From Acidimicrobiaceae bacterium (GTDB lineage Bacteria > Actinomycetota > Acidimicrobiia > Acidimicrobiales > MedAcidi-G1), in the NCBI GenBank assembly GCA_002727895.1, contig PBUO01000057.1, positions 18,157 through 63,673 on the forward strand: DNA of 45,517 nucleotides, in the 5' to 3' direction. Positions 1 through 45,517 of the stretch are shown here, piece by piece. Within the stretch, counting starts at the first letter, position 1, and each line of letters opens with the position of its first letter. Made by a program: the position numbers and the translations under genes. Below the pieces are notes generated by a model. That model ran no database searches and had not been told where the DNA came from. It worked only from the letters and a program-made list of their open reading frames with translations.

Positions 1-73
1 GCCGCCGCCACTACCACGCCGTCTACCAGGAGTGCAGCGCCGGAGTCCCAGGCGTTGGCTAGCCCGAGGACCT

Positions 74-1288
74 TCACTTCGGTCCTCCACCGACTAATTC
101 GGGTCGGCAGAACTTCACGTAGAAGGTCTTGGGAACCCGATCAAGGCGGTAGAGCAGCCAGAACAGAGGCCGAAGACGTCGGAAGGTCGACAGGTAGGTC
201 GGATAGTCGGTGTGGTGTCGACGCGGAGCGTCCATCAACTCCACCCAGCGGTCCTCCGAATATCCGAGCCTCTTCTTGACCATGGCAAGTAGTTCGGGAT
301 CGATAACCGGATCCACCTCGTACTCGGCCTGCGCCTCCTCTCGGGTCAACTGCTTCGACCGGACCCGTCCCGAAAGTTCGTTGATCCGCTGGTCGACGCC
401 AAACCGGCGGGGCAGGAAGTAGGAGTGGTAGAAGGCAGTGAAGCGGTTCTCCAGGTGGTGGCCGCCATACCACTCCCACCCATACTCCTCAGTCAGGAAC
501 GCCTTTACAGCCTCTTTGTGGTAGTCGAGGTGGTACAGCGGCCGATGCCGCCGGATCCCCGAAAGCGCGGCCCACTTCACGAACTTCCCAAATGGCATGT
601 TGGGAAAGGTCCGCATCGGCATCGTCCCGAACCGACGATGGACCTCCCGGACATAACGGCCGTCCATGTAAAGCCAACCAAGTGGCGAGACTCCTTCTGT
701 CCGGAATGAGTGTCCTTCGACGATGTGACGGATCCGGTGCTTCTCGGCCGCCCTGTATAGAACGCCCATGAAGCCGATGTCCGTCGGAGCCTCGATGTCC
801 CGCACGCCGGACTCGATGAACGCCCGGTAGATGTCGTCGTATTCCTGGTTGTCGACGACGAAGGTCTCGAGGGGAACATCCAACTGGTCAAGGACTGTGT
901 AGATGTTGTTCGTGGCGATCGGGCTGTTCCACGTGTTGTCGAAGTGGACGGCCAGTGGCCTCACACCACGACGAACCATCTCGTGGGCCAAGAACGAAGA
1001 ATCACACCCTCCGCTCACCCCGAGGATGCAGTCGAACTGCCTGCCTCGACCGTCGGCCTTCATCTCGTCGACCAGCGCCTGGAGTCGCTCCTCGCCCTCG
1101 GGCCCAACCGGATACTGGACATCCATCTGGTCGTGGAGGTCGCAGTACGAGCAAGACCCGTCGGCCCCAAAAGAGATCCCCGGGATGGCCTCGTCGTAGA
1201 GGCACCGCTTGCAAGCTTTCTGTACCCCGTTGGCAGACTCACCCACTGTCGACGTGGGGTCCGCTCCTGGGTCTACGCCTCGGCCCAT
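74..1288 (-). CDS. N-acetyl sugar amidotransferase (WbpG/WbuX/PseA family, PP-loop enzyme)
   Basis: 404-aa ORF. It has an N-terminal CKRC...CSYC zinc-ribbon-like pair and the PP-loop GVSGGCDSS, with overall WbpG-like layout. It lies directly downstream of HisF/HisH paralogues, as in known acetamidino-sugar loci. The ATG at 1288 overlaps the upstream stop by 16 nt. Confidence 0.85.
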   Translation of the reverse strand: MGRGVDPGADPTSTVGESANGVQKACKRCLYDEAIPGISFGADGSCSYCDLHDQMDVQYPVGPEGEERLQALVDEMKADGRGRQFDCILGVSGGCDSSFLAHEMVRRGVRPLAVHFDNTWNSPIATNNIYTVLDQLDVPLETFVVDNQEYDDIYRAFIESGVRDIEAPTDIGFMGVLYRAAEKHRIRHIVEGHSFRTEGVSPLGWLYMDGRYVREVHRRFGTMPMRTFPNMPFGKFVKWAALSGIRRHRPLYHLDYHKEAVKAFLTEEYGWEWYGGHHLENRFTAFYHSYFLPRRFGVDQRINELSGRVRSKQLTREEAQAEYEVDPVIDPELLAMVKKRLGYSEDRWVELMDAPRRHHTDYPTYLSTFRRLRPLFWLLYRLDRVPKTFYVKFCRPELVGGGPK

Positions 1289-2061
1289 ACCCCGTCCCTC
1301 AGCATCAGAATCTTCTCGATCTGCCGCCTGGGCGGATAGTTGATCAACACCCCCCGATCGGGTCCCTGAAAGACGAAGAGAGTGCCAGCGGCTACTGCCG
1401 AGGCCCCGGCTTTGAGCACCGGATCGCCGAGTTCAGCACGTCGTCCACCACCTCCATGGCCGATGACCGGAACGTCTACGGCCTCCGCCACCTCTGAGAT
1501 CAACTCCAGATCAAATCCGGCTCCCGTACCTTCTCGATCGACCGCGGTGACCAGCACCTCCCCAACGCCTAGGTCGACAGCGCGGCGCGCCCAGTCGCCT
1601 GGCGAATCCGACACCACCTCCCGGTTACCCCTGACCACGACCTCGAGACCTCCGCCGCCTCGTCGGACGTCGATGGACGCCACAACGGCCTGGCTGCCGA
1701 AACGGGAGGCCGCCGCCTCAACCACCGACGGATCCTCGGAGAGGAGGGTGTTCACCACGGCCTTCTCGTAGCCGGCGTGGTACAACTCGGAGAACTGGTC
1801 GAGCTCCGTCAGTCCGCCTCCATAGGCCAGCGGGATGAAGCACTCCTCCGCGTACTTCTGCAGCAGCGGGAAGGACGAGGGGGTCCTCGTGCGGGCGGCG
1901 ACGATGTCTAGAAGCACTATCTCGTCGACCACGAACTCATTGAAGATGCTCAGTACGTTGACGGGGTCGCCCACGTAGACCGGATCTTCGAAAACCCTGG
2001 TCTTGACCAACTGACGGTTCTCGAGAAGCAGGACCGGGATGACCCGTGGCTCTACAAACAC
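1273..2061 (-). CDS. hisF: HisF-like cyclase subunit paralogue (WbuZ-type, glycosyl amidation-associated)
   Basis: 262-aa ORF with a HisF (beta/alpha)8 signature: N-terminal RVIPVLLLENRQLVKT, and later GVGEVLVTAVDREGTGAGFD and GASAVAAGTLF. GTG start at 2061. There are no other his genes nearby. Confidence 0.85.
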   Translation of the reverse strand: MFVEPRVIPVLLLENRQLVKTRVFEDPVYVGDPVNVLSIFNEFVVDEIVLLDIVAARTRTPSSFPLLQKYAEECFIPLAYGGGLTELDQFSELYHAGYEKAVVNTLLSEDPSVVEAAASRFGSQAVVASIDVRRGGGGLEVVVRGNREVVSDSPGDWARRAVDLGVGEVLVTAVDREGTGAGFDLELISEVAEAVDVPVIGHGGGGRRAELGDPVLKAGASAVAAGTLFVFQGPDRGVLINYPPRRQIEKILMLRDGVWAEA

Positions 2062-2714
2062 GGATCCATCCGAAGGAAGTTGCCGAGCAGGGCCTTTCCG
2101 TACCTATGGCTCTTCTCGGGGTGAAACTGCACACCCATCACATTTCGGCGGGCCACCGCCGACACAAAGGGCGCGCCATGGGTCGAGCGTCCAATCACAT
2201 CCGTCGGGTCGTCCGGATCCGCTGCGTAGGAATGAACGAAGTAGTAGCGCGACGCCTCATCCATCCCGTCGAACAAGGGATGTCCACCTTCCTCCCTGAC
2301 GCGCGACCAGCCCATATGGGGAATGCGTACCCGCCCGTGGTGTGATTCAGAGGCCAGCCGGCGCACGACGCCCGGAACGAGGCCGAGGCCGCAGCGGTCG
2401 CCCTCCTCGCTCCGATCAAGGAGGAGTTGCATTCCAAGGCAGATTCCTAGGATCGGTCGACCCGACCCGGCAACTTCAACAAGCGCCCGGTCGAGCCCGT
2501 TACGAGCAAGGGTCTCCATGCCAAGATCGAACGCGCCAACCCCCGGAAGGAGCAGCCGATGAGCCCTTCGCACCTCAGCCGTGTCGTCGCTTACCGTGAC
2601 GTCGGCCCCAAGCCGGCTGCACATGTTCACAACCGAACCTACGTTCGCCAGACCTGTCGAAACGACGAGTAACGACCGCGCGGCGCCGTCCTCCTCGAAC
2701 AACGCAGGCTTCAC
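2052..2714 (-). CDS. hisH: HisH-like class-I glutamine amidotransferase subunit (WbuY-type)
   Basis: 220-aa ORF. It carries the catalytic Cys motif GICLGMQLL and the His-Glu motif VQFHPEKS. The GTG start overlaps the upstream stop (GTGA at 2711-2714). Confidence 0.85.
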   Translation of the reverse strand: MKPALFEEDGAARSLLVVSTGLANVGSVVNMCSRLGADVTVSDDTAEVRRAHRLLLPGVGAFDLGMETLARNGLDRALVEVAGSGRPILGICLGMQLLLDRSEEGDRCGLGLVPGVVRRLASESHHGRVRIPHMGWSRVREEGGHPLFDGMDEASRYYFVHSYAADPDDPTDVIGRSTHGAPFVSAVARRNVMGVQFHPEKSHRYGKALLGNFLRMDPCL

Positions 2715-3271
2715 GACTGGTCCGAGTAAACGAATCGAACGTCCTCGCCATCACCCTCCACCCGGCCAACAGGTCGTGCGGGACTCCCCACCGCGATCGT
2801 CCGGTCCGGAAGGTTCGTGTTCACAAAGCTGTTGGAACCGACCACACATCGGGACCCGATCGTTACTCCAGGGAGCACCACGGCCTGGCTACCGAGGTAG
2901 CTCCCGCTCCCGATCGTCACCTGCCCGGTGAGAATGGGAGCGGCGCCCATCGACACGCAACGACGCGCGGTGTCATGGGTGTAGATGTGAACACCAGCCG
3001 AGATGTCGCAGTGGTCTCCGATCGTCAGCAAGCCCCCGGATCCATCCAACATCACAAACGGGCCGATCCAGACCTTACGACCGACCTCCACCTGACCGAG
3101 CACGTGTACCGAGTCGAAGACGCTAGAGCCCTCCCCGAAGCCGAGGACCCGTGCTCGCTCCCAACGGTCGAACAACGCTTCGGGGAACGGGACGCTGCGG
3201 TTCCACTCCCTCCTCGTGGCGGCATCTGCCTCGTTCCTCAGCAGTCTGAGGTCCTGATGGAGGTCACTCAC
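2711..3271 (-). CDS. Left-handed beta-helix (hexapeptide-repeat) acetyl/acyltransferase
   Basis: 186-aa ORF with repeated [LIV]-G-x4 hexapeptides (IGDHCDISAGVHIY, IGSGSYLGSQAVVLPGVTIGSRCVVGSNSFV). It looks WbbJ/maltose-O-acetyltransferase-like. GTG start at 3271. Confidence 0.8.
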   Translation of the reverse strand: MSDLHQDLRLLRNEADAATRREWNRSVPFPEALFDRWERARVLGFGEGSSVFDSVHVLGQVEVGRKVWIGPFVMLDGSGGLLTIGDHCDISAGVHIYTHDTARRCVSMGAAPILTGQVTIGSGSYLGSQAVVLPGVTIGSRCVVGSNSFVNTNLPDRTIAVGSPARPVGRVEGDGEDVRFVYSDQS

Positions 3272-3319
3272 CGCTCTAGCTCACCCTCCTCGTCCCGCTC
3301 GGTCTTCCATGCCCCGACA

Positions 3320-4471
3320 TCATGCCAGCCCAATCTCCTCCAGCATGCGCACGCACCGTTCCGCCACCACCCCCCGATCGTGGTGCTCCATCACCCAGTC
3401 GCGAGAAGCACGACCCACAGCCTCCCGGTGATCGCGGTCAGCGAGGTCAAGAAGGGCAGTTCGAATGGACTCGGCATCGGAGCCCTGCACGAAGGGGTGT
3501 CCGCCGGGATACTCGGATTTCATTACTCCGGGTTCTAGATGGTTGAGGACCGGGCGCCCACAGGAAGCTCCTTCGAGAGCGGCAAGCCCGAACCAACCGC
3601 CGAAGTCATCCGACGAGATGTCACAGGCCTGATAGACGTCGACGATCTCCCGCCATGTGAACTCGATGCCCCTTCCCGTGCCCAGCCAGTCGACCCTGTC
3701 AGAGATGCTTAGGTCGTCGATCAACCGGCGCGCCAGGTTCTCATCTGACGAACCCTCCCGTTCGACGAGGAGGAGGCGACCGTCGAAGCCGTCTGCGACG
3801 GCCAGCGCGAAGCCATGGAGGAGGAGGTCGTTCCGCTTCCACCCACCCGTTTCGATGATGAACGGATCGGGAGCAAACATAAGGCGAGCCGGATGGAATA
3901 CCGAGATCGGCGCTGTTCGGTCTGCCACTGGCTCCCTCGGTCGGAACAGGTCTGTGTCAATGGCTTGCGGGAGGCAGCCCCCGAGGGCGACCCCGAGGCG
4001 ACGGGTGGCCGAGCGGAATGGTTTGAAGGCCGGCCCCCAGATGCTGGTGGCTCTGCGGATCCCTCGACGCTGTCGGATTCCGATGACCGTGTCGACGACA
4101 TCGGCACGCCCACGCCGCCTGGATGACCGGGCCCGGACGGGAAAAGGGGCGTGGGTCAGGTCCCAACCGGCGGGGAAGAAGATGTAGGGGATCCCTGAAC
4201 GCTCAGCAAAGATCGGACCAAGGTCGGTCACGATCGCCACGTCATAATCAGCTAGCCGACGGGCGATCTCAGCATCACCCGGACGCAGAATTTCGCGCCC
4301 GCCGACCCAGGGCGCCGAAGTCGCGAAGGTCGGATCATCCAGTAACGGCTCATCGCGCAGGCAGGTCGGCATGGTCTCCGAGTCAAGGAAGAGGTGGACA
4401 TCGTGGTCGGTCTGAGCGCGCAGCCCCGCCGCTAGCTGGTACATGAAATGGCCGTAGAGGGCGATCTTCAT
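3320..4471 (-). CDS. GT-B-fold (GT4-like) glycosyltransferase-like protein, tandem paralogue 1
   Basis: The track ORF 3320..4522 is trimmed to the ATG at 4471 (MKIALYGH...), which forms an ATGA overlap with the upstream stop. The C-terminal FGGWFGLAALEGASCGRPVLN resembles the GT4 donor-binding region. It is clearly paralogous to the next gene. Confidence 0.7.
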   Translation of the reverse strand: MKIALYGHFMYQLAAGLRAQTDHDVHLFLDSETMPTCLRDEPLLDDPTFATSAPWVGGREILRPGDAEIARRLADYDVAIVTDLGPIFAERSGIPYIFFPAGWDLTHAPFPVRARSSRRRGRADVVDTVIGIRQRRGIRRATSIWGPAFKPFRSATRRLGVALGGCLPQAIDTDLFRPREPVADRTAPISVFHPARLMFAPDPFIIETGGWKRNDLLLHGFALAVADGFDGRLLLVEREGSSDENLARRLIDDLSISDRVDWLGTGRGIEFTWREIVDVYQACDISSDDFGGWFGLAALEGASCGRPVLNHLEPGVMKSEYPGGHPFVQGSDAESIRTALLDLADRDHREAVGRASRDWVMEHHDRGVVAERCVRMLEEIGLA

Positions 4472-5652
4472 CTGCCCGACCCCGGTGCGGACAAGATCAA
4501 CGACAGCGCCGCCTCGGCCCACCGGGCCACGACCGAACGGTCATGGTGTCTAAGGACCCATTCGCGAGACGATTCGCCAATCTGGCGGCGTCGATCAGCA
4601 TCGCCAACGATCTGGATTGCACGCGCCACCTCCCCGGACGTAGCGGCCTGAAGGAACGGGTGTCCATCGGGATACATCTCAGCCATGGTGTCCGAATCGA
4701 CATGGTTAAGGACGGGTCGTCCACAGGCCGCCCCCTCGATCGCCACCAGCCCGAACCAACCACCGAACTCGTCGGCCACGAGGTCGGCAGAGCGGTACAG
4801 GTCGGCCAGTTCGGCCCAAGTGAATCCTTCCGGCCTTCCGGCATCGAGCCACTCGACCCGTCCACGAAGGCCGAGAGCCTCAATCCGTCGGATCGCCTCA
4901 TCCTCATCCGGTGAACTGGCCCGGCGAAGAAGCTGCAGTCGCACATCGATGCCCGAGGCCACTGCCTCGGCCATCCCGTCGAAGAGGACCTGATTCCGCT
5001 TGCACTGGCCGGTCTCCACCAGAAACCGGTTCTCGGACATCATTATTCGCGACGGATGAAAGATCACGAGTCCCCGCCCGTCGTCTGAGTCGGCCTGGGG
5101 CCGATCGGCTTCCCGAGGTGGTGAGAAGAGGTCAGTGTCCAGCGGTTGGGGCAAGTTGTCGGTAAGCGAAAGTCCGAGCCTGGCCGCCGCAATCGTAAAG
5201 GGAGCGAACGGAGCCCCCCAGATTCCCGCCGCTTCTCTGATCCCGGCCCGCAGCCTGGCCGCCACCACCAATGCCGAGAGGTCCCCGATCCCTCGTCGAC
5301 GGCTAGATCGGGAGCGGATGGGGAACGGACCGCAGGTCAGGTCCCAGCCGGTGGGGATAAACACGTATGGAATCCCGGAGTGACGCGCGAAGACCGGTCC
5401 GAGTTCCGTGACCAGCGCGATGTCGTACTCTCCAATCCGGCCGGCGATGTCAGAGGCTGAGGGCCGGAGGATGGATCGACTATCGATCCATGGACCGATT
5501 GCTGCGAAATCAGGATCGTCAAGCAGGGTCTCGGAACGAAGAGAGCGGGGAAGGGTGGCCTCATCCAGAAAGAGGTGGACCTCGTTGGCCTCGTTCTCTC
5601 GCAGCCCGACCGCCAGTTCGAACATGTACGGACCGAAGAGGGCGATCCTCAT
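4468..5652 (-). CDS. GT-B-fold (GT4-like) glycosyltransferase-like protein, tandem paralogue 2
   Basis: The track ORF 4468..5790 is trimmed to the ATG at 5652 (MRIALFGPY...), giving an ATGA overlap with the upstream stop. It shares long colinear motifs with 3320..4471, including GIPY.F.P.GWDLT..PFP.R.RSSRRRG and FGGWFGL.A.EGA.CGRPVLNH. Confidence 0.7.
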   Translation of the reverse strand: MRIALFGPYMFELAVGLRENEANEVHLFLDEATLPRSLRSETLLDDPDFAAIGPWIDSRSILRPSASDIAGRIGEYDIALVTELGPVFARHSGIPYVFIPTGWDLTCGPFPIRSRSSRRRGIGDLSALVVAARLRAGIREAAGIWGAPFAPFTIAAARLGLSLTDNLPQPLDTDLFSPPREADRPQADSDDGRGLVIFHPSRIMMSENRFLVETGQCKRNQVLFDGMAEAVASGIDVRLQLLRRASSPDEDEAIRRIEALGLRGRVEWLDAGRPEGFTWAELADLYRSADLVADEFGGWFGLVAIEGAACGRPVLNHVDSDTMAEMYPDGHPFLQAATSGEVARAIQIVGDADRRRQIGESSREWVLRHHDRSVVARWAEAALSLILSAPGSGR

Positions 5653-6770
5653 CCGGTCCTCAGGACGCGCCGGAGGGTCTCCACGACCCGCTCGACCTGC
5701 TCCAGAGTCATCCCCGGAACCAGTGGGAGCGTCAGAGCCTGACCGGCGAACCTGGCTGAGTTGGGCAGGTCTCCGTCGACGTACCCCCAACGGGAATAGG
5801 CGGGGTGCTGGTGGCAGGCGTAGGTGCCGATCGTGGTCCCGATCCGCTCCTCAGCCATGTCACGGATGACACGATCACGGTCGAGGTAGTCGTCGAGGAC
5901 GACGACGTAGGACTGGTAGGACCACTCGGTGCGGTCGGGCGGCCGGGGAACGGTAAGTCCTTCGGTCCCGGTCAACCGTTCGTCGTAAAGGCTGGCCGTC
6001 CGTCGGCGGTCGGTGAGGATCTCGTCCAGTCGTCTGACCTGGGATAGAGCCATTACCGCCGGAACCTCGCCGAGTCGGTAATTGAAGCCCGGTTCAACAA
6101 ACGAGAGACCGGGCCCACCGGCCCGAACCGAACCATGGTTCCTCAGTGTCCGGAGTCTTCCGGCGAGGTCCGGGTCGGCGGTCATCACCATCCCCCCTTC
6201 GCCACATGTCACGACCTTCCGGGGATGGAAGCTGAAGCAGCCCATCAGCCCATGGGCGCCACACCGGATGGCATCGCGCTCGCCCCCCAGTGAGCAGGCT
6301 GCGTCCACGATCACGCTCGCTCCCGCCTCAGCGGCGATGGCCCCGATCGCCGCGTGGTCTGCGGGCTGGCCAAAGGGATCCACGGGCATCACCACCCTCG
6401 TCCGGCCAGACACGAGGCTCCGGAGGCACTCGGGATCCATGGAGAAGTCATTCGGTGACGAGTCGACGAAGACAGGCGTTGCTCCAGTTTGGACCACAAC
6501 ATTGGCAGTCGCCGGAAAGGTGAAGTCGGACAAGAGGACCTCGTCGCCCGAGCCCACATCGAGTGCGGCCAGCGCTAGGTGGAGCGCTGTAGTCGCGGAC
6601 GTGGTCGCCACAGCTTCCCCGACTCCTACGAATTCAGCCACTGCCCTTTCAAACTCGGTCCCGAACGGGCCCGAGGTCAACTGGCCCGACGCGAAGACGG
6701 TTCGAAGGTCCGACTCCACCTCGTCGAAGTGGACGTCGGGAATGATGATTGGGAGGTCGGCCATGGTCAC
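5649..6770 (-). CDS. DegT/DnrJ/EryC1/StrS-family PLP-dependent sugar aminotransferase
   Basis: 373-aa ORF with N-terminal GQLTSGPFGTEFERAVAEF and the Schiff-base lysine context CFSFHPRKVVTCGEGGM. The GTG at 6770 (GTGA overlap) or the ATG at 6764 could be the start. Confidence 0.85.
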   Translation of the reverse strand: MTMADLPIIIPDVHFDEVESDLRTVFASGQLTSGPFGTEFERAVAEFVGVGEAVATTSATTALHLALAALDVGSGDEVLLSDFTFPATANVVVQTGATPVFVDSSPNDFSMDPECLRSLVSGRTRVVMPVDPFGQPADHAAIGAIAAEAGASVIVDAACSLGGERDAIRCGAHGLMGCFSFHPRKVVTCGEGGMVMTADPDLAGRLRTLRNHGSVRAGGPGLSFVEPGFNYRLGEVPAVMALSQVRRLDEILTDRRRTASLYDERLTGTEGLTVPRPPDRTEWSYQSYVVVLDDYLDRDRVIRDMAEERIGTTIGTYACHQHPAYSRWGYVDGDLPNSARFAGQALTLPLVPGMTLEQVERVVETLRRVLRTG

Positions 6771-7759
6771 GATGAACCCACGCTGGCCAACCGGTCCTGG
6801 ATGCTCCAGACAAGTTCCAGCGCGGCAAGGGCCTGCCGGCCGTCGACCTCGCAGGGATGGTCACCCCGAACGGCGCCCGCAAAGTGCTCGAGTTGGGCCA
6901 CCAGCGGCTCGGCCCGACGGACGAAGACCCGACGGGTCTCCACATCCAGTGCGTAACGGCCGTCGAAGCCTTCTTCCCCAACGTCACCAATCCTCCCTTG
7001 ACGGAAGATCAGGAGTTCCTGGCTCGGATAGTCCACGGTCAAGAAGCGGTCCGCAGTGGTCACTTCGAGTTGTCGCACCTGGTTCTGGGTGATCCGACTC
7101 GCCGTTAGCGACGCTAGGCGATTCCCACCAAATCCCAGGAGGGCCGTCACGTGGTCCGAGCCGTGGGGACCTTCAACCGCCCGGGCCTCTATCCCGGCGA
7201 CGTCAGTGCCCATCAGATAGAGGACAACGTCGATGTCGTGGACCATCAGGTCCATCACCACGTCGATGTCGCTTACCCGGGCGCTCACCGCGCTCATGCG
7301 GCGGGCGTTGACGACTAGCACCTGCTCACCCTCCACCAACTCTCGAAGTTGCCGGACCGCCGGATTAAACCTCTCGACGTGACCTACCTGGAGCACGACT
7401 CCGGCGTTCTCGGCCTCGGCGATCAGGATTCCCGCCTCGTCCCGGGTGGGGGTAAGGGGCTTCTCAATCAGGCAGTGGACCCCCCGGGACATGAGCTCCT
7501 GACCCGTCTGGAGGTGGTGACCCGTCGGAACGGCGACCACCGCAGCGTCCACCTCCGGCAGGTCTTCGATCGAAGCAAAGGGCAGGCATCCGTGGGCCTC
7601 AGCCACGGCTGCACGATTGGTCTCGTCTGGGTCGACGACGGCCACCAGATGGACGTCCTTCATCGAGGCGAGGCACCTGGCGTGGTTACGTCCCATGTGC
7701 CCGACGCCCACGACCGCTATGCGGACCGGATCAACCACGATTGGCTCCCCGGTCCACAC
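6767..7759 (-). CDS. Gfo/Idh/MocA-family NAD-dependent oxidoreductase (WbpB/WlbA-like sugar 3-dehydrogenase)
   Basis: 330-aa ORF with the Rossmann motif IAVVGVGHMGRNH and the EKP motif CLIEKPL. It is adjacent to WbpD-like and WbpE-like genes. An alternative GTG start at 7738 would reduce the overlap with the upstream gene from 29 to 8 nt. Confidence 0.8.
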   Translation of the reverse strand: MWTGEPIVVDPVRIAVVGVGHMGRNHARCLASMKDVHLVAVVDPDETNRAAVAEAHGCLPFASIEDLPEVDAAVVAVPTGHHLQTGQELMSRGVHCLIEKPLTPTRDEAGILIAEAENAGVVLQVGHVERFNPAVRQLRELVEGEQVLVVNARRMSAVSARVSDIDVVMDLMVHDIDVVLYLMGTDVAGIEARAVEGPHGSDHVTALLGFGGNRLASLTASRITQNQVRQLEVTTADRFLTVDYPSQELLIFRQGRIGDVGEEGFDGRYALDVETRRVFVRRAEPLVAQLEHFAGAVRGDHPCEVDGRQALAALELVWSIQDRLASVGSS

Positions 7760-8240
7760 CCTCTTCTCCCCGATGGACGATCCGGCCCGGATTGCCCACT
7801 ACCAGCGCTCCTGGTGGCACATCAGCGAGGATCACCGATCCGGCACCGACCATGGCCCCGGCACCAATCACCACCCCGCAAACGATTGTCGAGTTAGCAC
7901 CGATGGACGCGCCATCTTCGACCACAGTGGACTTCACTTCCCAGTCCCCCGCGGCGCGGGGGTACAGGTCGTTGGTGAAAGTAACGGCCGGCCCCACGAA
8001 CACCTCATCACCGAGGGTCACGCCGTGGTAAACGTTGACGCCGTTCTGGATCTTGCACCGGGCACCGATGACCACTCCGTGGTCGACGTAGCATCCCTGT
8101 CCGATCGTCGTCCCCGAGCCGATCCGGACTCGCTCCCGGACCTTCGTCCAGTCCCAGACTTGACAGCCCGCCCCCAGATCCGCCTCAGGCGAGACCTCCG
8201 CCCTGGCGTCGATGTATGTCGGGTTGGAATCGCTGCTCAT
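7731..8240 (-). CDS. Hexapeptide-repeat N-acetyltransferase (WbpD/WlbB-like)
   Basis: The track ORF 7731..8315 is trimmed to the ATG at 8240 (MSSDSNPTYID...), 16 nt below the upstream stop. It has a left-handed beta-helix repeat run (IGSGTTIGQGCYVDHGVVIGARCKIQNGVNVYHGVTLGDEVFVGP). Confidence 0.8.
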   Translation of the reverse strand: MSSDSNPTYIDARAEVSPEADLGAGCQVWDWTKVRERVRIGSGTTIGQGCYVDHGVVIGARCKIQNGVNVYHGVTLGDEVFVGPAVTFTNDLYPRAAGDWEVKSTVVEDGASIGANSTIVCGVVIGAGAMVGAGSVILADVPPGALVVGNPGRIVHRGEEGVDRGANRG

Positions 8241-8256
8241 GGTCACTGCCTCGGCC

Positions 8257-9372
8257 TCAACTCGAGTCAAGAACCGTTCGAAGGGCCTCGACCACCCGGA
8301 CCTGGTCTGTTTCACCGAGGTGGGGATGCATCGGGAGGCTAACCACGCGCCCAGTAATCCGCTCGGTCACCGGCGCACCGTCTGGCACCACCGGCGCCGA
8401 CGAGTACGCAGAGGAGCGGTGCAGGGGCTGCGGATAGAAAACAGCCGTCGGCACCCCCGCTTCCGCTAGTGCCTGCCGGATCGCCTCTCGACCGTCTACC
8501 CGAATGGTGTACTGAGCCCAGACTGACCTGCAGCCATCGGCCACCACTGGGGTTGCCACGCCATCGCTGGCGATTAGCTCGGTATACCTCGCAGCCACCT
8601 CCTGACGGAGGTCCACCTCATGGTCGAATACCTCGAGCTTCACCAGGAGGACAGCAGCTTGGATGGTGTCAAGCCGTCCCGTGAGGCCTACCCGCGCGTG
8701 GTCATACCGGTTGACCCCCTCTCCATGCACCCTGACTGATCGCAAGACCTCGGCCAGTTCGTCATCGTCACAGAAGATCGCGCCCCCGTCTCCGTAGCAC
8801 CCAAGGGGCTTCGCCGGGTAGAAGGAAGTCGTCGCAGCCAGACCGTCGGCGAGGCTGCTACGGCCGTCCCGCTCCGCGCCGAACGACTGGGCGGCATCGA
8901 CCAGGACCCAGGCGCCGAGATCGGCGACCACCGCCTCCAGCGTCGGCGTGGGCGCTGGGTGGCCGAAGAGGTCAACGGCAATGACACCGACCGGATCCGG
9001 CCCCTCGAGCCGCCAGGCCTCGGCGACCGATAACGGATCCAAGGTGTACGTGATCGGGTCGACGTCGGCGAACACCGGATCGGCACCGACCAGCCGGACT
9101 GCCTCGGCGGTCGCCACGAAAGTGAAGTCGGGGACCACCACCCGGTCGCCGGGACCCACGCCCTTCGCCATCAGGAACATCTGCAGAGCGTCGGTGCCCG
9201 ACGCACAGGAGATGCAGTGTCGCCTCCCCACCATGTCGGCGAGCGTCGATTCGAGCTCGAAGACCTCCGGACCGAGGATGTAGGCCCCGTGGTCCAGGAC
9301 CCGAGCCACGGCCTCGTCCAACCGTCCCCGAAGCGCCTCCTGCTGGGCCGCCAGATCGATGAAGGGCATCAT
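8257..9372 (-). CDS. DegT-family aminotransferase (WbpE/WlbC-like, 3-oxo-uronate aminotransferase type)
   Basis: 371-aa ORF with MPFIDLAAQQ...ILGPEV...CASGTDAL and the lysine context TTSFYPAKPLGCYGDGGA, typical of WbpE-like enzymes. ATGA overlap with the upstream stop at 9369-9372. Confidence 0.85.
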   Translation of the reverse strand: MMPFIDLAAQQEALRGRLDEAVARVLDHGAYILGPEVFELESTLADMVGRRHCISCASGTDALQMFLMAKGVGPGDRVVVPDFTFVATAEAVRLVGADPVFADVDPITYTLDPLSVAEAWRLEGPDPVGVIAVDLFGHPAPTPTLEAVVADLGAWVLVDAAQSFGAERDGRSSLADGLAATTSFYPAKPLGCYGDGGAIFCDDDELAEVLRSVRVHGEGVNRYDHARVGLTGRLDTIQAAVLLVKLEVFDHEVDLRQEVAARYTELIASDGVATPVVADGCRSVWAQYTIRVDGREAIRQALAEAGVPTAVFYPQPLHRSSAYSSAPVVPDGAPVTERITGRVVSLPMHPHLGETDQVRVVEALRTVLDSS

Positions 9373-10337
9373 GCGGTCGATCCCATCCTCTGGTGCTCGG
9401 CCCGCCAGGCGATCAACTCCCGCAGGCCGTCCTCGAGTTCTGCGGACGCCGTGAACCCCAGGTCGCGACGGGCGGCCTCCGGGTCACCGATCCGGTTGCG
9501 GACGAAGGACGCTTCATCGGGAAGGAACTGGACCTCGACGTCCTGGCCGGTGAGCCTGATGAGGTGGTTCGCCACCTCGGAGATCGAGGTCTTAACCCCC
9601 GTGCAGACGTTGTAGTACCGGTCGACGACGCTGGCTTCCATGGCAGCGAGGTTCGCCCGGGCGCAGTCCCGAACCGACACGAAGTCGTAAGACTGCGTTC
9701 CGTCTCCGAAGACCACTGGGGGCTCGCCCCGGTCGAGCCGGTCCAGCATCTTCATGATGACGGCGACGTAGGCGCCCTTGTAGTCCTGTCGTGGGCCGTA
9801 GACGTTGAAATATCGGAGCCCCACGGTCTCCAGCCCATCGCGGTGGTGGAACGAGGTCAGAAGAGCCTCGCCAGCGATCTTGGTCGCCCCGTACACAGTC
9901 GTGTTTGCGAACGGGTGGTCCTCCGCCATGGGCTCTGTAACTGCATCCCCATAAACCGAAGCCGACGAAGAGAAGACCACCCGCTCCACCCCGTGTCGGA
10001 CACAGGCCTCGAACAGGTTGAAACTCCCGGTGACGTTGACCTCGAAACCCTCACTCGGATTCTCGTGGCAGTGCAGGAGCCACAGCGCCGCGAAGTGGAA
10101 GACGCCGTCGACCCCAGAAAGGACCGGGTCGAGGTCCGACGGATCGCGGAGGTCGCCCTGGACGATCCGGACCCGGTTGTCGGCCAGAGCGGCAGTCAGG
10201 TTGTCCGTGGAGCCTCGAATCAGATTGTCGAAGACCACCACCTCTGCGACACCTGCCGCCAACAAAAGGTCGACGGTGTGGGAACCGATCAGTCCGGCGC
10301 CTCCCACGACGACGAACCGGCCTCCCTCCAACCTCAT
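9369..10337 (-). CDS. NAD-dependent epimerase/dehydratase (extended SDR)
   Basis: 322-aa ORF with VVGGAGLIGSH (GxxGxxG), SSASVYG and a YGATK catalytic motif. ATGA overlap at 10334-10337. Confidence 0.8.
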   Translation of the reverse strand: MRLEGGRFVVVGGAGLIGSHTVDLLLAAGVAEVVVFDNLIRGSTDNLTAALADNRVRIVQGDLRDPSDLDPVLSGVDGVFHFAALWLLHCHENPSEGFEVNVTGSFNLFEACVRHGVERVVFSSSASVYGDAVTEPMAEDHPFANTTVYGATKIAGEALLTSFHHRDGLETVGLRYFNVYGPRQDYKGAYVAVIMKMLDRLDRGEPPVVFGDGTQSYDFVSVRDCARANLAAMEASVVDRYYNVCTGVKTSISEVANHLIRLTGQDVEVQFLPDEASFVRNRIGDPEAARRDLGFTASAELEDGLRELIAWRAEHQRMGSTA

Positions 10338-12202
10338 ACCTCTTCTCCTCTCACTTCCGCCGCTTCGCCACCGAGACCACGCTCGTCCCCTTGAGCCATG
10401 GCCCGGAAGGTGGGGCTCGTTCCCAACAACTCGTCGTAGGTCCCTATCGCCACGACCCGACCCTCGACCATCTCGAAGATCACATCACACGTCCGAAGCG
10501 TTGAGAGGCGGTGGGCGACCATGAGGATGGTCGGTCCTCCACCCCAACCAGTAATGGACTCCATCAGCCGCCGTTCGGTGGTGTTATCGAGAGCGCTCGT
10601 GGCCTCGTCCAGAATGAGGATGTCCGCGTCCTTGTAGAGGGCCCGGGCGATCCCGATGCGCTGCCGTTGGCCCCCGGAGAGCCGGGCCCCACGCTCGCCC
10701 ACCAGGGTGTCATAGCCCTCCTCCTCCGCATCGACGAAGGAGTCGACGAGAGCCCGTCGAGCCGCCGCGCGGACCCGTTCACCGTCGATCTGATCAGGGG
10801 AGACGCCGAAGGCGACGTTCTCGGCGACCGTCGCGTCTGCCAGGAAGATGTGTTGTGGCACGTGGGCAAGGTTCCGCTGCCAGCTTCGGACCGACGACCG
10901 CCCCAGCCTGACCCCATCGACCTCCACCGATCCGGAGGACGGTTCGAGCAGGCCCATCAAGAGGTCCAGCAACGTCGTCTTCCCGCAGCCGGTCGGGCCG
11001 ACGAACCCCACCGTCGATCCGGCATCGATCGCCAGGTCGATTCCATCGACCACCCATGGCCCGTCATCGGAGTACCGGAACCTGAGGTCGCGGCACCGGA
11101 TCCCCGACGTCATCTTCACCTGCTCCACCGCATCCGGTCCACCAGTGTCCGGCATCGGCTGGTCGAGCAACTCGAGCGCATCGGACAGGACCGCCCTGTT
11201 CCCGAGGACAGTCGTCACCCCGTAATAGCAATGCTGGTAAACGGGGAGGAGCCGTTGGCCGCCGATGGCCAGCGCTCCCAGGGTCGGCAGATCGTCCACC
11301 ACGCCACCTGTCCGACCGTTCAGGTAGATGGCCAGCAGAGCGATGAGGAGCATGGTCAAACCGTCCATCAGCACCCTCGGGGAGGTCTGCATCACGCTGT
11401 TCGATCCTTGTGCCATGCGGAGGGGTCTATTGGATCGACGGAACTGTTCGAGGAACACTTCCTGCGAGCCGTCGATCACCACGTCCCGAATCCCACCGAT
11501 GCCCTCGTGGATCGCCTTGATGACACGCGTCTGCTCAGCAGCGATCCGCTCGCCGTTCCGTTCGAGGCGGCGTCGGGCCATCCAGGTGATCACGACATAG
11601 CTCCCACCGAATCCGACGACGGCGACTGCCGCCACGATCGGGTCCATCGCTATGAGCGCTGCCAGGACGGTGATCGCGGTGAGAGCAGAACCGAGGGCCA
11701 TTTGGAGGGGGAAGAACATCCCAGAGATCACACCATCCACCTTCTGGACGACGCCGCTGACCACCGCACTGCTGTTCCGGCCAAGATGAACCGCGTACGG
11801 CTGGCGCAAGGTCCTCTCGTACGCGTCAGCGCTTAGGTCGACACCGGCGACTACGGAGAGTCGGACCGAGGCCCACATGACCATCAAGCGAAGTCCGGCA
11901 GCGACAAGCGCTCCGACGATGAAGACCGCGGCAAGAGGGGCGAGGAGGTCCTCTGGATCCGTGATTCCGAGCCAGTTGGCAAAGCTGGCAACGACGCCGA
12001 AGCGGAACACCTTTTCGGGTTCCACTAGGACGGAGATGAAGGGAATGACCGCGCCGAGGGTCATCACCTCGGCCAGGGCACTCACCATCATCAGAAGGGT
12101 GACGGCAATGAACTGTCGACGTCGCCTCGGGCGAAGGTGCCTCCACAGCCTCGTCAACAGTTCGGCGAGGCCAAGCCGCCTCTGCAGATCGGCTTCTGTC
12201 AC
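10334..12202 (-). CDS. ABC exporter, fused permease + ATPase (MsbA/PglK-type half transporter)
   Basis: 622-aa ORF with a hydrophobic N-terminal half. It has Walker A GPTGCGKTT, the signature LSGGQRQR, Walker B ILILDEATSALD and the H-loop VAHRLST. GTGA overlap at 12199-12202. Confidence 0.9.
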   Translation of the reverse strand: MTEADLQRRLGLAELLTRLWRHLRPRRRRQFIAVTLLMMVSALAEVMTLGAVIPFISVLVEPEKVFRFGVVASFANWLGITDPEDLLAPLAAVFIVGALVAAGLRLMVMWASVRLSVVAGVDLSADAYERTLRQPYAVHLGRNSSAVVSGVVQKVDGVISGMFFPLQMALGSALTAITVLAALIAMDPIVAAVAVVGFGGSYVVITWMARRRLERNGERIAAEQTRVIKAIHEGIGGIRDVVIDGSQEVFLEQFRRSNRPLRMAQGSNSVMQTSPRVLMDGLTMLLIALLAIYLNGRTGGVVDDLPTLGALAIGGQRLLPVYQHCYYGVTTVLGNRAVLSDALELLDQPMPDTGGPDAVEQVKMTSGIRCRDLRFRYSDDGPWVVDGIDLAIDAGSTVGFVGPTGCGKTTLLDLLMGLLEPSSGSVEVDGVRLGRSSVRSWQRNLAHVPQHIFLADATVAENVAFGVSPDQIDGERVRAAARRALVDSFVDAEEEGYDTLVGERGARLSGGQRQRIGIARALYKDADILILDEATSALDNTTERRLMESITGWGGGPTILMVAHRLSTLRTCDVIFEMVEGRVVAIGTYDELLGTSPTFRAMAQGDERGLGGEAAEVRGEEV

Positions 12203-13956
12203 CGGGAACCCGCCGCCTTGATCTCCATGGCAACGCGACCGACCGTGTCAGGAGACCGTCGGCAGAATCGTTTCGAAAAGGAAGCCACCGCGTCGACCAC
12301 GTCCTCCCCCGTCCACCAGGCCTCCACGTCGTTCCAGATCGAATTGACATGGGCGGCCGCAGAAATCGAATCCTCGTGGAAGACCCCCACCTCGGTAAGG
12401 CGATCAAACCAGGGCCGCGACTCCGGGAGGATGCCCCACCGGTCCGGATCCCAGAACATCACCGTCGGCACCCCAAGGTAGATCGATTCGAGGAACGTCG
12501 TCCCATTCGTGGTCGTGACATAGATCCGAGCCTCCGAAAGGAGTTCAAGGATGCTGCGTCGGCCATCGTCCACATCGACGTCGGGAAAGCGATCCGCCCA
12601 TCGTTCCAACACCGACCAGTGGACGTCGTGCTGAGAGCCCCTGACCCTGAGGGCCGAACGGACGTCGGGATCGAGAGACTCCACGAAGGAGTAGATGTCA
12701 TCGACATAGTCGAGGAACTCGCTGGACAGGGCGGACGACGAGAGGCTGCCGACCTGGGCGGTCTCGTTGCCAAGGACCAGCACGGCGCTCATGCCCCGAC
12801 CCTCTGGACGCTCCGGCAGCACCGGGTCCTTCAGCGTTCCCACGGGCCTGATCCTCGGGTCGTCCGGAGCGTCCCAGCCCCAACTGAGGAAGCGGTCGGC
12901 GACGGACAACTGGTGATGGTGGAAGAACGACCACCCAATTCCGGCATGTCCACCGTGCTGGCCGATCACCAACTTTGCTCCCGCCTCGACCCGCTCGGCG
13001 CACCAAGCCTTGAAGAGGTCGTCGTAGAGGTGCGAGGCACTGGTGAAGACAACGGACGTCGAGGTCGGCCACGACATCTCCTCGGCCTGCGCCACGAGGT
13101 CTCGGTAACCCTCGAGATACGCCGTCGGAAGGAACTCGGCGAGGAGGACGCCCAGGCATTCGGCGAAGGGATCACCGTCGGCGACCTTGAGTCGCCAGCC
13201 ACGCTCGGCCGGGTCGGGATCCACCCCGCGTACGGGACCCACCCGGTAGAGCCGCGGAACCTGGCGAAGTCGGAGGTGGAGGGCCAGTTCCTCCCGAACC
13301 GACCGCAGGCAGGGATTGACCACCATCACGTCCGACGACCGGGCCAGCGGGGAAAGGATGCGGAGCGCGAAATCGACCAACCGGGCTCGGAGGCCCTCGT
13401 GTGATGGCTCCTCGTCCACCATCAGGCCACCGAGATGACCGGCTGACGCGAGCCGGCGAGGAACGTCGGTCGTGGCCTCCAGGACCCGCGCAACCACATG
13501 ATGGTTCCACTGATGACTGTTCGACAACCAGAGATGGTCCACCATGTCGACCGGAACCCGGGCGTCCGGAAGGTCCTCGAGGACGATGGTGGAATCGACG
13601 GCTCCGGAAGACACCGCCATCTGGACCTGGGACCACCGGTCGAAAAGGGCCTGCGTGAAGAATCCCAGCCATGGCCCGACGAGGATCCTCCAGTACCGGA
13701 CTTCGTGGTCCACCCGGTGTCTGGCGTTCAAGAGGGCCGAGATGGCAACCAGAAGGTCCTCGTGGAGACTCCATAGCCGTTCTCGGTCCATCTCGACCTT
13801 GGCCCGGTCGGCCCAATGGTAGGGCAGCACCTCGGCATCAAGTCCCACCCAGCGATCCGATGCCCGATACTCGCGGCACCACTCGCCGAGAAAGAGAATC
13901 GGCTCTCCGTCGCCCCAGGACTCCTCGATCGACGTCGACACGAGGAGCCGCCCCAT
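12199..13956 (-). CDS. Uncharacterised 585-aa protein, candidate LIC12162-family putative transferase
   Basis: Long ORF with an ATG start and first in its operon. The N-terminus LLVSTSIEESWGDGEPILFLGEWC matches, from memory, the start of the Leptospira LIC12162 family found next to nonulosonate genes. The C-terminal IYVTTTNGTTFLESIYLGVPTVMFWDP looks like a GT-B/capsule-transferase nucleotide-sugar domain. The function is not verified. Confidence 0.6.
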   Translation of the reverse strand: MGRLLVSTSIEESWGDGEPILFLGEWCREYRASDRWVGLDAEVLPYHWADRAKVEMDRERLWSLHEDLLVAISALLNARHRVDHEVRYWRILVGPWLGFFTQALFDRWSQVQMAVSSGAVDSTIVLEDLPDARVPVDMVDHLWLSNSHQWNHHVVARVLEATTDVPRRLASAGHLGGLMVDEEPSHEGLRARLVDFALRILSPLARSSDVMVVNPCLRSVREELALHLRLRQVPRLYRVGPVRGVDPDPAERGWRLKVADGDPFAECLGVLLAEFLPTAYLEGYRDLVAQAEEMSWPTSTSVVFTSASHLYDDLFKAWCAERVEAGAKLVIGQHGGHAGIGWSFFHHHQLSVADRFLSWGWDAPDDPRIRPVGTLKDPVLPERPEGRGMSAVLVLGNETAQVGSLSSSALSSEFLDYVDDIYSFVESLDPDVRSALRVRGSQHDVHWSVLERWADRFPDVDVDDGRRSILELLSEARIYVTTTNGTTFLESIYLGVPTVMFWDPDRWGILPESRPWFDRLTEVGVFHEDSISAAAHVNSIWNDVEAWWTGEDVVDAVASFSKRFCRRSPDTVGRVAMEIKAAGSR

Positions 13957-14040
13957 CGACGGGAAGACTACAGTCTGCCCGCCCGCACGATCCCGCAGGC
14001 TGGCAGCTACCAGCCCAGACAGTCGGCGACGAGGAGGCCC
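13957..14040. promoter_or_regulatory. Divergent intergenic region between the two operon starts (likely bidirectional promoter)
   Basis: 84-bp gap between the minus-strand start at 13956 and the plus-strand GTG at 14041. A GAGGAGG Shine-Dalgarno-like element lies just before 14041. No promoter hexamers could be assigned confidently. Confidence 0.35.
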
Positions 14041-14937
14041 GTGACAGGATCACCACTGGACGGCCACCGATCGACGGTCGTCGGTGCCGGCTCGATCGGC
14101 TCCCGACACCGCCGGGTCCTGGAGGACCTCGGCTCCACCGTCTCGGTGGTGAGCCGACGACCTGAAGTGGGAACCCATGCCACGATCGCCGAGGCCGTGG
14201 ACGCCACCGAGCCCGACTACGTGGTCCTGGCCACCGAGACCGAGCGGCATCTGGAATCGATCGAACGGCTGGTGGACACCGGATTCCGCGGCCGGGCGCT
14301 TCTGGAGAAGCCTGCCTTCGACGACGTCCGCCCGTTCCCCGACCTGCCCTTCGCTTCGGTGGCCGTGGGCTACCAGCTCCGGTTCCACCCTGCGGTCCAG
14401 AGACTTCGAGACGAGATCGCCGGGTCGAGGGTGTTGAGCGCACAGGTTAGGTACGGCCAGCACCTCCCCGACTGGCGACCCGGTCGGGACTACCGGTCCA
14501 CGGTGACAGCCGGTCCCGGTGGCGGAGTCCTCCTCGAACTGAGCCATGAGATCGACCTCGTGCACTGGCTTCTGGGCGCGGGAACGGCCGTCTTTGGCCG
14601 GACCCGGCGATCGGGCCTCCTGGACATCGAACGGGAGGACCTGGCCGTCGGCGTCATCGAGTTGGACACCGGTGGCCTGGTGGGTCTCGAGTTGAACGCC
14701 CTCGACCGCCGTCGGAACCGCACCATGACCGTGACGACCGCCGACCACTTCTTCCACCTCGACCTGGTCGCCGGCCGACTGGAAAGGGATGACGAGGTGC
14801 TAGTTCCCGGACCGGTCGAGCGCGACGAGTTGTTCGCCGACTTGCACCTCGCGACGATTGCCGGAGCGCCCGGGCCATGCACACCTGACGAGGCCCTCGA
14901 AGTCCTCCGGACGATCCGGGGACTCCGCTCCACCTGA
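14041..14937 (+). CDS. Gfo/Idh/MocA-family oxidoreductase
   Basis: The track ORF 13816..14937 is trimmed to the in-frame GTG at 14041, because the upstream part overlaps the divergent gene. It has the Rossmann motif VVGAGSIGSRH and the EKP motif LLEKPAF. Confidence 0.75.
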   Translation: MTGSPLDGHRSTVVGAGSIGSRHRRVLEDLGSTVSVVSRRPEVGTHATIAEAVDATEPDYVVLATETERHLESIERLVDTGFRGRALLEKPAFDDVRPFPDLPFASVAVGYQLRFHPAVQRLRDEIAGSRVLSAQVRYGQHLPDWRPGRDYRSTVTAGPGGGVLLELSHEIDLVHWLLGAGTAVFGRTRRSGLLDIEREDLAVGVIELDTGGLVGLELNALDRRRNRTMTVTTADHFFHLDLVAGRLERDDEVLVPGPVERDELFADLHLATIAGAPGPCTPDEALEVLRTIRGLRST

Positions 14938-15025
14938 CCGGCCGCGCACCGCACCGCACCGGTAATCTGCGGGGATGGCCCGGTGGGCCACCTGACAGAG
15001 GACGAGGACAGGAGGTGGTCGTCCC

Positions 15026-15814
15026 ATGGCGACGGTTCCCGACTTCCGGTCCCTCGAGGACCGGGTGGTACTTATCACCGGCGGTGCCGGCCACATCGGT
15101 TCGACCCTCGCCGAGGCATTCCTGGCGGTGGGGAGCCGGGTGGCGACCGTTGACCTGACGGACCCGGTCGGCCCCCCGACCGACGCCGGACCCGACCGGT
15201 ACCAGCACCTACCCGTCGACCTATCCCGGGACGGCGATGCCGTAATGGCGTGCGACGGCGTCCTCAACGCGTTCGGTCGCCTGGACACGATCGTGGCCAC
15301 GGCATCTTGGATGGGCACGGCCACCACCCCCGGCTGGAACGTCCCGTTCGACGAGCAGGACGAGCGGCTCTGGGCCGAGGTTCTCCAGGTGGGCGTCACA
15401 GCGAACTTCACCCTGATGAAACGGGCCTTCCCGCACCTCGCAGCCAACGGTGGCGGCTCGGTGGTCCTGCTCAGTTCCATCTACGGCTTCTGCGGACCAC
15501 AGCCCGCCATGTACGAGGACACGGGTATCAACAACATCGCCGGCTATGCGGCCAGCAAGGGTGCCCTCGTCCAACTGGCCCGGTGGTTGGCCACGACCAT
15601 GGCACCGGACGTCCGGGTCAACGCCGTCTCGCCCGGCGGCCTCTTCCGAGACCAGCGACCTCCATTCGAGGAGCGGTACAGCGAACGGACGCCACTTGGA
15701 CGAATGGCCACTGAGGAGGATCTGGTTGGCCCTGTGCTCTTCCTGGCATCGGATCTCTCCCGCTACATCACTGGGCACGACCTCGTCGTAGACGGTGGCT
15801 TCTCCACGTGGTGA
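15026..15814 (+). CDS. Classical short-chain dehydrogenase/reductase (PtmA-like position)
   Basis: 262-aa ORF with ITGGAGHIGS (TGxxxGxG) and a YAASK catalytic motif. The ATG is preceded by AGGAGG. It lies upstream of the CMP-nonulosonate synthetase, as in ptmA-ptmB arrangements. Confidence 0.8.
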   Translation: MATVPDFRSLEDRVVLITGGAGHIGSTLAEAFLAVGSRVATVDLTDPVGPPTDAGPDRYQHLPVDLSRDGDAVMACDGVLNAFGRLDTIVATASWMGTATTPGWNVPFDEQDERLWAEVLQVGVTANFTLMKRAFPHLAANGGGSVVLLSSIYGFCGPQPAMYEDTGINNIAGYAASKGALVQLARWLATTMAPDVRVNAVSPGGLFRDQRPPFEERYSERTPLGRMATEEDLVGPVLFLASDLSRYITGHDLVVDGGFSTW

Positions 15815-16809
15815 CCGGCGCCAGGAGAACCGTCGCTGTGGTCGGTGGCGGCCAACTCGGCTCCCGATACCTCCAGGGCCTTGCGGCGTGTCGGAATCCA
15901 TTGGACGTCGCTGTAGTCGATCCCGACCCCAGTTCGCTGGATGTCTGTCGGAGCCGCTGGACACAGGCCGGTGGAGCGGAATCGGACCACCGACTGTCCC
16001 TCACCGGATCGGCCGTCAACCTTGCGTCTCAGTTGGACCTGGCCATCATCTCCACCACCGCCGGAATCCGGACGACGGTTGTCGAGGAACTCTCGGGTCA
16101 TGCCCGAGTCGGCTCCTGGTTGCTCGAGAAGGTACTGGCCCAGGGCCTCACCGAACTCGACCGCATCGCGGTAGCAGTGGGCGAGGACGCGGCCTGGGTC
16201 AACACTTGGGCGCGGACGACCCAATGGTTTCGACAGATTGGTGCACACCTCGGCTCCGGGCCCCATGCCATCGAGGTCACCGGCGGCTCCTGGGGCCTCG
16301 CTTGCAACGCCATCCACTTCCTTGACCTAGTCGGATGGTGGACCGGTGAAGGACTTGACATCGTAGATGCATCGAAACTGGACCGGCCATGGCTCGCCGC
16401 GAGGAGGACGGACCACGTCGAGCTCTCCGGCCAGCTGATGGCACGCTTCGACGGTGGTTCGACCGTCGGCCTCTCTTCGTCACCGCCTTCCAGCGCCGGA
16501 GACCCAGCTGGAATGGACGCGCCAGAATTGATGACTATTCGGTCGCCAGTCGGCACCTGGCGAATCGAGGACCCAATGTCGGAAACTTTGGGACTCGCTA
16601 CTGACGATGCTGGGCTGCGGATCGAGGGTCGTATCGAGTACCAGAGCGAGCGGACGCCGGGACTGGTGGACGCCATCCTCGATACGGGAAAATGTGACCT
16701 CCCCGATCTCGCGTCATCCATCGACCTACACCGTCGATTCCTCACCGGACTACTCGAGGCCCGACCGTTTCTCGAAGGTGTTCCCGAGGATCGGGTCCCG
16801 ATCACGTGA
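15808..16809 (+). CDS. Divergent Gfo/Idh/MocA-like Rossmann protein
   Basis: 333-aa ORF with VAVVGGGQLGSRYL (GxGxxG) and a degenerate EKP motif (LLEKVL). The start is the GTG at 15808 or 15811, with GTGA overlapping the SDR stop at 15811-15814. Confidence 0.6.
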   Translation: MVTGARRTVAVVGGGQLGSRYLQGLAACRNPLDVAVVDPDPSSLDVCRSRWTQAGGAESDHRLSLTGSAVNLASQLDLAIISTTAGIRTTVVEELSGHARVGSWLLEKVLAQGLTELDRIAVAVGEDAAWVNTWARTTQWFRQIGAHLGSGPHAIEVTGGSWGLACNAIHFLDLVGWWTGEGLDIVDASKLDRPWLAARRTDHVELSGQLMARFDGGSTVGLSSSPPSSAGDPAGMDAPELMTIRSPVGTWRIEDPMSETLGLATDDAGLRIEGRIEYQSERTPGLVDAILDTGKCDLPDLASSIDLHRRFLTGLLEARPFLEGVPEDRVPIT

Positions 16810-17747
16810 GCGGCCGACCTCTCTGGCTGGTCGGAGCCGGTCCGATGGCTCAGGCCTACTCCAGGGTGCTCGACGACTTAAGCGTCGATCATCAGGTCAT
16901 AGGCCGCGGCACGGGTTCCGCCACGGCGTTCGAATCTGCCACTGGACATGCCGTTAGGCCCGGTGGGGTGGAGCGAGCGATCGGCGACTCGTCGGTGCCG
17001 GACACGGCGATCGTCGCCGTGTCTGTCGATCAGTTGGCCCAGACCGCCAGTCAGCTCCTCCGGGCTGGGGTCCGCCGAATCCTCCTTGAAAAGCCCGCCG
17101 GGCTCTCCTGCGATGAAGTCCGCCCAGTCCGCGCAGATGCCTCGAATGGGGCTGTGGTGGTGGCCTACAACCGCCGCCATTACGCCTCGGTCCGGGCTGC
17201 GCGGGCAGCCATCGCTGAGGACGGCGGAGTCTGCAGCTTCTCGTTCGAGGTCACCGAATGGCCCCATGCCACTGAGCCGACCCAAGTCGGTCCGACTATC
17301 CGACGTCGATGGTTCATCGCCCAGACCTCCCATGTGGTGGACCTCGCGTTCCACCTCGGAGGCCGCCCGGCGAACTGGACATGCCACTCAGCCGGATCCC
17401 TGACCTGGCACCCAGAGTCGGCCCGTTACAGCGGCGCGGGGACGACCATCGCCGGTGCCACCTTCGGCTACCACGGCGATTGGGAAGCACCGGGGCGTTG
17501 GGCGGTCGAGATCCTCACCCGTCATCGACGGCTCATCCTCCGACCCCTGGAGGAACTTCGCTCCATTCCCATGGGTTCCCACGAGGTCGAGATCGTCACC
17601 CTTGATGACGACCTCGACCGGACGTTCAAGCCAGGCGTCCACCGACAGGCAACCGCATTCCTGGACGGCGACGACTCAGTGGCCTGCCTCCTCGACGAGC
17701 ACATGGCCAACATGGAGATCTTCGAGCGTATGGCGGGCTACCGATGA
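16806..17747 (+). CDS. Gfo/Idh/MocA-like oxidoreductase
   Basis: 313-aa ORF with LWLVGAGPMAQAY (GxGxxA) and ILLEKPAG. GTGA overlap at 16806-16809. Confidence 0.65.
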   Translation: MSGRPLWLVGAGPMAQAYSRVLDDLSVDHQVIGRGTGSATAFESATGHAVRPGGVERAIGDSSVPDTAIVAVSVDQLAQTASQLLRAGVRRILLEKPAGLSCDEVRPVRADASNGAVVVAYNRRHYASVRAARAAIAEDGGVCSFSFEVTEWPHATEPTQVGPTIRRRWFIAQTSHVVDLAFHLGGRPANWTCHSAGSLTWHPESARYSGAGTTIAGATFGYHGDWEAPGRWAVEILTRHRRLILRPLEELRSIPMGSHEVEIVTLDDDLDRTFKPGVHRQATAFLDGDDSVACLLDEHMANMEIFERMAGYR

Positions 17748-18484
17748 CGGGGACCGTCGCACTGATCCCCGCCCGGTCGGGTTCCAAGGGCGTGCCCGCG
17801 AAGAACATCCGCCCTCTCGGTGGCCGTCCTCTCCTCGCCTGGACGATCGCTGCCGCTCTCAGATCCGCTTCGATTGACCGCGTAATCGTCTCCACCGACT
17901 CTGAGGAGTACGCCGAATTGGCCCTTGACCACGGCGCCGAGGTCCCGTTTCTCCGGCCGGCGGAACTTGCTAGCGACCACTCGCGCGATGTCGAGTTCAT
18001 CCTCCACGCCCTCGACTGGCTCATCAAAAACGAAGGTGTCGAACCCGAACTCCTGGTCCACCTTAGGCCCACCACTCCGTTCCGGTCCCCGACCGACCTC
18101 GACGCCGCGGTAGACCTAATGCGGACGGCGACCAGCGAAACCAACCAGACGCCCTCCGCTGTGCGATCGGTCCATGAAATGTCGACCACCGCCTACAAGT
18201 GCATGGAGATCGATGGCGGCCTGCTGCGCCAAGTGGGCGCTCCCACCACGGCTCTGGACCGGGCTAACGACCCCCGGCAGGATTTCCCGGTCACCTACCT
18301 TGCCAACGGATACGTGGACGTTCTCTCCACCGCATTCGTCCGTGCGACCGGTCTCCTCCATGGCGATCGCGTGGTTCCGTTCTTGACACCCCTCGCGCTG
18401 GAGGTCGACACCGAAGCTGACTTCGAGCTCCTCCAACGCCACTTCGATCTACACCCCGAATTGGCTGACCAACTGTTCGGCTGA
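17744..18484 (+). CDS. Acylneuraminate cytidylyltransferase family (CMP-nonulosonate synthetase, NeuA/LegF/PseF-like)
   Basis: 246-aa ORF with the signature ALIPARSGSKGVPAKNIRPLGGRPLLAWTI. ATGA overlap at 17744-17747. Confidence 0.9.
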   Translation: MTGTVALIPARSGSKGVPAKNIRPLGGRPLLAWTIAAALRSASIDRVIVSTDSEEYAELALDHGAEVPFLRPAELASDHSRDVEFILHALDWLIKNEGVEPELLVHLRPTTPFRSPTDLDAAVDLMRTATSETNQTPSAVRSVHEMSTTAYKCMEIDGGLLRQVGAPTTALDRANDPRQDFPVTYLANGYVDVLSTAFVRATGLLHGDRVVPFLTPLALEVDTEADFELLQRHFDLHPELADQLFG

Positions 18485-18623
18485 ACCACCGCATCTCGCT
18501 GGGAGCGAGCCTCCTACCCGGAGGGAGGTCGGTACCCTGTCGGAACGGGCAGGGCGACCGGGAGTCGGCCCACCAAGGTCTGACCACCGAATCGATGCCA
18601 GAGCGGAGAGCGAACGAGTAACT
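18485..18623 (+). promoter_or_regulatory. Structured 139-nt intra-operon spacer (possible leader or processing element)
   Basis: This is the only long gap inside the otherwise overlapping plus-strand operon. It holds four consecutive GC-rich inverted repeats: ctcgct-ggg-agcgag at 18495-18509, cctcc...ggagg at 18510-18528, ccctg...caggg at 18535-18554, and cgac-cggga-gtcg at 18555-18567. No U-tract follows any of them. Confidence 0.25.
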
Positions 18624-20870
18624 ATGAACCTCGACCGCGAGATGTCCCGCTACCTCGTCCTTGACGAGGAGTCGGTCCGGGTGGCCTTGGAGAAGATCGA
18701 CCGGAACGATGAGGGAGTTGCCGTCTGCGTCGACACCAGCGGCTTGCTGGTCGGGGTTCTAACCGACGGAGACCTTCGACGATGGCTAGTTGGCCAACCC
18801 TTGCCCAACCTCGACCAGCCTGTGGGCGGGATCGTCAACACCAGTCCGAGGACGGCCCGAATCGACGACGACGCCCGGCGGATCGAGTCCCGATTCGACC
18901 AGGACGTGCACCTGATCCCGCTGCTCGACGACGATGGCCGGTGCGTGGCCATCGCGCGACCGCGCTCTGCTCTCTATGCCCTAGGCGACCGAACGGTCGG
19001 CCCGGGCGCCCCCTGCCTCCTAATCGCGGAGATCGGCATCAACCACAACGGCAGTCTCGACCTTGCCTTCCGGATGATCGACGAGGCGGTCGAGGCCGGA
19101 GCGGACTGCGTCAAGTTCCAACTCCGTGACCTGTCATCCCTTTACTCCAACGCAGGAGATGCCTCCGACCACCGAGAAGACCTTGGCTCCCAGTACACCC
19201 TCGACCTGCTGACCCGCCACCAACTGACGGTCGACGAGATGTACCGGGCGCTGGACCACTGTCGGGACAGCGGGGTGATCCCACTGGTGACACCCTGGGA
19301 CGAGGCCAGCATGGAACGCCTGGAAGAATACGGAATCGACGGCTACAAGACCGCGTCGGCCGACTTCACAAACCACCCGTTCCTGCGCCGTCTAGCACGC
19401 ACCGGCAAACCCCTGATCTGTTCGACTGGAATGACCTCTCACAGCGAGGTCCGGGAGTCGGTCGACCTACTCATCAGCGAGGGCTCGCAGTTCGCCCTTC
19501 TCCACTGCAACTCCACGTATCCAGCACCATTCAAGGATGTCAACCTCCGATACATGGAGACCCTCCGTGAGATCGGCGGATGTCCCACTGGCTACTCCAG
19601 CCACGATCGGGGTATCAACGTCTGCGTCGCCGCCGTCGCCCTAGGTGCCGACATCATCGAGAAGCACTTCACGCTGGATAAGGAGATGGAGGGGAACGAC
19701 CACCGCGTGAGCCTCCTACCCGGCGAATTTGCGGCCCTTGTGACGGGGATCCGGGAGGTAGAGGAGGCGAAGGGGTCTCCGGGCGGACGGTCGCTGACCC
19801 AGGGCGAGATGATGAATCGGGAGTCTCTAGGCAAGAGCCTGATGGTGAATATGTATCTTGAGCCGGGGACGGTCATCGAGGAGCACATGCTCGATATCCG
19901 AAGTCCGGGAAGGGGCCTTCAGCCCAACCGCCTCGCCGAGGTCGTCGGCCTCCCGGCCCGTCGACCACTTAAACCCGGCGACGTCCTTTACCCCTCGGAC
20001 GTCAGCGGGGCCTCGGCAGTCGCGAGGGAGTACTCGTTTGATCGCCCCATGGGTATCCCCGTCCGCTACCACGATCTTGCAGACCTGGAGCCGCTGTCCA
20101 ACTTCGATTTCCTAGAGTTCCACCTGAGCTACAAGGACCTCGACGTCGACGAATCGCTCTTCTTCGACCAGCCACTGGACCTCGACCTCGTGGTCCACTC
20201 CCCCGACCTGTTCGAAGGTGACCACCTCCTCGACCTGAGTTCGCCCGACCCCGACTACCGGGCAGTGTCGATGCGGCACCTCCAGCGGGTAGTCGACCTC
20301 ACCCGCCGACTCGCTCCCCGTTTCACCAGAGCAGACCGACCACTGGTAGTGGTGAGCGTGGGCGGCTTCACCCAACACGCTCCAGCCGACGAGAACGAGA
20401 AGGAGGAGCGCTACCGACGCGTGGCCGACGCCCTCGCCACCCTCGACCTTGACGGAGTCGAGGTTTTGCCCCAGACCATGCCTCCATTCCCCTGGTACTT
20501 CGGCGGGCAGAGGTTCATGAACCTTTTCATCGATCCGAAGGAAATAGCCGCCTTCTCCAGGGAACATGGCTACCGGGTCTGCTTCGACACCTCCCACTCG
20601 AAGTTGGCCTGCACCCACCACCACTGGTCGTTCAGCGAATTCGTCCAGACGGTGGCTCCCCACACCGCTCACCTCCATCTTGGCGACGCCGCAGGAGTCG
20701 ACGGCGAGGGACTCCAAGTCATGGACGGAGACATCGACTGGCGGATGCTCAGCACCGAACTCCGAAAGTTGGCTCCGGATGCCTCGTTCATCCCCGAAAT
20801 CTGGCAGGGCCACAAGAACAGCGGCCAGGGCTTCTGGCGAGCCCTCGAACTTCTGGAGCCCTACTTCTGA
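18624..20870 (+). CDS. Multidomain nonulosonate synthase: CBS pair + NeuB-type synthase + SAF + xylose-isomerase-like TIM barrel
   Basis: 748-aa uninterrupted ORF. The domains by residue range are:
- aa ~8-115: CBS-like.
- aa ~128-385: NeuB motifs LLIAEIGINHNG, CVKFQ, GYSSHD, EKHFTLD.
- aa ~398-460: SAF-like.
- aa ~470-748: AP_endonuc_2/xylose-isomerase-like pattern (CFDTSHS, HLHLGDA, IPEIW). Confidence 0.85.
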   Translation: MNLDREMSRYLVLDEESVRVALEKIDRNDEGVAVCVDTSGLLVGVLTDGDLRRWLVGQPLPNLDQPVGGIVNTSPRTARIDDDARRIESRFDQDVHLIPLLDDDGRCVAIARPRSALYALGDRTVGPGAPCLLIAEIGINHNGSLDLAFRMIDEAVEAGADCVKFQLRDLSSLYSNAGDASDHREDLGSQYTLDLLTRHQLTVDEMYRALDHCRDSGVIPLVTPWDEASMERLEEYGIDGYKTASADFTNHPFLRRLARTGKPLICSTGMTSHSEVRESVDLLISEGSQFALLHCNSTYPAPFKDVNLRYMETLREIGGCPTGYSSHDRGINVCVAAVALGADIIEKHFTLDKEMEGNDHRVSLLPGEFAALVTGIREVEEAKGSPGGRSLTQGEMMNRESLGKSLMVNMYLEPGTVIEEHMLDIRSPGRGLQPNRLAEVVGLPARRPLKPGDVLYPSDVSGASAVAREYSFDRPMGIPVRYHDLADLEPLSNFDFLEFHLSYKDLDVDESLFFDQPLDLDLVVHSPDLFEGDHLLDLSSPDPDYRAVSMRHLQRVVDLTRRLAPRFTRADRPLVVVSVGGFTQHAPADENEKEERYRRVADALATLDLDGVEVLPQTMPPFPWYFGGQRFMNLFIDPKEIAAFSREHGYRVCFDTSHSKLACTHHHWSFSEFVQTVAPHTAHLHLGDAAGVDGEGLQVMDGDIDWRMLSTELRKLAPDASFIPEIWQGHKNSGQGFWRALELLEPYF

Positions 20871-22117
20871 GCCCCTAATCTGAGCCCGACAGCCCCACGG
20901 AGGTCGTGGAACCGGGCGACGAGGTCCTCCACCTCGCTGAGTTCATCGATGGCCTCGGCCGGAACCACGAGCCCGTCAGCGGTGGCGCGGCGTAGGACAG
21001 TCGCCACAGGTCCGTAGTCACCCGGCGTGGATCGACCTGAGGCCTGCCGGAGCCTCTTGGCCCCCACCGTCACTCCGGCGGGGAGAGCACCCAAGAGGGA
21101 GCGGAGGCCAGACGCTGCGGAGCCCCGCCAGGTCCGTCCCTCGGGCACGGGATCGAGGTCTTCGTAGAGCCGATGGTTGCATTTGACGAACACCTCAGCA
21201 GCGGTGCGGACCACCTCAGCGCATCCGTCAGCGTCGAGTCCGAGTCCTTCGGCGGTCGAGTTTGAAATCGTCGCGACAAAGAGGGAGCGCTGTTCCGCGA
21301 ACTCTGGGCCGGCCCACCACTCGGGGAACCAGACCATCCCCTCCTTCTCCCCCTCGGCAACGGGTTGGATCGGGTGCTCGACGGAACGGAGCCACTGGAT
21401 GGCGTCCGAACTCACGAAGTCGCCGAGGAGGTGGACCACCATCGCTTGGTGGACCTCTGCAGCGTGACCCGAGTCGTAGTCCTCGACCGAACCCCATGAC
21501 CTCCGCCACACCGGGGTGCGGAGAACCGCGTAGCAAGTGGCCATGGTGTAGTCCCGGAAGGCGAGGCGAAAGCGCTCCTCGGGATCCGCCGACCTGACCG
21601 AAAAGCCGCCCATCGAGCGATACGTCCGATGGAAAGTGAGCCTGCGAAAGCCACCCGCCGGCAAGAAGGATACGACCTGGCCCATGCAACCGATCGCCTC
21701 AGGATCCTCGGCCAGAGTAGACAGAGCCACACGGAGTCCGCTCGGCAAATGGAACTCGTCGTCGCCGAGCATCACCGCGTAGGGGGTGGTGATCATCCTC
21801 CCCGCGAGACGAAGACGGGTCGACATCGAGCCGTTGTCGTGGATGTAGGTGATCCTCGGATGCTTGATAAGGGCGGATGTCACCCGATCCGGCAGAGACA
21901 CATCGGAGCCGTCGACGATCACGACGGATGCGCTCCGTCGCGCCCAATACCGGATCAGCCGTAGCAGGTAATCCTGGCGACGGTAGGAGGGCACCACTAC
22001 GGTGAGATCGGCCAGCCCGTCCTCCTCCGGCGGGACGAAGCCGTCCATCAGGACCTCTAGACACCAGTCCTCAACGGCGCGAGTCGTCGGAGTGAAGGGT
22101 CCCGGATCCGCGATCAC
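20861..22117 (-). CDS. GT-A-fold (GT2-like) glycosyltransferase-domain protein with an uncharacterised C-terminal half
   Basis: 418-aa ORF with LTVVVPSYRRQDYLLRLIRYW...VVIVDGS and a DxD-like MLGDDEF motif. The GTG at 22117 gives a GTGA overlap with the upstream stop. Its 3' end overlaps the convergent gene by 10 nt. Confidence 0.65.
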   Translation of the reverse strand: MIADPGPFTPTTRAVEDWCLEVLMDGFVPPEEDGLADLTVVVPSYRRQDYLLRLIRYWARRSASVVIVDGSDVSLPDRVTSALIKHPRITYIHDNGSMSTRLRLAGRMITTPYAVMLGDDEFHLPSGLRVALSTLAEDPEAIGCMGQVVSFLPAGGFRRLTFHRTYRSMGGFSVRSADPEERFRLAFRDYTMATCYAVLRTPVWRRSWGSVEDYDSGHAAEVHQAMVVHLLGDFVSSDAIQWLRSVEHPIQPVAEGEKEGMVWFPEWWAGPEFAEQRSLFVATISNSTAEGLGLDADGCAEVVRTAAEVFVKCNHRLYEDLDPVPEGRTWRGSAASGLRSLLGALPAGVTVGAKRLRQASGRSTPGDYGPVATVLRRATADGLVVPAEAIDELSEVEDLVARFHDLRGAVGLRLGAQK

Positions 22118-22740
22118 GGCGCTCCGCCCGGCGTCTCCACTCCGTAATGCCGCCGGACCTCGTCCAGTGCTTCAAGCAGCGATCCGTGGATTGACCGGTG
22201 GTTCTCGCTGGGCGGTAGGCCATAGTCGGCGCCAGCCTCGGCGAGGAAGACCATTCCGCAGCCTGCGGCCATCGCCGCCAGACAGTCGCGGGGATCGTCG
22301 CCGACGTAAAGAGTCCTCGCGAGATCTAGGTCATGATCTGCCGCTGCCTCGAGAAACATCCCAGGCGCAGGCTTCCTGCGTAGCGAATTCGAGTTCACTG
22401 GGTCCGGGCACATGTAGACGTCCAGGATCGTGATGCCCTCCCGCTCCAACTCAGCAACCATCCGCCGGTGGACCGACTCCAATTCCCTGGGATCCAAGGC
22501 GCCCGAGGCGATCCCGGCCTGATTGGTGATCACGATGAACTCGAAACCATCCTGGGCGAGGTGTCGCATGGCCTCGACGGTGTCCTCGCGGAAATCGAAC
22601 TCCTCCCACGACCCCACGTACCGCCCGCGACCCACTGACCGGTTGATGGTCCCGTCCCGATCCATCAGAAGGACACGTCGGCCGCCACCGTCCGCCCGGC
22701 TTCCGGGATGGGAGGCGCTGCCAGGAAGCCGATCGATCAC
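22114..22740 (-). CDS. HAD-IIIA phosphatase, GmhB-like (heptose 1,7-bisphosphate phosphatase family)
   Basis: The track ORF is trimmed to the GTG at 22740 (GTGA overlap). It has the motifs MDRDGTIN (DxDGT), ITNQAGI, RKPAPGM and YVGDDPRD. It lacks the Cys-rich zinc loop of E. coli GmhB. Confidence 0.75.
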   Translation of the reverse strand: MIDRLPGSASHPGSRADGGGRRVLLMDRDGTINRSVGRGRYVGSWEEFDFREDTVEAMRHLAQDGFEFIVITNQAGIASGALDPRELESVHRRMVAELEREGITILDVYMCPDPVNSNSLRRKPAPGMFLEAAADHDLDLARTLYVGDDPRDCLAAMAAGCGMVFLAEAGADYGLPPSENHRSIHGSLLEALDEVRRHYGVETPGGAP

Positions 22741-23276
22741 CGTGAGGCGGAGCGGAACGACCCCAACGCCCGGTCGCGTTCGGACACGACGGCCGGTTCG
22801 GCAGGCCATTCCACTCCGAGGTCAGGGTCGTCATAGCGGAAGCCCGTATATAGGTCTGGCCGATAGACGTCGCCCATCTGGTAGTGCACGATCGTGTCGT
22901 CCTCCAAGGTCATGAAACCGGTGGCACAGCCACTGGCCACAAGAACTGAGGTCCGGTCGCCGACCTCGAACCGGAAGGACTCATGAGCGCCATAGGTCGG
23001 CGAGTCGGGCCGGTTATCGACGATTACCACGACGGCTGCACCCGCGACCACTGTAAGGATCTTCTGTTCCGCAGAGGGTGCCTTCTGGTAGTGAAATCCC
23101 CGAAGAGTGTGCCGCCGGACGTTGAACGACACGTTGCTCTGGCAGATCTCGAAGTCAATCCCCTCGTTCGCCAGCGATTGGCGACAGTAGGACCTCCAGA
23201 ACTCGCCCCTACCATCCCTATGCACTTCCGGGCTGATCCGTAGTACCCCGTCGATTGAGGAGAGGGAGACTCTCAC
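22737..23276 (-). CDS. RmlC-like cupin (NDP-4-keto-6-deoxy-sugar 3,5-epimerase family)
   Basis: The track ORF is trimmed to the GTG at 23276 (GTGA overlap). It has the motifs DGRGEF, RGFHYQ, KILTVVAGAAVVVIVDNRPDSPTYG, GCATGF and DPDLGVEWP. Confidence 0.8.
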   Translation of the reverse strand: MRVSLSSIDGVLRISPEVHRDGRGEFWRSYCRQSLANEGIDFEICQSNVSFNVRRHTLRGFHYQKAPSAEQKILTVVAGAAVVVIVDNRPDSPTYGAHESFRFEVGDRTSVLVASGCATGFMTLEDDTIVHYQMGDVYRPDLYTGFRYDDPDLGVEWPAEPAVVSERDRALGSFRSASR

Positions 23277-24439
23277 GGCCTTACTCCCCGATCTCCCCTG
23301 CCGTCGGACATAAAACGATTTGGCTGGCCGTCCCATCGCGAGCCGATCAGAGCGACATCGAGCGTCCGATCAGCCACGAACTGGTGCTTCTCCAACTCGA
23401 TGAAGGTCTGGGTCGGCTCCTGCCAGGGGGTGAGCCGCTCTTCGTCCCACATCATCTCGTTCATCACCGGCCCGAGCGCCTCATAGGGGAGGCGGGAGAA
23501 GAAGGGAATGATGCACATCCCTCCTGCGCGAAACCAGAAAAAGAAGTCGCTCGCCATCACGAGCGCCGCGTCGCTGAGAAATCCTGGCGATTCGGGCTTC
23601 GAGAATGCCACGTCATCGATGTCCAGTTCGCCGACGAGATTCCGATAGTGCCGACAACCGGACTCGTCGGAGACCACAAGGATGCGATGATCGGGAAACC
23701 GCCTCTGAAGGTACTCATAGCCTGCAATGAACTCGTCGGATGTCGCCCTCCGGCCCTCGTCGATGCCCAGACGCGAGTACCGGCACTGCCACGAAACGTA
23801 AGGGCCGATGTCAAATCCGGAGGGACGGTGCGGCTCGAACTCAGCTGGTGAGAAGAGGGTGCGATCCACCACGCCACCATCGGCTTCGGCCATCAGAACG
23901 TTGAACACGTTGGCGCAATCGCGAAAGAAAGGGCGCCTGTCGCGAACAAAGTCTTCAAATAGTAGGTGGGTCCGGCCATGACCCTCCAAGACTGAAGGAA
24001 GGTCGTCTGGCGAGACCCTCCAGGCCCGCCCGACTTCCGGATCTAGAAGTGCCGACACGATTCCAATGAAGTCATCGAGGAGCTCGTCGACGTCCGAAGC
24101 AGCGTCGGAGCGACCGCTCCAATCCGCGCCCGGTTCGACGAAGACGAACTCGGTCCGAACATCATGCGCCACCACGAAGCGTGCAACGCCGAGCATATGG
24201 AGGAGGTCCCCGTAGCCGAGCCCAGTGACCTCCGTGTCAAAGACCAGAACAAAACGATCGAGGTCCCGGTCGATCGCCCGTCGAAGCCTTCCCGCCTCGT
24301 CTCGCGCCCACGCCATGCGCCGGCCGTCCTCTCCAGGTAGACCGTCGTAGACCGCTCGGGCCCGTGATAGGACGGCCTCACCACCAGGAACAGACTGGAG
24401 GGACCTCCTCACCGCCCGTCGAACAGCCCTCATGGACAT
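23273..24439 (-). CDS. Hypothetical protein (possible GT-B/GT9-like transferase)
   Basis: 388-aa ORF with an ATG start 5 nt below the upstream stop. I recognise no family. The C-terminal part (ILVVSDESGC...FLSDAALVMASDFFFWFRAGGMCIIPFFSRLPY) is reminiscent of the C-terminal lobe of heptosyltransferase-like GT-B enzymes. Confidence 0.5.
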   Translation of the reverse strand: MSMRAVRRAVRRSLQSVPGGEAVLSRARAVYDGLPGEDGRRMAWARDEAGRLRRAIDRDLDRFVLVFDTEVTGLGYGDLLHMLGVARFVVAHDVRTEFVFVEPGADWSGRSDAASDVDELLDDFIGIVSALLDPEVGRAWRVSPDDLPSVLEGHGRTHLLFEDFVRDRRPFFRDCANVFNVLMAEADGGVVDRTLFSPAEFEPHRPSGFDIGPYVSWQCRYSRLGIDEGRRATSDEFIAGYEYLQRRFPDHRILVVSDESGCRHYRNLVGELDIDDVAFSKPESPGFLSDAALVMASDFFFWFRAGGMCIIPFFSRLPYEALGPVMNEMMWDEERLTPWQEPTQTFIELEKHQFVADRTLDVALIGSRWDGQPNRFMSDGRGDRGVRP

Positions 24440-24444
24440 GGCCG

Positions 24445-25872
24445 TCAGGCGAGTTCCCGGTGGAGGTCAGAAGAAGACAATGGCACATTGCCCATCCTGT
24501 CCACCTGGATCGCCGCGGCAACTGACCCTAGGAGGCCGGCTTCCCACGGATTGGCTCCCCGCGCAGTCGCCATCGCGCTGCTGATCATCAGAGAGTCCCC
24601 GGCGCCCGCGACATCTCGTGGTGTCGGGTTCAGTGCCGGGATCCGGTCGGTATGAATGTCTGCACCTACATCCTCCCGGTGGAGCAGCGCCCCCTCCGCT
24701 CCCATCTTCATGATGATCGTGCGAGCTCCCGATGTGATCCGCAGCTTCTCGGCGAGAACAACCAGTCCGTCCTGTTGGTTGCGGAGGCTGACTCGCGCTT
24801 CGTGCTCGGTGGGTGTCAGGAGGTCCATCCCCCGGAATCGGGCCACGTCCCCAATCTGCGAGGAGGACTGGCTGTCAGCCACCATCGGGACCCCACGCTC
24901 CCTGGCCCGATCCGCTAGGTCGTCGACGAGGTCTTGGGGAAGGCAGCCGTAGTTGAAGTCGGAGAAGACCAGGAGATCGCAGGATTCGACGATTTCCTCG
25001 AACCGGGCGACTATCCCCTCCCGGACGAAAGCCTCGATCGGCGCCTGGTGAAGCCTGCTGACCCGGAGCAACGTCTTGCCGGCGGCCCGGTACCTCTGCT
25101 TGAGCGGCGTGGGTCGGACCCCGTCGACAAAGAACGCTGCGTCCACCCCCAAGGAGGCCAGCTGGGATTCGGCAAAGGCGCCAGCCTCGTCCTCGCCGGC
25201 GACGGTGAGGCAAGTCACCCCGGCGCCCAGCCCCGCGGCGTGGGCGGCGACGATGCCCGCTCCTCCGACGTAAGTCGTCGTGTCCACCGGGGTCACGACG
25301 ATCGTCGGGTCCTCTTGGGACATCCCCAGCGGTTCACAGGTCACGTACTCGTCAACGATCAGATCACCGACCACACAGACCGACAGAGAGCCAAAGCCGT
25401 CTACCAGTTCCCGGACGCCGGCGACGTCGATTCCGTGCCGGTCCAGGTAGTCGGCCGGCAGACTCCGGACGACTCTTCCGGCATCCTCCAGATCTCGGCG
25501 GATGAGGTCGAGAGAGGAGAATGTGGCCTCGCCCGAACTAAACACGAGTTGACCACCGTAGGAGGACAAGACCTCGGCCTCCGGATTCGGATACTCGCGG
25601 TGTTCGTTGCCCTTGACTACTACGTCCGGACGGAGTCGGCCGACCACATTCTCGACTGGCTCGTCTACCAGAAAGCACTCATCCACGTAACTGTTGGTGG
25701 ACAGGCTCTCTAACCGCAGGGACTCCGGTATGTGGGCGGCATCACCGGCGATCCTGTCGCTCTGCACGCCCACGATGAGGCGGTCGCCGAGGTCTCGTGC
25801 GAAGCGAAGGAGACGCAGGTGGCCCGGATGGAGGACGTTGAAGTTGCCCGATACGAAGACCACTTTCGTCAT
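24445..25872 (-). CDS. Bifunctional HldE/RfaE-like protein with reversed domain order (N-terminal cytidylyltransferase-fold nucleotidyltransferase, C-terminal PfkB sugar kinase)
   Basis: 475-aa ORF.
- aa 1-~130: FVSGNFNVLHPGHLRLL (HxGH), GDRLIVGVQSD, PDVVVKG, matching RfaE domain II.
- aa ~160-475: VCVVGDLIVDEY...GGAGIVAAHAAGLGA...DVAGAGDS, matching RfaE domain I/PfkB.
The ATG is preceded by GAGG. Confidence 0.8.
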   Translation of the reverse strand: MTKVVFVSGNFNVLHPGHLRLLRFARDLGDRLIVGVQSDRIAGDAAHIPESLRLESLSTNSYVDECFLVDEPVENVVGRLRPDVVVKGNEHREYPNPEAEVLSSYGGQLVFSSGEATFSSLDLIRRDLEDAGRVVRSLPADYLDRHGIDVAGVRELVDGFGSLSVCVVGDLIVDEYVTCEPLGMSQEDPTIVVTPVDTTTYVGGAGIVAAHAAGLGAGVTCLTVAGEDEAGAFAESQLASLGVDAAFFVDGVRPTPLKQRYRAAGKTLLRVSRLHQAPIEAFVREGIVARFEEIVESCDLLVFSDFNYGCLPQDLVDDLADRARERGVPMVADSQSSSQIGDVARFRGMDLLTPTEHEARVSLRNQQDGLVVLAEKLRITSGARTIIMKMGAEGALLHREDVGADIHTDRIPALNPTPRDVAGAGDSLMISSAMATARGANPWEAGLLGSVAAAIQVDRMGNVPLSSSDLHRELA

Positions 25873-25918
25873 CGACAGACCTCGCCGGAATGACAGGTCC
25901 GAGGAGCGAGTCGTATCC

Positions 25919-26983
25919 TCATGAACCGTCTATGGAGAGAAGGCAACGGCCAACCACCTTTCCCGTTCTCATTGAGTCGATTGCATCACCGACGTCGTCT
26001 AGTGCGAAGCAGGATGTGACGATCTGGTCAAGCTGAAGGGTGTCTGTCCCCAATAGGCCCATCAGCCGAGGGATGTCCACCGTCGGATTTGCCTCTCCTC
26101 CGTGGGACCCCATCAACTCCTTGCCGAAGTAGAGGGGAAGTGGAGCGACTTCTACTCTTTCCCCGACCCCGGGGACGCCGACCATCACCACCCTCCCCGA
26201 GGACGAGGTGAGCCGAAGGCCCATCTCGACGACCATCGGAAGACCCGTGTTGTCCACGAAGACGTCGGTTCCCGACGAACCGACGACTTCTCGTAGCCTC
26301 GCCTCAACCTCTGGAAGACTGCCGTCCACCAGATGGGTCGCTCCCAATTCCGCTGCGAGTTCAAGGCGATCCGCGTACAGGTCGACGCCGACAATCGGAC
26401 TCGCTCCGTGCGCGGCGGCAGCCTGAACGATGTTGAGACCTACACCACCGCTTCCATAAACCACAATTGATTCACCCGCCTTGACCCGGGCGTTGTTCTC
26501 CACCACCCCGAAGCCGGTCGTAACCGCGCAGCCGAAGAGAGCAGCGAGGCGCCGGTCCGTGTCGAGAGGAATGGAGGTGCACCTGTTCTCGGAAACCACT
26601 GCGAACTCGTTGAATGTAGTAACCCAGCCGGCATTGACCGGTCCACCCCGCCAGGCGTAGGTCGGCGTCTCGGCCTCGATTCCCCGGCCCTTTCTCCAGT
26701 GCAGAACCACCAGGTCGCCGACCGTCACGTGTTTGACCCCAGGTCCGGTTGCGAGCACGGTCGCCGACCCTTCGTGGCCCAGCAGGTGGGGAAGAAACCG
26801 GTCTGGGCCCTTGACGCCGTCGATCTCTCCAAGTTGGGATCCACAGATCCCGCTGTAGTGGACGCGCACCAGGACTTGGCCGGCGGCAAGGTCCTCGGGC
26901 AGTGCAACCTCGTCGACGACGAGCGGAACCCGCTGCTCTGTCAGGATCGCCGCTCGTCCCGACCGGGGAAGGGATTGGTCCAT
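25919..26983 (-). CDS. Zinc-type medium-chain alcohol dehydrogenase/reductase
   Basis: The track ORF 25919..27076 starts with TTG, so I prefer the ATG at 26983 (MDQSLPRSGRAAILTEQ...). It has the motifs GICGSQ, LLGHEGSATV and VYGSGGVGLN (GxGxxG). The structural-zinc Cys loop is absent. Confidence 0.75.
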   Translation of the reverse strand: MDQSLPRSGRAAILTEQRVPLVVDEVALPEDLAAGQVLVRVHYSGICGSQLGEIDGVKGPDRFLPHLLGHEGSATVLATGPGVKHVTVGDLVVLHWRKGRGIEAETPTYAWRGGPVNAGWVTTFNEFAVVSENRCTSIPLDTDRRLAALFGCAVTTGFGVVENNARVKAGESIVVYGSGGVGLNIVQAAAAHGASPIVGVDLYADRLELAAELGATHLVDGSLPEVEARLREVVGSSGTDVFVDNTGLPMVVEMGLRLTSSSGRVVMVGVPGVGERVEVAPLPLYFGKELMGSHGGEANPTVDIPRLMGLLGTDTLQLDQIVTSCFALDDVGDAIDSMRTGKVVGRCLLSIDGS

Positions 26984-27125
26984 CGGATCGTTTCGCCAGT
27001 CGACTCCCGCCGGACTCCCGGCGACTCGTTGGCACGACACTAACGGGAGGTTCACCCTGTCGAAGGTCAACCCCAAACTCGGCGACCAGCGCCCCCTTCA
27101 GCGCTTCGGTCTCAAGAGGCGGGAC

Positions 27126-28196
27126 TCAGAACGGACCCTGGTAGCTCGTGTCCGGCTGGTCGAGGCGACGCTCCCCTCGTTCAGCTGGCGTGAAGGCCGC
27201 CGGACGGCCGACGACCGCGGCGGTCCGTGCCGCGATGTCCTCAGGAAGCGGGTAGTAGCCGTCGGCGAGGGCGGGCGAGGTGGGCGTCGGATGATCCGGA
27301 AAGCCCATCCGTACTGGCGACGCCAACAAGCTGGCAAAGGACCGCTCGAGGACCGCGGCAGTGATCTCGGCCGAGACCCCACCTACCACGTGGGCGTTGT
27401 CCACCACAACCAACCTCCCGGTCCGTTCCACTGACTCTCGAATCGTGTCTATATCGAGGGGCCGAATGCTCCGAAGGTCGACCACCTCGGCCGAAACGCC
27501 GGCATCTGCGAGCATCTCAGCCGCCGTAAGGCACTCAAGTGTCATGTAGGACACGCCGACAAGGGTGACGTCGGTCCCGGAACGGACCACACGCGCCCGG
27601 TCTAGGGGCACCCGGTACCGCTCCTGTGGAACGAGATCTTCGATGTTGTAGAGCCACCGGTGCTCAAGACAGATCACTGGGTCGTCCGACTCGATCGCCG
27701 CCGTCAGCATTCCCTTGGCGTCCGACGGGGTCGTCGGCATGATTACCCGGAGCCCTGGTACGTGGGCGAAAAGAGCCTGAAGGCTCTGCGAATGCTGAGG
27801 TCCTTGGCCCCAACCCCGACCGACAACCATCCTTATGACTAGAGGTGCCGAGAGCCGGCCATCGAACATGAACCGCCACTTGGCGATCTGGTTCACGATC
27901 TGCTCGAAGGAGACCAGTGCGAAATCGACTCGCTGGTGGACGAGGACCGGACGCAGGCCCGTCGTCGCAGATCCAAGGGCGATTCCGGTGACCGCATTCT
28001 CCGAGAGAGGGATGTCGAACACCCTCTCCACACCGTGGCGTTCCTGAAGACCGATCGTCGATCCAAAGACCCCTTTGGGATCCGGGACCCCGAGGCCCAT
28101 CACGATCACGTCAGGATCGTCGGCGAGCGCCTGATCTAGCGCTTCGCGGATCGCCTGACCATATCCGAGCATCCGTTCCATTGGATGTGGGGCCAT
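27126..28196 (-). CDS. ThDP-dependent 2-oxoacid dehydrogenase E1 component, beta-subunit-like
   Basis: 356-aa ORF showing transketolase Pyr and C-terminal domain hallmarks: VFDIPLSENAVTGIALGSATTGLRPV, GPQHSQSL, PGLRVIMPTTPSDAKG. Confidence 0.85.
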   Translation of the reverse strand: MAPHPMERMLGYGQAIREALDQALADDPDVIVMGLGVPDPKGVFGSTIGLQERHGVERVFDIPLSENAVTGIALGSATTGLRPVLVHQRVDFALVSFEQIVNQIAKWRFMFDGRLSAPLVIRMVVGRGWGQGPQHSQSLQALFAHVPGLRVIMPTTPSDAKGMLTAAIESDDPVICLEHRWLYNIEDLVPQERYRVPLDRARVVRSGTDVTLVGVSYMTLECLTAAEMLADAGVSAEVVDLRSIRPLDIDTIRESVERTGRLVVVDNAHVVGGVSAEITAAVLERSFASLLASPVRMGFPDHPTPTSPALADGYYPLPEDIAARTAAVVGRPAAFTPAERGERRLDQPDTSYQGPF

Positions 28197-28198
28197 CC

Positions 28199-29158
28199 TC
28201 AGGAAGAGGGGACGAGGGTGGAACGCATCGAGTCCGAAACCGGAAAGGGGCTTGACCGGGCAAACTCGACAGCCGCTCGGATCTCCTCAGCGATATCCAA
28301 AGCCACCTGCTCGCGGTCCGGCCAACCCTCCCGTCGGGCCAGGATCTCGATTGGATCGCTATCCCGCCATGATTCGAACTCCTCCTGCGTGCGGTAGCCG
28401 AGATCGTTGTCGTAGTAGGGGCCGCAATGCTCCCGCCACCGGTAGGTGGAAAACTCAAGAAAGGCCGGACCAGATCCTAAACGGATGGCCTGAACAGCAT
28501 CCTCGGCAAGCCCTGCGACCTCCTCGGCGTCGTTGCCGTCGCCCGACCACGTGCGAATTCCGTGGCCCGCCGCCACCTCGACGATGGAACGGTCCGGCGG
28601 TTGGCGGACGGACATAGGCGAGTAGACGGAGTACAGGTTGTTCTCACAACAGAACATGACCGGCAGTCGGTGGACCACGGCGAAGTTGATGCTCTCGTGC
28701 AGGATCCCTGTCTCCATCGCCCCGTCCCCGAGGAAGACGACGACGACCCGGTCCTCGCCCCGATTGCGAGCGGTGAGCGCGGCACCCACTCCGACCGGGA
28801 TGGAACTCCCCACGATTGGGGTGGCGGCCAGGAATCCTGCCTCCGGATCGGTCAGGTGCATTGACCCGCCCAGTCCGCCCGTGCATCCCGTGGCCTTCCC
28901 ATAGAACTCGGCAAGCATCCTCGCTAGGTCGCCTCCCCGGGCAAGGTAGTGAGCGTGGCTCCGGTGCCCCGAGACGACCTGATCACCATTGGCCAAGGCA
29001 CTGCAGACTCCCGCTGCAGGGGCCTCCTGCCCGATACTCAGGTGGACGGGACACCGCATCTCCTGCTCGGGATAAAGGTCAGCGACTGCCTCCTCGACCA
29101 TCCGGATCCTGAGCATCGATCGGAGCAGGTCTTGGCGAAGGGCCGACTGGTCCATCAC
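28199..29158 (-). CDS. ThDP-dependent 2-oxoacid dehydrogenase E1 component, alpha-subunit-like
   Basis: 319-aa ORF with the ThDP-binding motif GDGAMETGILHESINFAVVHRLPVMFCCENN (GDG-x26-NN). The start is the GTG at 29158 or the ATG at 29155, overlapping the upstream stop. Confidence 0.85.
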   Translation of the reverse strand: MMDQSALRQDLLRSMLRIRMVEEAVADLYPEQEMRCPVHLSIGQEAPAAGVCSALANGDQVVSGHRSHAHYLARGGDLARMLAEFYGKATGCTGGLGGSMHLTDPEAGFLAATPIVGSSIPVGVGAALTARNRGEDRVVVVFLGDGAMETGILHESINFAVVHRLPVMFCCENNLYSVYSPMSVRQPPDRSIVEVAAGHGIRTWSGDGNDAEEVAGLAEDAVQAIRLGSGPAFLEFSTYRWREHCGPYYDNDLGYRTQEEFESWRDSDPIEILARREGWPDREQVALDIAEEIRAAVEFARSSPFPVSDSMRSTLVPSS

Positions 29159-29814
29159 GGAATGAACCAGTAGTAGTCGCCCTCGTATCCGGCCTCATCG
29201 AACACTTTGACCCATCCCTCTGCGGACAGAACCGTCAAAGCCGTCAGGTTCCATGCCTCAATGCGTCGCCGTTCCTCCTCGTTCCGGTAGGCGTCGAGGA
29301 CAACGAAGGACCACTTCCGGCTGACCCGCTGAACCTCGGACAGAGCAGTCACCACCCCCGGCCGGTCGAAGTTGTGCAGCGTGTTGATAGAGACCACGAG
29401 ATCGAATGAATCGTCCTCGAAGGGAAGCTCCCTTGCATCAGCCACCTGGAGATGGTCCTCCATCCCCTCTACCGCGTTCTCCACGGCGTACTCGCTGACG
29501 TCTATGCCCGACACGGTGAGGCCCGGGATCGCCTCTGCGAAGTCCTTGAGCATGAAGCCCTTGGCACAACCGACGTCCAGCAGCGAGTGGTCTCCGGTGA
29601 GGCCATAGAACTCGCGGAAGGTCGGCACCACGGGCTGCCAGAAACGAGGATGGTAGTGAAATCCACCGTATCCGGTCCGGCGGTCGCCATCGAAGAAGTC
29701 CCGATCAAACCGCCGCGCAGTAGCCCGGTCCTCCTCGGTCTTTTGCTCTTGGCGCTCGTCGAGGTTCCGCTTCGTCCTCGGGTAGTTCTCGAGGAGATCG
29801 ATCTCACTGCCCAT
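29155..29814 (-). CDS. Class I SAM-dependent methyltransferase
   Basis: The track ORF 29155..30093 is trimmed to the ATG at 29814 (MGSEIDLLENY...), 2 nt after the upstream stop. It has SAM motif I (LLDVGCAKG) and the acidic loop SGIDVS. Its GC content is visibly lower than its neighbours. Confidence 0.8.
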   Translation of the reverse strand: MGSEIDLLENYPRTKRNLDERQEQKTEEDRATARRFDRDFFDGDRRTGYGGFHYHPRFWQPVVPTFREFYGLTGDHSLLDVGCAKGFMLKDFAEAIPGLTVSGIDVSEYAVENAVEGMEDHLQVADARELPFEDDSFDLVVSINTLHNFDRPGVVTALSEVQRVSRKWSFVVLDAYRNEEERRRIEAWNLTALTVLSAEGWVKVFDEAGYEGDYYWFIP

Positions 29815-29816
29815 GG

Positions 29817-30923
29817 TCAGATGAAGTTCTTGTGGAGCACCGGGGTATCGACCAACTGGTCGAGATAGCGGTTGGCCTCGTCCATCCGACAGTTGTTCCG
29901 GCAGATAGAGAGGTCTAGCTCCTCCTTTACGAAGTTCCAGCAGCTCTGCCGGTTCTCCGACTTCCAGATGTCGGCAATGGGGTCCTCGTGGATATTGCCG
30001 AGGAGAAAGTTTGGATTGCCTACGTGGGCTCCACAGGCATAGACGTCGCCTGTTCCCGACACATAGAACCAGAGAGCCGGTGTACTCAGGCACGTGGAGT
30101 AGGACTCCTCGTCGCTGATCAACTTGCTCAGAGCATTGGTCCTCGCCACCACCTGGAACCCCTCGGCGTCGTACTCTGCCTGAAGAGTCAGGACGGTCTC
30201 CATGTAACGCTTGGCCGTGTAGTCCAGATGGCTGTAGCCCTTCTGGATCATGTACACGTTGTGCACGTATGGCTTGAGGACTACGTAGTCCAGACCGGTG
30301 TCCCTCGCCCGCGAGACCAGGCCATCCAAACTCTCCAGGTTGTCGGGAAGGATGAGGGACTGCGCGCCCAGGGCGACGCTCAGGTCGTTCGTCTCCCGAT
30401 GCTTGACTGCAAGTTCCAAGTTCTTCCAGACCCGTTCGAAATCCTTCTCCGCAGTCTGGTGAATGGCGGCGTATGTCTCAGCGTCACCCGCATTCATCGA
30501 AACCTTGATCCACGAAACGTGATGGAGCGCGCCCTTGATGAACTTCTCGCGCATCGGAACTGCGTTGGTCGTGAAGGACGTTTCTATCCCGTTGGCCGCT
30601 GCGTCCCCGATGATGTCGACGATGTCAGGGTTCAGCATCGGCTCGCCATCACCAGCGAACATCACGGCCTTCAGCCCAAGCGTGGAGGCCGACTCAAAGA
30701 ACCTCTGAAGGACTTCACGACGCAGGAACACGCGTTTGTAGCCCAGGTAGTCGACTGAGCAGAAGGTGCACCGGTGGTTACACGAACCAGCCGTCGAGAT
30801 CTCAGCGTAGATCGGCTCCAGTTGCCGATACCGATCCCAGTCGTCACCGGCATCGAGGATGGCCTGAACCCTGCCCGGGTGGTAGGCCAACTTGTGGCTG
30901 TCTATGCGAAACCTGTCCGCCAT
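29817..30923 (-). CDS. Radical SAM enzyme with a Cys-rich (SPASM/twitch-like) C-terminus
   Basis: The track ORF is trimmed to the ATG at 30923 (MADRFRIDSHKLAYHP...). It has the CxxxCxxC motif CNHRCTFC, GDGEP, and C-terminal cysteines (C-x19-C ... C-x12-C-x3-C). Its GC content is lower than the flanking genes. Confidence 0.8.
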   Translation of the reverse strand: MADRFRIDSHKLAYHPGRVQAILDAGDDWDRYRQLEPIYAEISTAGSCNHRCTFCSVDYLGYKRVFLRREVLQRFFESASTLGLKAVMFAGDGEPMLNPDIVDIIGDAAANGIETSFTTNAVPMREKFIKGALHHVSWIKVSMNAGDAETYAAIHQTAEKDFERVWKNLELAVKHRETNDLSVALGAQSLILPDNLESLDGLVSRARDTGLDYVVLKPYVHNVYMIQKGYSHLDYTAKRYMETVLTLQAEYDAEGFQVVARTNALSKLISDEESYSTCLSTPALWFYVSGTGDVYACGAHVGNPNFLLGNIHEDPIADIWKSENRQSCWNFVKEELDLSICRNNCRMDEANRYLDQLVDTPVLHKNFI

Positions 30924-30945
30924 GATGCCGCTTTCTGCGGTCCTC

Positions 30946-31935
30946 CTAGGCCTTGTGAACGTAGTCGAGGGGCAGGGCCCCAAGGACTTCGAGGTTCTCA
31001 TCAACCCACCGGAGCGTACCGGCCAGACCGTCCTCCAGACGGACGCCGTCCGCCCATCCAAGTTCACTGCGGATCCGACCGGTCTCCAGTTCGTACCGCT
31101 GGTCCTTACCGACCCGCTCGTCGGCCAGCTGGATTACCTCCTCGGGATCCACACCAGCCAGAGAGCAGATTCGCTCAACGAGGTCCCGAATCGACACGAC
31201 CTCGGTCCCCGCAACGTGGTAGGCGGTTCCAACTCGACCGCGAGTCGCGACCAAATAGGTGGCGGAGACTACGTCCTCGACGTGGACGAAGTTTCGCTCA
31301 GATGTCCCGCCACCGTGCAGCGGCAGAGTTCTGCCGAGGCGGCAGCCCAGGGCGGCCCTCGGGATAATTCGGTAGAGCTGCTGTCCGGGTCCATAGACGT
31401 TAGAGGCCCGGGTCCAGGTCACCGGGAAGCCGTGAGTCTCGCAGAAGGTGCGGAGATGGAGATCGCAGGCCGCCCGAGACACCGCATAGGGGGTCGTCGG
31501 TGCGAAGGGAGCCTGCTCGTTCACCGGGCCGTTGGTCGATCCATATACCTCCGGGGTTGACACATGGAGGTATGACACGAGCGTCGGCAAGCGTCGAAGG
31601 TGTTCGTGGAGCCCCACTTGGGCCAGGACGTTCGTCCGGTACCAGTCCTCCGGCCGCTCCCAACTCTGGGCCACCATTCCCTGTCCGGCGAAGTTCACCA
31701 CATGCGTGGTGCCTTGCCGGTTGACCAGATCCACCAGGCGCTCCAAGTCGTGGTTCAGATCGATCCGATGGAACTGGAAACCGCGGTCGTCTCCCCATCG
31801 GTGGGCCAAGAAGAGAGGTTCGGGTTCCTCGGACCGACTCACTCCGAGAACCTCATGGCCGCGGTCCAGAAGGTGGCGCACGAAGTGCGAGCCAGTAAAG
31901 GAGTTGCTGCCTATAACCAGGAATCGTTCGGTCAT
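30946..31935 (-). CDS. Extended SDR, NDP-sugar dehydratase/epimerase-like with non-canonical catalytic motifs
   Basis: The track ORF is trimmed to the ATG at 31935 (MTERFLVIGSNSFTGSH...), an ATGA overlap. It has GSNSFTG and RASNVYGPGQ. It reads STPEVYG instead of STDEVYG, and PYAVSRAA (YxxxR) instead of YxxxK. Confidence 0.75.
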   Translation of the reverse strand: MTERFLVIGSNSFTGSHFVRHLLDRGHEVLGVSRSEEPEPLFLAHRWGDDRGFQFHRIDLNHDLERLVDLVNRQGTTHVVNFAGQGMVAQSWERPEDWYRTNVLAQVGLHEHLRRLPTLVSYLHVSTPEVYGSTNGPVNEQAPFAPTTPYAVSRAACDLHLRTFCETHGFPVTWTRASNVYGPGQQLYRIIPRAALGCRLGRTLPLHGGGTSERNFVHVEDVVSATYLVATRGRVGTAYHVAGTEVVSIRDLVERICSLAGVDPEEVIQLADERVGKDQRYELETGRIRSELGWADGVRLEDGLAGTLRWVDENLEVLGALPLDYVHKA

Positions 31936-32753
31936 ACCTCGCCTCCCCCCCTCCCGAGCTCCCCCACCATCTGGTGGATCGGATGGTCCTTGAACCACTG
32001 GTCCCAGTCGTCACCGCCAGTTGGTGCATTGGTGGACCGGGGATCAGGGTCATTCTGTGCCGCAGCCAACATCGCCGGCGTGCCGATGTCGCGGTGCACG
32101 TTGACGTTGTGCCAAGTCCCAATCCGGCCAAGGAACTCCGGAACGACGCCAGTGCTGAAGTCGGTCACTCCAGGGTGGTCGTCGAGCCAGTCGAGAACCT
32201 CCGGTTGCAGGAGGTAGACCGCTCCGTTGGCCCGTCTTCCCGGAGGGTCGTGCGCCTTTTCGTGAAAAGCCACCACGGTGCCGGCAGCATCGGTCTCGAC
32301 GATGCCGCAGGATTCCGGCGTCTCGGTGTCAAAGGTCATCATCGTGGCGACGTGGCCGCCAGGACGTTCACGGTGCGCCGCCACGAAGTCGGCGAGGTGG
32401 CATCGACAGAGGTTGTCGGCATGAGCCAACAGCGTGGGCCCGCCTACCAGGAACCCCCGACATGCCCGCAGCGTGCCTGCCGTACCGAGGAGCCGTTCCT
32501 CTTCAAATACCCGGACCCAGTTCCGGAAGCGGGGCCGGTTGAGGAAGTCCAGCATCTCGCGGCGGTGATGGTGGACGTTTACGACGACCGACCGGACCCC
32601 GATGGTCCAAAGGTCGTCCAGCCAGATCTGAAGCAGCGGACGTCCGCCGACAGGCATGAGGGGCTTGGGCCACTCATCGGTTAGCGGGGCCAGCCTGGTT
32701 CCCGCTCCAGCGGCGAGAAGTACTGCGGTGACCGAACCACTGGCCTCATCCAC
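31932..32753 (-). CDS. Sugar-1-phosphate nucleotidylyltransferase (NTP_transferase family; HddC/PtmE-like position)
   Basis: 273-aa ORF with LLAAGAGTRLAPLTDEWPKPLMPVGGRPLL (GxGTRL signature). GTG start 3 nt after the SIS gene stop. Confidence 0.8.
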   Translation of the reverse strand: MDEASGSVTAVLLAAGAGTRLAPLTDEWPKPLMPVGGRPLLQIWLDDLWTIGVRSVVVNVHHHRREMLDFLNRPRFRNWVRVFEEERLLGTAGTLRACRGFLVGGPTLLAHADNLCRCHLADFVAAHRERPGGHVATMMTFDTETPESCGIVETDAAGTVVAFHEKAHDPPGRRANGAVYLLQPEVLDWLDDHPGVTDFSTGVVPEFLGRIGTWHNVNVHRDIGTPAMLAAAQNDPDPRSTNAPTGGDDWDQWFKDHPIHQMVGELGRGGGEV

Positions 32754-32756
32754 TGG

Positions 32757-33305
32757 TCAGCCACCGTGGTCGATCAGGTGGTCGACAACGGCCAGCAGCC
32801 AGACATGGTGGGTCATCTCAACGATGTTGTAGGCATCGCTATCCACCCAAAGGTCGACGTCACCCAAGCCTCGCATCGGATTATCTTTGGCAAACCCGGT
32901 GAGACATGCCAGCCCGAGTCCCATGGCGCGGGCCTGCTCGGCTCCCCGCACCATGTTCGGCGAAGCGCCGCTGCTGCTGACCAGCACAACGAGGTCCGAC
33001 GGATCCGCGTAGGCCTCGAGCGCTCGGGCCACCCAGTTCTCGTAACCAAAGTCATTGGCAAAGCAGGTAAGGAGATCGGCCTCGTTGAAGTTGACGGCTC
33101 GGATGCCAGCCGCTTTGGTGAGGTCAACCGAGACGTGACTGGCCATCGCCGCGCTCCCACCGTTGCCGGCGAGGATCACCTTTCCGCCGACTTTGGCCGC
33201 AGTCCTGAACATTTCGCCCAACCGCCGGAGTTCATCGTGGACCACGTCGTCTATAGCCGCGGCGAGCACCGTGAAGTAGCGGTTGAAATAGTCCTCTTCG
33301 CTCAC
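32757..33305 (-). CDS. SIS-domain sugar-phosphate isomerase (GmhA-like)
   Basis: The track ORF 32757..33452 is trimmed to the GTG at 33305, which is preceded by AAGGAG with an 8-nt spacer. The longer version would overlap the upstream GT gene. It has GmhA-like motifs GGKVILAGNGGSAAMASH, ANDFGYENW and VLVSSSGASPN. Confidence 0.7.
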   Translation of the reverse strand: MSEEDYFNRYFTVLAAAIDDVVHDELRRLGEMFRTAAKVGGKVILAGNGGSAAMASHVSVDLTKAAGIRAVNFNEADLLTCFANDFGYENWVARALEAYADPSDLVVLVSSSGASPNMVRGAEQARAMGLGLACLTGFAKDNPMRGLGDVDLWVDSDAYNIVEMTHHVWLLAVVDHLIDHGG

Positions 33306-33393
33306 CTCGCCGTCTCCTTGTGCCTCTTCCCAAATTCCAAGGGTAATGACCGGTCTGGCACCGCCATGCCATGTCCGCCGGGCGGCGAAGTGC

Positions 33394-34461
33394 CTAGCTG
33401 TCAGACCCCTGCCGTGCGACCTCCTCCACGAGGGACACGAACTCACGTGCATCAGCGGACCAGTCGTAGCGGTCCCGAACCGCCGCCCGGCCGTTCCGGG
33501 CGAAACGCTCCCGCAGGTCGGCGTCTCTCAAAAGTTCGATGGCCTCAACCAAGGCTCCCACATCCCCGTAGGGAACGACGATGCCGGCATCCGCGTGCTC
33601 CACGATCCGCCGCGCCACGGGGTTCGGCGTGGTTATCACCGGGACTCCCCGGGCCATGTACTCAAGGATTTTGGTCGGCACCGAGTCCCGGTAATTGGGC
33701 CGGTCGTCGAGGAGAGCGAGGCCAGCTTGCGCTCCCTCAATAGCAGACAAGGCGGACGGGTTAGGCACAAAGCCATGGACCCGAACGTCTTCCCGCTCTT
33801 GATCGAGGATCCGTTTGGCACTGGGATCGACCGGTCCATATAGATCTAGGGCGACACCGTCAACTGCGGCCACCGCGCCGAGCATCGTCTCCAGCCCCCG
33901 ACTGAGCGAAACACGGCCTAGGTAGACGACCCGGTCCGGGCCCGACGGGGCTACACGTTCGGGGACGACCGGGGTATTGCGAACTACTGGACGGTCACCA
34001 TGTCGCACCCGGTAGACCTCCTCGGCTAGAACCAGATGGAGTCGCCGCGCCACCCACCGTTCCCACGATCGGGCCGCCAGCGCGACTGCAGGACGGACCG
34101 GACCGGGTATCCATGCCTTGTCCCGGACCTGGGCCGGCAGGTCCTCGTGCATGTCGAAGATGGCAGGGCCGGTGATCGACCGTCGGAGCAGCGTGAGTTC
34201 CGGGTCGTGGAGGATGGTGACGGCCGCTGTCGGAGTCTCCTCGGCTAGTACCGAAGCAGCCCGTCGGAGGGCCGACCAGCGGCGGCGTCCCAAAGCGCGC
34301 GGCACTTCTCGGTGCACCAGGCCTGGCCGTTCCAGGTCTCGATCCGAAGAGGGCGCCACGTAAACGACCTCGTTCCCAGCAGCCAGCAGGGCCGGGATCT
34401 GCCGGTAATGAATCCGCGCGTCCTCCGGGTGGTGGACGATCGTGGCCACGACCACCTTCAC
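33394..34461 (-). CDS. GT4-family glycosyltransferase
   Basis: 355-aa ORF with the typical GT4 C-terminal region (PTKILEYMARGVPVITTPNPVARRIVEHADAGIVV). GTG start. Confidence 0.8.
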   Translation of the reverse strand: MKVVVATIVHHPEDARIHYRQIPALLAAGNEVVYVAPSSDRDLERPGLVHREVPRALGRRRWSALRRAASVLAEETPTAAVTILHDPELTLLRRSITGPAIFDMHEDLPAQVRDKAWIPGPVRPAVALAARSWERWVARRLHLVLAEEVYRVRHGDRPVVRNTPVVPERVAPSGPDRVVYLGRVSLSRGLETMLGAVAAVDGVALDLYGPVDPSAKRILDQEREDVRVHGFVPNPSALSAIEGAQAGLALLDDRPNYRDSVPTKILEYMARGVPVITTPNPVARRIVEHADAGIVVPYGDVGALVEAIELLRDADLRERFARNGRAAVRDRYDWSADAREFVSLVEEVARQGSDS

Positions 34462-34470
34462 GGGTGGTCC

Positions 34471-35739
34471 TCAGAGGCGTTCGACGTTCTCACCCACGAG
34501 CCGTCCGCTCGTGTCTAGGACAGCTGCCGCGTCATTGAGCACGTCTGAGTCGACCACCACCCGATGGGCCTGGAGCACCACGACGATGTCGGCGTCGGCC
34601 AGTCCGGTAGACGCTGCATCAACCGGACCGATCGAGGGAACGGGCTCTCCGTCGACCCAGAACTCCGGCACGTGGGGATCGAGATAGCCGACCTCGGCCC
34701 CCATCGACCGGAGCAGCGCGACGAGCGGGCGGGCCGGAGTCTCCCGGACGTCGCTGATGTCGGCCTTGTAGGAAACGCCGACCAGGACGACCTTCGAACC
34801 GTTGACCGCCTTGCGCTCCGCGTTGAGGGCATCCTGCACCCGCTTGGCCACATAGGCCGGCATCCTCTCGGACACCTCCTGTGCCAGTTCCACGAAGCGG
34901 AATCTGTAGCCCAGCGACCGCACCACCCACGAAAGGTAGTTGGGGTCGATCGGGATGCAGTGGCCTCCGACTCCCGGCCCCGGGTAGAACGCCTGGAAGC
35001 CAAAGGGCTTGGTGGATGCGGCCTCGATCGACGACCACAGGTCGATGCCCAGTTCATGGCAGAACACCGCCATCTCGTTGACCAGCGCGATGTTGACGTG
35101 CCGGTAAGTGTTCTCCAATAGCTTGGCCAGTTCGGCCTCCCGGAGGCCCACCGTGGGGACGACCTGGTCGACGAGGCGGCCGTAGAAGGTGGACGCGGCC
35201 TCGGTACATCCATCGGTCAGACCGCCCACCACCTTGGGGGTGTTCCGCAGGCCGAAGCGGGCATTCCCCGGGTCGATCCTCTCCGGGGAATACGCGAGGT
35301 GGAAGTCGTCACCGGCCACCAGACCGCTCGCTTCTTCGATGATGGGACGGACGCACTCCCCGGTGGTTCCCGGGTAGGTCGTCGATTCCAGAACGACGAG
35401 GGTCCCGGGGCGGAGGTTGGTCCCGACCGACCGCGATGCTGACTCCACCGCTCCCAGGTCGGGGGTTCCATCGTCCGACAACGGCGTCGGCACGCAGACC
35501 ACCACGACGTCCGCCTTCTCGATACACGACGCATCGGCGGTGGCGGAGAATCCATTGGCCAGCATCTCAGCAACGTCGGTGGCGTCGAGGTCGTCCACGT
35601 GAGAGTGGCCGGCGTTCAGGCCCTTCACCACCGACGAGGAGACGTCGAGGCCGGTAACCCGAAAGCCACACCGGCACGCCTCCTGGGCGAGCGGCAGGCC
35701 GACGTAACCGAGCCCGATGATGGTCAGAGAGTCAGCCAC
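34471..35739 (-). CDS. Nucleotide-sugar 6-dehydrogenase (UDP-glucose/GDP-mannose dehydrogenase family; WbpA/WecC/Cap5O-like)
   Basis: 422-aa ORF with the N-terminal LTIIGLGYVGLPLA Rossmann motif, the catalytic Cys context GPGVGGHCIPIDP, and a C-terminal UDP-binding domain. GTG start. Confidence 0.85.
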   Translation of the reverse strand: MADSLTIIGLGYVGLPLAQEACRCGFRVTGLDVSSSVVKGLNAGHSHVDDLDATDVAEMLANGFSATADASCIEKADVVVVCVPTPLSDDGTPDLGAVESASRSVGTNLRPGTLVVLESTTYPGTTGECVRPIIEEASGLVAGDDFHLAYSPERIDPGNARFGLRNTPKVVGGLTDGCTEAASTFYGRLVDQVVPTVGLREAELAKLLENTYRHVNIALVNEMAVFCHELGIDLWSSIEAASTKPFGFQAFYPGPGVGGHCIPIDPNYLSWVVRSLGYRFRFVELAQEVSERMPAYVAKRVQDALNAERKAVNGSKVVLVGVSYKADISDVRETPARPLVALLRSMGAEVGYLDPHVPEFWVDGEPVPSIGPVDAASTGLADADIVVVLQAHRVVVDSDVLNDAAAVLDTSGRLVGENVERL

Positions 35740-35758
35740 GATCAGTGGAGGCTAGCGG

Positions 35759-37270
35759 TCAGCCTGCGGATGCCTGTAGGGAGAGCCAGGCATCGGGTTG
35801 GGCGAGGTCGGCCACGGTGACCGAGTCGATGCGGTGGGCGCGACGGATCTCGCGAAGACGGCCCAGCAGGTGGTCCTCCCAGCTCTCCGGTCCGTCGTGG
35901 GAGGACCGCGATGGCACGACCTCGACCACCAACCCGCTCCGGGACCCGGTGAAGCGCCGAAGTTTTGGGTCGAGGACGAATTCCTCGTCCAGGTGCTCGG
36001 CCACGTCCGGCGGCGCCTCGGTGGTTACCAGCACCGGAGCGAATCCCGTGGCCCGATCCCTCTGCGTCACGAGGGAACGGACGACTCCGGCCACGCCGGC
36101 AGCGTCCATCCCCACGCACGATACGAGGACCCTCGGCCGCTGCTCCCGGAGCCCAGCCGGCATCCGCCCCGTGGGCGCAGCCCGGCCGGCCGCCGAGGAC
36201 GGCCCGCCGATCAGGTTGCCCAGACGCGCCACGTGTGCAACATGTGAGAACCGCTCGTCCACCACCCGGCGGCCCCTCTCGGAGGCCTCAAGCCAGGCCT
36301 GGGAATCCCGGTGGAGGGATGCGACCAGGTCGCCCACCCCGGCCGACTCGACGTACCGGCAGGCCTCGCCGAACAGGTCTTCGAAGTGTGGCGGGAGGAC
36401 GACCACGCAACCCGAAGCCAACGCCTCGATCACCGTCCGGCCGAAGGCCTCGACGAGGTCCGGGTGGTGGAAGTAGACGAAGAAGTCGACGCCGGCGAGG
36501 AAGTCCGCAGCGTCCATCGCCCCGAAGGGAAGTACTTCCCAACGATCGGGAACCTCGTCCAGCAGGCCCTCCAACCCATCGACCCCGCCCAATACCCGCA
36601 CGGTCGCAGAACCGTCGGTCGGATAGGCCTCGGCCAAAGTGGCCGCGTCCCCGGGCCACTTGAGCACGCTGGGGCGACCATGACGGCCGATCACCGGCAC
36701 CTCTCCCGAGGGTCCGGAGCGGTCCACCGAATACCTCGTCGGATCGATCACCTCCACCCAGTCGGCTTCGGCCAGGGGCACGCCGGTGCCTTTCAGGCTG
36801 CGACGGACCACAGGGCTGACCGGATGCCAGACGGCCGGACCGCCCAGGGCCTCGGTGACGTGTTCGTGCACGTCCGAGGGCACGTAGTGGACGGTTCCGT
36901 CACGGTCCTGCGGCACCTGCCCGACGAACACCACCCGGACGTCGGACCAGACGTTGAGCCGCCCGCCGATCGCGTCCCTCAGCACTGTCGGATGCTTGAC
37001 CACGGCCAACCGGCAATCGACCGGCTCGTCAGGTCGGACGAGGACGAGCCGACCGTCGTCGATCAGGCCTCGAACAGAAGGGTGGAAGGTCCGGTCCCTA
37101 CGGAGGCTGGTCGACCTGCACTGCAGCGCGCCGACCCGGTAGCCGGCGTTCACGGCGGCCACGGTCTCCTCCACCAGACTCGATGACGATCCACCTGGAA
37201 ACCTCAGGTCGGTCAGGTAGAGGACGTCGAGTTCGGTCCGGCCGGATCGCCCGACGGCGGCTTCTCCCAT
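35759..37270 (-). CDS. GT4-like glycosyltransferase with an extra ~130-aa C-terminal domain of unknown function
   Basis: 503-aa ORF with an ATG start at a divergent intergenic region. It has a GT4-like core (FFVYFHHPDLVEAFGRTVIEALASGCVVVLPP) followed by an unrecognised tail (RVLVSCVGMD...SVTVADLAQPDAW). Confidence 0.65.
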   Translation of the reverse strand: MGEAAVGRSGRTELDVLYLTDLRFPGGSSSSLVEETVAAVNAGYRVGALQCRSTSLRRDRTFHPSVRGLIDDGRLVLVRPDEPVDCRLAVVKHPTVLRDAIGGRLNVWSDVRVVFVGQVPQDRDGTVHYVPSDVHEHVTEALGGPAVWHPVSPVVRRSLKGTGVPLAEADWVEVIDPTRYSVDRSGPSGEVPVIGRHGRPSVLKWPGDAATLAEAYPTDGSATVRVLGGVDGLEGLLDEVPDRWEVLPFGAMDAADFLAGVDFFVYFHHPDLVEAFGRTVIEALASGCVVVLPPHFEDLFGEACRYVESAGVGDLVASLHRDSQAWLEASERGRRVVDERFSHVAHVARLGNLIGGPSSAAGRAAPTGRMPAGLREQRPRVLVSCVGMDAAGVAGVVRSLVTQRDRATGFAPVLVTTEAPPDVAEHLDEEFVLDPKLRRFTGSRSGLVVEVVPSRSSHDGPESWEDHLLGRLREIRRAHRIDSVTVADLAQPDAWLSLQASAG

Positions 37271-37438
37271 TTCAATCTTCTAGCAGAAAGCGAAGGCACA
37301 GACGATGGCACCGCGGCCGGCCATCCCGTCCGAGGTCGCTCTGGGCCGCACGGGATAAGTTGCGGCCGTGGTCTCGAGAACCTCGTCTTGCTCCTTTGCA
37401 TCAACCGCTCGGCCCTGTCCAGAGACCGTGAGGCCTCG
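37271..37438. promoter_or_regulatory. Divergent intergenic region (likely bidirectional promoter)
   Basis: 168-bp gap between the minus-strand start at 37270 and the plus-strand ATG at 37439. It is locally less GC-rich (ttcaatcttctagcagaaagcgaagg). GAGG lies 5 nt before the ATG. A TAAGTT (TANNNT-like) hexamer is present but unverified. Confidence 0.4.
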
Positions 37439-38395
37439 ATGAAGGTCGTCGTCACCGGCGGTGCTGGATTCGTCGGCGGAAACCTCGTCAGGCGCCTGGT
37501 CGGCGGGCCGGGTGTCGAGCAGGTTGTCGTGGTGGACGACCTGTCCTTTGGCTTCCCATCGAACCTCGACGGCCTCGACGTCGACCTCGTGGAAGGTTCG
37601 ATCCTGGACCCCGACGTCCTCGACCCGGCGATGGACGGCGCCTCGACCGTCGTCCATCTCGCAGCCCGGTCGTCAGTTCCCCGGTCGGTCGCCCATCCGG
37701 TCGCCGCACACGAAGCGAACGCAACCGGCACAGTCCGGGTCCTCGAGGCGGCCCGGCGGGCTGGTGGCGCACAGGTCATCGTGGCGTCCTCGTCCTCCGT
37801 CTACGGAGCCAACGAGGCACTCCCCAAGCACGAAGGCCTGGCAACCAGGCCGATCAGCCCCTACGCGGCATCCAAGCTGGCCACCGAGTCGTACGCCTTG
37901 GCATGGGGCCATAGCTACGGGCTCCCCGTCCTGGCCCTCCGCTTCTTCAACATCTTCGGGCCCCTCCAACCACCGCTGCACGCCTATGCGGCAGCCATCC
38001 CGTCCTTCCTGGCCGCCGCCTTCCAGGGGCTCCCCCTCCCGGTCCATGGAGACGGGACCCAGAGCCGGGACTTCACATACGTGGCCACGGCGGTCAACGT
38101 CATCGCCGAGGCGATCCATCGGCGCGTCCACCATCCCGAACCCGTCAACCTCGCCTTCGGCTCCCGAGTCTCCCTCCTCGAGGTGATCGAAAACCTGTCT
38201 TCAATCCTGGGCAGGGACCTTCCCATCGAACACCTCGAGCCACGGGTCGGGGACGTCCCGCGGTCACAGGCCGACGCCTCCACCCTGCAGAGCCTGTTCC
38301 CGTCGATCTCGCCGACGCCGCTCCGGGAGGGCCTGGAGCAGACCGTGGCGTGGTTCGAGTTGGCCCGCCCTTGGGAGCGCCTCGACGCCTCCTGA
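37439..38395 (+). CDS. NAD-dependent sugar epimerase (GalE/WbpP-like extended SDR)
   Basis: The track ORF is trimmed to the ATG at 37439 (MKVVVTGGAGFVGGNL). It has SSSSVYG and the PYAASK catalytic motif. Confidence 0.8.
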   Translation: MKVVVTGGAGFVGGNLVRRLVGGPGVEQVVVVDDLSFGFPSNLDGLDVDLVEGSILDPDVLDPAMDGASTVVHLAARSSVPRSVAHPVAAHEANATGTVRVLEAARRAGGAQVIVASSSSVYGANEALPKHEGLATRPISPYAASKLATESYALAWGHSYGLPVLALRFFNIFGPLQPPLHAYAAAIPSFLAAAFQGLPLPVHGDGTQSRDFTYVATAVNVIAEAIHRRVHHPEPVNLAFGSRVSLLEVIENLSSILGRDLPIEHLEPRVGDVPRSQADASTLQSLFPSISPTPLREGLEQTVAWFELARPWERLDAS

Positions 38396-38410
38396 TCGCC
38401 CCGGGGCCAG

Positions 38411-39487
38411 TCAGTCCCGTTCCGATGCAGCGCGATGCTCGACAAAGCGAAAGTGCCGTCGCCCACTCTCCGGGTAGACCGGCACGAGACTCAGGAGTCC
38501 GGCGATTCCTGCCGCGGTGGCCACGACCAACCCGGCCAACAGCCAGGCGGACACCGAGTCCACGCGACTGATGACGTAGGCGATGATTCCGGCACTGGCA
38601 GAGCCGAAGTACGTCAGTCCGACGGCGATCGGGACCGGGATCCCGCTCCGGACCAGCCGATGGCTGACATGGTCCTGACCGCCTTGGAACGGGCTCCGGC
38701 CGGTGGCCAGACGGCACAGGGTGACGAGCGTGGTATCGGTGATCGGCAGGGCGCAGATCACCACGGGGACGAGGAATGAACCGGCCACCGAATCGTCGAA
38801 ACGCAACTTGATCCCCAGGTAGGCGACCAGGAACCCAAGGAAGAGCGCTCCCCCGTCCCCCATGTAGATGCGGGCCGGGTGGAAGTTGTGTCGGAGGAAG
38901 CCCAATGCGCACCCCGACAGGCCGACGGCCAGGGCGGCAACGAGGAACTGGCCGTTGCCAACCGCCACCAGGAAGATCGCCCCGGCACAGATGACCGCCT
39001 GGCCGGCCGCCAGCCCGTCCATGTTGTCCAGCAGGTTGAACGCGTTGACGATCCCCACCACCCAGAGGATGGTCAGGGCGAGGTCGACCAGGTCTCCGCT
39101 GGCCATGCGGACGCCCTCGTCCATCGCCCAGACCTGCACGGCACACAACACCTCGACGGCCAGCCGGACAATCGGGGAAAGGTCCCAGAGGTCATCGGCC
39201 AGACCCACCACTGCGAGGCCCACGGCCATCAGGAGGACCACCACGAGCTCGTCCAGACCGCTCTCCGGCCGTTCCACAAGTGCGGCGACGACCACCGCTG
39301 CGGCAAAGGACACGACGATGGCCAGCCCTCCCAGGTATGGGGTGGGCGACTCGTGGCTCTTGTGTCCCCCGGGCTGGTCGAGGATCCCATTGCGGGTGGC
39401 CAGGGCCATGGCCACCGGAGTGAGGATCAGGCAGAGCACGGCCGAAGCGGTAAAGATGCTCAGGTACTCCCACCAGATTCCCGTCAT
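38411..39487 (-). CDS. Polyprenyl-phosphate:HexNAc-1-phosphate transferase (MraY/WecA/WbpL family, initiating transferase)
   Basis: 358-aa multi-pass hydrophobic ORF with the motifs PTPYLGGLA and VNAFNLLDNMDGLAAG. Confidence 0.85.
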   Translation of the reverse strand: MTGIWWEYLSIFTASAVLCLILTPVAMALATRNGILDQPGGHKSHESPTPYLGGLAIVVSFAAAVVVAALVERPESGLDELVVVLLMAVGLAVVGLADDLWDLSPIVRLAVEVLCAVQVWAMDEGVRMASGDLVDLALTILWVVGIVNAFNLLDNMDGLAAGQAVICAGAIFLVAVGNGQFLVAALAVGLSGCALGFLRHNFHPARIYMGDGGALFLGFLVAYLGIKLRFDDSVAGSFLVPVVICALPITDTTLVTLCRLATGRSPFQGGQDHVSHRLVRSGIPVPIAVGLTYFGSASAGIIAYVISRVDSVSAWLLAGLVVATAAGIAGLLSLVPVYPESGRRHFRFVEHRAASERD

Positions 39488-39494
39488 GCTCCCC

Positions 39495-40454
39495 CTAGCG
39501 TTGCTGGTGCGCGATCACCGCCTTGATGATCCCATCCAGGTCCTCCGAGGGGTGGAACCCCACCAACTCCCTGGCTCGGGTGGTGTCGGGGACACGTCGC
39601 TGCATGTCCTCGAACCCCTCCTCATAGGCCACGTCGTAAGGGATGAACTCGACGGAACTCGACGATCCTGCCAGCCGGATCACCCGCTCGGCGAGATCGC
39701 TCATCGAGATCTCCTCGGAGCCGCCGAGGTTGAAGACCCGGCCGAAGGCCTCAGGCTCCTCGGAGAGGACCAGGATTCCGCCGACCACGTCGTGGACGCT
39801 GCAGAAGCACCTTGTCTGGGAGCCATCCCCAAAAACGGTGAGGGGTTCGCCGCGCAACGCCTGGGTCACGAAACGTGGGATGACCATTCCATAGCTCCCG
39901 GTCTGGCGGGGCCCGACCGTGTTGAAGAGCCGGACGATGACCGTCTCGAGGCCCTTCTCCCGCCAGTACGTGTAGGCCAGGATCTCGTCGATGGCCTTGG
40001 CCTCCGAATAGGACCACCGGCTCTTGAGCGGCGACCCGAGGATCCGGTCGTCATCCTCCGACAGGCGGTCGGAGACGTTCTTTCCATAGATCTCCGACGT
40101 TGAGGCCACGAGCGTCCGTCGCCCGTACTTGTGTGCCTTCTCGACCACCACCTCGGTCCCGCGGATGTTGGTCATGAGGCTCTCAAGCGGCTTCTCGACG
40201 ATCAGATTGACGCCGACCGCGGCGGCGAGGTGGTACACCACGTCGCACCGCGACACGACGTGGTCGACCAGGTCTGCGTTCAGGATGGAACCAAGGACGA
40301 ACTCGGCGTCCGGGTTCCCGGTCAGGTGCTCGATGTTGGCCAGTCGACCCGTCGATAGGTCGTCGAGGAGCACCACCTGGTCACCCCGGTCCAACAGTCG
40401 GTCGGCGAGATGGGAACCGATGAAGCCCGCCCCACCGGTGATCAACGCGCGCAT
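39495..40454 (-). CDS. NAD-dependent epimerase/dehydratase (UXS/ArnA-C-terminal-like extended SDR)
   Basis: 319-aa ORF with ITGGAGFIGSHL, STSEIYG, YSEAK and RLFNTVGPRQ. Confidence 0.75.
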   Translation of the reverse strand: MRALITGGAGFIGSHLADRLLDRGDQVVLLDDLSTGRLANIEHLTGNPDAEFVLGSILNADLVDHVVSRCDVVYHLAAAVGVNLIVEKPLESLMTNIRGTEVVVEKAHKYGRRTLVASTSEIYGKNVSDRLSEDDDRILGSPLKSRWSYSEAKAIDEILAYTYWREKGLETVIVRLFNTVGPRQTGSYGMVIPRFVTQALRGEPLTVFGDGSQTRCFCSVHDVVGGILVLSEEPEAFGRVFNLGGSEEISMSDLAERVIRLAGSSSSVEFIPYDVAYEEGFEDMQRRVPDTTRARELVGFHPSEDLDGIIKAVIAHQQR

Positions 40455-40494
40455 CGCCCGAGCCTACCGCCGGGGTCCCGTCGGGTAGGGAGGA

Positions 40495-41637
40495 TCAGGC
40501 ACCGAGGAGACGGCCGTAGAGGTCCTCGTGATCCCGGACCAGTCGTCGCACCCCGAAACGTTCGCGGGCCCGTTCCGCGGCGGCCGTCCCCATCGACGCT
40601 CGACGTCCCTCGTCGACCACCAACTCGGCGAGTGCCTCGCCGAGGGCCTCCGAGTCGGCGGCCACCACCAGACCGGTGACGCCATGGGCCACCACCTCGG
40701 AGGCACTTCCGACATCGGTTGTCACTCCAGGTACTCCGGCCATGGCAGCCTCGATGAGGGTCACCGGCATCCCTTCGTTGTCAGAACTGATCACCACAAG
40801 GTCGGCCGCCGCGTAGAGGGTGGCGATCTCGGCCTGCCAACCGAGGAGGCGGACCGACTCGCCCATCGGTGCCGCCCATCGCCGGACGTCGTCCGCGAGG
40901 TCACCCTCGCCGGCGATGGCCAGGACCGCTCTGGGTGCCCTGGCCAGGACGCGCTCGAAGGCCTCCAGGAGGCGGTCGACCCTCTTGATGACGGTGAGCC
41001 GACCGACGAAGAGCACCACTGGACGATCGACAGGCAACCCGAGGTGTCGCCGGGCCTCCACCTGGTCGACCGGCTCCGGCTCCGCCACTCCCGGGGGGAT
41101 GACCACGTGGTCGTCCATCCGCCCGATGCCCGCTTCCACCAGTTCGCCGCTGACCCTCTCCCCCACCACCACGAAGGCGGTGGTCACGAAGGCCAGGACA
41201 CGCTCCACCAGTCGGACCAACGCACTGCCCACCGCCCCGAAGTAGCCGTGGAGGACGTGGCCGTGGAAGGTGTGGACCCGGATCGGCACCCGGCCGACCA
41301 GCGCTGCCACCCGACCGAGGGCCCCCGCCTTCGCCGTGTGGGTGTGGACGACATCGGGCCGGTAGTCCCGAACCTCCCGGACGAGTGCCAGGAGGGCCCG
41401 CAGGTCACCAAGAGGCCCGGGCGACCGTCCGAGGCCCGGCACCACGGTCACCGGGAGGTCCGGGTCCCGGAGTTCGAGGAAGTCCGCCTCGTCCTCCTCG
41501 GTCGTCCCGACGACCAGGCGGGTCTCGTACCGCTCGGGGTCCAGGCCCCGGGTAAGGACGCTGGCCTGCCAGGCCGGGCCTCCTACGTTCATCCGGGCGA
41601 TGACCCTCAACACGCGGATTCGGTCCAAGGCGCTCAC
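40495..41637 (-). CDS. GT4-family glycosyltransferase
   Basis: 380-aa ORF with VHTHTAKAG in the N-domain and SDNEGMPVTLIEAMAGVPGVTTDVGS (EX7E region). GTGA overlap with the asnB-like stop at 41634-41637. Confidence 0.8.
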   Translation of the reverse strand: MSALDRIRVLRVIARMNVGGPAWQASVLTRGLDPERYETRLVVGTTEEDEADFLELRDPDLPVTVVPGLGRSPGPLGDLRALLALVREVRDYRPDVVHTHTAKAGALGRVAALVGRVPIRVHTFHGHVLHGYFGAVGSALVRLVERVLAFVTTAFVVVGERVSGELVEAGIGRMDDHVVIPPGVAEPEPVDQVEARRHLGLPVDRPVVLFVGRLTVIKRVDRLLEAFERVLARAPRAVLAIAGEGDLADDVRRWAAPMGESVRLLGWQAEIATLYAAADLVVISSDNEGMPVTLIEAAMAGVPGVTTDVGSASEVVAHGVTGLVVAADSEALGEALAELVVDEGRRASMGTAAAERARERFGVRRLVRDHEDLYGRLLGA

Positions 41638-43580
41638 CGACCGTCACCTTCGTGCCACCAGGACTGGAACATGAGGATCGGCCACAACTGGAAGGAGAGG
41701 TCACCCCGGTTCTCGACGTGTTCGGCCCAGCGGGCCGCCACGAGCGCCGGGTCGAAGATCCCCTGCGCTGCCAGCAGGTCTGGAGCCAGGAGTTCGTCAG
41801 CCCAACCTCGCAGGGGGCCCCGGAGCCAGGAGCCGAGGGGGATGCCGAAGCCCATCTTCGGCCGTTCCACCATCTCGGCCGGAACGTACCGGTGGAGAAG
41901 CCTCCTCAATGCCCACTTCCCGGAGCCGCCCCGCACCCGGTCCTCCGGCGCGAGCGACCATGCGAACGAAAACAATTCCGGATCGAGCAGCGGCATCCTC
42001 GCCTCGAGGCTCACCCCCATGCTCGCCCGATCCGTCTTCACTAGGAGGTCATCGGGCAGGTACACCATGGTGTCCATGAGCATCGCGGCACGGAACCCGT
42101 CCATCTCCGCGCCATCCAGTTCGTAAAGGCCGCCCGACCGGCCGGCCGCCTTCGGCACGATGTCGGCGGCCTCGTTCTCCGCCGACATCATTGCCTCGTA
42201 GAGGTCTCCCGCGCTCCTGGCCGCCAGCACCCGGGCGACCTTGTGGACCCGATGTCCGAGCCGGTGGCGGACGACGGGCGGCGCGGGGAGCATGAGAGCA
42301 CTTGTCCCGATCCGGTCCCAGGTCCCCTGGGTAACGCAAGCCAGGCTGCGAGCCGCTATCCGTCGGATGGGTGCAGGAACCGCGCCGTGAAGCTTGGAGA
42401 GGCGTGCCAGATGTCGATAGCGGTCATAGCCGCCGAACAGTTCGTCCCCTCCGTCTCCGGACAGCGACACCGTCACGTGCCGGCGAGCCAACCGGCTCAC
42501 CAGGTGGGTGGGAATCTGGGACGAATCCGCAAACGGTTCGTCGTACATCGCCGGAAGTAGGGGGATCACCTCCCGGGCCTCGGTGGGGCTCACCTCCATC
42601 GAATGGTGGTCAGAGCCCAGGTGCCCGGCCACCGCCGCTGCGTGGGCCGATTCGTCGAAGGCCGGATCGGGAAAGCCGATGGTGAAGGTCTTCACCGGGT
42701 CCCCCGAGACGGCGGACATGAGCGCGACCACGGTGGACGAATCGATTCCCCCCGACAGAAACGCTCCGAGGGGCACGTCGGCAACCATGCGAGATGCCAC
42801 GACCCTCCCCAGGAGTTCCTCCAGCTCGTCGACCGCCTCCTCCCCGCGAGCGGGCTGGACCGACGTCGCCGCGGCCACCTCGGCCGGAGACCAGTAGGCG
42901 ACCTCGTCCACGAGACGAGCCGAAGCGTCGAAGCGGAGGACGTGGCCGGGACGGACCTTGCGTACCCCCTCGTAGATGGTCCACGGAGCCGGCACGCAGG
43001 ACCACCGGAGCAGGTCGACGACCGAATCGGCGTCGACGTCGGGAGCGAAGCCATCCACCGCGTGCAGTGCCTTCAGTTCGGACCCGAAGAGGAGTCCTTC
43101 GGAGGACCAGCCGTAGTAGAGCGGCTTCTCGCCGAACCGGTCCCGCGCTAGCCACAGCTCCCGATTCCGACGGTCCCAGAGGGCGAACGCGAACATCCCC
43201 CCCGCCCGGGCCAGTGCCCATTCGACGCCACGCTCGGCGACCGCTTCCAGGAGGACCTCGGTGTCCGAATGGCCACGAAGGGCCGACCGACGACGCTCGC
43301 CGAGGGTCGCCCGGAGTTCGTCGGCGTTGTAGAGCTCGCCGTTGTAGGCGATCACCCACCGGCCGTCGGCTGACGCCATGGGTTGGTGGCCGGCAGCGCT
43401 CAGGTCGACGATGGACAGCCGCCGGTGACCGAAGGCCACCCCGCTCGCCGGTTCGCACCACGTCCCGCGGTCATCGGGACCCCGGTGGACCAGGCGGTCG
43501 GCCATCCGTCCGGCGACGGCCTCCAGCTCTTCGACCGTCCGTCCGGATCTCCGGTCCAGGAGCCCCGCGATCCCACACAC
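41634..43580 (-). CDS. asnB: Asparagine synthase (glutamine-hydrolysing) family amidotransferase (WbpS/WbtH-like context)
   Basis: 648-aa ORF. The GTG start is followed directly by the nucleophile Cys (MCGIAG), and the PP-loop FLSGGIDSS is present. Confidence 0.85.
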   Translation of the reverse strand: MCGIAGLLDRRSGRTVEELEAVAGRMADRLVHRGPDDRGTWCEPASGVAFGHRRLSIVDLSAAGHQPMASADGRWVIAYNGELYNADELRATLGERRRSALRGHSDTEVLLEAVAERGVEWALARAGGMFAFALWDRRNRELWLARDRFGEKPLYYGWSSEGLLFGSELKALHAVDGFAPDVDADSVVDLLRWSCVPAPWTIYEGVRKVRPGHVLRFDASARLVDEVAYWSPAEVAAATSVQPARGEEAVDELEELLGRVVASRMVADVPLGAFLSGGIDSSTVVALMSAVSGDPVKTFTIGFPDPAFDESAHAAAVAGHLGSDHHSMEVSPTEAREVIPLLPAMYDEPFADSSQIPTHLVSRLARRHVTVSLSGDGGDELFGGYDRYRHLARLSKLHGAVPAPIRRIAARSLACVTQGTWDRIGTSALMLPAPPVVRHRLGHRVHKVARVLAARSAGDLYEAMMSAENEAADIVPKAAGRSGGLYELDGAEMDGFRAAMLMDTMVYLPDDLLVKTDRASMGVSLEARMPLLDPELFSFAWSLAPEDRVRGGSGKWALRRLLHRYVPAEMVERPKMGFGIPLGSWLRGPLRGWADELLAPDLLAAQGIFDPALVAARWAEHVENRGDLSFQLWPILMFQSWWHEGDGR

Positions 43581-43633
43581 CGTTCAGCCCTCCCGGCCGG
43601 TACATCGGGGAAGGACAACTCGTCCGTCGGACA

Positions 43634-44866
43634 TCACCACTGCTGGAGCGACGGCACGGCGACGACGAACGTGGCGCCCCATTCGCGTATGTAGTCCAAC
43701 CGGTCGGCGACCTCGTCGCGCAGGTTCCACGGGAGGATCAGAACGTGGTCGGGTCGCTCGTCGACAACCACCTGTTCCGACACGATCGGAATCCTGCTTC
43801 CAGGGAGGAACCGACCCTGCTTAGCCGGATTCTGGTCCACCACGGCTCCCAGCAGGTCGGGCCGGACCCCGGCAAAGTTCAGCAGGGTGTTCCCCTTGGC
43901 CGCGGCGCCATAGGCGACCACCTTCCGGCCCCCCTGCCGGGCGTCCAGGAGGAAGCGGAGGAAGTCATCCTTGAGCGCCTCGGCCCGCTCCTGGAATCCG
44001 GTGTAGAAGTCCCGACCCCCGACGCCCGCCTCGGCCTCCTCGGCCAGCAGCGTCACGATCGACGGTGTCACGGGTCGGACGCCAACGTCCGTCCGTTGAA
44101 GGAACACGCGAAGGCTTCCGCCGTGGGTCGGCACCCTCTCCACGTCGAAGGCCTGGAGACCCGCCGTGGCGGCGACCGACCGGATCGACGTCAGCGACAG
44201 GTAGGAGAAGTGCTCGTGGTAGACGGTGTCGAACTGGACCTCGTCGACCAGGCGGAGCAGGTGCGGGAACTCGAAGGTGGCCACCCCGTCGTCGCCGAGG
44301 AGGACGCCACACCCCGCCACGAAGTCGACGATGTCCGGGACGTGTGCGACCACGTTGTTGGCAGCCAGCAGGTCGGCTCGCAGTCCAGCCTCGGCCAGGG
44401 CTTCGGCGACCGTCACCCCAAGGAACTCCTCCACCACTTCAAGGCCCAGATCCCGGGCCGCCGCCGCGGTGCTGGCCGTCGGTTCGATCCCGACACAGGA
44501 CATTCCCCTCTCGGAGAAGTTGCGCAACAACGTCCCGTCGTTGCATGCGACCTCGACGATCGAGCTCTCCCGGCCAAGTTCGAACCGTTCGACCATGGCT
44601 TCGGCGTACCGACGGCAGTGGTCGACCCACCCCGAGGAGAATCTGCTGAAGTAGGCGTAGTGGTCGTCGAAGAGCTCCTCGGCTCGGGCGAAGTCCTCTG
44701 TCTGGACCAGCCAGCACGACTCGCAGACCAGAACGCGGAGCGGGTACCAGGCCTCCGGACCGGCCAGCCGGTCAGCAGTGAGGTAGGCGTTCGACGGCGG
44801 AGCACTTCCCAGGTCGAGGAAGACCGACTCCAGGGGGGCCGCGCAGTGGCGACACTTCATGGGCAC
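43634..44866 (-). CDS. NDP-hexose C-methyltransferase (TylC3/EvaC-like: zinc ribbon + class I MTase + C-methyltransferase C-domain)
   Basis: 410-aa ORF with the N-terminal CRHC...CESC four-Cys motif and SAM motif I (IVEVACNDG). The long C-terminal domain is typical of sugar C3-methyltransferases. The start is the GTG at 44866 or the ATG at 44860. Confidence 0.8.
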   Translation of the reverse strand: MPMKCRHCAAPLESVFLDLGSAPPSNAYLTADRLAGPEAWYPLRVLVCESCWLVQTEDFARAEELFDDHYAYFSRFSSGWVDHCRRYAEAMVERFELGRESSIVEVACNDGTLLRNFSERGMSCVGIEPTASTAAAARDLGLEVVEEFLGVTVAEALAEAGLRADLLAANNVVAHVPDIVDFVAGCGVLLGDDGVATFEFPHLLRLVDEVQFDTVYHEHFSYLSLTSIRSVAATAGLQAFDVERVPTHGGSLRVFLQRTDVGVRPVTPSIVTLLAEEAEAGVGGRDFYTGFQERAEALKDDFLRFLLDARQGGRKVVAYGAAAKGNTLLNFAGVRPDLLGAVVDQNPAKQGRFLPGSRIPIVSEQVVVDERPDHVLILPWNLRDEVADRLDYIREWGATFVVAVPSLQQW

Positions 44867-44896
44867 GGGACACGGTGGCCTGTCACGGGCGACGGG

Positions 44897-45517
44897 TCAC
44901 CAGACCCGCCACGGCGCGTTCCCCGACTCCCACAGGTCGTTGAGGAGGTCCCGCTCCCGGACGGTGTCCATGGGCTGCCAGAAACCGAGGTGCTGGTAGG
45001 CCCGCAACTCGTCGCGTTCAGCGAGCGTCGACAGAGGTTCGGCCTCCCACCGCGTGTCGTCTCCGACGATCAACTCGAGGCACGCCGGCTCAAGGACGAA
45101 GAAGCCGCCGTTGATGAGACCGTCGTCGCCGGGGGGCTTCTCGATGAACCCCGCGACCCTGTCACCATCGAGTTCGAGGGCGCCAAACCGACCCGGCGGC
45201 TTCACCGCCGTCACCGTGGCCAGACGACCGTGCGCGTGGTGGAACTCCACGAGCGACGTCACATCGACGTCGGAAAGACCATCTCCGTAGGTCATGCAGA
45301 AAGTCTCATCCGACACGTGTTCAGCGACCCGACGAAGTCTCCCACCGGTCAAGGTCTCGTCTCCGGTGTCCACGAGGGTCACCCGCCAGGGTTCACCCCC
45401 ACCACGGAGCACCTCCATGCGGTTCTCCGCCACGTCAAAGGTGACGTCAGAGACGTGGAGGAAGTAGTTGGCGAAGTACTCCTTGATGACATAACCCTTG
45501 TAGCCGCAACAGATCAC
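44897..45517 (-). CDS. rfbF: Glucose-1-phosphate cytidylyltransferase (partial; the N-terminus lies beyond the window end)
   Basis: 206 aa of a C-terminal fragment showing RfbF hallmarks: CGYKGYVIKEYFANYFLH, MTYGDGLSDV, GGFFVLEP, HLGFWQPMDT. Confidence 0.85.
   Translation of the reverse strand: MICCGYKGYVIKEYFANYFLHVSDVTFDVAENRMEVLRGGGEPWRVTLVDTGDETLTGGRLRRVAEHVSDETFCMTYGDGLSDVDVTSLVEFHHAHGRLATVTAVKPPGRFGALELDGDRVAGFIEKPPGDDGLINGGFFVLEPACLELIVGDDTRWEAEPLSTLAERDELRAYQHLGFWQPMDTVRERDLLNDLWESGNAPWRVW

Follow-up and report, generated by a model that had tools for sequence, protein, structure and literature searches.

A six-gene operon of marine Acidimicrobiales with a fused NeuB-type synthase, predicted to make an activated and probably non-standard nonulosonic acid

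Results

We analysed a window of 45,517 nucleotides from an Acidimicrobiaceae bacterium (contig PBUO01000057.1). Positions 14041-20870 on the plus strand hold a translationally coupled operon of six genes, A-B-C-D-E-F, with neighbouring genes overlapping by 4-7 nt at all junctions but two, where 88 nt and 139 nt separate them. Gene calls and profile searches placed all six exactly where the initial annotation had put them. Its description of the block as the only multi-gene one on this strand also held, the single other plus-strand gene found in the window being an SDR at 37388-38395. A divergent intergenic region of 84 nt (13957-14040) lies between A and a LIC12162-family gene. It contains the GAGGAGG ribosome-binding site upstream of the GTG start of A, and a search of these 84 nt for a sigma-70 consensus found none. 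The order A-B-C-D-E-F recurs with the same flanks on at least eight independent contigs of marine Acidimicrobiales, with identities of 53-81%.

Gene A (14041-14937, plus strand, 298 aa) encodes a Gfo/Idh/MocA oxidoreductase (Pfam GFO_IDH_MocA_C3/C) that is PtmF/ElaA-like in family, size and synteny. It possesses the Lys of an EKP motif, the His of a SHEID motif and a VSRR fingerprint of NADP type, and its profile matched Gfo-family structures in the PDB, among them WlbA and TM_0414. Gene B (15026-15814, plus strand, 262 aa) encodes a classical, PtmA/ElaC-like SDR (adh_short_C2, 125.8 bits). Its best NCBIfam match, NF006619, reached 137.6 bits, under the cut-off of 255; its top PDB match was 6uh2 (139 bits), and the SDR from a legionaminic acid (Leg) cluster of a congener shares 52% identity with it. 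Gene E (17744-18484, plus strand, 246 aa) encodes a CMP-nonulosonate synthetase, a cytidylyltransferase (CTP_transf_3, 87.7 bits) with NeuA (9ftb) as its top PDB match; against the PseF model of NCBIfam it scored 123 bits, under the cut-off of 205.7. A-E-B synteny was found in Leg-type loci. The earlier view of the block as a CMP-nonulosonate module of ptm/leg flavour was supported.

Gene C (15808-16809, plus strand, 333 aa) matched no Pfam or NCBIfam profile. Its AlphaFold model (pLDDT 95.2) retrieved only Gfo/Idh/MocA structures in Foldseek, and profile-profile comparison with the A family by hhalign gave a probability of 96.9%, marking C as a divergent protein of this fold. The initial annotation had read its EKV as a degenerate EKP motif. 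In the C family, which has 794 homologues, EKV is invariant with its Lys kept, so the motif has not decayed; His170 is likewise invariant, and an Asp38 after beta-2 is of NAD type. Gene D (16806-17747, plus strand, 313 aa) is a Gfo-like protein recognised from synteny, motifs and a weak PF01408 match (21 bits, under the cut-off of 24), and is 32% identical to the N-terminus of A. Its motifs are EKP, SHVVD and an invariant V-x-G-R of NADP type. In 50 of 63 loci D is the gene immediately downstream of C, and its Actinomycetota and Betaproteobacteria versions share 52-54% identity. C and D make up a tightly linked, uncharacterised pair, and by their motifs the cofactor fingerprints of the two appear opposite (NAD-type in C, NADP-type in D).

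Gene F (18624-20870, plus strand, 748 aa) encodes a fused synthase in which Pfam and NCBIfam identified a CBS pair (about 18657-18947), a NeuB domain (about 19074-19778), a SAF domain (about 19836-20003) and a xylose-isomerase-like TIM barrel (AP_endonuc_2, about 20103-20834). The model of the TIM domain (pLDDT 91.6) had ketose 3-epimerases as its top Foldseek matches. Additional His/Asp ligands retained in the barrel would suit a multi-metal site like that of endonuclease IV, so the barrel may be either an isomerase or a phosphatase.

The F family spans at least 312 species of many phyla at 51-75% identity. In the loci of 60-62 of 80 species, F has a homologue of E no more than 10 kb away, often with no other nonulosonate-pathway gene, and a separate stand-alone NeuB is also present in 11 of the 80. 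Most F loci are without all four redox genes A-D and also without an epimerase nearby; in Roseibium and Mycolicibacterium genomes F is present and Epimerase_2 is wholly absent. In a tree of NeuB domains, a placement proposed by the initial annotation, those of F form a single separate clade (support 100/98). The F domain is distant from the stand-alone NeuB of congeners (32% identity). The sister group consists of SAF-less NeuB genes beside genes for a SIS isomerase, a HAD phosphatase, a TIM barrel and a CMP-synthetase. F is 52% identical to YP_002104 of Leptospira interrogans, which falls in the same clade; the long fused synthase has already been noted in Leptospira (Ricaldi et al. 2012).

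On the minus strand, divergent from A, lies a gene for a LIC12162-family protein (12199-13956, 585 aa; TIGR04331, 417.8 bits, cut-off 225), a candidate transferase for the activated sugar whose position next to the block is conserved throughout the related Acidimicrobiales loci. It is adjoined, in a conserved arrangement, by a fused ABC exporter of membrane domain and ATPase (10334-12202, minus strand, 622 aa; Pfam ABC_membrane and ABC_tran). Convergent with F is a GT2-type glycosyltransferase gene (20861-22117, minus strand, 418 aa; TIGR04440, 84.6 bits, cut-off 70), a homologue of which is present in 17 of 79 loci and is the direct upstream neighbour of C in nine. Further along are an SDR (9369-10337), an aminotransferase (8257-9372) and an acetyltransferase (7731-8315), candidates for LegB-, LegC- and LegH-like functions. 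The suggestion that such scattered genes serve the pathway was not upheld: all fall under every Leg/Pse equivalog cut-off (145.6 against 475 for LegB, 146.9 against 420 for LegC), and a role in a UDP-2,3-diacetamido-sugar set fits them no less well.

The 45-kb stretch had been described as devoid of NeuC, LegG and PseG. This absence extends to the whole MAG (1.87 Mb, 85% complete), in which profile searches found no Epimerase_2, PseG, NanE or AGE and tblastn found no match to LegG. Nor was Epimerase_2 found in G014 (94% complete), which alone among the congeners shares the block, and PtmE was not found in the present genome. The present genome (G000) and G014 share the order A-B-C-D-E-F, without Epimerase_2 and PtmE. 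Two other congeners, G005 and G013, have the order GT-C-D-LegB-NeuB-Epimerase_2-PtmE-A-E-B. In both of these, and on numerous metagenome contigs too, A-E form part of canonical legionaminic acid clusters with a stand-alone NeuB, a LegG-type Epimerase_2 and PtmE, all three of which are replaced here by F. Among C-containing loci, Epimerase_2 occurs in 8 of 11 with a stand-alone NeuB and in none of seven with the fused F, these seven representing one lineage rather than independent cases.

Discussion

Each part of the operon is of an already known kind. ElaA (a Gfo protein with NADP), ElaB (a CTP-transferase) and ElaC have been proposed as a C8 epimerase system for CMP-Leg, with emphasis on recognition of two N-acetyl groups by ElaA (PMC13656337). 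In the 8-epilegionaminic acid locus of Acinetobacter baumannii KL49, as here, one operon encodes a Gfo protein of about 300 aa (Lys/His dyad, NADP fingerprint), a cytidylyltransferase and an SDR of about 260 aa; related modules are ptmF-ptmB-ptmA of Campylobacter and Plesiomonas legionaminic acid clusters, aciABCD/aciE and epaAB. By analogy, A, E and B would match the ElaA/ElaB/ElaC logic of C8 epimerisation of CMP-legionaminic acid, in which activation is followed by side-chain hydroxyl oxidation and face-selective reduction. A and B are likened to ElaA and ElaC by family, size and operon composition rather than by direct sequence comparison. The present operon differs in having the Gfo-fold genes C and D between B and E, and in a sugar that would come from F instead of lgaA-F/LegB-I. 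Compared with the CMP-Leg pathway (LegB/C/H/G/I/F and PtmE), whose clusters in G005 and G013 include A-E, the window contains the accessory genes but no LegG (Epimerase_2), stand-alone LegI, PtmE or LegB of the congeners' type.

F shares its CBS-NeuB-SAF-TIM-barrel architecture and its pairing with a CMP-synthetase with Leptospira YP_002104, which, unlike F, is followed by an aminotransferase, the CMP-synthetase and a Fe-ADH-like gene. In Serratia marcescens KL1 and KL2, neuA and a NeuB extended by an isomerase/epimerase domain accompany Kdn and some Neu5Ac, and sialic acid is lost on neuB knockout (PMC9000132). That NeuB is similar to F in build and pairing, by description and not by sequence; its sole companion is neuA, whereas F has a Leg-type redox set beside it. 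Kdo synthesis (KdsD with SIS and CBS, KdsA, the HAD protein KdsC, KdsB) offers a further parallel: the nearest relatives of the synthase domain adjoin SIS, HAD and CMP-synthetase genes, and the CBS pair is similar to the one in KpsF/arabinose-5-phosphate isomerase. By contrast, the synthase domain is of NeuB and not KdsA type, and any isomerase or phosphatase role would fall to the xylose-isomerase-like barrel.

We lean towards reading the block as a chimeric operon, assembled from parts of three kinds, that would yield a CMP-activated nonulosonic acid. F and E would form a widespread unit of long NeuB and cytidylyltransferase. F would join phosphoenolpyruvate to an aldose of hexose type that is not a product of nucleotide-sugar hydrolysis. 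Central metabolism most likely supplies this aldose as a mannose-type sugar, free or phosphorylated, and a Kdn-like acid would result. The metal-dependent barrel may provide an isomerase/epimerase or phosphatase step, and by this route NeuC, LegG or PseG would not be needed. E would convert the product into a CMP-sugar. With E, the NADP-type A and the SDR B would constitute the trio known as ptmF-ptmB-ptmA or ElaA-ElaB-ElaC; following that precedent, they may oxidise one side-chain hydroxyl of the CMP-sugar to a ketone and then reduce this from the opposite face, causing epimerisation. C and D form an obligate pair, whose opposite cofactor fingerprints suggest that the two proteins act as partners in a second round of oxidation followed by reduction, at a different carbon. 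Installation and export of the sugar may fall to the neighbouring LIC12162-family transferase, ABC exporter and TIGR04440 glycosyltransferase. Against a Kdn-like product, orthologues of A-D in congeners accompany a legionaminic-type pathway. Moreover, the two N-acetyl groups stressed for ElaA are absent from Kdn, so F might instead use a diacetamido sugar made by the neighbouring genes at 7731-10337.

An animal-like Neu5Ac route is an unlikely alternative on our assessment. In it, A and B would supply a hexosamine phosphate, as proposed for PtmF/PtmA, F would use GlcNAc-6-P or ManNAc-6-P with its barrel as 2-epimerase or Neu5Ac-9-P phosphatase, E would make CMP-Neu5Ac and C-D would modify it. 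The 2009 Campylobacter work reportedly placed PtmA/PtmF at such an early hexosamine-phosphate step, not in tailoring, and the Plesiomonas paper puts PtmA in the first, precursor-building Leg segment; an amidotransferase/isomerase role is nevertheless odd for SDR and Gfo folds, and the literature now proposes that the ElaA/ElaC-type trio acts on CMP-Leg. The sugar-phosphate logic of F's sister clade (SIS and HAD genes) favours this route, as does Leptospira, where a phosphorylated-substrate route with a C-terminal phosphatase was proposed for an F member and Neu5Ac was found (Ricaldi et al. 2012). Some Neu5Ac occurs in Serratia KL1/KL2 strains too, but GC-MS of the Serratia capsule identified Kdn and not Neu5Ac, and no NanE, AGE or ManNAc kinase was found in the MAG.

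The initial annotation suggested redox epimerisation of either the hexose precursor or the nine-carbon product; in the former case the Gfo/SDR enzymes would replace the hydrolysing 2-epimerase, acting before condensation. Four NAD(P)-type oxidoreductases do adjoin the synthase in a genome where all known 2-epimerase families are absent, and WlbA and GnnA, Gfo proteins with NDP-hexose substrates, are structural neighbours of C and A. However, A-E co-occur with LegG-type Epimerase_2, NeuB and PtmE in G005, G013 and metagenome loci, and A-D stand beside LegG-type Epimerase_2 in many other taxa, which argues that A-D are not its substitutes; most F loci, moreover, manage without A-D and without a nearby epimerase alike. 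We regard this version as very improbable. What survives of redox epimerisation is tailoring of the nine-carbon sugar, reasonable for at least some of the four enzymes given the ElaA/ElaC, aci and epa precedents. Ordinary legionaminic acid, in which F would be a long LegI, LegB/C/H would be encoded by the SDR, aminotransferase and acetyltransferase genes nearby, and LegG would lie in the unassembled 15%, would fit an 85%-complete MAG with such candidates at 7731-10337, and F adjoins a complete Leg set in Leptospira. Yet those candidates score far below the LegB and LegC cut-offs, PtmE was not found in this genome, the more complete G014 likewise shows the block without Epimerase_2, full Leg sets found with F have their own stand-alone NeuB, and F belongs to another clade than Leg-cluster synthases; this reading is most doubtful.

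Under the chimeric reading, the operon would serve the synthesis of an activated nine-carbon acidic surface sugar. Because a widespread fused synthase stands in for the usual synthase and 2-epimerase, whereas the four redox enzymes typical of legionaminic acid clusters remain, the predicted product is probably a non-standard one.

An operon of six plus-strand genes in a glycan island

Gene coordinates and domain matches bear out the plus-strand six-gene nonulosonate block described in the initial annotation. The six co-directional genes (14041-20870, plus strand) lie within a 45-kb cell-surface glycan island that, apart from one SDR gene, is otherwise minus-strand, in a MAG of 1.87 Mb and 85% completeness whose closest named relative is a marine MAG of the Acidimicrobiales. 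Gene A (14041-14937) encodes Gfo/Idh/MocA C-terminal domains with an EKP motif, and its GTG start is preceded by GAGGAGG. It is followed by B (15026-15814), a classical SDR; C (15808-16809), a Gfo-like protein; D (16806-17747), which has an EKP motif and a PF01408 match of 21 bits, below the cut-off of 24; E (17744-18484), a CTP_transf_3 cytidylyltransferase; and F (18624-20870), a synthase in which a CBS pair is joined to NeuB and SAF domains and to a TIM barrel of the xylose-isomerase-like AP_endonuc_2 type. Overlaps of 4-7 nt occur at the B/C, C/D and D/E junctions, and the operon's sole long gaps are spacers of 88 nt ahead of B and 139 nt ahead of F (18485-18623). Promoter and terminator scans gave nothing above chance, and a simple scan of the 139-nt spacer found no terminator-like site.

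A LIC12162-family transferase (417.8 bits; cut-off 225) is transcribed divergently from A, as is the fused ABC exporter beside it, recognised by its domain matches. A TIGR04440 glycosyltransferase (20861-22117, minus strand) is convergent with F; homologues of this type usually lie directly upstream of the C-D pair in other taxa (e.g. L006:9091-9963 and L169:9316-10539 among the compared loci), and the three genes may form one functional unit. The left flank holds an SDR, two aminotransferases of the DegT family, a Gfo protein like UDP-GlcNAc 3-dehydrogenase, two acetyltransferases of the hexapeptide kind and a set of WbuX/HisH/HisF amidotransferase genes, none of which reached the cut-off of a Leg/Pse equivalog model. 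A heptose/ThDP/radical-SAM cassette lies further to the right. The amidotransferase set (74-2714, minus strand), in which an N-acetyl sugar amidotransferase of the WbuX type (206 bits, over the cut-off) is accompanied by HisH- and HisF-like partners, is of the kind that adds an acetamidino or amide group to a sugar. The 3-dehydrogenase-like Gfo gene, a DegT aminotransferase and a hexapeptide acetyltransferase (5649-8315, minus strand), together with a UDP-sugar 6-dehydrogenase (34471-35739, minus strand), resemble a pathway of WbpA/B/E/D type leading to a 2,3-diacetamido uronic acid, for which a WbpI-type 2-epimerase would likewise be missing.

Canonical pathway genes not found in the MAG

The absence of NeuC, LegG and PseG that had been noticed in the window extends to the whole MAG, where searches found neither PseG nor Epimerase_2 (PF02350, the NeuC/LegG-type hydrolysing 2-epimerase family). 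Tblastn of the MAG with two LegG-type proteins returned nothing, and NanE and AGE-type genes were not found in the 85%-complete assembly. Only one of 18 congener genomes, G014 (94% complete), carries F, and it too has no Epimerase_2 match; the family is present in 10 of the other 17. F is the sole NeuB of the MAG, and a stand-alone LegI was not found. A search for PtmE, the CBS-nucleotidyltransferase of Leg clusters, recovered plain NTP-transferase domains only, its CBS-containing N-terminal part being without a match. In the window, the candidates for LegB (9369-10337; 145.6 against a cut-off of 475), LegC (8257-9372; 146.9 against 420) and LegH (NeuD-type, 7731-8315; 95.8 against 160.8) score below their models' cut-offs, as does the PseF match of E (123.2 against 205.7).

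F belongs to a widespread family of fused synthases

The NeuB domain of F scored 269.6 bits with PF03102 (cut-off 22.1) and is followed by a SAF domain (PF08666, 34.2 bits; cut-off 21). At the level of NCBIfam equivalogs, F stayed below the cut-offs of both the NeuB_NnaB model TIGR03569 (309.5 against 399.65) and the PseI model TIGR03586 (216.5 against 340.25); its best PDB relatives are SpsE, SiaC/NeuB and PseI. With four domains in about 748 aa and a position in the fused clade, F is a member of the Leptospira YP_002104-type family. At least 312 species genomes carry this highly conserved family, among them those of cyanobacteria, Leptospira, Mycolicibacterium, Thalassobacillus and Rhizobium, and its members, about 748 aa in length, share 51-75% identity across phyla (80 species loci, including Leptospira interrogans).

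In these loci F has one frequent partner, a CMP-synthetase (60-62 of 80). Glycosyltransferases, Wzm/Wzt, methyltransferases and aminotransferases also occur in its neighbourhood, and a separate stand-alone NeuB accompanies F in 11 of the 80. A core of F with a LIC12162-family gene was considered and dropped, as such genes occur in 4 of the 80 loci. A survey of 15 F-carrying genomes found Epimerase_2 in 13, usually far from F, so that only the two genomes lacking it, those of Roseibium and Mycolicibacterium moriokaense, are informative.

In a maximum-likelihood tree all fused synthases, F among them, form one clade (support 100/98) apart from the Leg-cluster synthases. Its sister group consists of NeuB proteins of 288-293 aa that lack SAF and have as neighbours a SIS isomerase, a HAD phosphatase, a CMP-synthetase and sometimes a stand-alone AP_endonuc_2 protein. 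Cassettes of this type are seen at L125:6036-8790, L151:11953-15569 and L165:2334-5055, the HAD protein being a Hydrolase_3 member. Judged from its gene content, the sister cassette looks like a Kdo-like sugar-phosphate route built on a NeuB-type synthase; the CBS pair of F resembles that of KpsF/arabinose-5-phosphate isomerase of the Kdo pathway.

Two further arrangements recur around F. In Leptospira, Mycolicibacterium, Gallionella and others, F precedes genes for a DegT aminotransferase, a CMP-synthetase and a dehydrogenase of the Fe-ADH type (e.g. L004:10001-15207, L005:10001-15209, L065:9968-15240, L009 and L010). KdnA/KdnB logic makes 8-amino-Kdo in Shewanella, and we take these loci to resemble it, which hints at amination after condensation. 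In the cyanobacterial loci L014, L016, L029 and L038 (around 10001), F and the CMP-synthetase lie between Wzm/Wzt transporter genes, methyltransferases of the TylF type and of class I, and GT2 genes. The setting points to a methylated ulosonic acid as part of an ABC-transporter-dependent polysaccharide, perhaps as its chain terminator.

The C-terminal barrel of F

The barrel was modelled with a pLDDT of 91.6. Its best Foldseek matches are ketose 3-epimerases (D-tagatose 3-epimerase, UlaE; TM 0.6-0.65), and endonuclease IV first appears at rank 50, within a range of TM scores (0.55-0.67) that does not separate the two groups. The invariant residues Glu613, Asp655, His683/His685 and Glu725 agree with the Glu-Asp-His-Glu site seen in the epimerases; further invariant His and Asp residues are also compatible with a multi-metal phosphoesterase. 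In sequence and profile searches the only PDB match, and thus the closest structure-bearing relative, is the uncharacterised MJ1311. Stand-alone TIM barrels beside short NeuB genes were tried as a guide and rejected: they are distant superfamily relatives (hhalign probability about 6%) and therefore uninformative on the chemistry of the F barrel.

Published work touches on the Leptospira protein and on a similarly built NeuB. Ricaldi et al. (2012) drew attention to the former and guessed at an animal-like route through a phosphorylated sugar, with the C-terminal domain as the phosphatase. In Serratia marcescens KL1 and KL2, capsule Kdn and some Neu5Ac are associated with neuA and a NeuB that has an added isomerase/epimerase domain, and sialic acid is lost on neuB knockout (PMC9000132); this NeuB is likened to F by its described architecture, not by sequence.

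A synthase swap within the genus

The congener genomes G005 and G013 carry a locus in the order TIGR04440-type glycosyltransferase, C, D, LegB-like protein, stand-alone NeuB, Epimerase_2, PtmE, A, E and B, with 50% identity to the window's protein for A and 52% for B. The window's own MAG and G014 have A-B-C-D-E-F, without that LegB type, the stand-alone NeuB, Epimerase_2 or PtmE. The NeuB domain of F is only 32% identical to the stand-alone NeuB of the congeners. Of the C-containing loci, 8 of the 11 with a stand-alone NeuB also have Epimerase_2, as against 0 of the 7 with F; these seven come from a single lineage and do not count as seven independent observations. Taken together, the congener swap, the 32% NeuB identity, the tree and these counts show that absence of the epimerase tracks the type of synthase, not the redox genes. 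The operon is a Leg-type tailoring set recombined with an unrelated fused synthase; each part is of a known kind, and the combination forms a new variant.

C and D are Gfo-fold proteins of nonulosonate loci

C had no match in Pfam, staying below the gathering thresholds of PF01408, PF02894 and PF22725, or in NCBIfam. Its AlphaFold model, built with 29 homologues as input, has a pLDDT of 95.2, and the best 50 PDB matches found by Foldseek are all Gfo/Idh/MocA proteins (TM 0.55-0.72). The C-family and A-family profiles aligned by hhalign over 257 columns at 96.9% probability, with the GxGxxG, EK(V/P) and His-x-x-Asp motifs in register, and Lys108 and His170 are invariant in the C family. The EKV of C had been read as a degenerate EKP; it is instead invariant across the family and retains the lysine, which makes it a signature and not a sign of decay. 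D shares 32% identity with the N-terminal half of A, is also similar to the WbpB-like Gfo protein, and conserves EKP and SHVVD. Both are Gfo-like, with a Rossmann domain, an alpha/beta domain at the C-terminus and the catalytic Lys and His retained. An Asp after beta-2 is invariant in C (an NAD-type fingerprint) and V-x-G-R is invariant in D (an NADP-type fingerprint). By the usual Rossmann-fold rules, such opposite fingerprints would be the pattern expected of an oxidase/reductase couple.

C has hundreds of homologues, and D lies directly 3' of C in 50 of 63 loci. The pair has no family model and gave more than 300 metagenome matches, mostly inside Leg clusters, where its typical surroundings are a stand-alone NeuB, Epimerase_2, a PtmE-like CBS-nucleotidyltransferase, an A-like Gfo protein, an E-like cytidylyltransferase and a B-like SDR. 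The idea that C-D are general partners of F was dropped, since they co-occur in 1 of 80 F loci, that of the Acidimicrobiales relative. Window-type C genes (E about 1e-125) are also present at G010:C10:1539-2519 and G017:C173:2181-3173 in two congener assemblies in which NeuB was not found, the cassettes probably being split by contig ends. The locus draws attention to C-D as an uncharacterised, probably catalytic component of nonulosonate pathways.

Plausible redox tailoring by A and B

A Gfo enzyme, a cytidylyltransferase and an SDR (A, E and B) stand in one operon beside a nonulosonate synthase, and the A-E-B order next to PtmE, NeuB and Epimerase_2 recurs in other loci. The trio and its order match the published Plesiomonas Leg cluster (PtmA-LegF-PtmF-PtmE-LegH-LegI-LegG). 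By family, motifs and gene company rather than by sequence comparison, the best precedent for A, E and B is Acinetobacter ElaABC, in which ElaB makes CMP-Leg5,7Ac2, oxidation at C8 is proposed for ElaA (an NADP-binding Gfo enzyme of 323 aa that has a Lys/His dyad), and ElaC is proposed to reduce the ketone to the 8-epimer (PMC13656337). The aciABCD/aciE and epaAB modules follow a similar logic. A has a Lys/His dyad and an NADP-type VSRR after beta-2. In a PDB sequence search A had weak Gfo matches only, the best match of B was an unnamed SDR (6uh2) and that of E a NeuA; the source names of A homologues are generic, with no PtmF or ElaA label among them.

By analogy, redox tailoring of the CMP-sugar by A and B is plausible. 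The initial annotation had read the redox genes as a sign of redox epimerisation, of precursor or product, towards a non-standard nonulosonic acid. The tailoring half of this reading is plausible and has precedent; the missing epimerase is explained by the fused synthase and not by the redox genes.

Implications for nonulosonate pathways

One reading that joins all six genes, which we consider rather improbable, is that F would make a Kdn-type acid from a central hexose phosphate, after which A+B and C-D would invert two stereocentres following CMP activation. The F barrel would then act as a hexose-phosphate isomerase or 2-epimerase of a new type, A+B would serve as one oxidase/reductase couple, and a C-D heterodimer would be the other, with NAD for oxidation and NADPH for reduction.

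Nonulosonic acids shape the recognition of bacterial surfaces by phages, grazers and immune systems, and gene content is the usual basis for predicting their stereochemistry. As a Leg-type tailoring set is here joined to a fused synthase, gene-content rules can mislead, for instance 'no NeuC/LegG means no pathway' or 'ptm genes mean legionaminic acid'. The genus offers a natural comparison of the canonical LegB/LegI/LegG/PtmE set with F, accessory genes being held in common, and so a handle on F and the role of its barrel. Were the joint reading true, the surface of abundant marine Acidimicrobiales would bear a non-aminated nonulosonic acid in a stereoisomeric form not described before, and C-D would be an epimerase pair of general use in nonulosonate synthesis that has so far gone unrecognised, active in many legionaminic-acid clusters too.

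What the first reader, a model, noticed from the sequence alone, without database searches (positions are those of the whole stretch)
18624..20870. Four-domain fusion: CBS pair + NeuB-type synthase + SAF + xylose-isomerase-like TIM barrel in one 748-aa protein
This is a single uninterrupted ORF.
- Residues ~8-115 look like a CBS pair.
- Residues ~128-385 carry NeuB motifs (LLIAEIGINHNG, CVKFQ, GYSSHD, EKHFTLD).
- Residues ~398-460 are SAF-like.
- Residues ~470-748 show the metal-site pattern of AP-endonuclease-2/xylose-isomerase-like TIM barrels (CFDTSHS, HLHLGDA, IPEIW).

Canonical NeuB/LegI/PseI enzymes are NeuB+SAF only and roughly half this length. In the C. jejuni legionaminic acid pathway the CBS pair sits on the nucleotidyltransferase PtmE, not on the synthase.

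The TIM-barrel superfamily includes sugar 3-epimerases, keto-isomerases and dehydratases. The fusion could therefore couple PEP condensation to an isomerisation or epimerisation step. It could also compensate for the absent hydrolysing 2-epimerase. The CBS pair suggests nucleotide-ligand control.
Basis: partly seen in the sequence, partly recalled or inferred. Interest (0 to 1): 0.72.

Follow-up and report, generated by a model that had tools for sequence, protein, structure and literature searches.

The report
NeuB sugar-acid synthase fused to TIM barrel
This is a real 748-residue enzyme that joins a sialic-acid-type synthase to a sensor domain and a metal-binding barrel domain; the same design occurs in hundreds of bacterial species, especially cyanobacteria, no study of it turned up, and it appears to make an activated acidic sugar for cell-surface polysaccharides without the usual helper enzyme.

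Summary
ORF 18624..20870 (+) encodes 748 aa with a CBS pair, NeuB, SAF and a xylose-isomerase-like TIM barrel, all above Pfam thresholds. It is not an assembly artefact: relatives of the barrel occur in 344 GTDB species genomes across more than 12 phyla, and the 80 loci fetched carry the fusion.

The architecture is common, but I found no paper describing it.

The barrel belongs to a small clade (989 clusters in 1.84 billion) found almost only with NeuB: a separate gene just downstream of NeuB, a three-domain fusion, or the four-domain form here.

The one strongly conserved neighbour is a PseF-like cytidylyltransferase. NeuC-type 2-epimerases (5/160 loci) appear only beside a second, canonical NeuB; KdsC-type phosphatases never (0/160).

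The closest solved relative of the barrel is MJ1311, then endonuclease IV, ahead of sugar 3-epimerases. In the window's clade two canonical metal-ligand positions are changed (Gln617, Ser578), which argues against classical 3-epimerase chemistry.

My best reading: a NeuC-independent synthase + phosphoesterase + cytidylyltransferase route to a CMP-ulosonic acid, possibly Kdn-like. The barrel's reaction is inferred, not shown. Rivals are isomerase, NDP-sugar hydrolase, or tailoring/non-catalytic. I rate it a new variant of a known kind, of moderate interest.

The parts
18624..20870 (+). Complete ORF of 748 aa plus stop: CBS pair, NeuB, SAF and TIM barrel in one polypeptide
   Evidence: The full length is conserved in 21 diverse homologues.
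18645..18968 (+). CBS pair (about residues 8-115) with the invariant motif GVLTDGDLRRW (44-54)
   Evidence: Pfam CBS, 2 stretches. The best outside matches are the CBS regions of KpsF/GutQ. Invariant residues are listed.
19014..19778 (+). NeuB catalytic TIM-barrel domain (about residues 131-385). The catalytic set is retained: E136, K164, Q166, K242, S245, Y299, S325, H327, E346, H348, D359. A family-specific insertion EDLGSQYT lies at 185-192.
   Evidence: Pfam NeuB E 3e-80. Residue-by-residue alignment to N. meningitidis NeuB 1xuu.
19830..20009 (+). SAF (antifreeze-like) domain, about residues 403-462. The loop IRSPGRG (425-431) carries Ser427 where N. meningitidis NeuB has Arg314.
   Evidence: Pfam SAF; alignment A4. 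PDB 4ipi and 4ipj differ from wild type at exactly this residue.
20046..20867 (+). Xylose-isomerase-like / AP_endonuc_2 TIM barrel (about residues 475-748). Conserved His/Asp/Glu: H500, H525, D655, H658, H683, H685, D688, D693, E695, E725, H730. Altered canonical positions: Ser578 and Gln617. Clade signature: PQTMPPFPW.
   Evidence: Pfam; AF2 model; Foldseek; alignments A3 and hhalign against E. coli Nfo and UlaE; motif census.
17744..18484 (+). Partner CTP_transf_3 cytidylyltransferase (CMP-ulosonate synthetase, PseF-like but below the equivalog cut-off)
   Evidence: This is the only strongly conserved neighbour: 50/80 Q-type loci (median gap 140 bp) and 21/24 long E-type loci.
13816..17747 (+). 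Upstream genes on the same strand: GFO/IDH/MocA oxidoreductase (13816-14937), PtmA-like SDR (15026-15814), unknown Rossmann-like protein (15808-16809), PtmF-like GFO oxidoreductase (16806-17747)
   Evidence: SDR and GFO genes recur with NeuB-TIM in 12/24 long E-type loci. PtmA and PtmF are standard members of Leg clusters (PMC4481668).
10334..13956 (-). ABC exporter (10334-12202) and LIC12162-family O-antigen transferase (12199-13956). These are the likely export and transfer partners for the glycan that receives the ulosonic acid.
   Evidence: TIGR04331, 417.8 bits against a cut-off of 225. The same pair sits next to the fusion in L004 and L006.

Best explanation
The ORF is a genuine member of a widespread subfamily of NeuB-type ulosonic-acid synthases for which I found no characterisation.

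**Shown**
- The NeuB+SAF half has a complete catalytic set for condensing PEP with an aldose. It lacks the Arg (NmNeuB R314) that reaches into the partner subunit's active site.
- This synthase subfamily is always coupled to one dedicated clade of metal-type TIM barrels. The coupling takes three forms: a translationally coupled downstream gene, a three-domain fusion, or the CBS-bearing four-domain fusion seen here.
- A PseF-like cytidylyltransferase is the conserved third partner.
- The module sits in polysaccharide / O-antigen loci with Wzm/Wzt or other ABC exporters and with LIC12162-, KpsC/S- or polysialyltransferase-like glycosyltransferases.
- NeuC/LegG-type epimerases and KdsC-type HAD phosphatases are not part of the module.

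**Inferred**
- The three activities form a self-contained, NeuC-independent route from a common sugar phosphate plus PEP to a CMP-ulosonic acid.
- This would be analogous to KdsA/KdsC/KdsB and to Kdn-9-P synthase / phosphatase / CMP-Kdn synthetase.
- In that scheme the TIM barrel is a metal-dependent phosphoesterase. It would remove the terminal phosphate of the condensation product, for example Kdn-9-P made from Man-6-P, so that the cytidylyltransferase can activate it.
- In the window's clade the metal site is remodelled (Glu to Gln617, His to Ser578).
- The N-terminal CBS pair adds nucleotide or CMP-sugar sensing.
For: **Architecture and spread**
-.
- Rosetta-stone coupling: four of four standalone barrels looked up lie directly after a NeuB gene. 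Three of those NeuB genes are complete (344-349 aa) and one is cut by the contig end.
- In the metagenome scan 67 of 80 barrels are fused, three more follow a separate NeuB gene, and in L094 the gene order is cytidylyltransferase, NeuB, TIM.

**The barrel clade is small and NeuB-specific**
- 989 representative clusters out of 1.84 billion proteins.

**Partner genes**
- Cytidylyltransferase: 50/80 and 21/24 loci.
- No amino-sugar genes within +-10 kb in 31 of 47 fully flanked loci. L026 and L094 were examined in detail.
- NeuC-like genes in 5/160 loci, each time beside a separate NeuB ORF (four full-length with the 'RPG' motif, one a 90-aa fragment).
- KdsC-type HAD in 0/160 loci. The window's only HAD is GmhB-type and sits with heptose genes.

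**Phosphoesterase leaning**
- The E/H-type barrel profile matches MJ1311 (E 1.4e-15), then endonuclease IV proteins (E 1e-4 to 5e-4), ahead of UlaE (0.035).
- Alignment to E. coli Nfo places the family's His/His/Glu/Asp/His/His/Glu residues on Endo IV ligands H69, H109, E145, D179, H182, H216 and E261.
- From my own recollection, not verifiable here: the MJ1311 structure paper (Uechi et al. 2014) reports all nine Endo IV trinuclear-zinc ligands conserved, without a DNA groove.
- The superfamily already contains a small-molecule phosphodiesterase, CbiR (PMC7733943).

**Precedent and constraint**
- Three-enzyme phosphosugar routes are known: Man-6-P + PEP gives Kdn-9-P, then a phosphatase, then CMP-Kdn synthetase (PMC6200933).
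- The TIM domain is as constrained as the NeuB domain (0.75 against 0.78).
Against: - No activity has been measured, and the substrate of either catalytic domain is unknown.
- Foldseek ranks sugar(-phosphate) 3-epimerases (UlaE, DTE/DPE) marginally ahead of Endo IV. All matches are distant (TM 0.53-0.65, 11-18% identity).
- In the window's clade two of the three ligands of Endo IV's first zinc site are replaced (Ser578, Gln617). A trinuclear phosphoesterase mechanism therefore cannot be intact here.
- Sugar-acid phosphatases are often functionally redundant (PMC6200933), which makes an obligatory fusion to a phosphatase less expected than a fusion to a substrate-forming enzyme.
- In the window, and in about half of the E-type loci, PtmA-like SDR and PtmF-like GFO oxidoreductases accompany the module. 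This hints at redox or epimerisation chemistry that the phosphatase model does not use.
- Some loci also have 4,6-dehydratase and aminotransferase genes but no NeuC. There, release of a free sugar from an NDP-sugar still needs explaining.
- The full-length model gives no reliable domain packing (pTM 0.53).
Confidence: 0.4

Rival explanations
1. The TIM barrel is a sugar or sugar-phosphate isomerase/epimerase that makes the aldose substrate for the NeuB domain. This would be a KdsD-like role, for example converting a ketose phosphate into a manno-configured aldose phosphate. It is the first reader's reading. The CBS pair would then regulate supply, as in KdsD/KpsF, which also carry a CBS pair.
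For: - The top Foldseek matches are UlaE and ketose 3-epimerases.
- hhalign to UlaE scores better than to Nfo (76% against 18% probability).
- Most characterised members of PF01261 act on sugars (PMC7733943).
- The CBS pair most resembles that of KpsF/GutQ arabinose-5-P isomerases.
- An obligatory fusion fits a non-redundant, substrate-forming step.
- GFO and SDR neighbours could form a keto-intermediate epimerisation set. The analogy to E. coli YcjS/YcjR/YcjQ is from my own knowledge.
Against: - Gln617 replaces the Glu that is both metal ligand and one of the two catalytic bases in DTE/DPE/UlaE-type epimerases.
- The clade keeps His525, and E/H-type members also keep the 'HPGG' His. These are Endo IV/MJ1311 features that the alignment shows UlaE lacks.
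- The sequence profile ranks Endo IV above UlaE.
- If the substrate were a sugar phosphate, a phosphatase would still be missing from the module.
Confidence: 0.25
2. The TIM barrel functionally replaces NeuC/LegG. It would release the free reducing sugar from an NDP-sugar or a sugar-1-phosphate by metal-dependent phosphoester hydrolysis, with or without C2 inversion, and hand it to the NeuB active site.
For: - NeuC is absent from the window and from all loci where the TIM-associated NeuB is the only synthase.
- Some such loci, including the window, L007, L045, L054, L069, L074 and L086, do have 4,6-dehydratase and/or aminotransferase genes typical of NDP-sugar routes.
- The ligand pattern is Endo IV/MJ1311-like.
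- CbiR shows that the superfamily can cleave small-molecule phosphodiesters.
Against: - Thirty-one of 47 fully flanked loci have no NDP-amino-sugar genes at all, so this cannot be the general role unless the substrate is a housekeeping NDP-sugar such as GDP-mannose.
- The dehydratase and aminotransferase genes in the window can be assigned to other sugars of this very large cluster.
- There is no precedent for glycosyl-phosphate hydrolysis in this superfamily.
Confidence: 0.12
3. The TIM barrel acts after condensation as a tailoring enzyme on the ulosonic acid, for example C4 epimerisation or dehydration via the C3 enolate. Alternatively it has become a non-catalytic sugar-binding, oligomerisation or regulatory module in the Gln617 clade.
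For: - Two canonical ligand positions are lost together in the window's clade.
- The fusion co-exists with a complete canonical NeuC + NeuB + dehydratase + aminotransferase set in L005, L027, L043 and L085. This suggests it makes or modifies a different sugar.
- Radical-SAM, methyltransferase, alcohol-dehydrogenase and aminotransferase genes that may tailor the sugar are frequent neighbours.
Against: - The domain is as conserved as the catalytic NeuB domain. The remaining His/Asp/Glu (H500, H525, D655, H658, H683, H685, D693, E695, E725, H730) are invariant across phyla, which is not expected of a purely structural module.
- His to Ser/Asn and Glu to Gln are polar replacements of similar size that can still ligate a metal (inference).
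- Tailoring enzymes are rarely coupled this strictly to one synthase subfamily.
Confidence: 0.15
4. The long ORF is an assembly or frameshift artefact that joins separate genes.
For: None found. Split NeuB + TIM gene pairs do exist in nature, so the possibility had to be checked.
Against: - The identical 748-aa protein is on record from an ENA metagenome contig.
- More than 120 clusters and 80 genome loci share the uninterrupted architecture, including finished genomes.
- The linkers are short and are aligned without gaps.
Confidence: 0.01

Closest known systems
NeuB / sialic acid synthase family (N. meningitidis NeuB, PDB 1xuu/1xuz; B. subtilis SpsE 1vli; C. jejuni PseI 8h2c)
   Same: - NeuB TIM-barrel plus SAF domain.
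- All PEP-, metal- and sugar-binding residues that I could map are conserved: E25, K53, Q55, K129, S132, Y186, S213, H215, E234, H236, D247.
- About 31% identity, E about 1e-47.
   Different: - Twice the length, with an added N-terminal CBS pair and C-terminal TIM barrel.
- Arg314 of the SAF loop is replaced by Ser427, and E134 by Asp247.
- There is an extra EDLGSQYT insertion.
- Scores fall below the NCBIfam equivalog cut-offs for NeuB_NnaB (309.5 against 399.65) and PseI (216.5 against 340.25).
- It works in loci without NeuC.
Three-enzyme phosphosugar routes: Kdn-9-P synthase / Kdn-9-P phosphatase (HAD) / CMP-Kdn synthetase of Bacteroides thetaiotaomicron and Prymnesium parvum, and KdsA/KdsC/KdsB for Kdo
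   Same: - The conserved module has three activities, and two of them (PEP-condensing synthase and CTP_transf_3 cytidylyltransferase) correspond directly.
- No NDP-sugar precursor genes are needed (PMC6200933).
   Different: - The third component is a xylose-isomerase-like TIM barrel, not a HAD phosphatase (0/160 KdsC-type).
- It is fused or translationally coupled to the synthase.
- The phosphatase role is inferred only.
MJ1311 of Methanocaldococcus jannaschii (PDB 3wqo, 'D-tagatose 3-epimerase-like protein', function unknown)
   Same: - Closest solved sequence relative of the TIM domain: E 1.1e-8 for the fused profile and 1.4e-15 for the standalone profile.
- Shared motifs: VVHAP, HPG, LENMP, D..H, H.H..D, ...GEG.
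   Different: - Only about 18% identity.
- No link between MJ1311 and NeuB is known to me.
- The window's clade has Ser578 and Gln617 where MJ1311 and the standalone relatives have His and Glu.
Endonuclease IV (E. coli Nfo, 1qtw) and the small-molecule phosphodiesterase CbiR
   Same: - Same superfamily fold.
- The ligand positions of Endo IV H69, D179, H182, H216 and E261 are occupied by H525, D655, H658, H685 and E725.
- There is a weak NCBIfam match to CbiR.
   Different: - No DNA-binding context.
- H109 and E145 equivalents are changed in this clade, and H231 corresponds to Glu.
- TM-score is only 0.53-0.59.
Sugar(-phosphate) 3-epimerases UlaE, D-tagatose and D-psicose 3-epimerases
   Same: - Best Foldseek E-values (2.6e-9 and weaker).
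- The D, H and second E of the metal tetrad align.
   Different: - The first Glu, which is both catalytic base and ligand, is Gln617.
- The family carries extra conserved His residues that the alignment shows UlaE lacks.
C. jejuni legionaminic-acid ptm/leg cluster (PtmA, PtmF, PtmE, LegF, LegI, LegG)
   Same: The window's + strand operon has a PtmF-like GFO, a PtmA-like SDR, a LegF-like cytidylyltransferase and a LegI-position synthase.
   Different: - LegG (NeuC-type) is absent.
- The CBS pair sits on the synthase rather than on the PtmE nucleotidyltransferase.
- The synthase carries the TIM barrel.

Membership tests
NeuB family PEP-condensing ulosonic-acid synthases (PF03102 + SAF PF08666) | NeuB TIM-barrel domain and C-terminal SAF domain above the curated thresholds | tested here: met
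   NeuB 269.6 bits (cut-off 22.1); SAF 34.2 bits (cut-off 21)
NeuB family PEP-condensing ulosonic-acid synthases | Catalytic, metal- and PEP-binding residues of N. meningitidis NeuB: E25, K53, Q55, K129, S132, S213, H215, E234, H236, D247, Y186 | tested here: met
   These align with E136, K164, Q166, K242, S245, S325, H327, E346, H348, D359 and Y299. All are invariant or nearly so in the family.
N-acetylneuraminate synthase proper (NCBIfam TIGR03569 NeuB_NnaB equivalog) | Score above the equivalog cut-off, and the SAF-loop Arg314 that completes the partner subunit's ManNAc site | tested here: not met
   309.5 bits against a cut-off of 399.65. Arg314 is replaced by an invariant Ser427.
Pseudaminic acid synthase PseI (TIGR03586) | Score above the equivalog cut-off | tested here: not met
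   216.5 bits against a cut-off of 340.25
Kdn-9-P / Neu5Ac-9-P synthases (phosphosugar-using NeuB homologues) | Use of Man-6-P or ManNAc-6-P and formation of a 9-phosphate product | not testable with these tools
   No sequence signature for phosphosugar use is established. Only context (no NeuC, no amino-sugar genes) points this way.
AP_endonuc_2 / xylose-isomerase-like TIM barrel superfamily (PF01261) | Domain score above the gathering threshold and a (beta/alpha)8 fold | tested here: met
   72.4 bits against a cut-off of 31.1. AF2 barrel with pTM 0.86. 182 PDB matches with E<=1e-3, and all of the 50 best listed belong to this superfamily.
Ketose / sugar-phosphate 3-epimerases (DTE, DPE, UlaE) | Glu-Asp-His-Glu metal tetrad in which both Glu residues act as the acid/base pair | tested here: not met
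   The first Glu position is an invariant Gln617. The Asp655, His685 and Glu725 positions are kept.
Endonuclease IV | Nine ligands of the trinuclear metal centre (H69, H109, E145, D179, H182, H216, D229, H231, E261) and a DNA-binding groove | tested here: not met
   Five ligands align as identical residues: H525, D655, H658, H685, E725. D693 and E695 lie in the D229/H231 loop, where H231 corresponds to Glu. H109 corresponds to Ser578 and E145 to Gln617. The DNA groove is not assessable. The standalone E/H-type relatives keep the H109 and E145 equivalents as well.
CBS-pair (Bateman) regulatory module | Two tandem CBS motifs above threshold | tested here: met
   PF00571, 2 stretches, 33.7 bits against a cut-off of 24. 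Ligand binding was not tested.
NeuB-associated TIM-barrel clade (defined here) | Signature (E/Q)(N/T)(M/L)PPxPW...GG plus C.D.SH plus H.H..D..G...EG.Q plus PE.W.GH, encoded immediately after or fused to a NeuB that lacks Arg314 | tested here: met

The most novel reading that the evidence does not exclude
The NeuB-dedicated TIM barrel is a new enzyme of nonulosonic-acid biosynthesis that makes the classical hydrolysing 2-epimerase (NeuC/LegG) unnecessary. It would either generate the aldose substrate in situ or dephosphorylate the product, within one channelled, CBS-regulated polypeptide. Fusion plus cytidylyltransferase would then be a complete two-gene route to a CMP-ulosonic acid, possibly Kdn-like, that is widespread in cyanobacteria and more than 12 other phyla.
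Probability: 0.3. Interest if true: 0.7.

Novelty: new variant of a known kind. Interest (0 to 1): 0.55.

Why it matters
Nonulosonic acids (sialic, legionaminic and pseudaminic acids, and Kdn) decorate capsules, O-antigens, flagella and S-layers. Their pathways are used to predict surface chemistry from genomes.

Current pathway models and annotation rules assume NeuC/LegG/PseG-type sugar release followed by a synthase of about 350 aa, or a HAD phosphatase in the phosphosugar routes. This family fits neither. It is found in 344 species-level genomes, including many bloom-forming and nitrogen-fixing cyanobacteria such as Crocosphaera, Dolichospermum, Nodularia and Moorena. It is labelled only 'N-acetylneuraminate synthase family protein'.

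Establishing what the barrel does would:
- add a missing enzyme type to ulosonic-acid biosynthesis;
- allow correct prediction of which organisms make which acidic sugar;
- give a compact two-gene cassette for glyco-engineering;
- assign a first function to the MJ1311-like branch of the xylose-isomerase-like superfamily.

Tried and rejected
- **Faulty residue census.** One search used hmmalign column mapping and produced nonsense. I discarded it and redid the census with motif anchoring.
- **Literature.** Nine of the ten full-text searches bore on this architecture or on related NulO topics (plus the MJ1311 search). None found a paper describing a CBS-NeuB-SAF-TIM protein. The large NeuB phylogeny paper PMC8208679 does not mention fusions. 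The MJ1311 structure paper is not held, so what I say about it rests on memory.
- **Full-length AlphaFold2.** The model gave confident domains but pTM 0.53, so it cannot show whether the two active sites face each other.
- **Sequence search against the PDB.** With the fused-clade profile the only hit for the barrel was MJ1311.
- **The window's HAD hydrolase (22114-22809).** I considered it as a possible NulO-9-P phosphatase and rejected it. It is GmhB-type and sits with heptose-pathway genes.
- **The Fe-ADH + aminotransferase neighbours in L004, L006, L013 and L021.** I considered them as KdnA/KdnB-like terminal amination. NCBIfam gave no specific support, so this remains an idea only.
- **Assembly artefact.** Rejected.

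Full report
**1. Observation**

The window holds an uninterrupted ORF at 18624..20870 (+), ATG to TGA, 748 aa. Pfam-A finds four domains, each above its gathering threshold:
- CBS, two stretches, E 4.6e-8;
- NeuB, residues 151-385, E 3e-80;
- SAF, residues 405-460, E 3.8e-8;
- AP_endonuc_2 (xylose-isomerase-like TIM barrel), residues 494-737, E 6e-20.

NCBIfam's equivalog models for NeuB_NnaB and PseI both match well below their cut-offs (309.5 against 399.65, and 216.5 against 340.25). The N-terminus resembles the CBS part of KpsF/GutQ. An AlphaFold2 model of residues 465-748 is a confident eight-stranded barrel (pLDDT 83.9, pTM 0.86).

**2. Not an artefact, and not rare**

A search of 5.8 billion protein clusters returned more than 120 clusters of about 748 aa. 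They show 100% coverage, 57-99% identity and the same Pfam set. They include Rippkaea orientalis PCC 8801, Crocosphaera watsonii, Dolichospermum and a Burkholderiales MAG.

A scan of one genome per GTDB species with a profile of the barrel found relatives in 344 genomes. The best 80 loci all carry the fusion, apart from copies cut by contig ends or broken by frameshifts.

Carriers span Cyanobacteria (the majority), Acidimicrobiales, Alpha-, Beta-, Gamma- and Deltaproteobacteria, Mycolicibacterium, Thalassobacillus, Bacteroidia, Leptospiraceae, Nitrospinota, Chloroflexi, Acidobacteriota, Lentisphaerae, Kiritimatiellae and Peregrinibacteria. The Acidimicrobiales locus L007 is the closest to the window, at 75% identity with matching neighbouring genes.

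The window's exact protein is on an ENA metagenome contig. All domains are conserved across 21 diverse members: mean column identity is CBS 0.60, NeuB 0.78, SAF 0.70 and TIM 0.75.

**3. The barrel is a dedicated NeuB partner**

An exhaustive HMMER search with the barrel profile found only 989 representative clusters at E<=1e-3 among 1.84 billion proteins. They fall into three groups:
- four-domain proteins of about 745 aa;
- NeuB-SAF-TIM proteins of about 620-680 aa without CBS;
- standalone proteins of about 275 aa.

Four of four standalone genes looked up lie immediately downstream of a NeuB gene, often with overlapping stop and start codons. Three of those NeuB genes are complete (344-349 aa) and one is cut by the contig end. 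A metagenome scan with the standalone profile added 80 loci. Most are fused without CBS, three more are split pairs, and a few carry CBS. This is a classical gene-pair versus fusion pattern, and it shows functional coupling.

**4. The synthase half**

Residue-by-residue alignment to N. meningitidis NeuB shows that every catalytic, metal- and PEP-binding residue I could map is kept. Arg314 is the exception. This SAF-loop residue is the one altered in PDB entries 4ipi and 4ipj. It is an invariant Ser427 here.

The NeuBs next to standalone barrels also lack it (Ser, Gly or Val). The canonical NeuB of the Leg/Pse-type cluster in L005 keeps Arg. TIM-associated NeuBs therefore form their own subfamily, probably with a different sugar substrate.

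**5. The barrel half**

Foldseek places the model about equally far from two groups: UlaE, ketose 3-epimerases and MJ1311 on one side, and endonuclease IV on the other (E 3e-9 to 1e-7, TM 0.53-0.65, 11-18% identity).

By sequence, the fused-clade profile hits only MJ1311. The standalone profile hits MJ1311 (E 1.4e-15), then three endonuclease IV proteins and one putative sugar isomerase (E 1e-4 to 5e-4), then UlaE (0.035).

I fetched genuine E. coli Nfo and UlaE sequences and used profile alignments to map the canonical ligand positions:

| Endo IV ligand | Window residue | Standalone relatives |
|---|---|---|
| H69 | H525 | His |
| H109 | Ser578 (Asn in most fusions) | His, in 'HPGG' |
| E145 (UlaE E155) | Gln617 | Glu, in 'LENMPPFPW' |
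| D179 | D655 | Asp |
| H182 | H658 | His |
| H216 | H685 | His |
| D229 / H231 loop | D693 / E695 | Glu kept; the Asp position varies |
| E261 | E725 | Glu |

The two substitutions co-vary. 'Gln + Asn/Ser/Thr' (called Q-type below) marks most CBS-bearing proteins. 'Glu + His' (E/H-type, or E-type) marks standalone and many three-domain proteins.

A classical two-Glu 3-epimerase mechanism is therefore not available to the window's protein. An intact Endo IV-type trinuclear centre is not available either. The remaining ligands are invariant and the domain is as constrained as the NeuB domain, so I infer a remodelled metal site that is still functional.

**6. Genomic context**

Over the 80 genome loci the only strongly conserved neighbour is a CTP_transf_3 cytidylyltransferase. 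It occurs in 50 of 80 loci, 48 of them within 3 kb, with a median gap of 140 bp. It is PseF-like but below the equivalog cut-off.
- Wzm/Wzt exporters are frequent (27-36 of 80 loci).
- Eight cyanobacterial loci carry a polysialyltransferase-family glycosyltransferase.
- Thirty-one of 47 fully flanked loci have no aminotransferase, 4,6-dehydratase, NeuC, PglD or PtmE gene within 10 kb.
- In long E-type loci the cytidylyltransferase is present in 21 of 24, with a PtmA-like SDR and a GFO oxidoreductase each in 12 of 24.
- NeuC-type genes appear in 5 of 160 loci, each time beside a separate NeuB ORF. Four of these are full-length with the 'RPG' motif and one is a 90-aa fragment.
- KdsC-type HAD phosphatases appear in 0 of 160 loci.

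The simplest loci, L026 and L094, contain just cytidylyltransferase, NeuB and TIM (fused or split) among export and transferase genes. In Rippkaea and Crocosphaera the gene stands alone.

The window itself carries a very large glycan cluster. Upstream on the same strand are a GFO, a PtmA-like SDR, an unknown gene, a PtmF-like GFO and the cytidylyltransferase. On the other strand are an ABC exporter and a LIC12162-family transferase. Further genes provide a heptose route, a WbpA/B/D/E-like set, radical-SAM and methyltransferase genes and more. There is no NeuC homologue in the window.

**7. Mechanism**

What is shown:
- a competent PEP-condensing synthase of a distinct subfamily;
- strict coupling to a metal-type barrel;
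- a partner cytidylyltransferase;
- independence from NeuC.

What I infer as most likely (confidence about 0.4) is a three-activity phosphosugar route. It would resemble KdsA/KdsC/KdsB, or Kdn-9-P synthase / phosphatase / CMP-Kdn synthetase (PMC6200933). The barrel would take the phosphatase role.

Three lines lean this way. The ligand pattern is MJ1311/Endo IV-like. CbiR is a small-molecule phosphodiesterase in the same superfamily (PMC7733943). No HAD phosphatase is present in the loci.

The counter-arguments are the altered site in this clade, the marginally better structural matches to sugar epimerases, the usual redundancy of sugar phosphatases, and the unexplained SDR and GFO partners.

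The rivals are:
- an isomerase or epimerase that forms the aldose (0.25);
- a hydrolase that releases the sugar from an NDP-sugar in place of NeuC (0.12);
- a tailoring or non-catalytic role (0.15).

The CBS pair probably senses a nucleotide or CMP-sugar. This is untested.

**8. Comparison with what is known, novelty and verdict**

The protein belongs to the NeuB family and to the PF01261 superfamily. It fails the tested criteria for NeuB proper, PseI, ketose 3-epimerases and endonuclease IV.

Nine full-text searches on this architecture or on related NulO topics found no paper describing it. Databases label it generically. I rate it a new variant of a known kind: widespread, apparently uncharacterised, and readily testable.

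Interest 0.55.

Noticed in passing
window 24445-25872 (-), with 32757-33452, 31932-32753, 30946-31998 and 22114-22809 (all -): This looks like a heptose-type route. It comprises a bifunctional protein with a cytidylyltransferase-like domain at the N-terminus and a PfkB kinase at the C-terminus, a SIS (GmhA-like) isomerase, an NTP-transferase, a GDP-sugar 4,6-dehydratase-like enzyme and a GmhB-type HAD phosphatase. From my own knowledge, the domain order of the bifunctional protein is the reverse of E. coli HldE.
   Followed up: partly
window 25919-29158 (-): TPP-dependent E1 alpha (28199-29158) and E1 beta (27126-28196) subunits plus a Zn-alcohol dehydrogenase (25919-27076) are embedded in the glycan cluster. 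They may attach or process a two-carbon branch on a sugar. This is speculation from my own knowledge and was not tested.
   Followed up: no
window 1273-2714 (-) and 74-1288 (-); also L006 6062-8689: A HisH/HisF-like glutamine amidotransferase + cyclase pair with an adjacent unknown gene recurs near the fusion in an unrelated genome (L006). Similar pairs are typical of acetamidino-type sugar modification; that assignment is from my own knowledge.
   Followed up: partly
window 12199-13956 (-) and 10334-12202 (-): A LIC12162-family transferase (TIGR04331, 418 bits against a cut-off of 225) is coupled to an ABC exporter with fused membrane and ATPase domains. The same pair lies beside the fusion in L004 and L006. 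It is a candidate transferase and exporter for the ulosonic-acid-bearing glycan.
   Followed up: partly
window 29155-31067 (-); L004 12319-18140; L021, L047, L065; L094 12253-13164: Radical-SAM/SPASM (and B12-radical-SAM) enzymes plus methyltransferases recur next to NeuB-TIM genes in several phyla. This suggests C- or O-methylated ulosonic-acid derivatives.
   Followed up: no
L026 11225-12361, and L010, L014, L018, L024, L029, L041, L052: Cyanobacterial loci carry a glycosyltransferase of the bacterial alpha-2,8-polysialyltransferase family (PF07388, E 9e-57) directly after the fusion, with Wzm/Wzt exporters and pyruvyl transferases. This hints at ulosonic-acid-containing or poly-ulosonic polysaccharides in cyanobacteria.
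   Followed up: partly
L002 (Rippkaea orientalis PCC 8801, CP001287 3587244-3609493) and the Crocosphaera loci L012, L022, L031, L036, L042, L046, L083: In this unicellular diazotroph group the fusion gene is an orphan. No cytidylyltransferase or glycan genes lie within 10 kb; its neighbours are TrkA, ParA-like and glutaminase genes.
   Followed up: partly
L004 14232-17468; L006 12312-15207; L013; L021: A DegT-type aminotransferase and an Fe-alcohol dehydrogenase flank the fusion and its cytidylyltransferase in four distant lineages. This is reminiscent of the Kdo8N pathway (KdnA/KdnB, from my own knowledge) and could mean terminal-carbon amination of the product. NCBIfam gave no specific support.
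   Followed up: partly
window 43634-44866 (-) and 41634-43580 (-): A sugar C-methyltransferase (Methyltransf_13/14) and an AsnB-type amidotransferase lie at the far end of the cluster. Together with the UDP-sugar dehydrogenase at 34471-35739, they point to amidated uronic acids and branched sugars in the same glycan.
   Followed up: no

Follow-up and report, generated by a model that had tools for sequence, protein, structure and literature searches.

AviB1/B2 from avilamycin, the aldgarose pair, Plm8/9, TxnB3 with its partner and KbDH-alpha/beta are two-subunit E1-type enzymes (alphaKADH2) which have no E2 or E3 and belong to nucleotide-sugar pathways of antibiotics. KbDH-alpha/beta has been assayed in vitro with pyruvate and ketones, and for the pairs of aldgamycin, avilamycin and paulomycin the evidence is genetic (PMC12247030, PMC4802897). 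In the published pathways the acetyl branch is then reduced or transaminated (PMC12247030). In cell-surface glycans, YerE/YerF of yersiniose biosynthesis and enzymes of the ErwE/MygE type depend on ThDP to add an acyl anion to an NDP-4-keto-deoxy sugar, and an NAD(P)H-dependent reduction comes next. YerE is a single-chain enzyme of the decarboxylase superfamily (TPP_enzyme_N/M/C) whose architecture is unrelated to that of the E1 pairs, and its acceptor, CDP-3,6-dideoxy-4-keto-glucose, comes from a PMP-dependent E1/E3 system. In a 2025 review, branching in LPS is attributed to YerE-like enzymes, and the alphaKADH2 type is placed in secondary metabolism (PMC12247030).

We analysed a 45.5 kb stretch of DNA (the window) from an Acidimicrobiaceae bacterium. 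A preliminary description had proposed that an orphan E1 alpha/beta pair in it transfers a C2 unit to a keto-sugar and that the adjacent Zn-ADH then reduces the branch. The precedents it named (AviB, the aldgarose pair, YerE/YerF) are real (PMC4802897, PMC12247030, PMC9306805), and the E2-less clade, motifs and synteny described below support the proposal. With moderate confidence we suggest that the pair is a stand-alone alphaKADH2-type carboligase which adds a C2 branch to a probable heptose-derived keto-sugar, and is not part of a dehydrogenase complex.

Three intact ORFs, encoding E1 alpha, E1 beta and Zn-ADH, exactly fill the interval 25919-29158 of the minus strand and lie mid-operon within a 45 kb glycan island (Table 1). 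The neighbours were also as described earlier: NTP transferase, RmlB-like SDR, radical SAM/SPASM enzyme and class I methyltransferase upstream, and a PfkB kinase fused to a cytidylyltransferase-like domain, RmlC-like epimerase and GmhB-like HAD phosphatase downstream.

Table 1. Genes of the E1 alpha/beta operon.
Product	Position	Strand	Evidence
GmhA-like SIS-domain protein, sedoheptulose-7-phosphate isomerase-like	32757..33305	-	PF13580 SIS_2, E 3.7e-13
Sugar-1-phosphate nucleotidyltransferase	31932..32753	-	PF00483, E 9.7e-28
RmlB-like extended SDR, atypical motifs, presumed 4-keto sugar maker	30946..31935	-	TIGR01181, 203 bits
Radical SAM/SPASM enzyme, DesII-like by fold	29817..30923	-	PF04055 + PF13186
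Class I SAM methyltransferase, ~219 aa	29155..29814	-	PF13649 + PF08241
ThDP-dependent E1 alpha, E2-less (alphaKADH2) type, 319 aa	28199..29158	-	PF00676 E1_dh, E 5.7e-52
E1 beta, 356 aa, conserved C-terminal extension	27126..28196	-	PF02779 Transket_pyr, E 2.8e-31; PF02780 Transketolase_C, E 3.2e-35
Zn-dependent medium-chain reductase, presumed branch ketoreductase	25919..26983	-	PF08240 ADH_N + PF00107 ADH_zinc_N
Domain-reversed HldE-like protein: N-terminal nucleotidyltransferase, C-terminal PfkB heptose-7-phosphate kinase	24445..25872	-	PF01467 residues 7-90; PF00294 residues 164-461
Conserved protein, function unassigned	23273..24439	-	39% identity to syntenic 312-aa L039 protein
RmlC-like NDP-4-keto-6-deoxy-sugar 3,5-epimerase	22737..23336	-	PF00908, E 4.9e-49, 167 bits
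GmhB-like HAD-IIIA heptose-1,7-bisphosphate phosphatase	22114..22665	-	NF006506, 124 bits; TIGR01656, 110.7 bits

The genes for the NTP transferase, RmlB-like SDR, RmlC-like epimerase and Zn-ADH form one co-directional string, an arrangement kept in related loci. The methyltransferase stop and the E1 alpha start overlap (GTGA), which links the two genes translationally; the methyltransferase start is fixed by its 80% identity to a 219-aa protein of the related locus L039. A gap of 142 nt separates E1 beta from the Zn-ADH. The ADH ORF was called as 25919-27076 (385 aa), and homology to L039, whose syntenic gene is 69% identical, indicates that its true start is likely 26983 (354 aa). Its catalytic Zn ligands are kept and the structural-Zn cysteines are missing. 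Genes syntenic in L039 also include those for the GmhA-like protein (67% identity), the RmlC-like epimerase (60%), the GmhB-like phosphatase (TIGR01656 score above the cut-off of 84) and the nucleotidyltransferase, which has a GxGTR motif and weakly matches the HddC model. The HldE-like protein scores 178 bits with TIGR02198 (rfaE_dom_I) and contains HPGH and GAGD motifs. The unassigned gene had no match in Pfam or NCBIfam.

E1 alpha retains the ThDP motif GDG-x26-NN at residues 144-174, and E1 beta has both the Pyr and C-terminal domains, with the "PLSE" glutamate and "HSQS" histidine in place, which bears out the earlier description of the pair. Its fold, its catalytic Glu and His and its ThDP motif are also those of the E1 alpha2beta2 enzymes of pyruvate, acetoin and branched-chain 2-oxoacid dehydrogenases. 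Compared with them, the window pair lacks E2 and E3 and is only 38-44% identical. In E1 alpha, Tyr is replaced by His in "TYREH", Phe by Pro in "RGFxHL", and "AHS" by "EHCGP" with an insertion, and the subunit carries the signatures EMRCPVHL, GHRSH and YRWREHCGP; in E1 beta, "GEDV" is replaced by "GLGV" and a C-terminal tail of ~20-30 residues is added. This tail (...RLDQPDTSYQGPF) is common to the heptose-locus and actinomycete pairs, and all 11 E1 beta subunits used as references lack it (ten of them have an E2, one a lipoyl-domain protein). In most E2-less pairs, E1 beta terminates in F.GP[F/Y]. The curated NCBIfam cut-offs for PDH E1 are not reached by either subunit: alpha scores 259 bits against 394 for TIGR03182, and beta 276 against 321 for NF006667; the NF008854 score is 268 against 454. 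As stated earlier, E2 and E3 are absent from the window: a scan of ~40 ORFs over the 45.5 kb found no lipoyl, 2-oxoacid-dehydrogenase acyltransferase or E3 domain, and tblastn with three E2 proteins gave no match there.

The same division was seen among 38 related loci, for which flanks of up to 10-14 kb on each side were fetched (a few loci are short contigs). Where E1 alpha identity was 38-44%, an E2 gene directly followed the pair in 10 of 11 loci and a lipoyl-domain protein gene in the other; at 45% identity or more, tblastn detected no E2 in the fetched flanks. In NJ trees, built without the AviB1, AlmDI, Plm8 and KbDH sequences, the E2-less pairs form a single clade apart from the E2-linked pyruvate/acetoin-type pairs. 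With E1 alpha alone, this clade takes in all 37 E2-less sequences, TxnB3 and the Kibdelosporangium pair among them. The phylogenetic check suggested in the preliminary description thus placed the window pair with TxnB3, at weak bootstrap support (58 on E1 alpha, 37 on the concatenated alignment). Clade members include TxnB3 (trioxacarcin), 47% identical to the window E1 alpha, and a pair from a kibdelomycin-like deoxysugar cluster; the Kibdelosporangium protein is ~50% identical, and its genes adjoin an NDP-hexose 2,3-dehydratase and an EryCIII-type glycosyltransferase. E2-less pairs share YRWREH[C/V]GP, EMR[C/T]P.H and HR.H; among the 120 nearest homologues, all have the EHCG core (YRxxEHCG) and 111 the strict YRW[RK]xH[CV]GP. 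A Streptomyces rochei/griseofuscus plasmid pair of the same clade has a condensation-domain protein and type II PKS genes as its neighbours instead of sugar genes, so that clade membership alone is no proof of a sugar substrate.

The window pair has clade and sequence signatures in common with the antibiotic pairs. Unlike them, it lies in a cell-surface glycan island, and its type occurs far outside Actinomycetes. The accompanying genes also differ: 2,3-dehydratases and other deoxyhexose enzymes in the antibiotic clusters, and heptose-nucleotide genes, an atypical RmlB-like SDR and a DesII-like radical SAM enzyme in the window. All four activities of an NDP-heptose module are encoded, by the SIS protein, the PfkB kinase, the GmhB-like phosphatase, and the cytidylyltransferase-like domain plus NTP transferase. 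Since these genes score below equivalog cut-offs, we infer their heptose substrates.

Ten full-length loci, which come from several phyla, combine the pair with an RmlB-like SDR, a GmhA-like protein, a reversed HldE-like protein, a methyltransferase and a Zn-ADH. In group A, SIS homologues lie near the pair in 8 of the 10 full-length loci, Zn-ADH homologues (38-47% identity) occur in 8 loci, methyltransferase homologues are 40-64% identical, and the SDR is kept beside the pair at 41-53% identity. The reversed HldE domain order recurs in L003, L039, L040 and L041. Solidesulfovibrio magneticus and Azospirillum thermophilum have a GHMP (HddA-like) kinase in place of the PfkB kinase, a non-orthologous displacement which backs the heptose link. 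Clusters of the groundwater/Azospira type carry a GT9 heptosyltransferase-family gene at varying places: in Azospira inquinata it directly adjoins the pair, in L052 it lies upstream of the radical SAM gene, and in L013 it is several genes downstream. In about a dozen related glycan loci, the gene after E1 beta encodes a reductase or a DegT aminotransferase, in keeping with what has been published on the fate of the acetyl branch (PMC12247030); neither follows E1 beta in the groundwater/Azospira type. Because heptose-nucleotide genes travel with the pair in glycan loci, the acceptor is probably a keto-heptose, that is, a heptose nucleotide rather than a hexose. The window encodes two nucleotidyltransferases, so the NDP-hexose and heptose genes could serve two different sugars. 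In the literature searched, no glycan was described as containing a heptose with a C2 branch or C2 extension.

The best PDB matches of the RmlB-like SDR are all RmlB enzymes, and its TIGR01181 (dTDP-glucose 4,6-dehydratase) score is under the cut-off of 365. Its motifs are GSNSFSG, STPEVYG (Pro in place of the RmlB Asp) and YAVSR. It has Pro-Glu instead of the canonical Asp, and most of these SDRs have YxxxR, not YxxxK, so dehydratase activity is not assured. The RmlC-like epimerase in the operon implies a 4-keto-6-deoxy intermediate.

The radical SAM enzyme has CxxxCxxC at ORF residues 96-103, matches TIGR04426 weakly and had no match in a PDB sequence search. The top PDB fold for its AlphaFold model (pLDDT 87.6) is DesII (E 3e-16, TM 0.64-0.69) at just 16-18% identity, with peptide-modifying SPASM enzymes close behind. 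DesII, a radical SAM lyase acting on TDP-4-amino-4,6-dideoxyglucose, and the window enzyme are both set in a nucleotide-sugar context, and both could yield a keto-deoxy sugar; unlike DesII, the window protein carries a set of SPASM-type cysteines at its C-terminus. Homologues adjoin E1 alpha/beta or, alongside an aldolase set of the ErwI/J-like kind, a YerE-like enzyme; the family is thus met with both known types of ThDP branching enzyme. The window's radical SAM protein probably takes part in the branching chemistry.

The Coxiella burnetii phase I O-antigen region (CBU_0664-0704) is listed with GmhA (CBU_0674), SDRs and methyltransferases, and its domain-reversed HldE (CBU_0678) is essential for phase I LPS (PMC5843353, PMC5423948). 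These published gene descriptions suggest that it may hold the gene set of the window. The sugars known from Coxiella, virenose and dihydrohydroxystreptose, carry C1 branches, and its E1 genes were read as fatty-acid-related.

From the observed gene content, motifs, synteny, clade membership and fold resemblance, we infer the donor, acceptor, branch position and all chemical steps as follows. The GmhA-like protein would convert sedoheptulose-7-phosphate to heptose-7-phosphate, the PfkB domain would phosphorylate this to heptose-1,7-bisphosphate, the GmhB-like phosphatase would release heptose-1-phosphate, and the cytidylyltransferase-like domain or NTP transferase would form NDP-heptose. The RmlB-like SDR may give NDP-4-keto-6-deoxyheptose, which the RmlC-like protein would epimerise at C3 and C5, and the DesII-like enzyme would provide or reposition the keto group, probably by radical elimination or oxidation. 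The E1 pair would decarboxylate pyruvate to hydroxyethylidene-ThDP and add the C2 unit to the carbonyl carbon of the nucleotide-activated keto-sugar, leaving a C-acetyl tertiary alcohol. The Zn-ADH would reduce the acetyl branch to 1-hydroxyethyl, and the methyltransferase encoded immediately upstream of E1 alpha would methylate the product.

The main alternative, which we consider unlikely, keeps the ThDP chemistry and places the C2 unit on an exocyclic carbonyl (C6/C7) of the heptose side chain, giving a chain-extended sugar of the 9-deoxy-nonose type and not a ring-branched tertiary alcohol. The radical SAM enzyme would form that carbonyl in a diol-dehydratase-like elimination. The atypical SDR active site and the resemblance of the radical SAM protein to DesII, BlsE and viperin, all sugar or nucleotide radical lyases, favour this alternative, as do groundwater/Azospira pairs which have radical SAM and GT9 genes without the RmlB-like SDR, so that the carbonyl there would come from a source other than a 4,6-dehydratase. 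Yet the SDR is tightly linked to the pair in the window and group A, the RmlC-like epimerase requires a 4-keto-6-deoxy ring, and the alphaKADH2 products described to date are all ring C3/C4 branches (PMC12247030).

A donor other than pyruvate, such as a hydroxylated or sugar-derived 2-oxo acid, or acyl transfer to a carrier instead of a sugar carbonyl, which may occur in the PKS setting of the Streptomyces plasmid pair, seems improbable here. YerE-like enzymes of LPS pathways do take C4-C8 functionalised 2-oxo acids (PMC9306805), and a NeuB-type 2-oxo-acid sugar synthase is encoded in the window, but NeuB is not conserved beside the pair beyond the window's own lineage, all alphaKADH2 products are C2 branches and KbDH takes only pyruvate (PMC12247030). 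The E2-less pair of L029 adjoins a condensation-domain protein and ACPs; the ORF scan of the window found neither a carrier protein nor a condensation domain. We give very little credence to the reading that the pair is the E1 of an ordinary pyruvate, acetoin or 2-oxoacid dehydrogenase, sitting in the glycan island by accident and acting with E2/E3 encoded elsewhere. Its E1 fold and catalytic residues would fit, human PDH E1 alpha and the E1 beta of a Thermus 2-oxoacid dehydrogenase are its best matches in the PDB, and a 99%-identical database protein is labelled "acetoin dehydrogenase". Against this stand the unreached PDH cut-offs, the confinement of adjoining E2 genes to the 38-44% pairs, the clade-specific substitutions and E1 beta tail, the overlap with the methyltransferase gene, and sugar-gene synteny recurring under nine phylum labels.

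The expectation that such a system would be unusual in a glycan locus holds for the literature and fails for environmental genomes: it is rare in the former and common in the latter, the module occurring under nine phylum labels that include cultured Azospirillum, Azospira and Solidesulfovibrio. C2 branching of sugars by E1-like pairs, so far described only in antibiotic pathways, may extend to the surface glycans of many bacterial phyla.

The interval 25919-29158 contains three intact open reading frames, and these code for the E1 alpha, E1 beta and Zn-dependent alcohol dehydrogenase (Zn-ADH) that the preliminary description had assigned to it. The ThDP motif GDG-x26-NN, which had been called intact, was found at residues 144-174 of E1 alpha, and the neighbouring genes are as had been described. 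Neither E2 nor E3 domains were detected in the window, as had been claimed. Because related loci carry a split transketolase or a YerE-like enzyme, a second ThDP enzyme was also sought in the window by tblastn, and none was found. Rfam matched zero RNA families in the window. Gene starts were set from L039, a marine contig wholly syntenic with the window. A 99%-identical database protein, from a marine Acidimicrobiaceae MAG, is labelled "acetoin dehydrogenase".

Coordinates of features in the window and in related loci
Locus	Feature	Coordinates	Strand	Domains or remarks
Window	E1 alpha	28199-29158	minus	PF00676, E 5.7e-52
Window	E1 beta	27126-28196	minus	Transket_pyr + Transketolase_C
Window	Zn-ADH	25919-27076	minus	ADH_N + ADH_zinc_N; probable start 26983
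Window	Radical SAM enzyme	29817-30923
Window	RmlB-like SDR	30946-31935
Window	HldE-like protein	24445-25872		nucleotidyltransferase first, PfkB kinase second
Window	Protein between HldE-like and RmlC-like genes	23273-24439		no Pfam or NCBIfam match
L039	Its counterpart	9464-10402		39% identity
Window	NeuB fusion, 748 aa	18624-20870	plus	CBS, NeuB nonulosonate synthase, SAF, xylose-isomerase-like TIM barrel (AP_endonuc_2)
L039	NeuB fusion	12893-15139
Window	TylCIII-type NDP-sugar C-methyltransferase	43634-44866		PF08421 + PF08484
Window	NTP transferase	44897-45517		truncated at window edge
Window	HisF/HisH-type gene set	1273-3271 and 5649-9372
L001	Second ThDP carboligase candidate	13750-15446
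L003	Second ThDP carboligase candidate	14861-16648
L040	Second ThDP carboligase candidate	14780-16497
L041	Second ThDP carboligase candidate	12795-14512
L029	Streptomyces griseofuscus pSGRIFU1, pair and PKS genes	13992-19522

All 45.5 kb of the window form a glycan island in a high-GC genome. The island further encodes many glycosyltransferases, an ABC exporter, a NeuB fusion, a CMP-sugar transferase, DegT aminotransferases, HisH/HisF-like proteins and a TylCIII-like C-methyltransferase. The NeuB fusion is kept in the syntenic L039, and a CMP-sugar cytidylyltransferase gene precedes it. Since the TylCIII-type enzyme, whose gene adjoins the truncated NTP transferase, is present, the island may produce an additional, C1-branched sugar. 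A gene set typical for making amidino- or acyl-amino sugars, with no relation to the pair, comprises HisF-like and HisH-like genes, two for DegT aminotransferases and one each for a hexapeptide acyltransferase and a GFO/IDH/MocA oxidoreductase. The protein encoded between the HldE-like and RmlC-like genes is conserved across the two syntenic loci.

The scores of the window pair against NCBIfam PDH E1 models were all under the curated cut-offs. We looked for nearby homologues of window proteins and of E2 proteins in 38 related loci taken from species-representative genomes, plasmids and assemblies. When E1 alpha was 38-44% identical to that of the window (11 pairs), an E2 gene directly followed E1 beta in ten cases and a lipoyl-domain protein in one. 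None of the pairs at 45% identity or above had an E2 in the fetched flank (up to 10-14 kb per side; a few loci lie on short contigs). The split by identity between E2-linked and E2-less pairs is clean. In neighbour-joining trees the E2-less pairs were separate from the E2-linked E1s and monophyletic with weak bootstrap support (37 when the subunits were concatenated, 58 when E1 alpha was taken by itself); at these values we claim no robust deep topology.

The two kinds of pair also differ in their motifs. E2-less E1 alpha proteins have EMRCPVHL, GHRSH and YRWREHCGP with a one-residue insertion, whereas the E2-linked ones have KIRGFxHL, TYREH and YRFRAHSM, respectively. By alignment to human PDH E1 alpha, the Tyr-to-His (His65) and Phe-to-Pro (Pro37) positions are probably near the cofactor, and the Ser-to-Cys position (Cys245) is presumably the residue following the catalytic His. 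The EHCG core (YRxxEHCG) is present in all 120 nearest E1 alpha homologues, of which 111 also fit the stricter YRW[RK]xH[CV]GP. In E1 beta, GLGV is found versus GEDV, and Arg89, Asp91, Arg127 and Trp129-Gly130 versus Thr, Asn, Ala, Arg and Gln. Most E2-less E1 beta proteins bear a C-terminal extension of about 20-30 residues ending in ...F.GP[F/Y], with the fuller pattern ...LD.PD..F.GP[F/Y]-COOH (residues about 330-356 in the window). This tail is present in the window and in related loci L001, L003-L011, L014, L028, L029, L031, L033, L041, L051, L054 and L055; it is missing from all 11 reference E1 beta proteins, ten of which go with an E2 and the other with a lipoyl-domain protein, and likewise from groundwater-type pairs and locus L030. 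By these comparisons the window pair is very probably not an ordinary dehydrogenase E1.

E2-less pairs of antibiotic pathways (alphaKADH2) move a pyruvate-derived C2 unit onto C3 or C4 keto-sugars, after which the acetyl branch is reduced, methylated, oxidised or transaminated; KbDH-alpha/beta joins pyruvate and ketones in vitro (PMC12247030, PMC4802897). With a member from a Streptomyces plasmid as query, a search for homologues led to TxnB3 of the trioxacarcin cluster, 47% identical to the window E1 alpha, and to a Kibdelosporangium banguiense protein. The gene of the latter adjoins genes for an NDP-hexose 2,3-dehydratase, an EryCIII-type glycosyltransferase, a P450, a carbamoyltransferase and PKS/NRPS enzymes, a cluster we judged to be kibdelomycin-like. 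These two proteins stood in for the named antibiotic enzymes AviB1, AlmDI, Plm8 and KbDH in the tree, and they fell within the E2-less clade as sister to the glycan-locus pairs. Both have the same motifs as the glycan-locus pairs, and the Kibdelosporangium E1 beta shares their C-terminal tail. The comparative evidence is in favour of the E2-less two-carbon branching role that had been suggested for the window pair. Membership of the clade was rejected as proof of sugar function: a pair 55% identical to that of the window, on plasmids of S. rochei and S. griseofuscus, has type II PKS genes and one for a condensation-domain protein as neighbours. On pSGRIFU1 the genes after the pair code for a condensation-domain protein of 1103 aa, ACPs, a PPTase and a type II PKS, and the E1 alpha of S. 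rochei is identical to that of pSGRIFU1. The E2-less clade is therefore not confined to sugars, and the Streptomyces plasmid pair is possibly a non-sugar use of these enzymes.

The genes beside the pair point to heptose. Ten full-length loci, with E1 alpha at 51-62% identity, share one gene set around the pair: an RmlB-like SDR (41-53% identity), a GmhA-like SIS protein, a domain-reversed HldE-like protein, a 220-aa methyltransferase (40-64%) and a Zn-ADH (38-47%). The records of such loci are labelled Alphaproteobacteria, Ratteibacteria, Hinthialibacter, delta/Thermodesulfobacteriota and Nitrospinota, and similar arrangements occur in one Verrucomicrobiota locus and on Azospirillum plasmids. 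The reversed HldE-like protein was seen in the window, L003, L039, L040 and L041. In Solidesulfovibrio magneticus RS-1 and Azospirillum thermophilum, a GHMP (HddA-like) kinase stands in place of the PfkB kinase; S. magneticus retains the SIS protein and NTP transferase, and both loci have a NUDIX gene. That two unrelated heptose kinases were recruited to the same neighbourhood argues for heptose activation as the conserved function. Elsewhere the pair keeps company with a gene of the GT9 (heptosyltransferase) family and with radical SAM enzymes, namely in groundwater Deltaproteobacteria and Planctomycetes, in a Bacteroidota-labelled MAG and in Azospira inquinata; the GT9 gene directly adjoins the pair in Azospira and is a few genes off in the others.

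A further sign of heptose is seen in the RmlC-like epimerase of the window, which implies a 4-keto-6-deoxy intermediate. The RmlB-like SDR carries GSNSFSG, a non-canonical nucleotide-binding motif, together with STPEVYG and YAVSR; its subfamily has Pro-Glu (in STPEVYG) where RmlB has Asp-Glu, and mostly YxxxR where RmlB has YxxxK. Because these motifs, seen in the window protein and its homologues in L001, L003-L006 and L008-L011, are unusual, the exact SDR reaction is uncertain.

The radical SAM enzyme belongs to a large family (44-49% identity over many phyla), and the contexts of its radical SAM/SPASM homologues that we inspected lie beside E1 alpha/beta. Such radical SAM-ThDP contexts were noted in the window and in related loci L012-L021, L027, L051, L052 and L053. 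In one Epsilonproteobacteria MAG the homologue shares its locus with a YerE-like enzyme, an acetaldehyde dehydrogenase and an aldolase, a set resembling ErwE/I/J of erwiniose synthesis (PMC9306805). The family thus accompanies ThDP sugar-branching enzymes of both architectures. A PDB sequence search with the protein gave no match, and the lead comes from fold comparison: its AlphaFold model (pLDDT 87.6) is nearest to DesII, followed by peptide SPASM maturases, BlsE and viperin. A metagenome scan with the radical SAM protein returned nine relatives, all close and marine, and therefore offers no independent test. The protein may be a nucleotide-sugar radical lyase or oxidase that prepares, or further processes, the keto-sugar of the ThDP enzyme.

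The boldest reading, at somewhat less than an even chance, is a widespread and hitherto undescribed pathway in which NDP-heptose is converted to a keto-heptose by the atypical RmlB-like SDR, the DesII-like radical SAM enzyme or both, and the E2-less pair then branches or extends it by C2, giving nine-carbon (in some loci larger) surface sugars under at least nine phylum labels; the Coxiella burnetii "pyruvate dehydrogenase" and reversed-HldE genes could belong to it. In the proposed mechanism, pyruvate would lose CO2 on ThDP, and an NDP-keto-(6-deoxy)heptose would receive the hydroxyethyl carbanion at its carbonyl. The acetyl branch would be reduced by Zn-ADH, and the product would be decorated by the methyltransferase and installed by one of the island's glycosyltransferases. 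The main rival retains the same chemistry and places the C2 unit on an exocyclic side chain instead. In related loci the ADH is swapped for a short-chain reductase or a DegT aminotransferase. Several related loci also have a second ThDP enzyme, a split transketolase or YerE-like protein, by which still larger sugars are suggested there. The candidates lie a few genes from E1 alpha/beta, in loci with extra short-chain reductases and Methyltransf_21 proteins, which suggests that one sugar undergoes C-C addition twice in succession.

The enzyme kind is already known, and its glycan-locus context appears to be new. In the papers searched, among them those on heptose together with ThDP, with branching or with radical SAM enzymes, we found no description of such a module, nor any account of the pair among heptose genes in a locus for cell-surface glycan, with a DesII-like radical SAM partner and a spread over nine phylum labels. 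In a 2025 review, branching of cell-wall and LPS sugars is attributed to YerE-like enzymes (PMC12247030), a family unrelated to the E1 alpha/beta pair. For the O-antigen region of Coxiella burnetii, published lists include three "pyruvate dehydrogenase" genes, a GmhA and an HldE of reversed domain order, the last being essential to phase I LPS (PMC5843353, PMC5423948). This list matches the window module, and its HldE, CBU_0678, is described with the same reversed domains as the window protein, a likeness drawn from published descriptions. The reversed HldE and "pyruvate dehydrogenase" genes of this virulence-associated region could be part of the same pathway, which gives a testable account of their presence there.

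The signatures YRWREH[C/V]GP and the E1 beta tail ...GP[F/Y] can now be used for gene finding, and the pair is carried by cultured, tractable organisms (Azospirillum, Azospira and Solidesulfovibrio magneticus). Its genes are AZOLI_RS29260/29255 in Azospirillum lipoferum 4B, HUE56_RS00825/00820 in Azospirillum oryzae KACC 14407 and DMR_RS21995/22000 in S. magneticus RS-1. The loci would also supply new ketone-accepting carboligases, to which a radical SAM family is tied; to our knowledge, no experimental structure of the E2-less kind exists. If the same chemistry acts on heptose, higher-carbon surface sugars have gone unnoticed as a whole class, and they would be candidates for antigens, phage receptors and structures of immune evasion.
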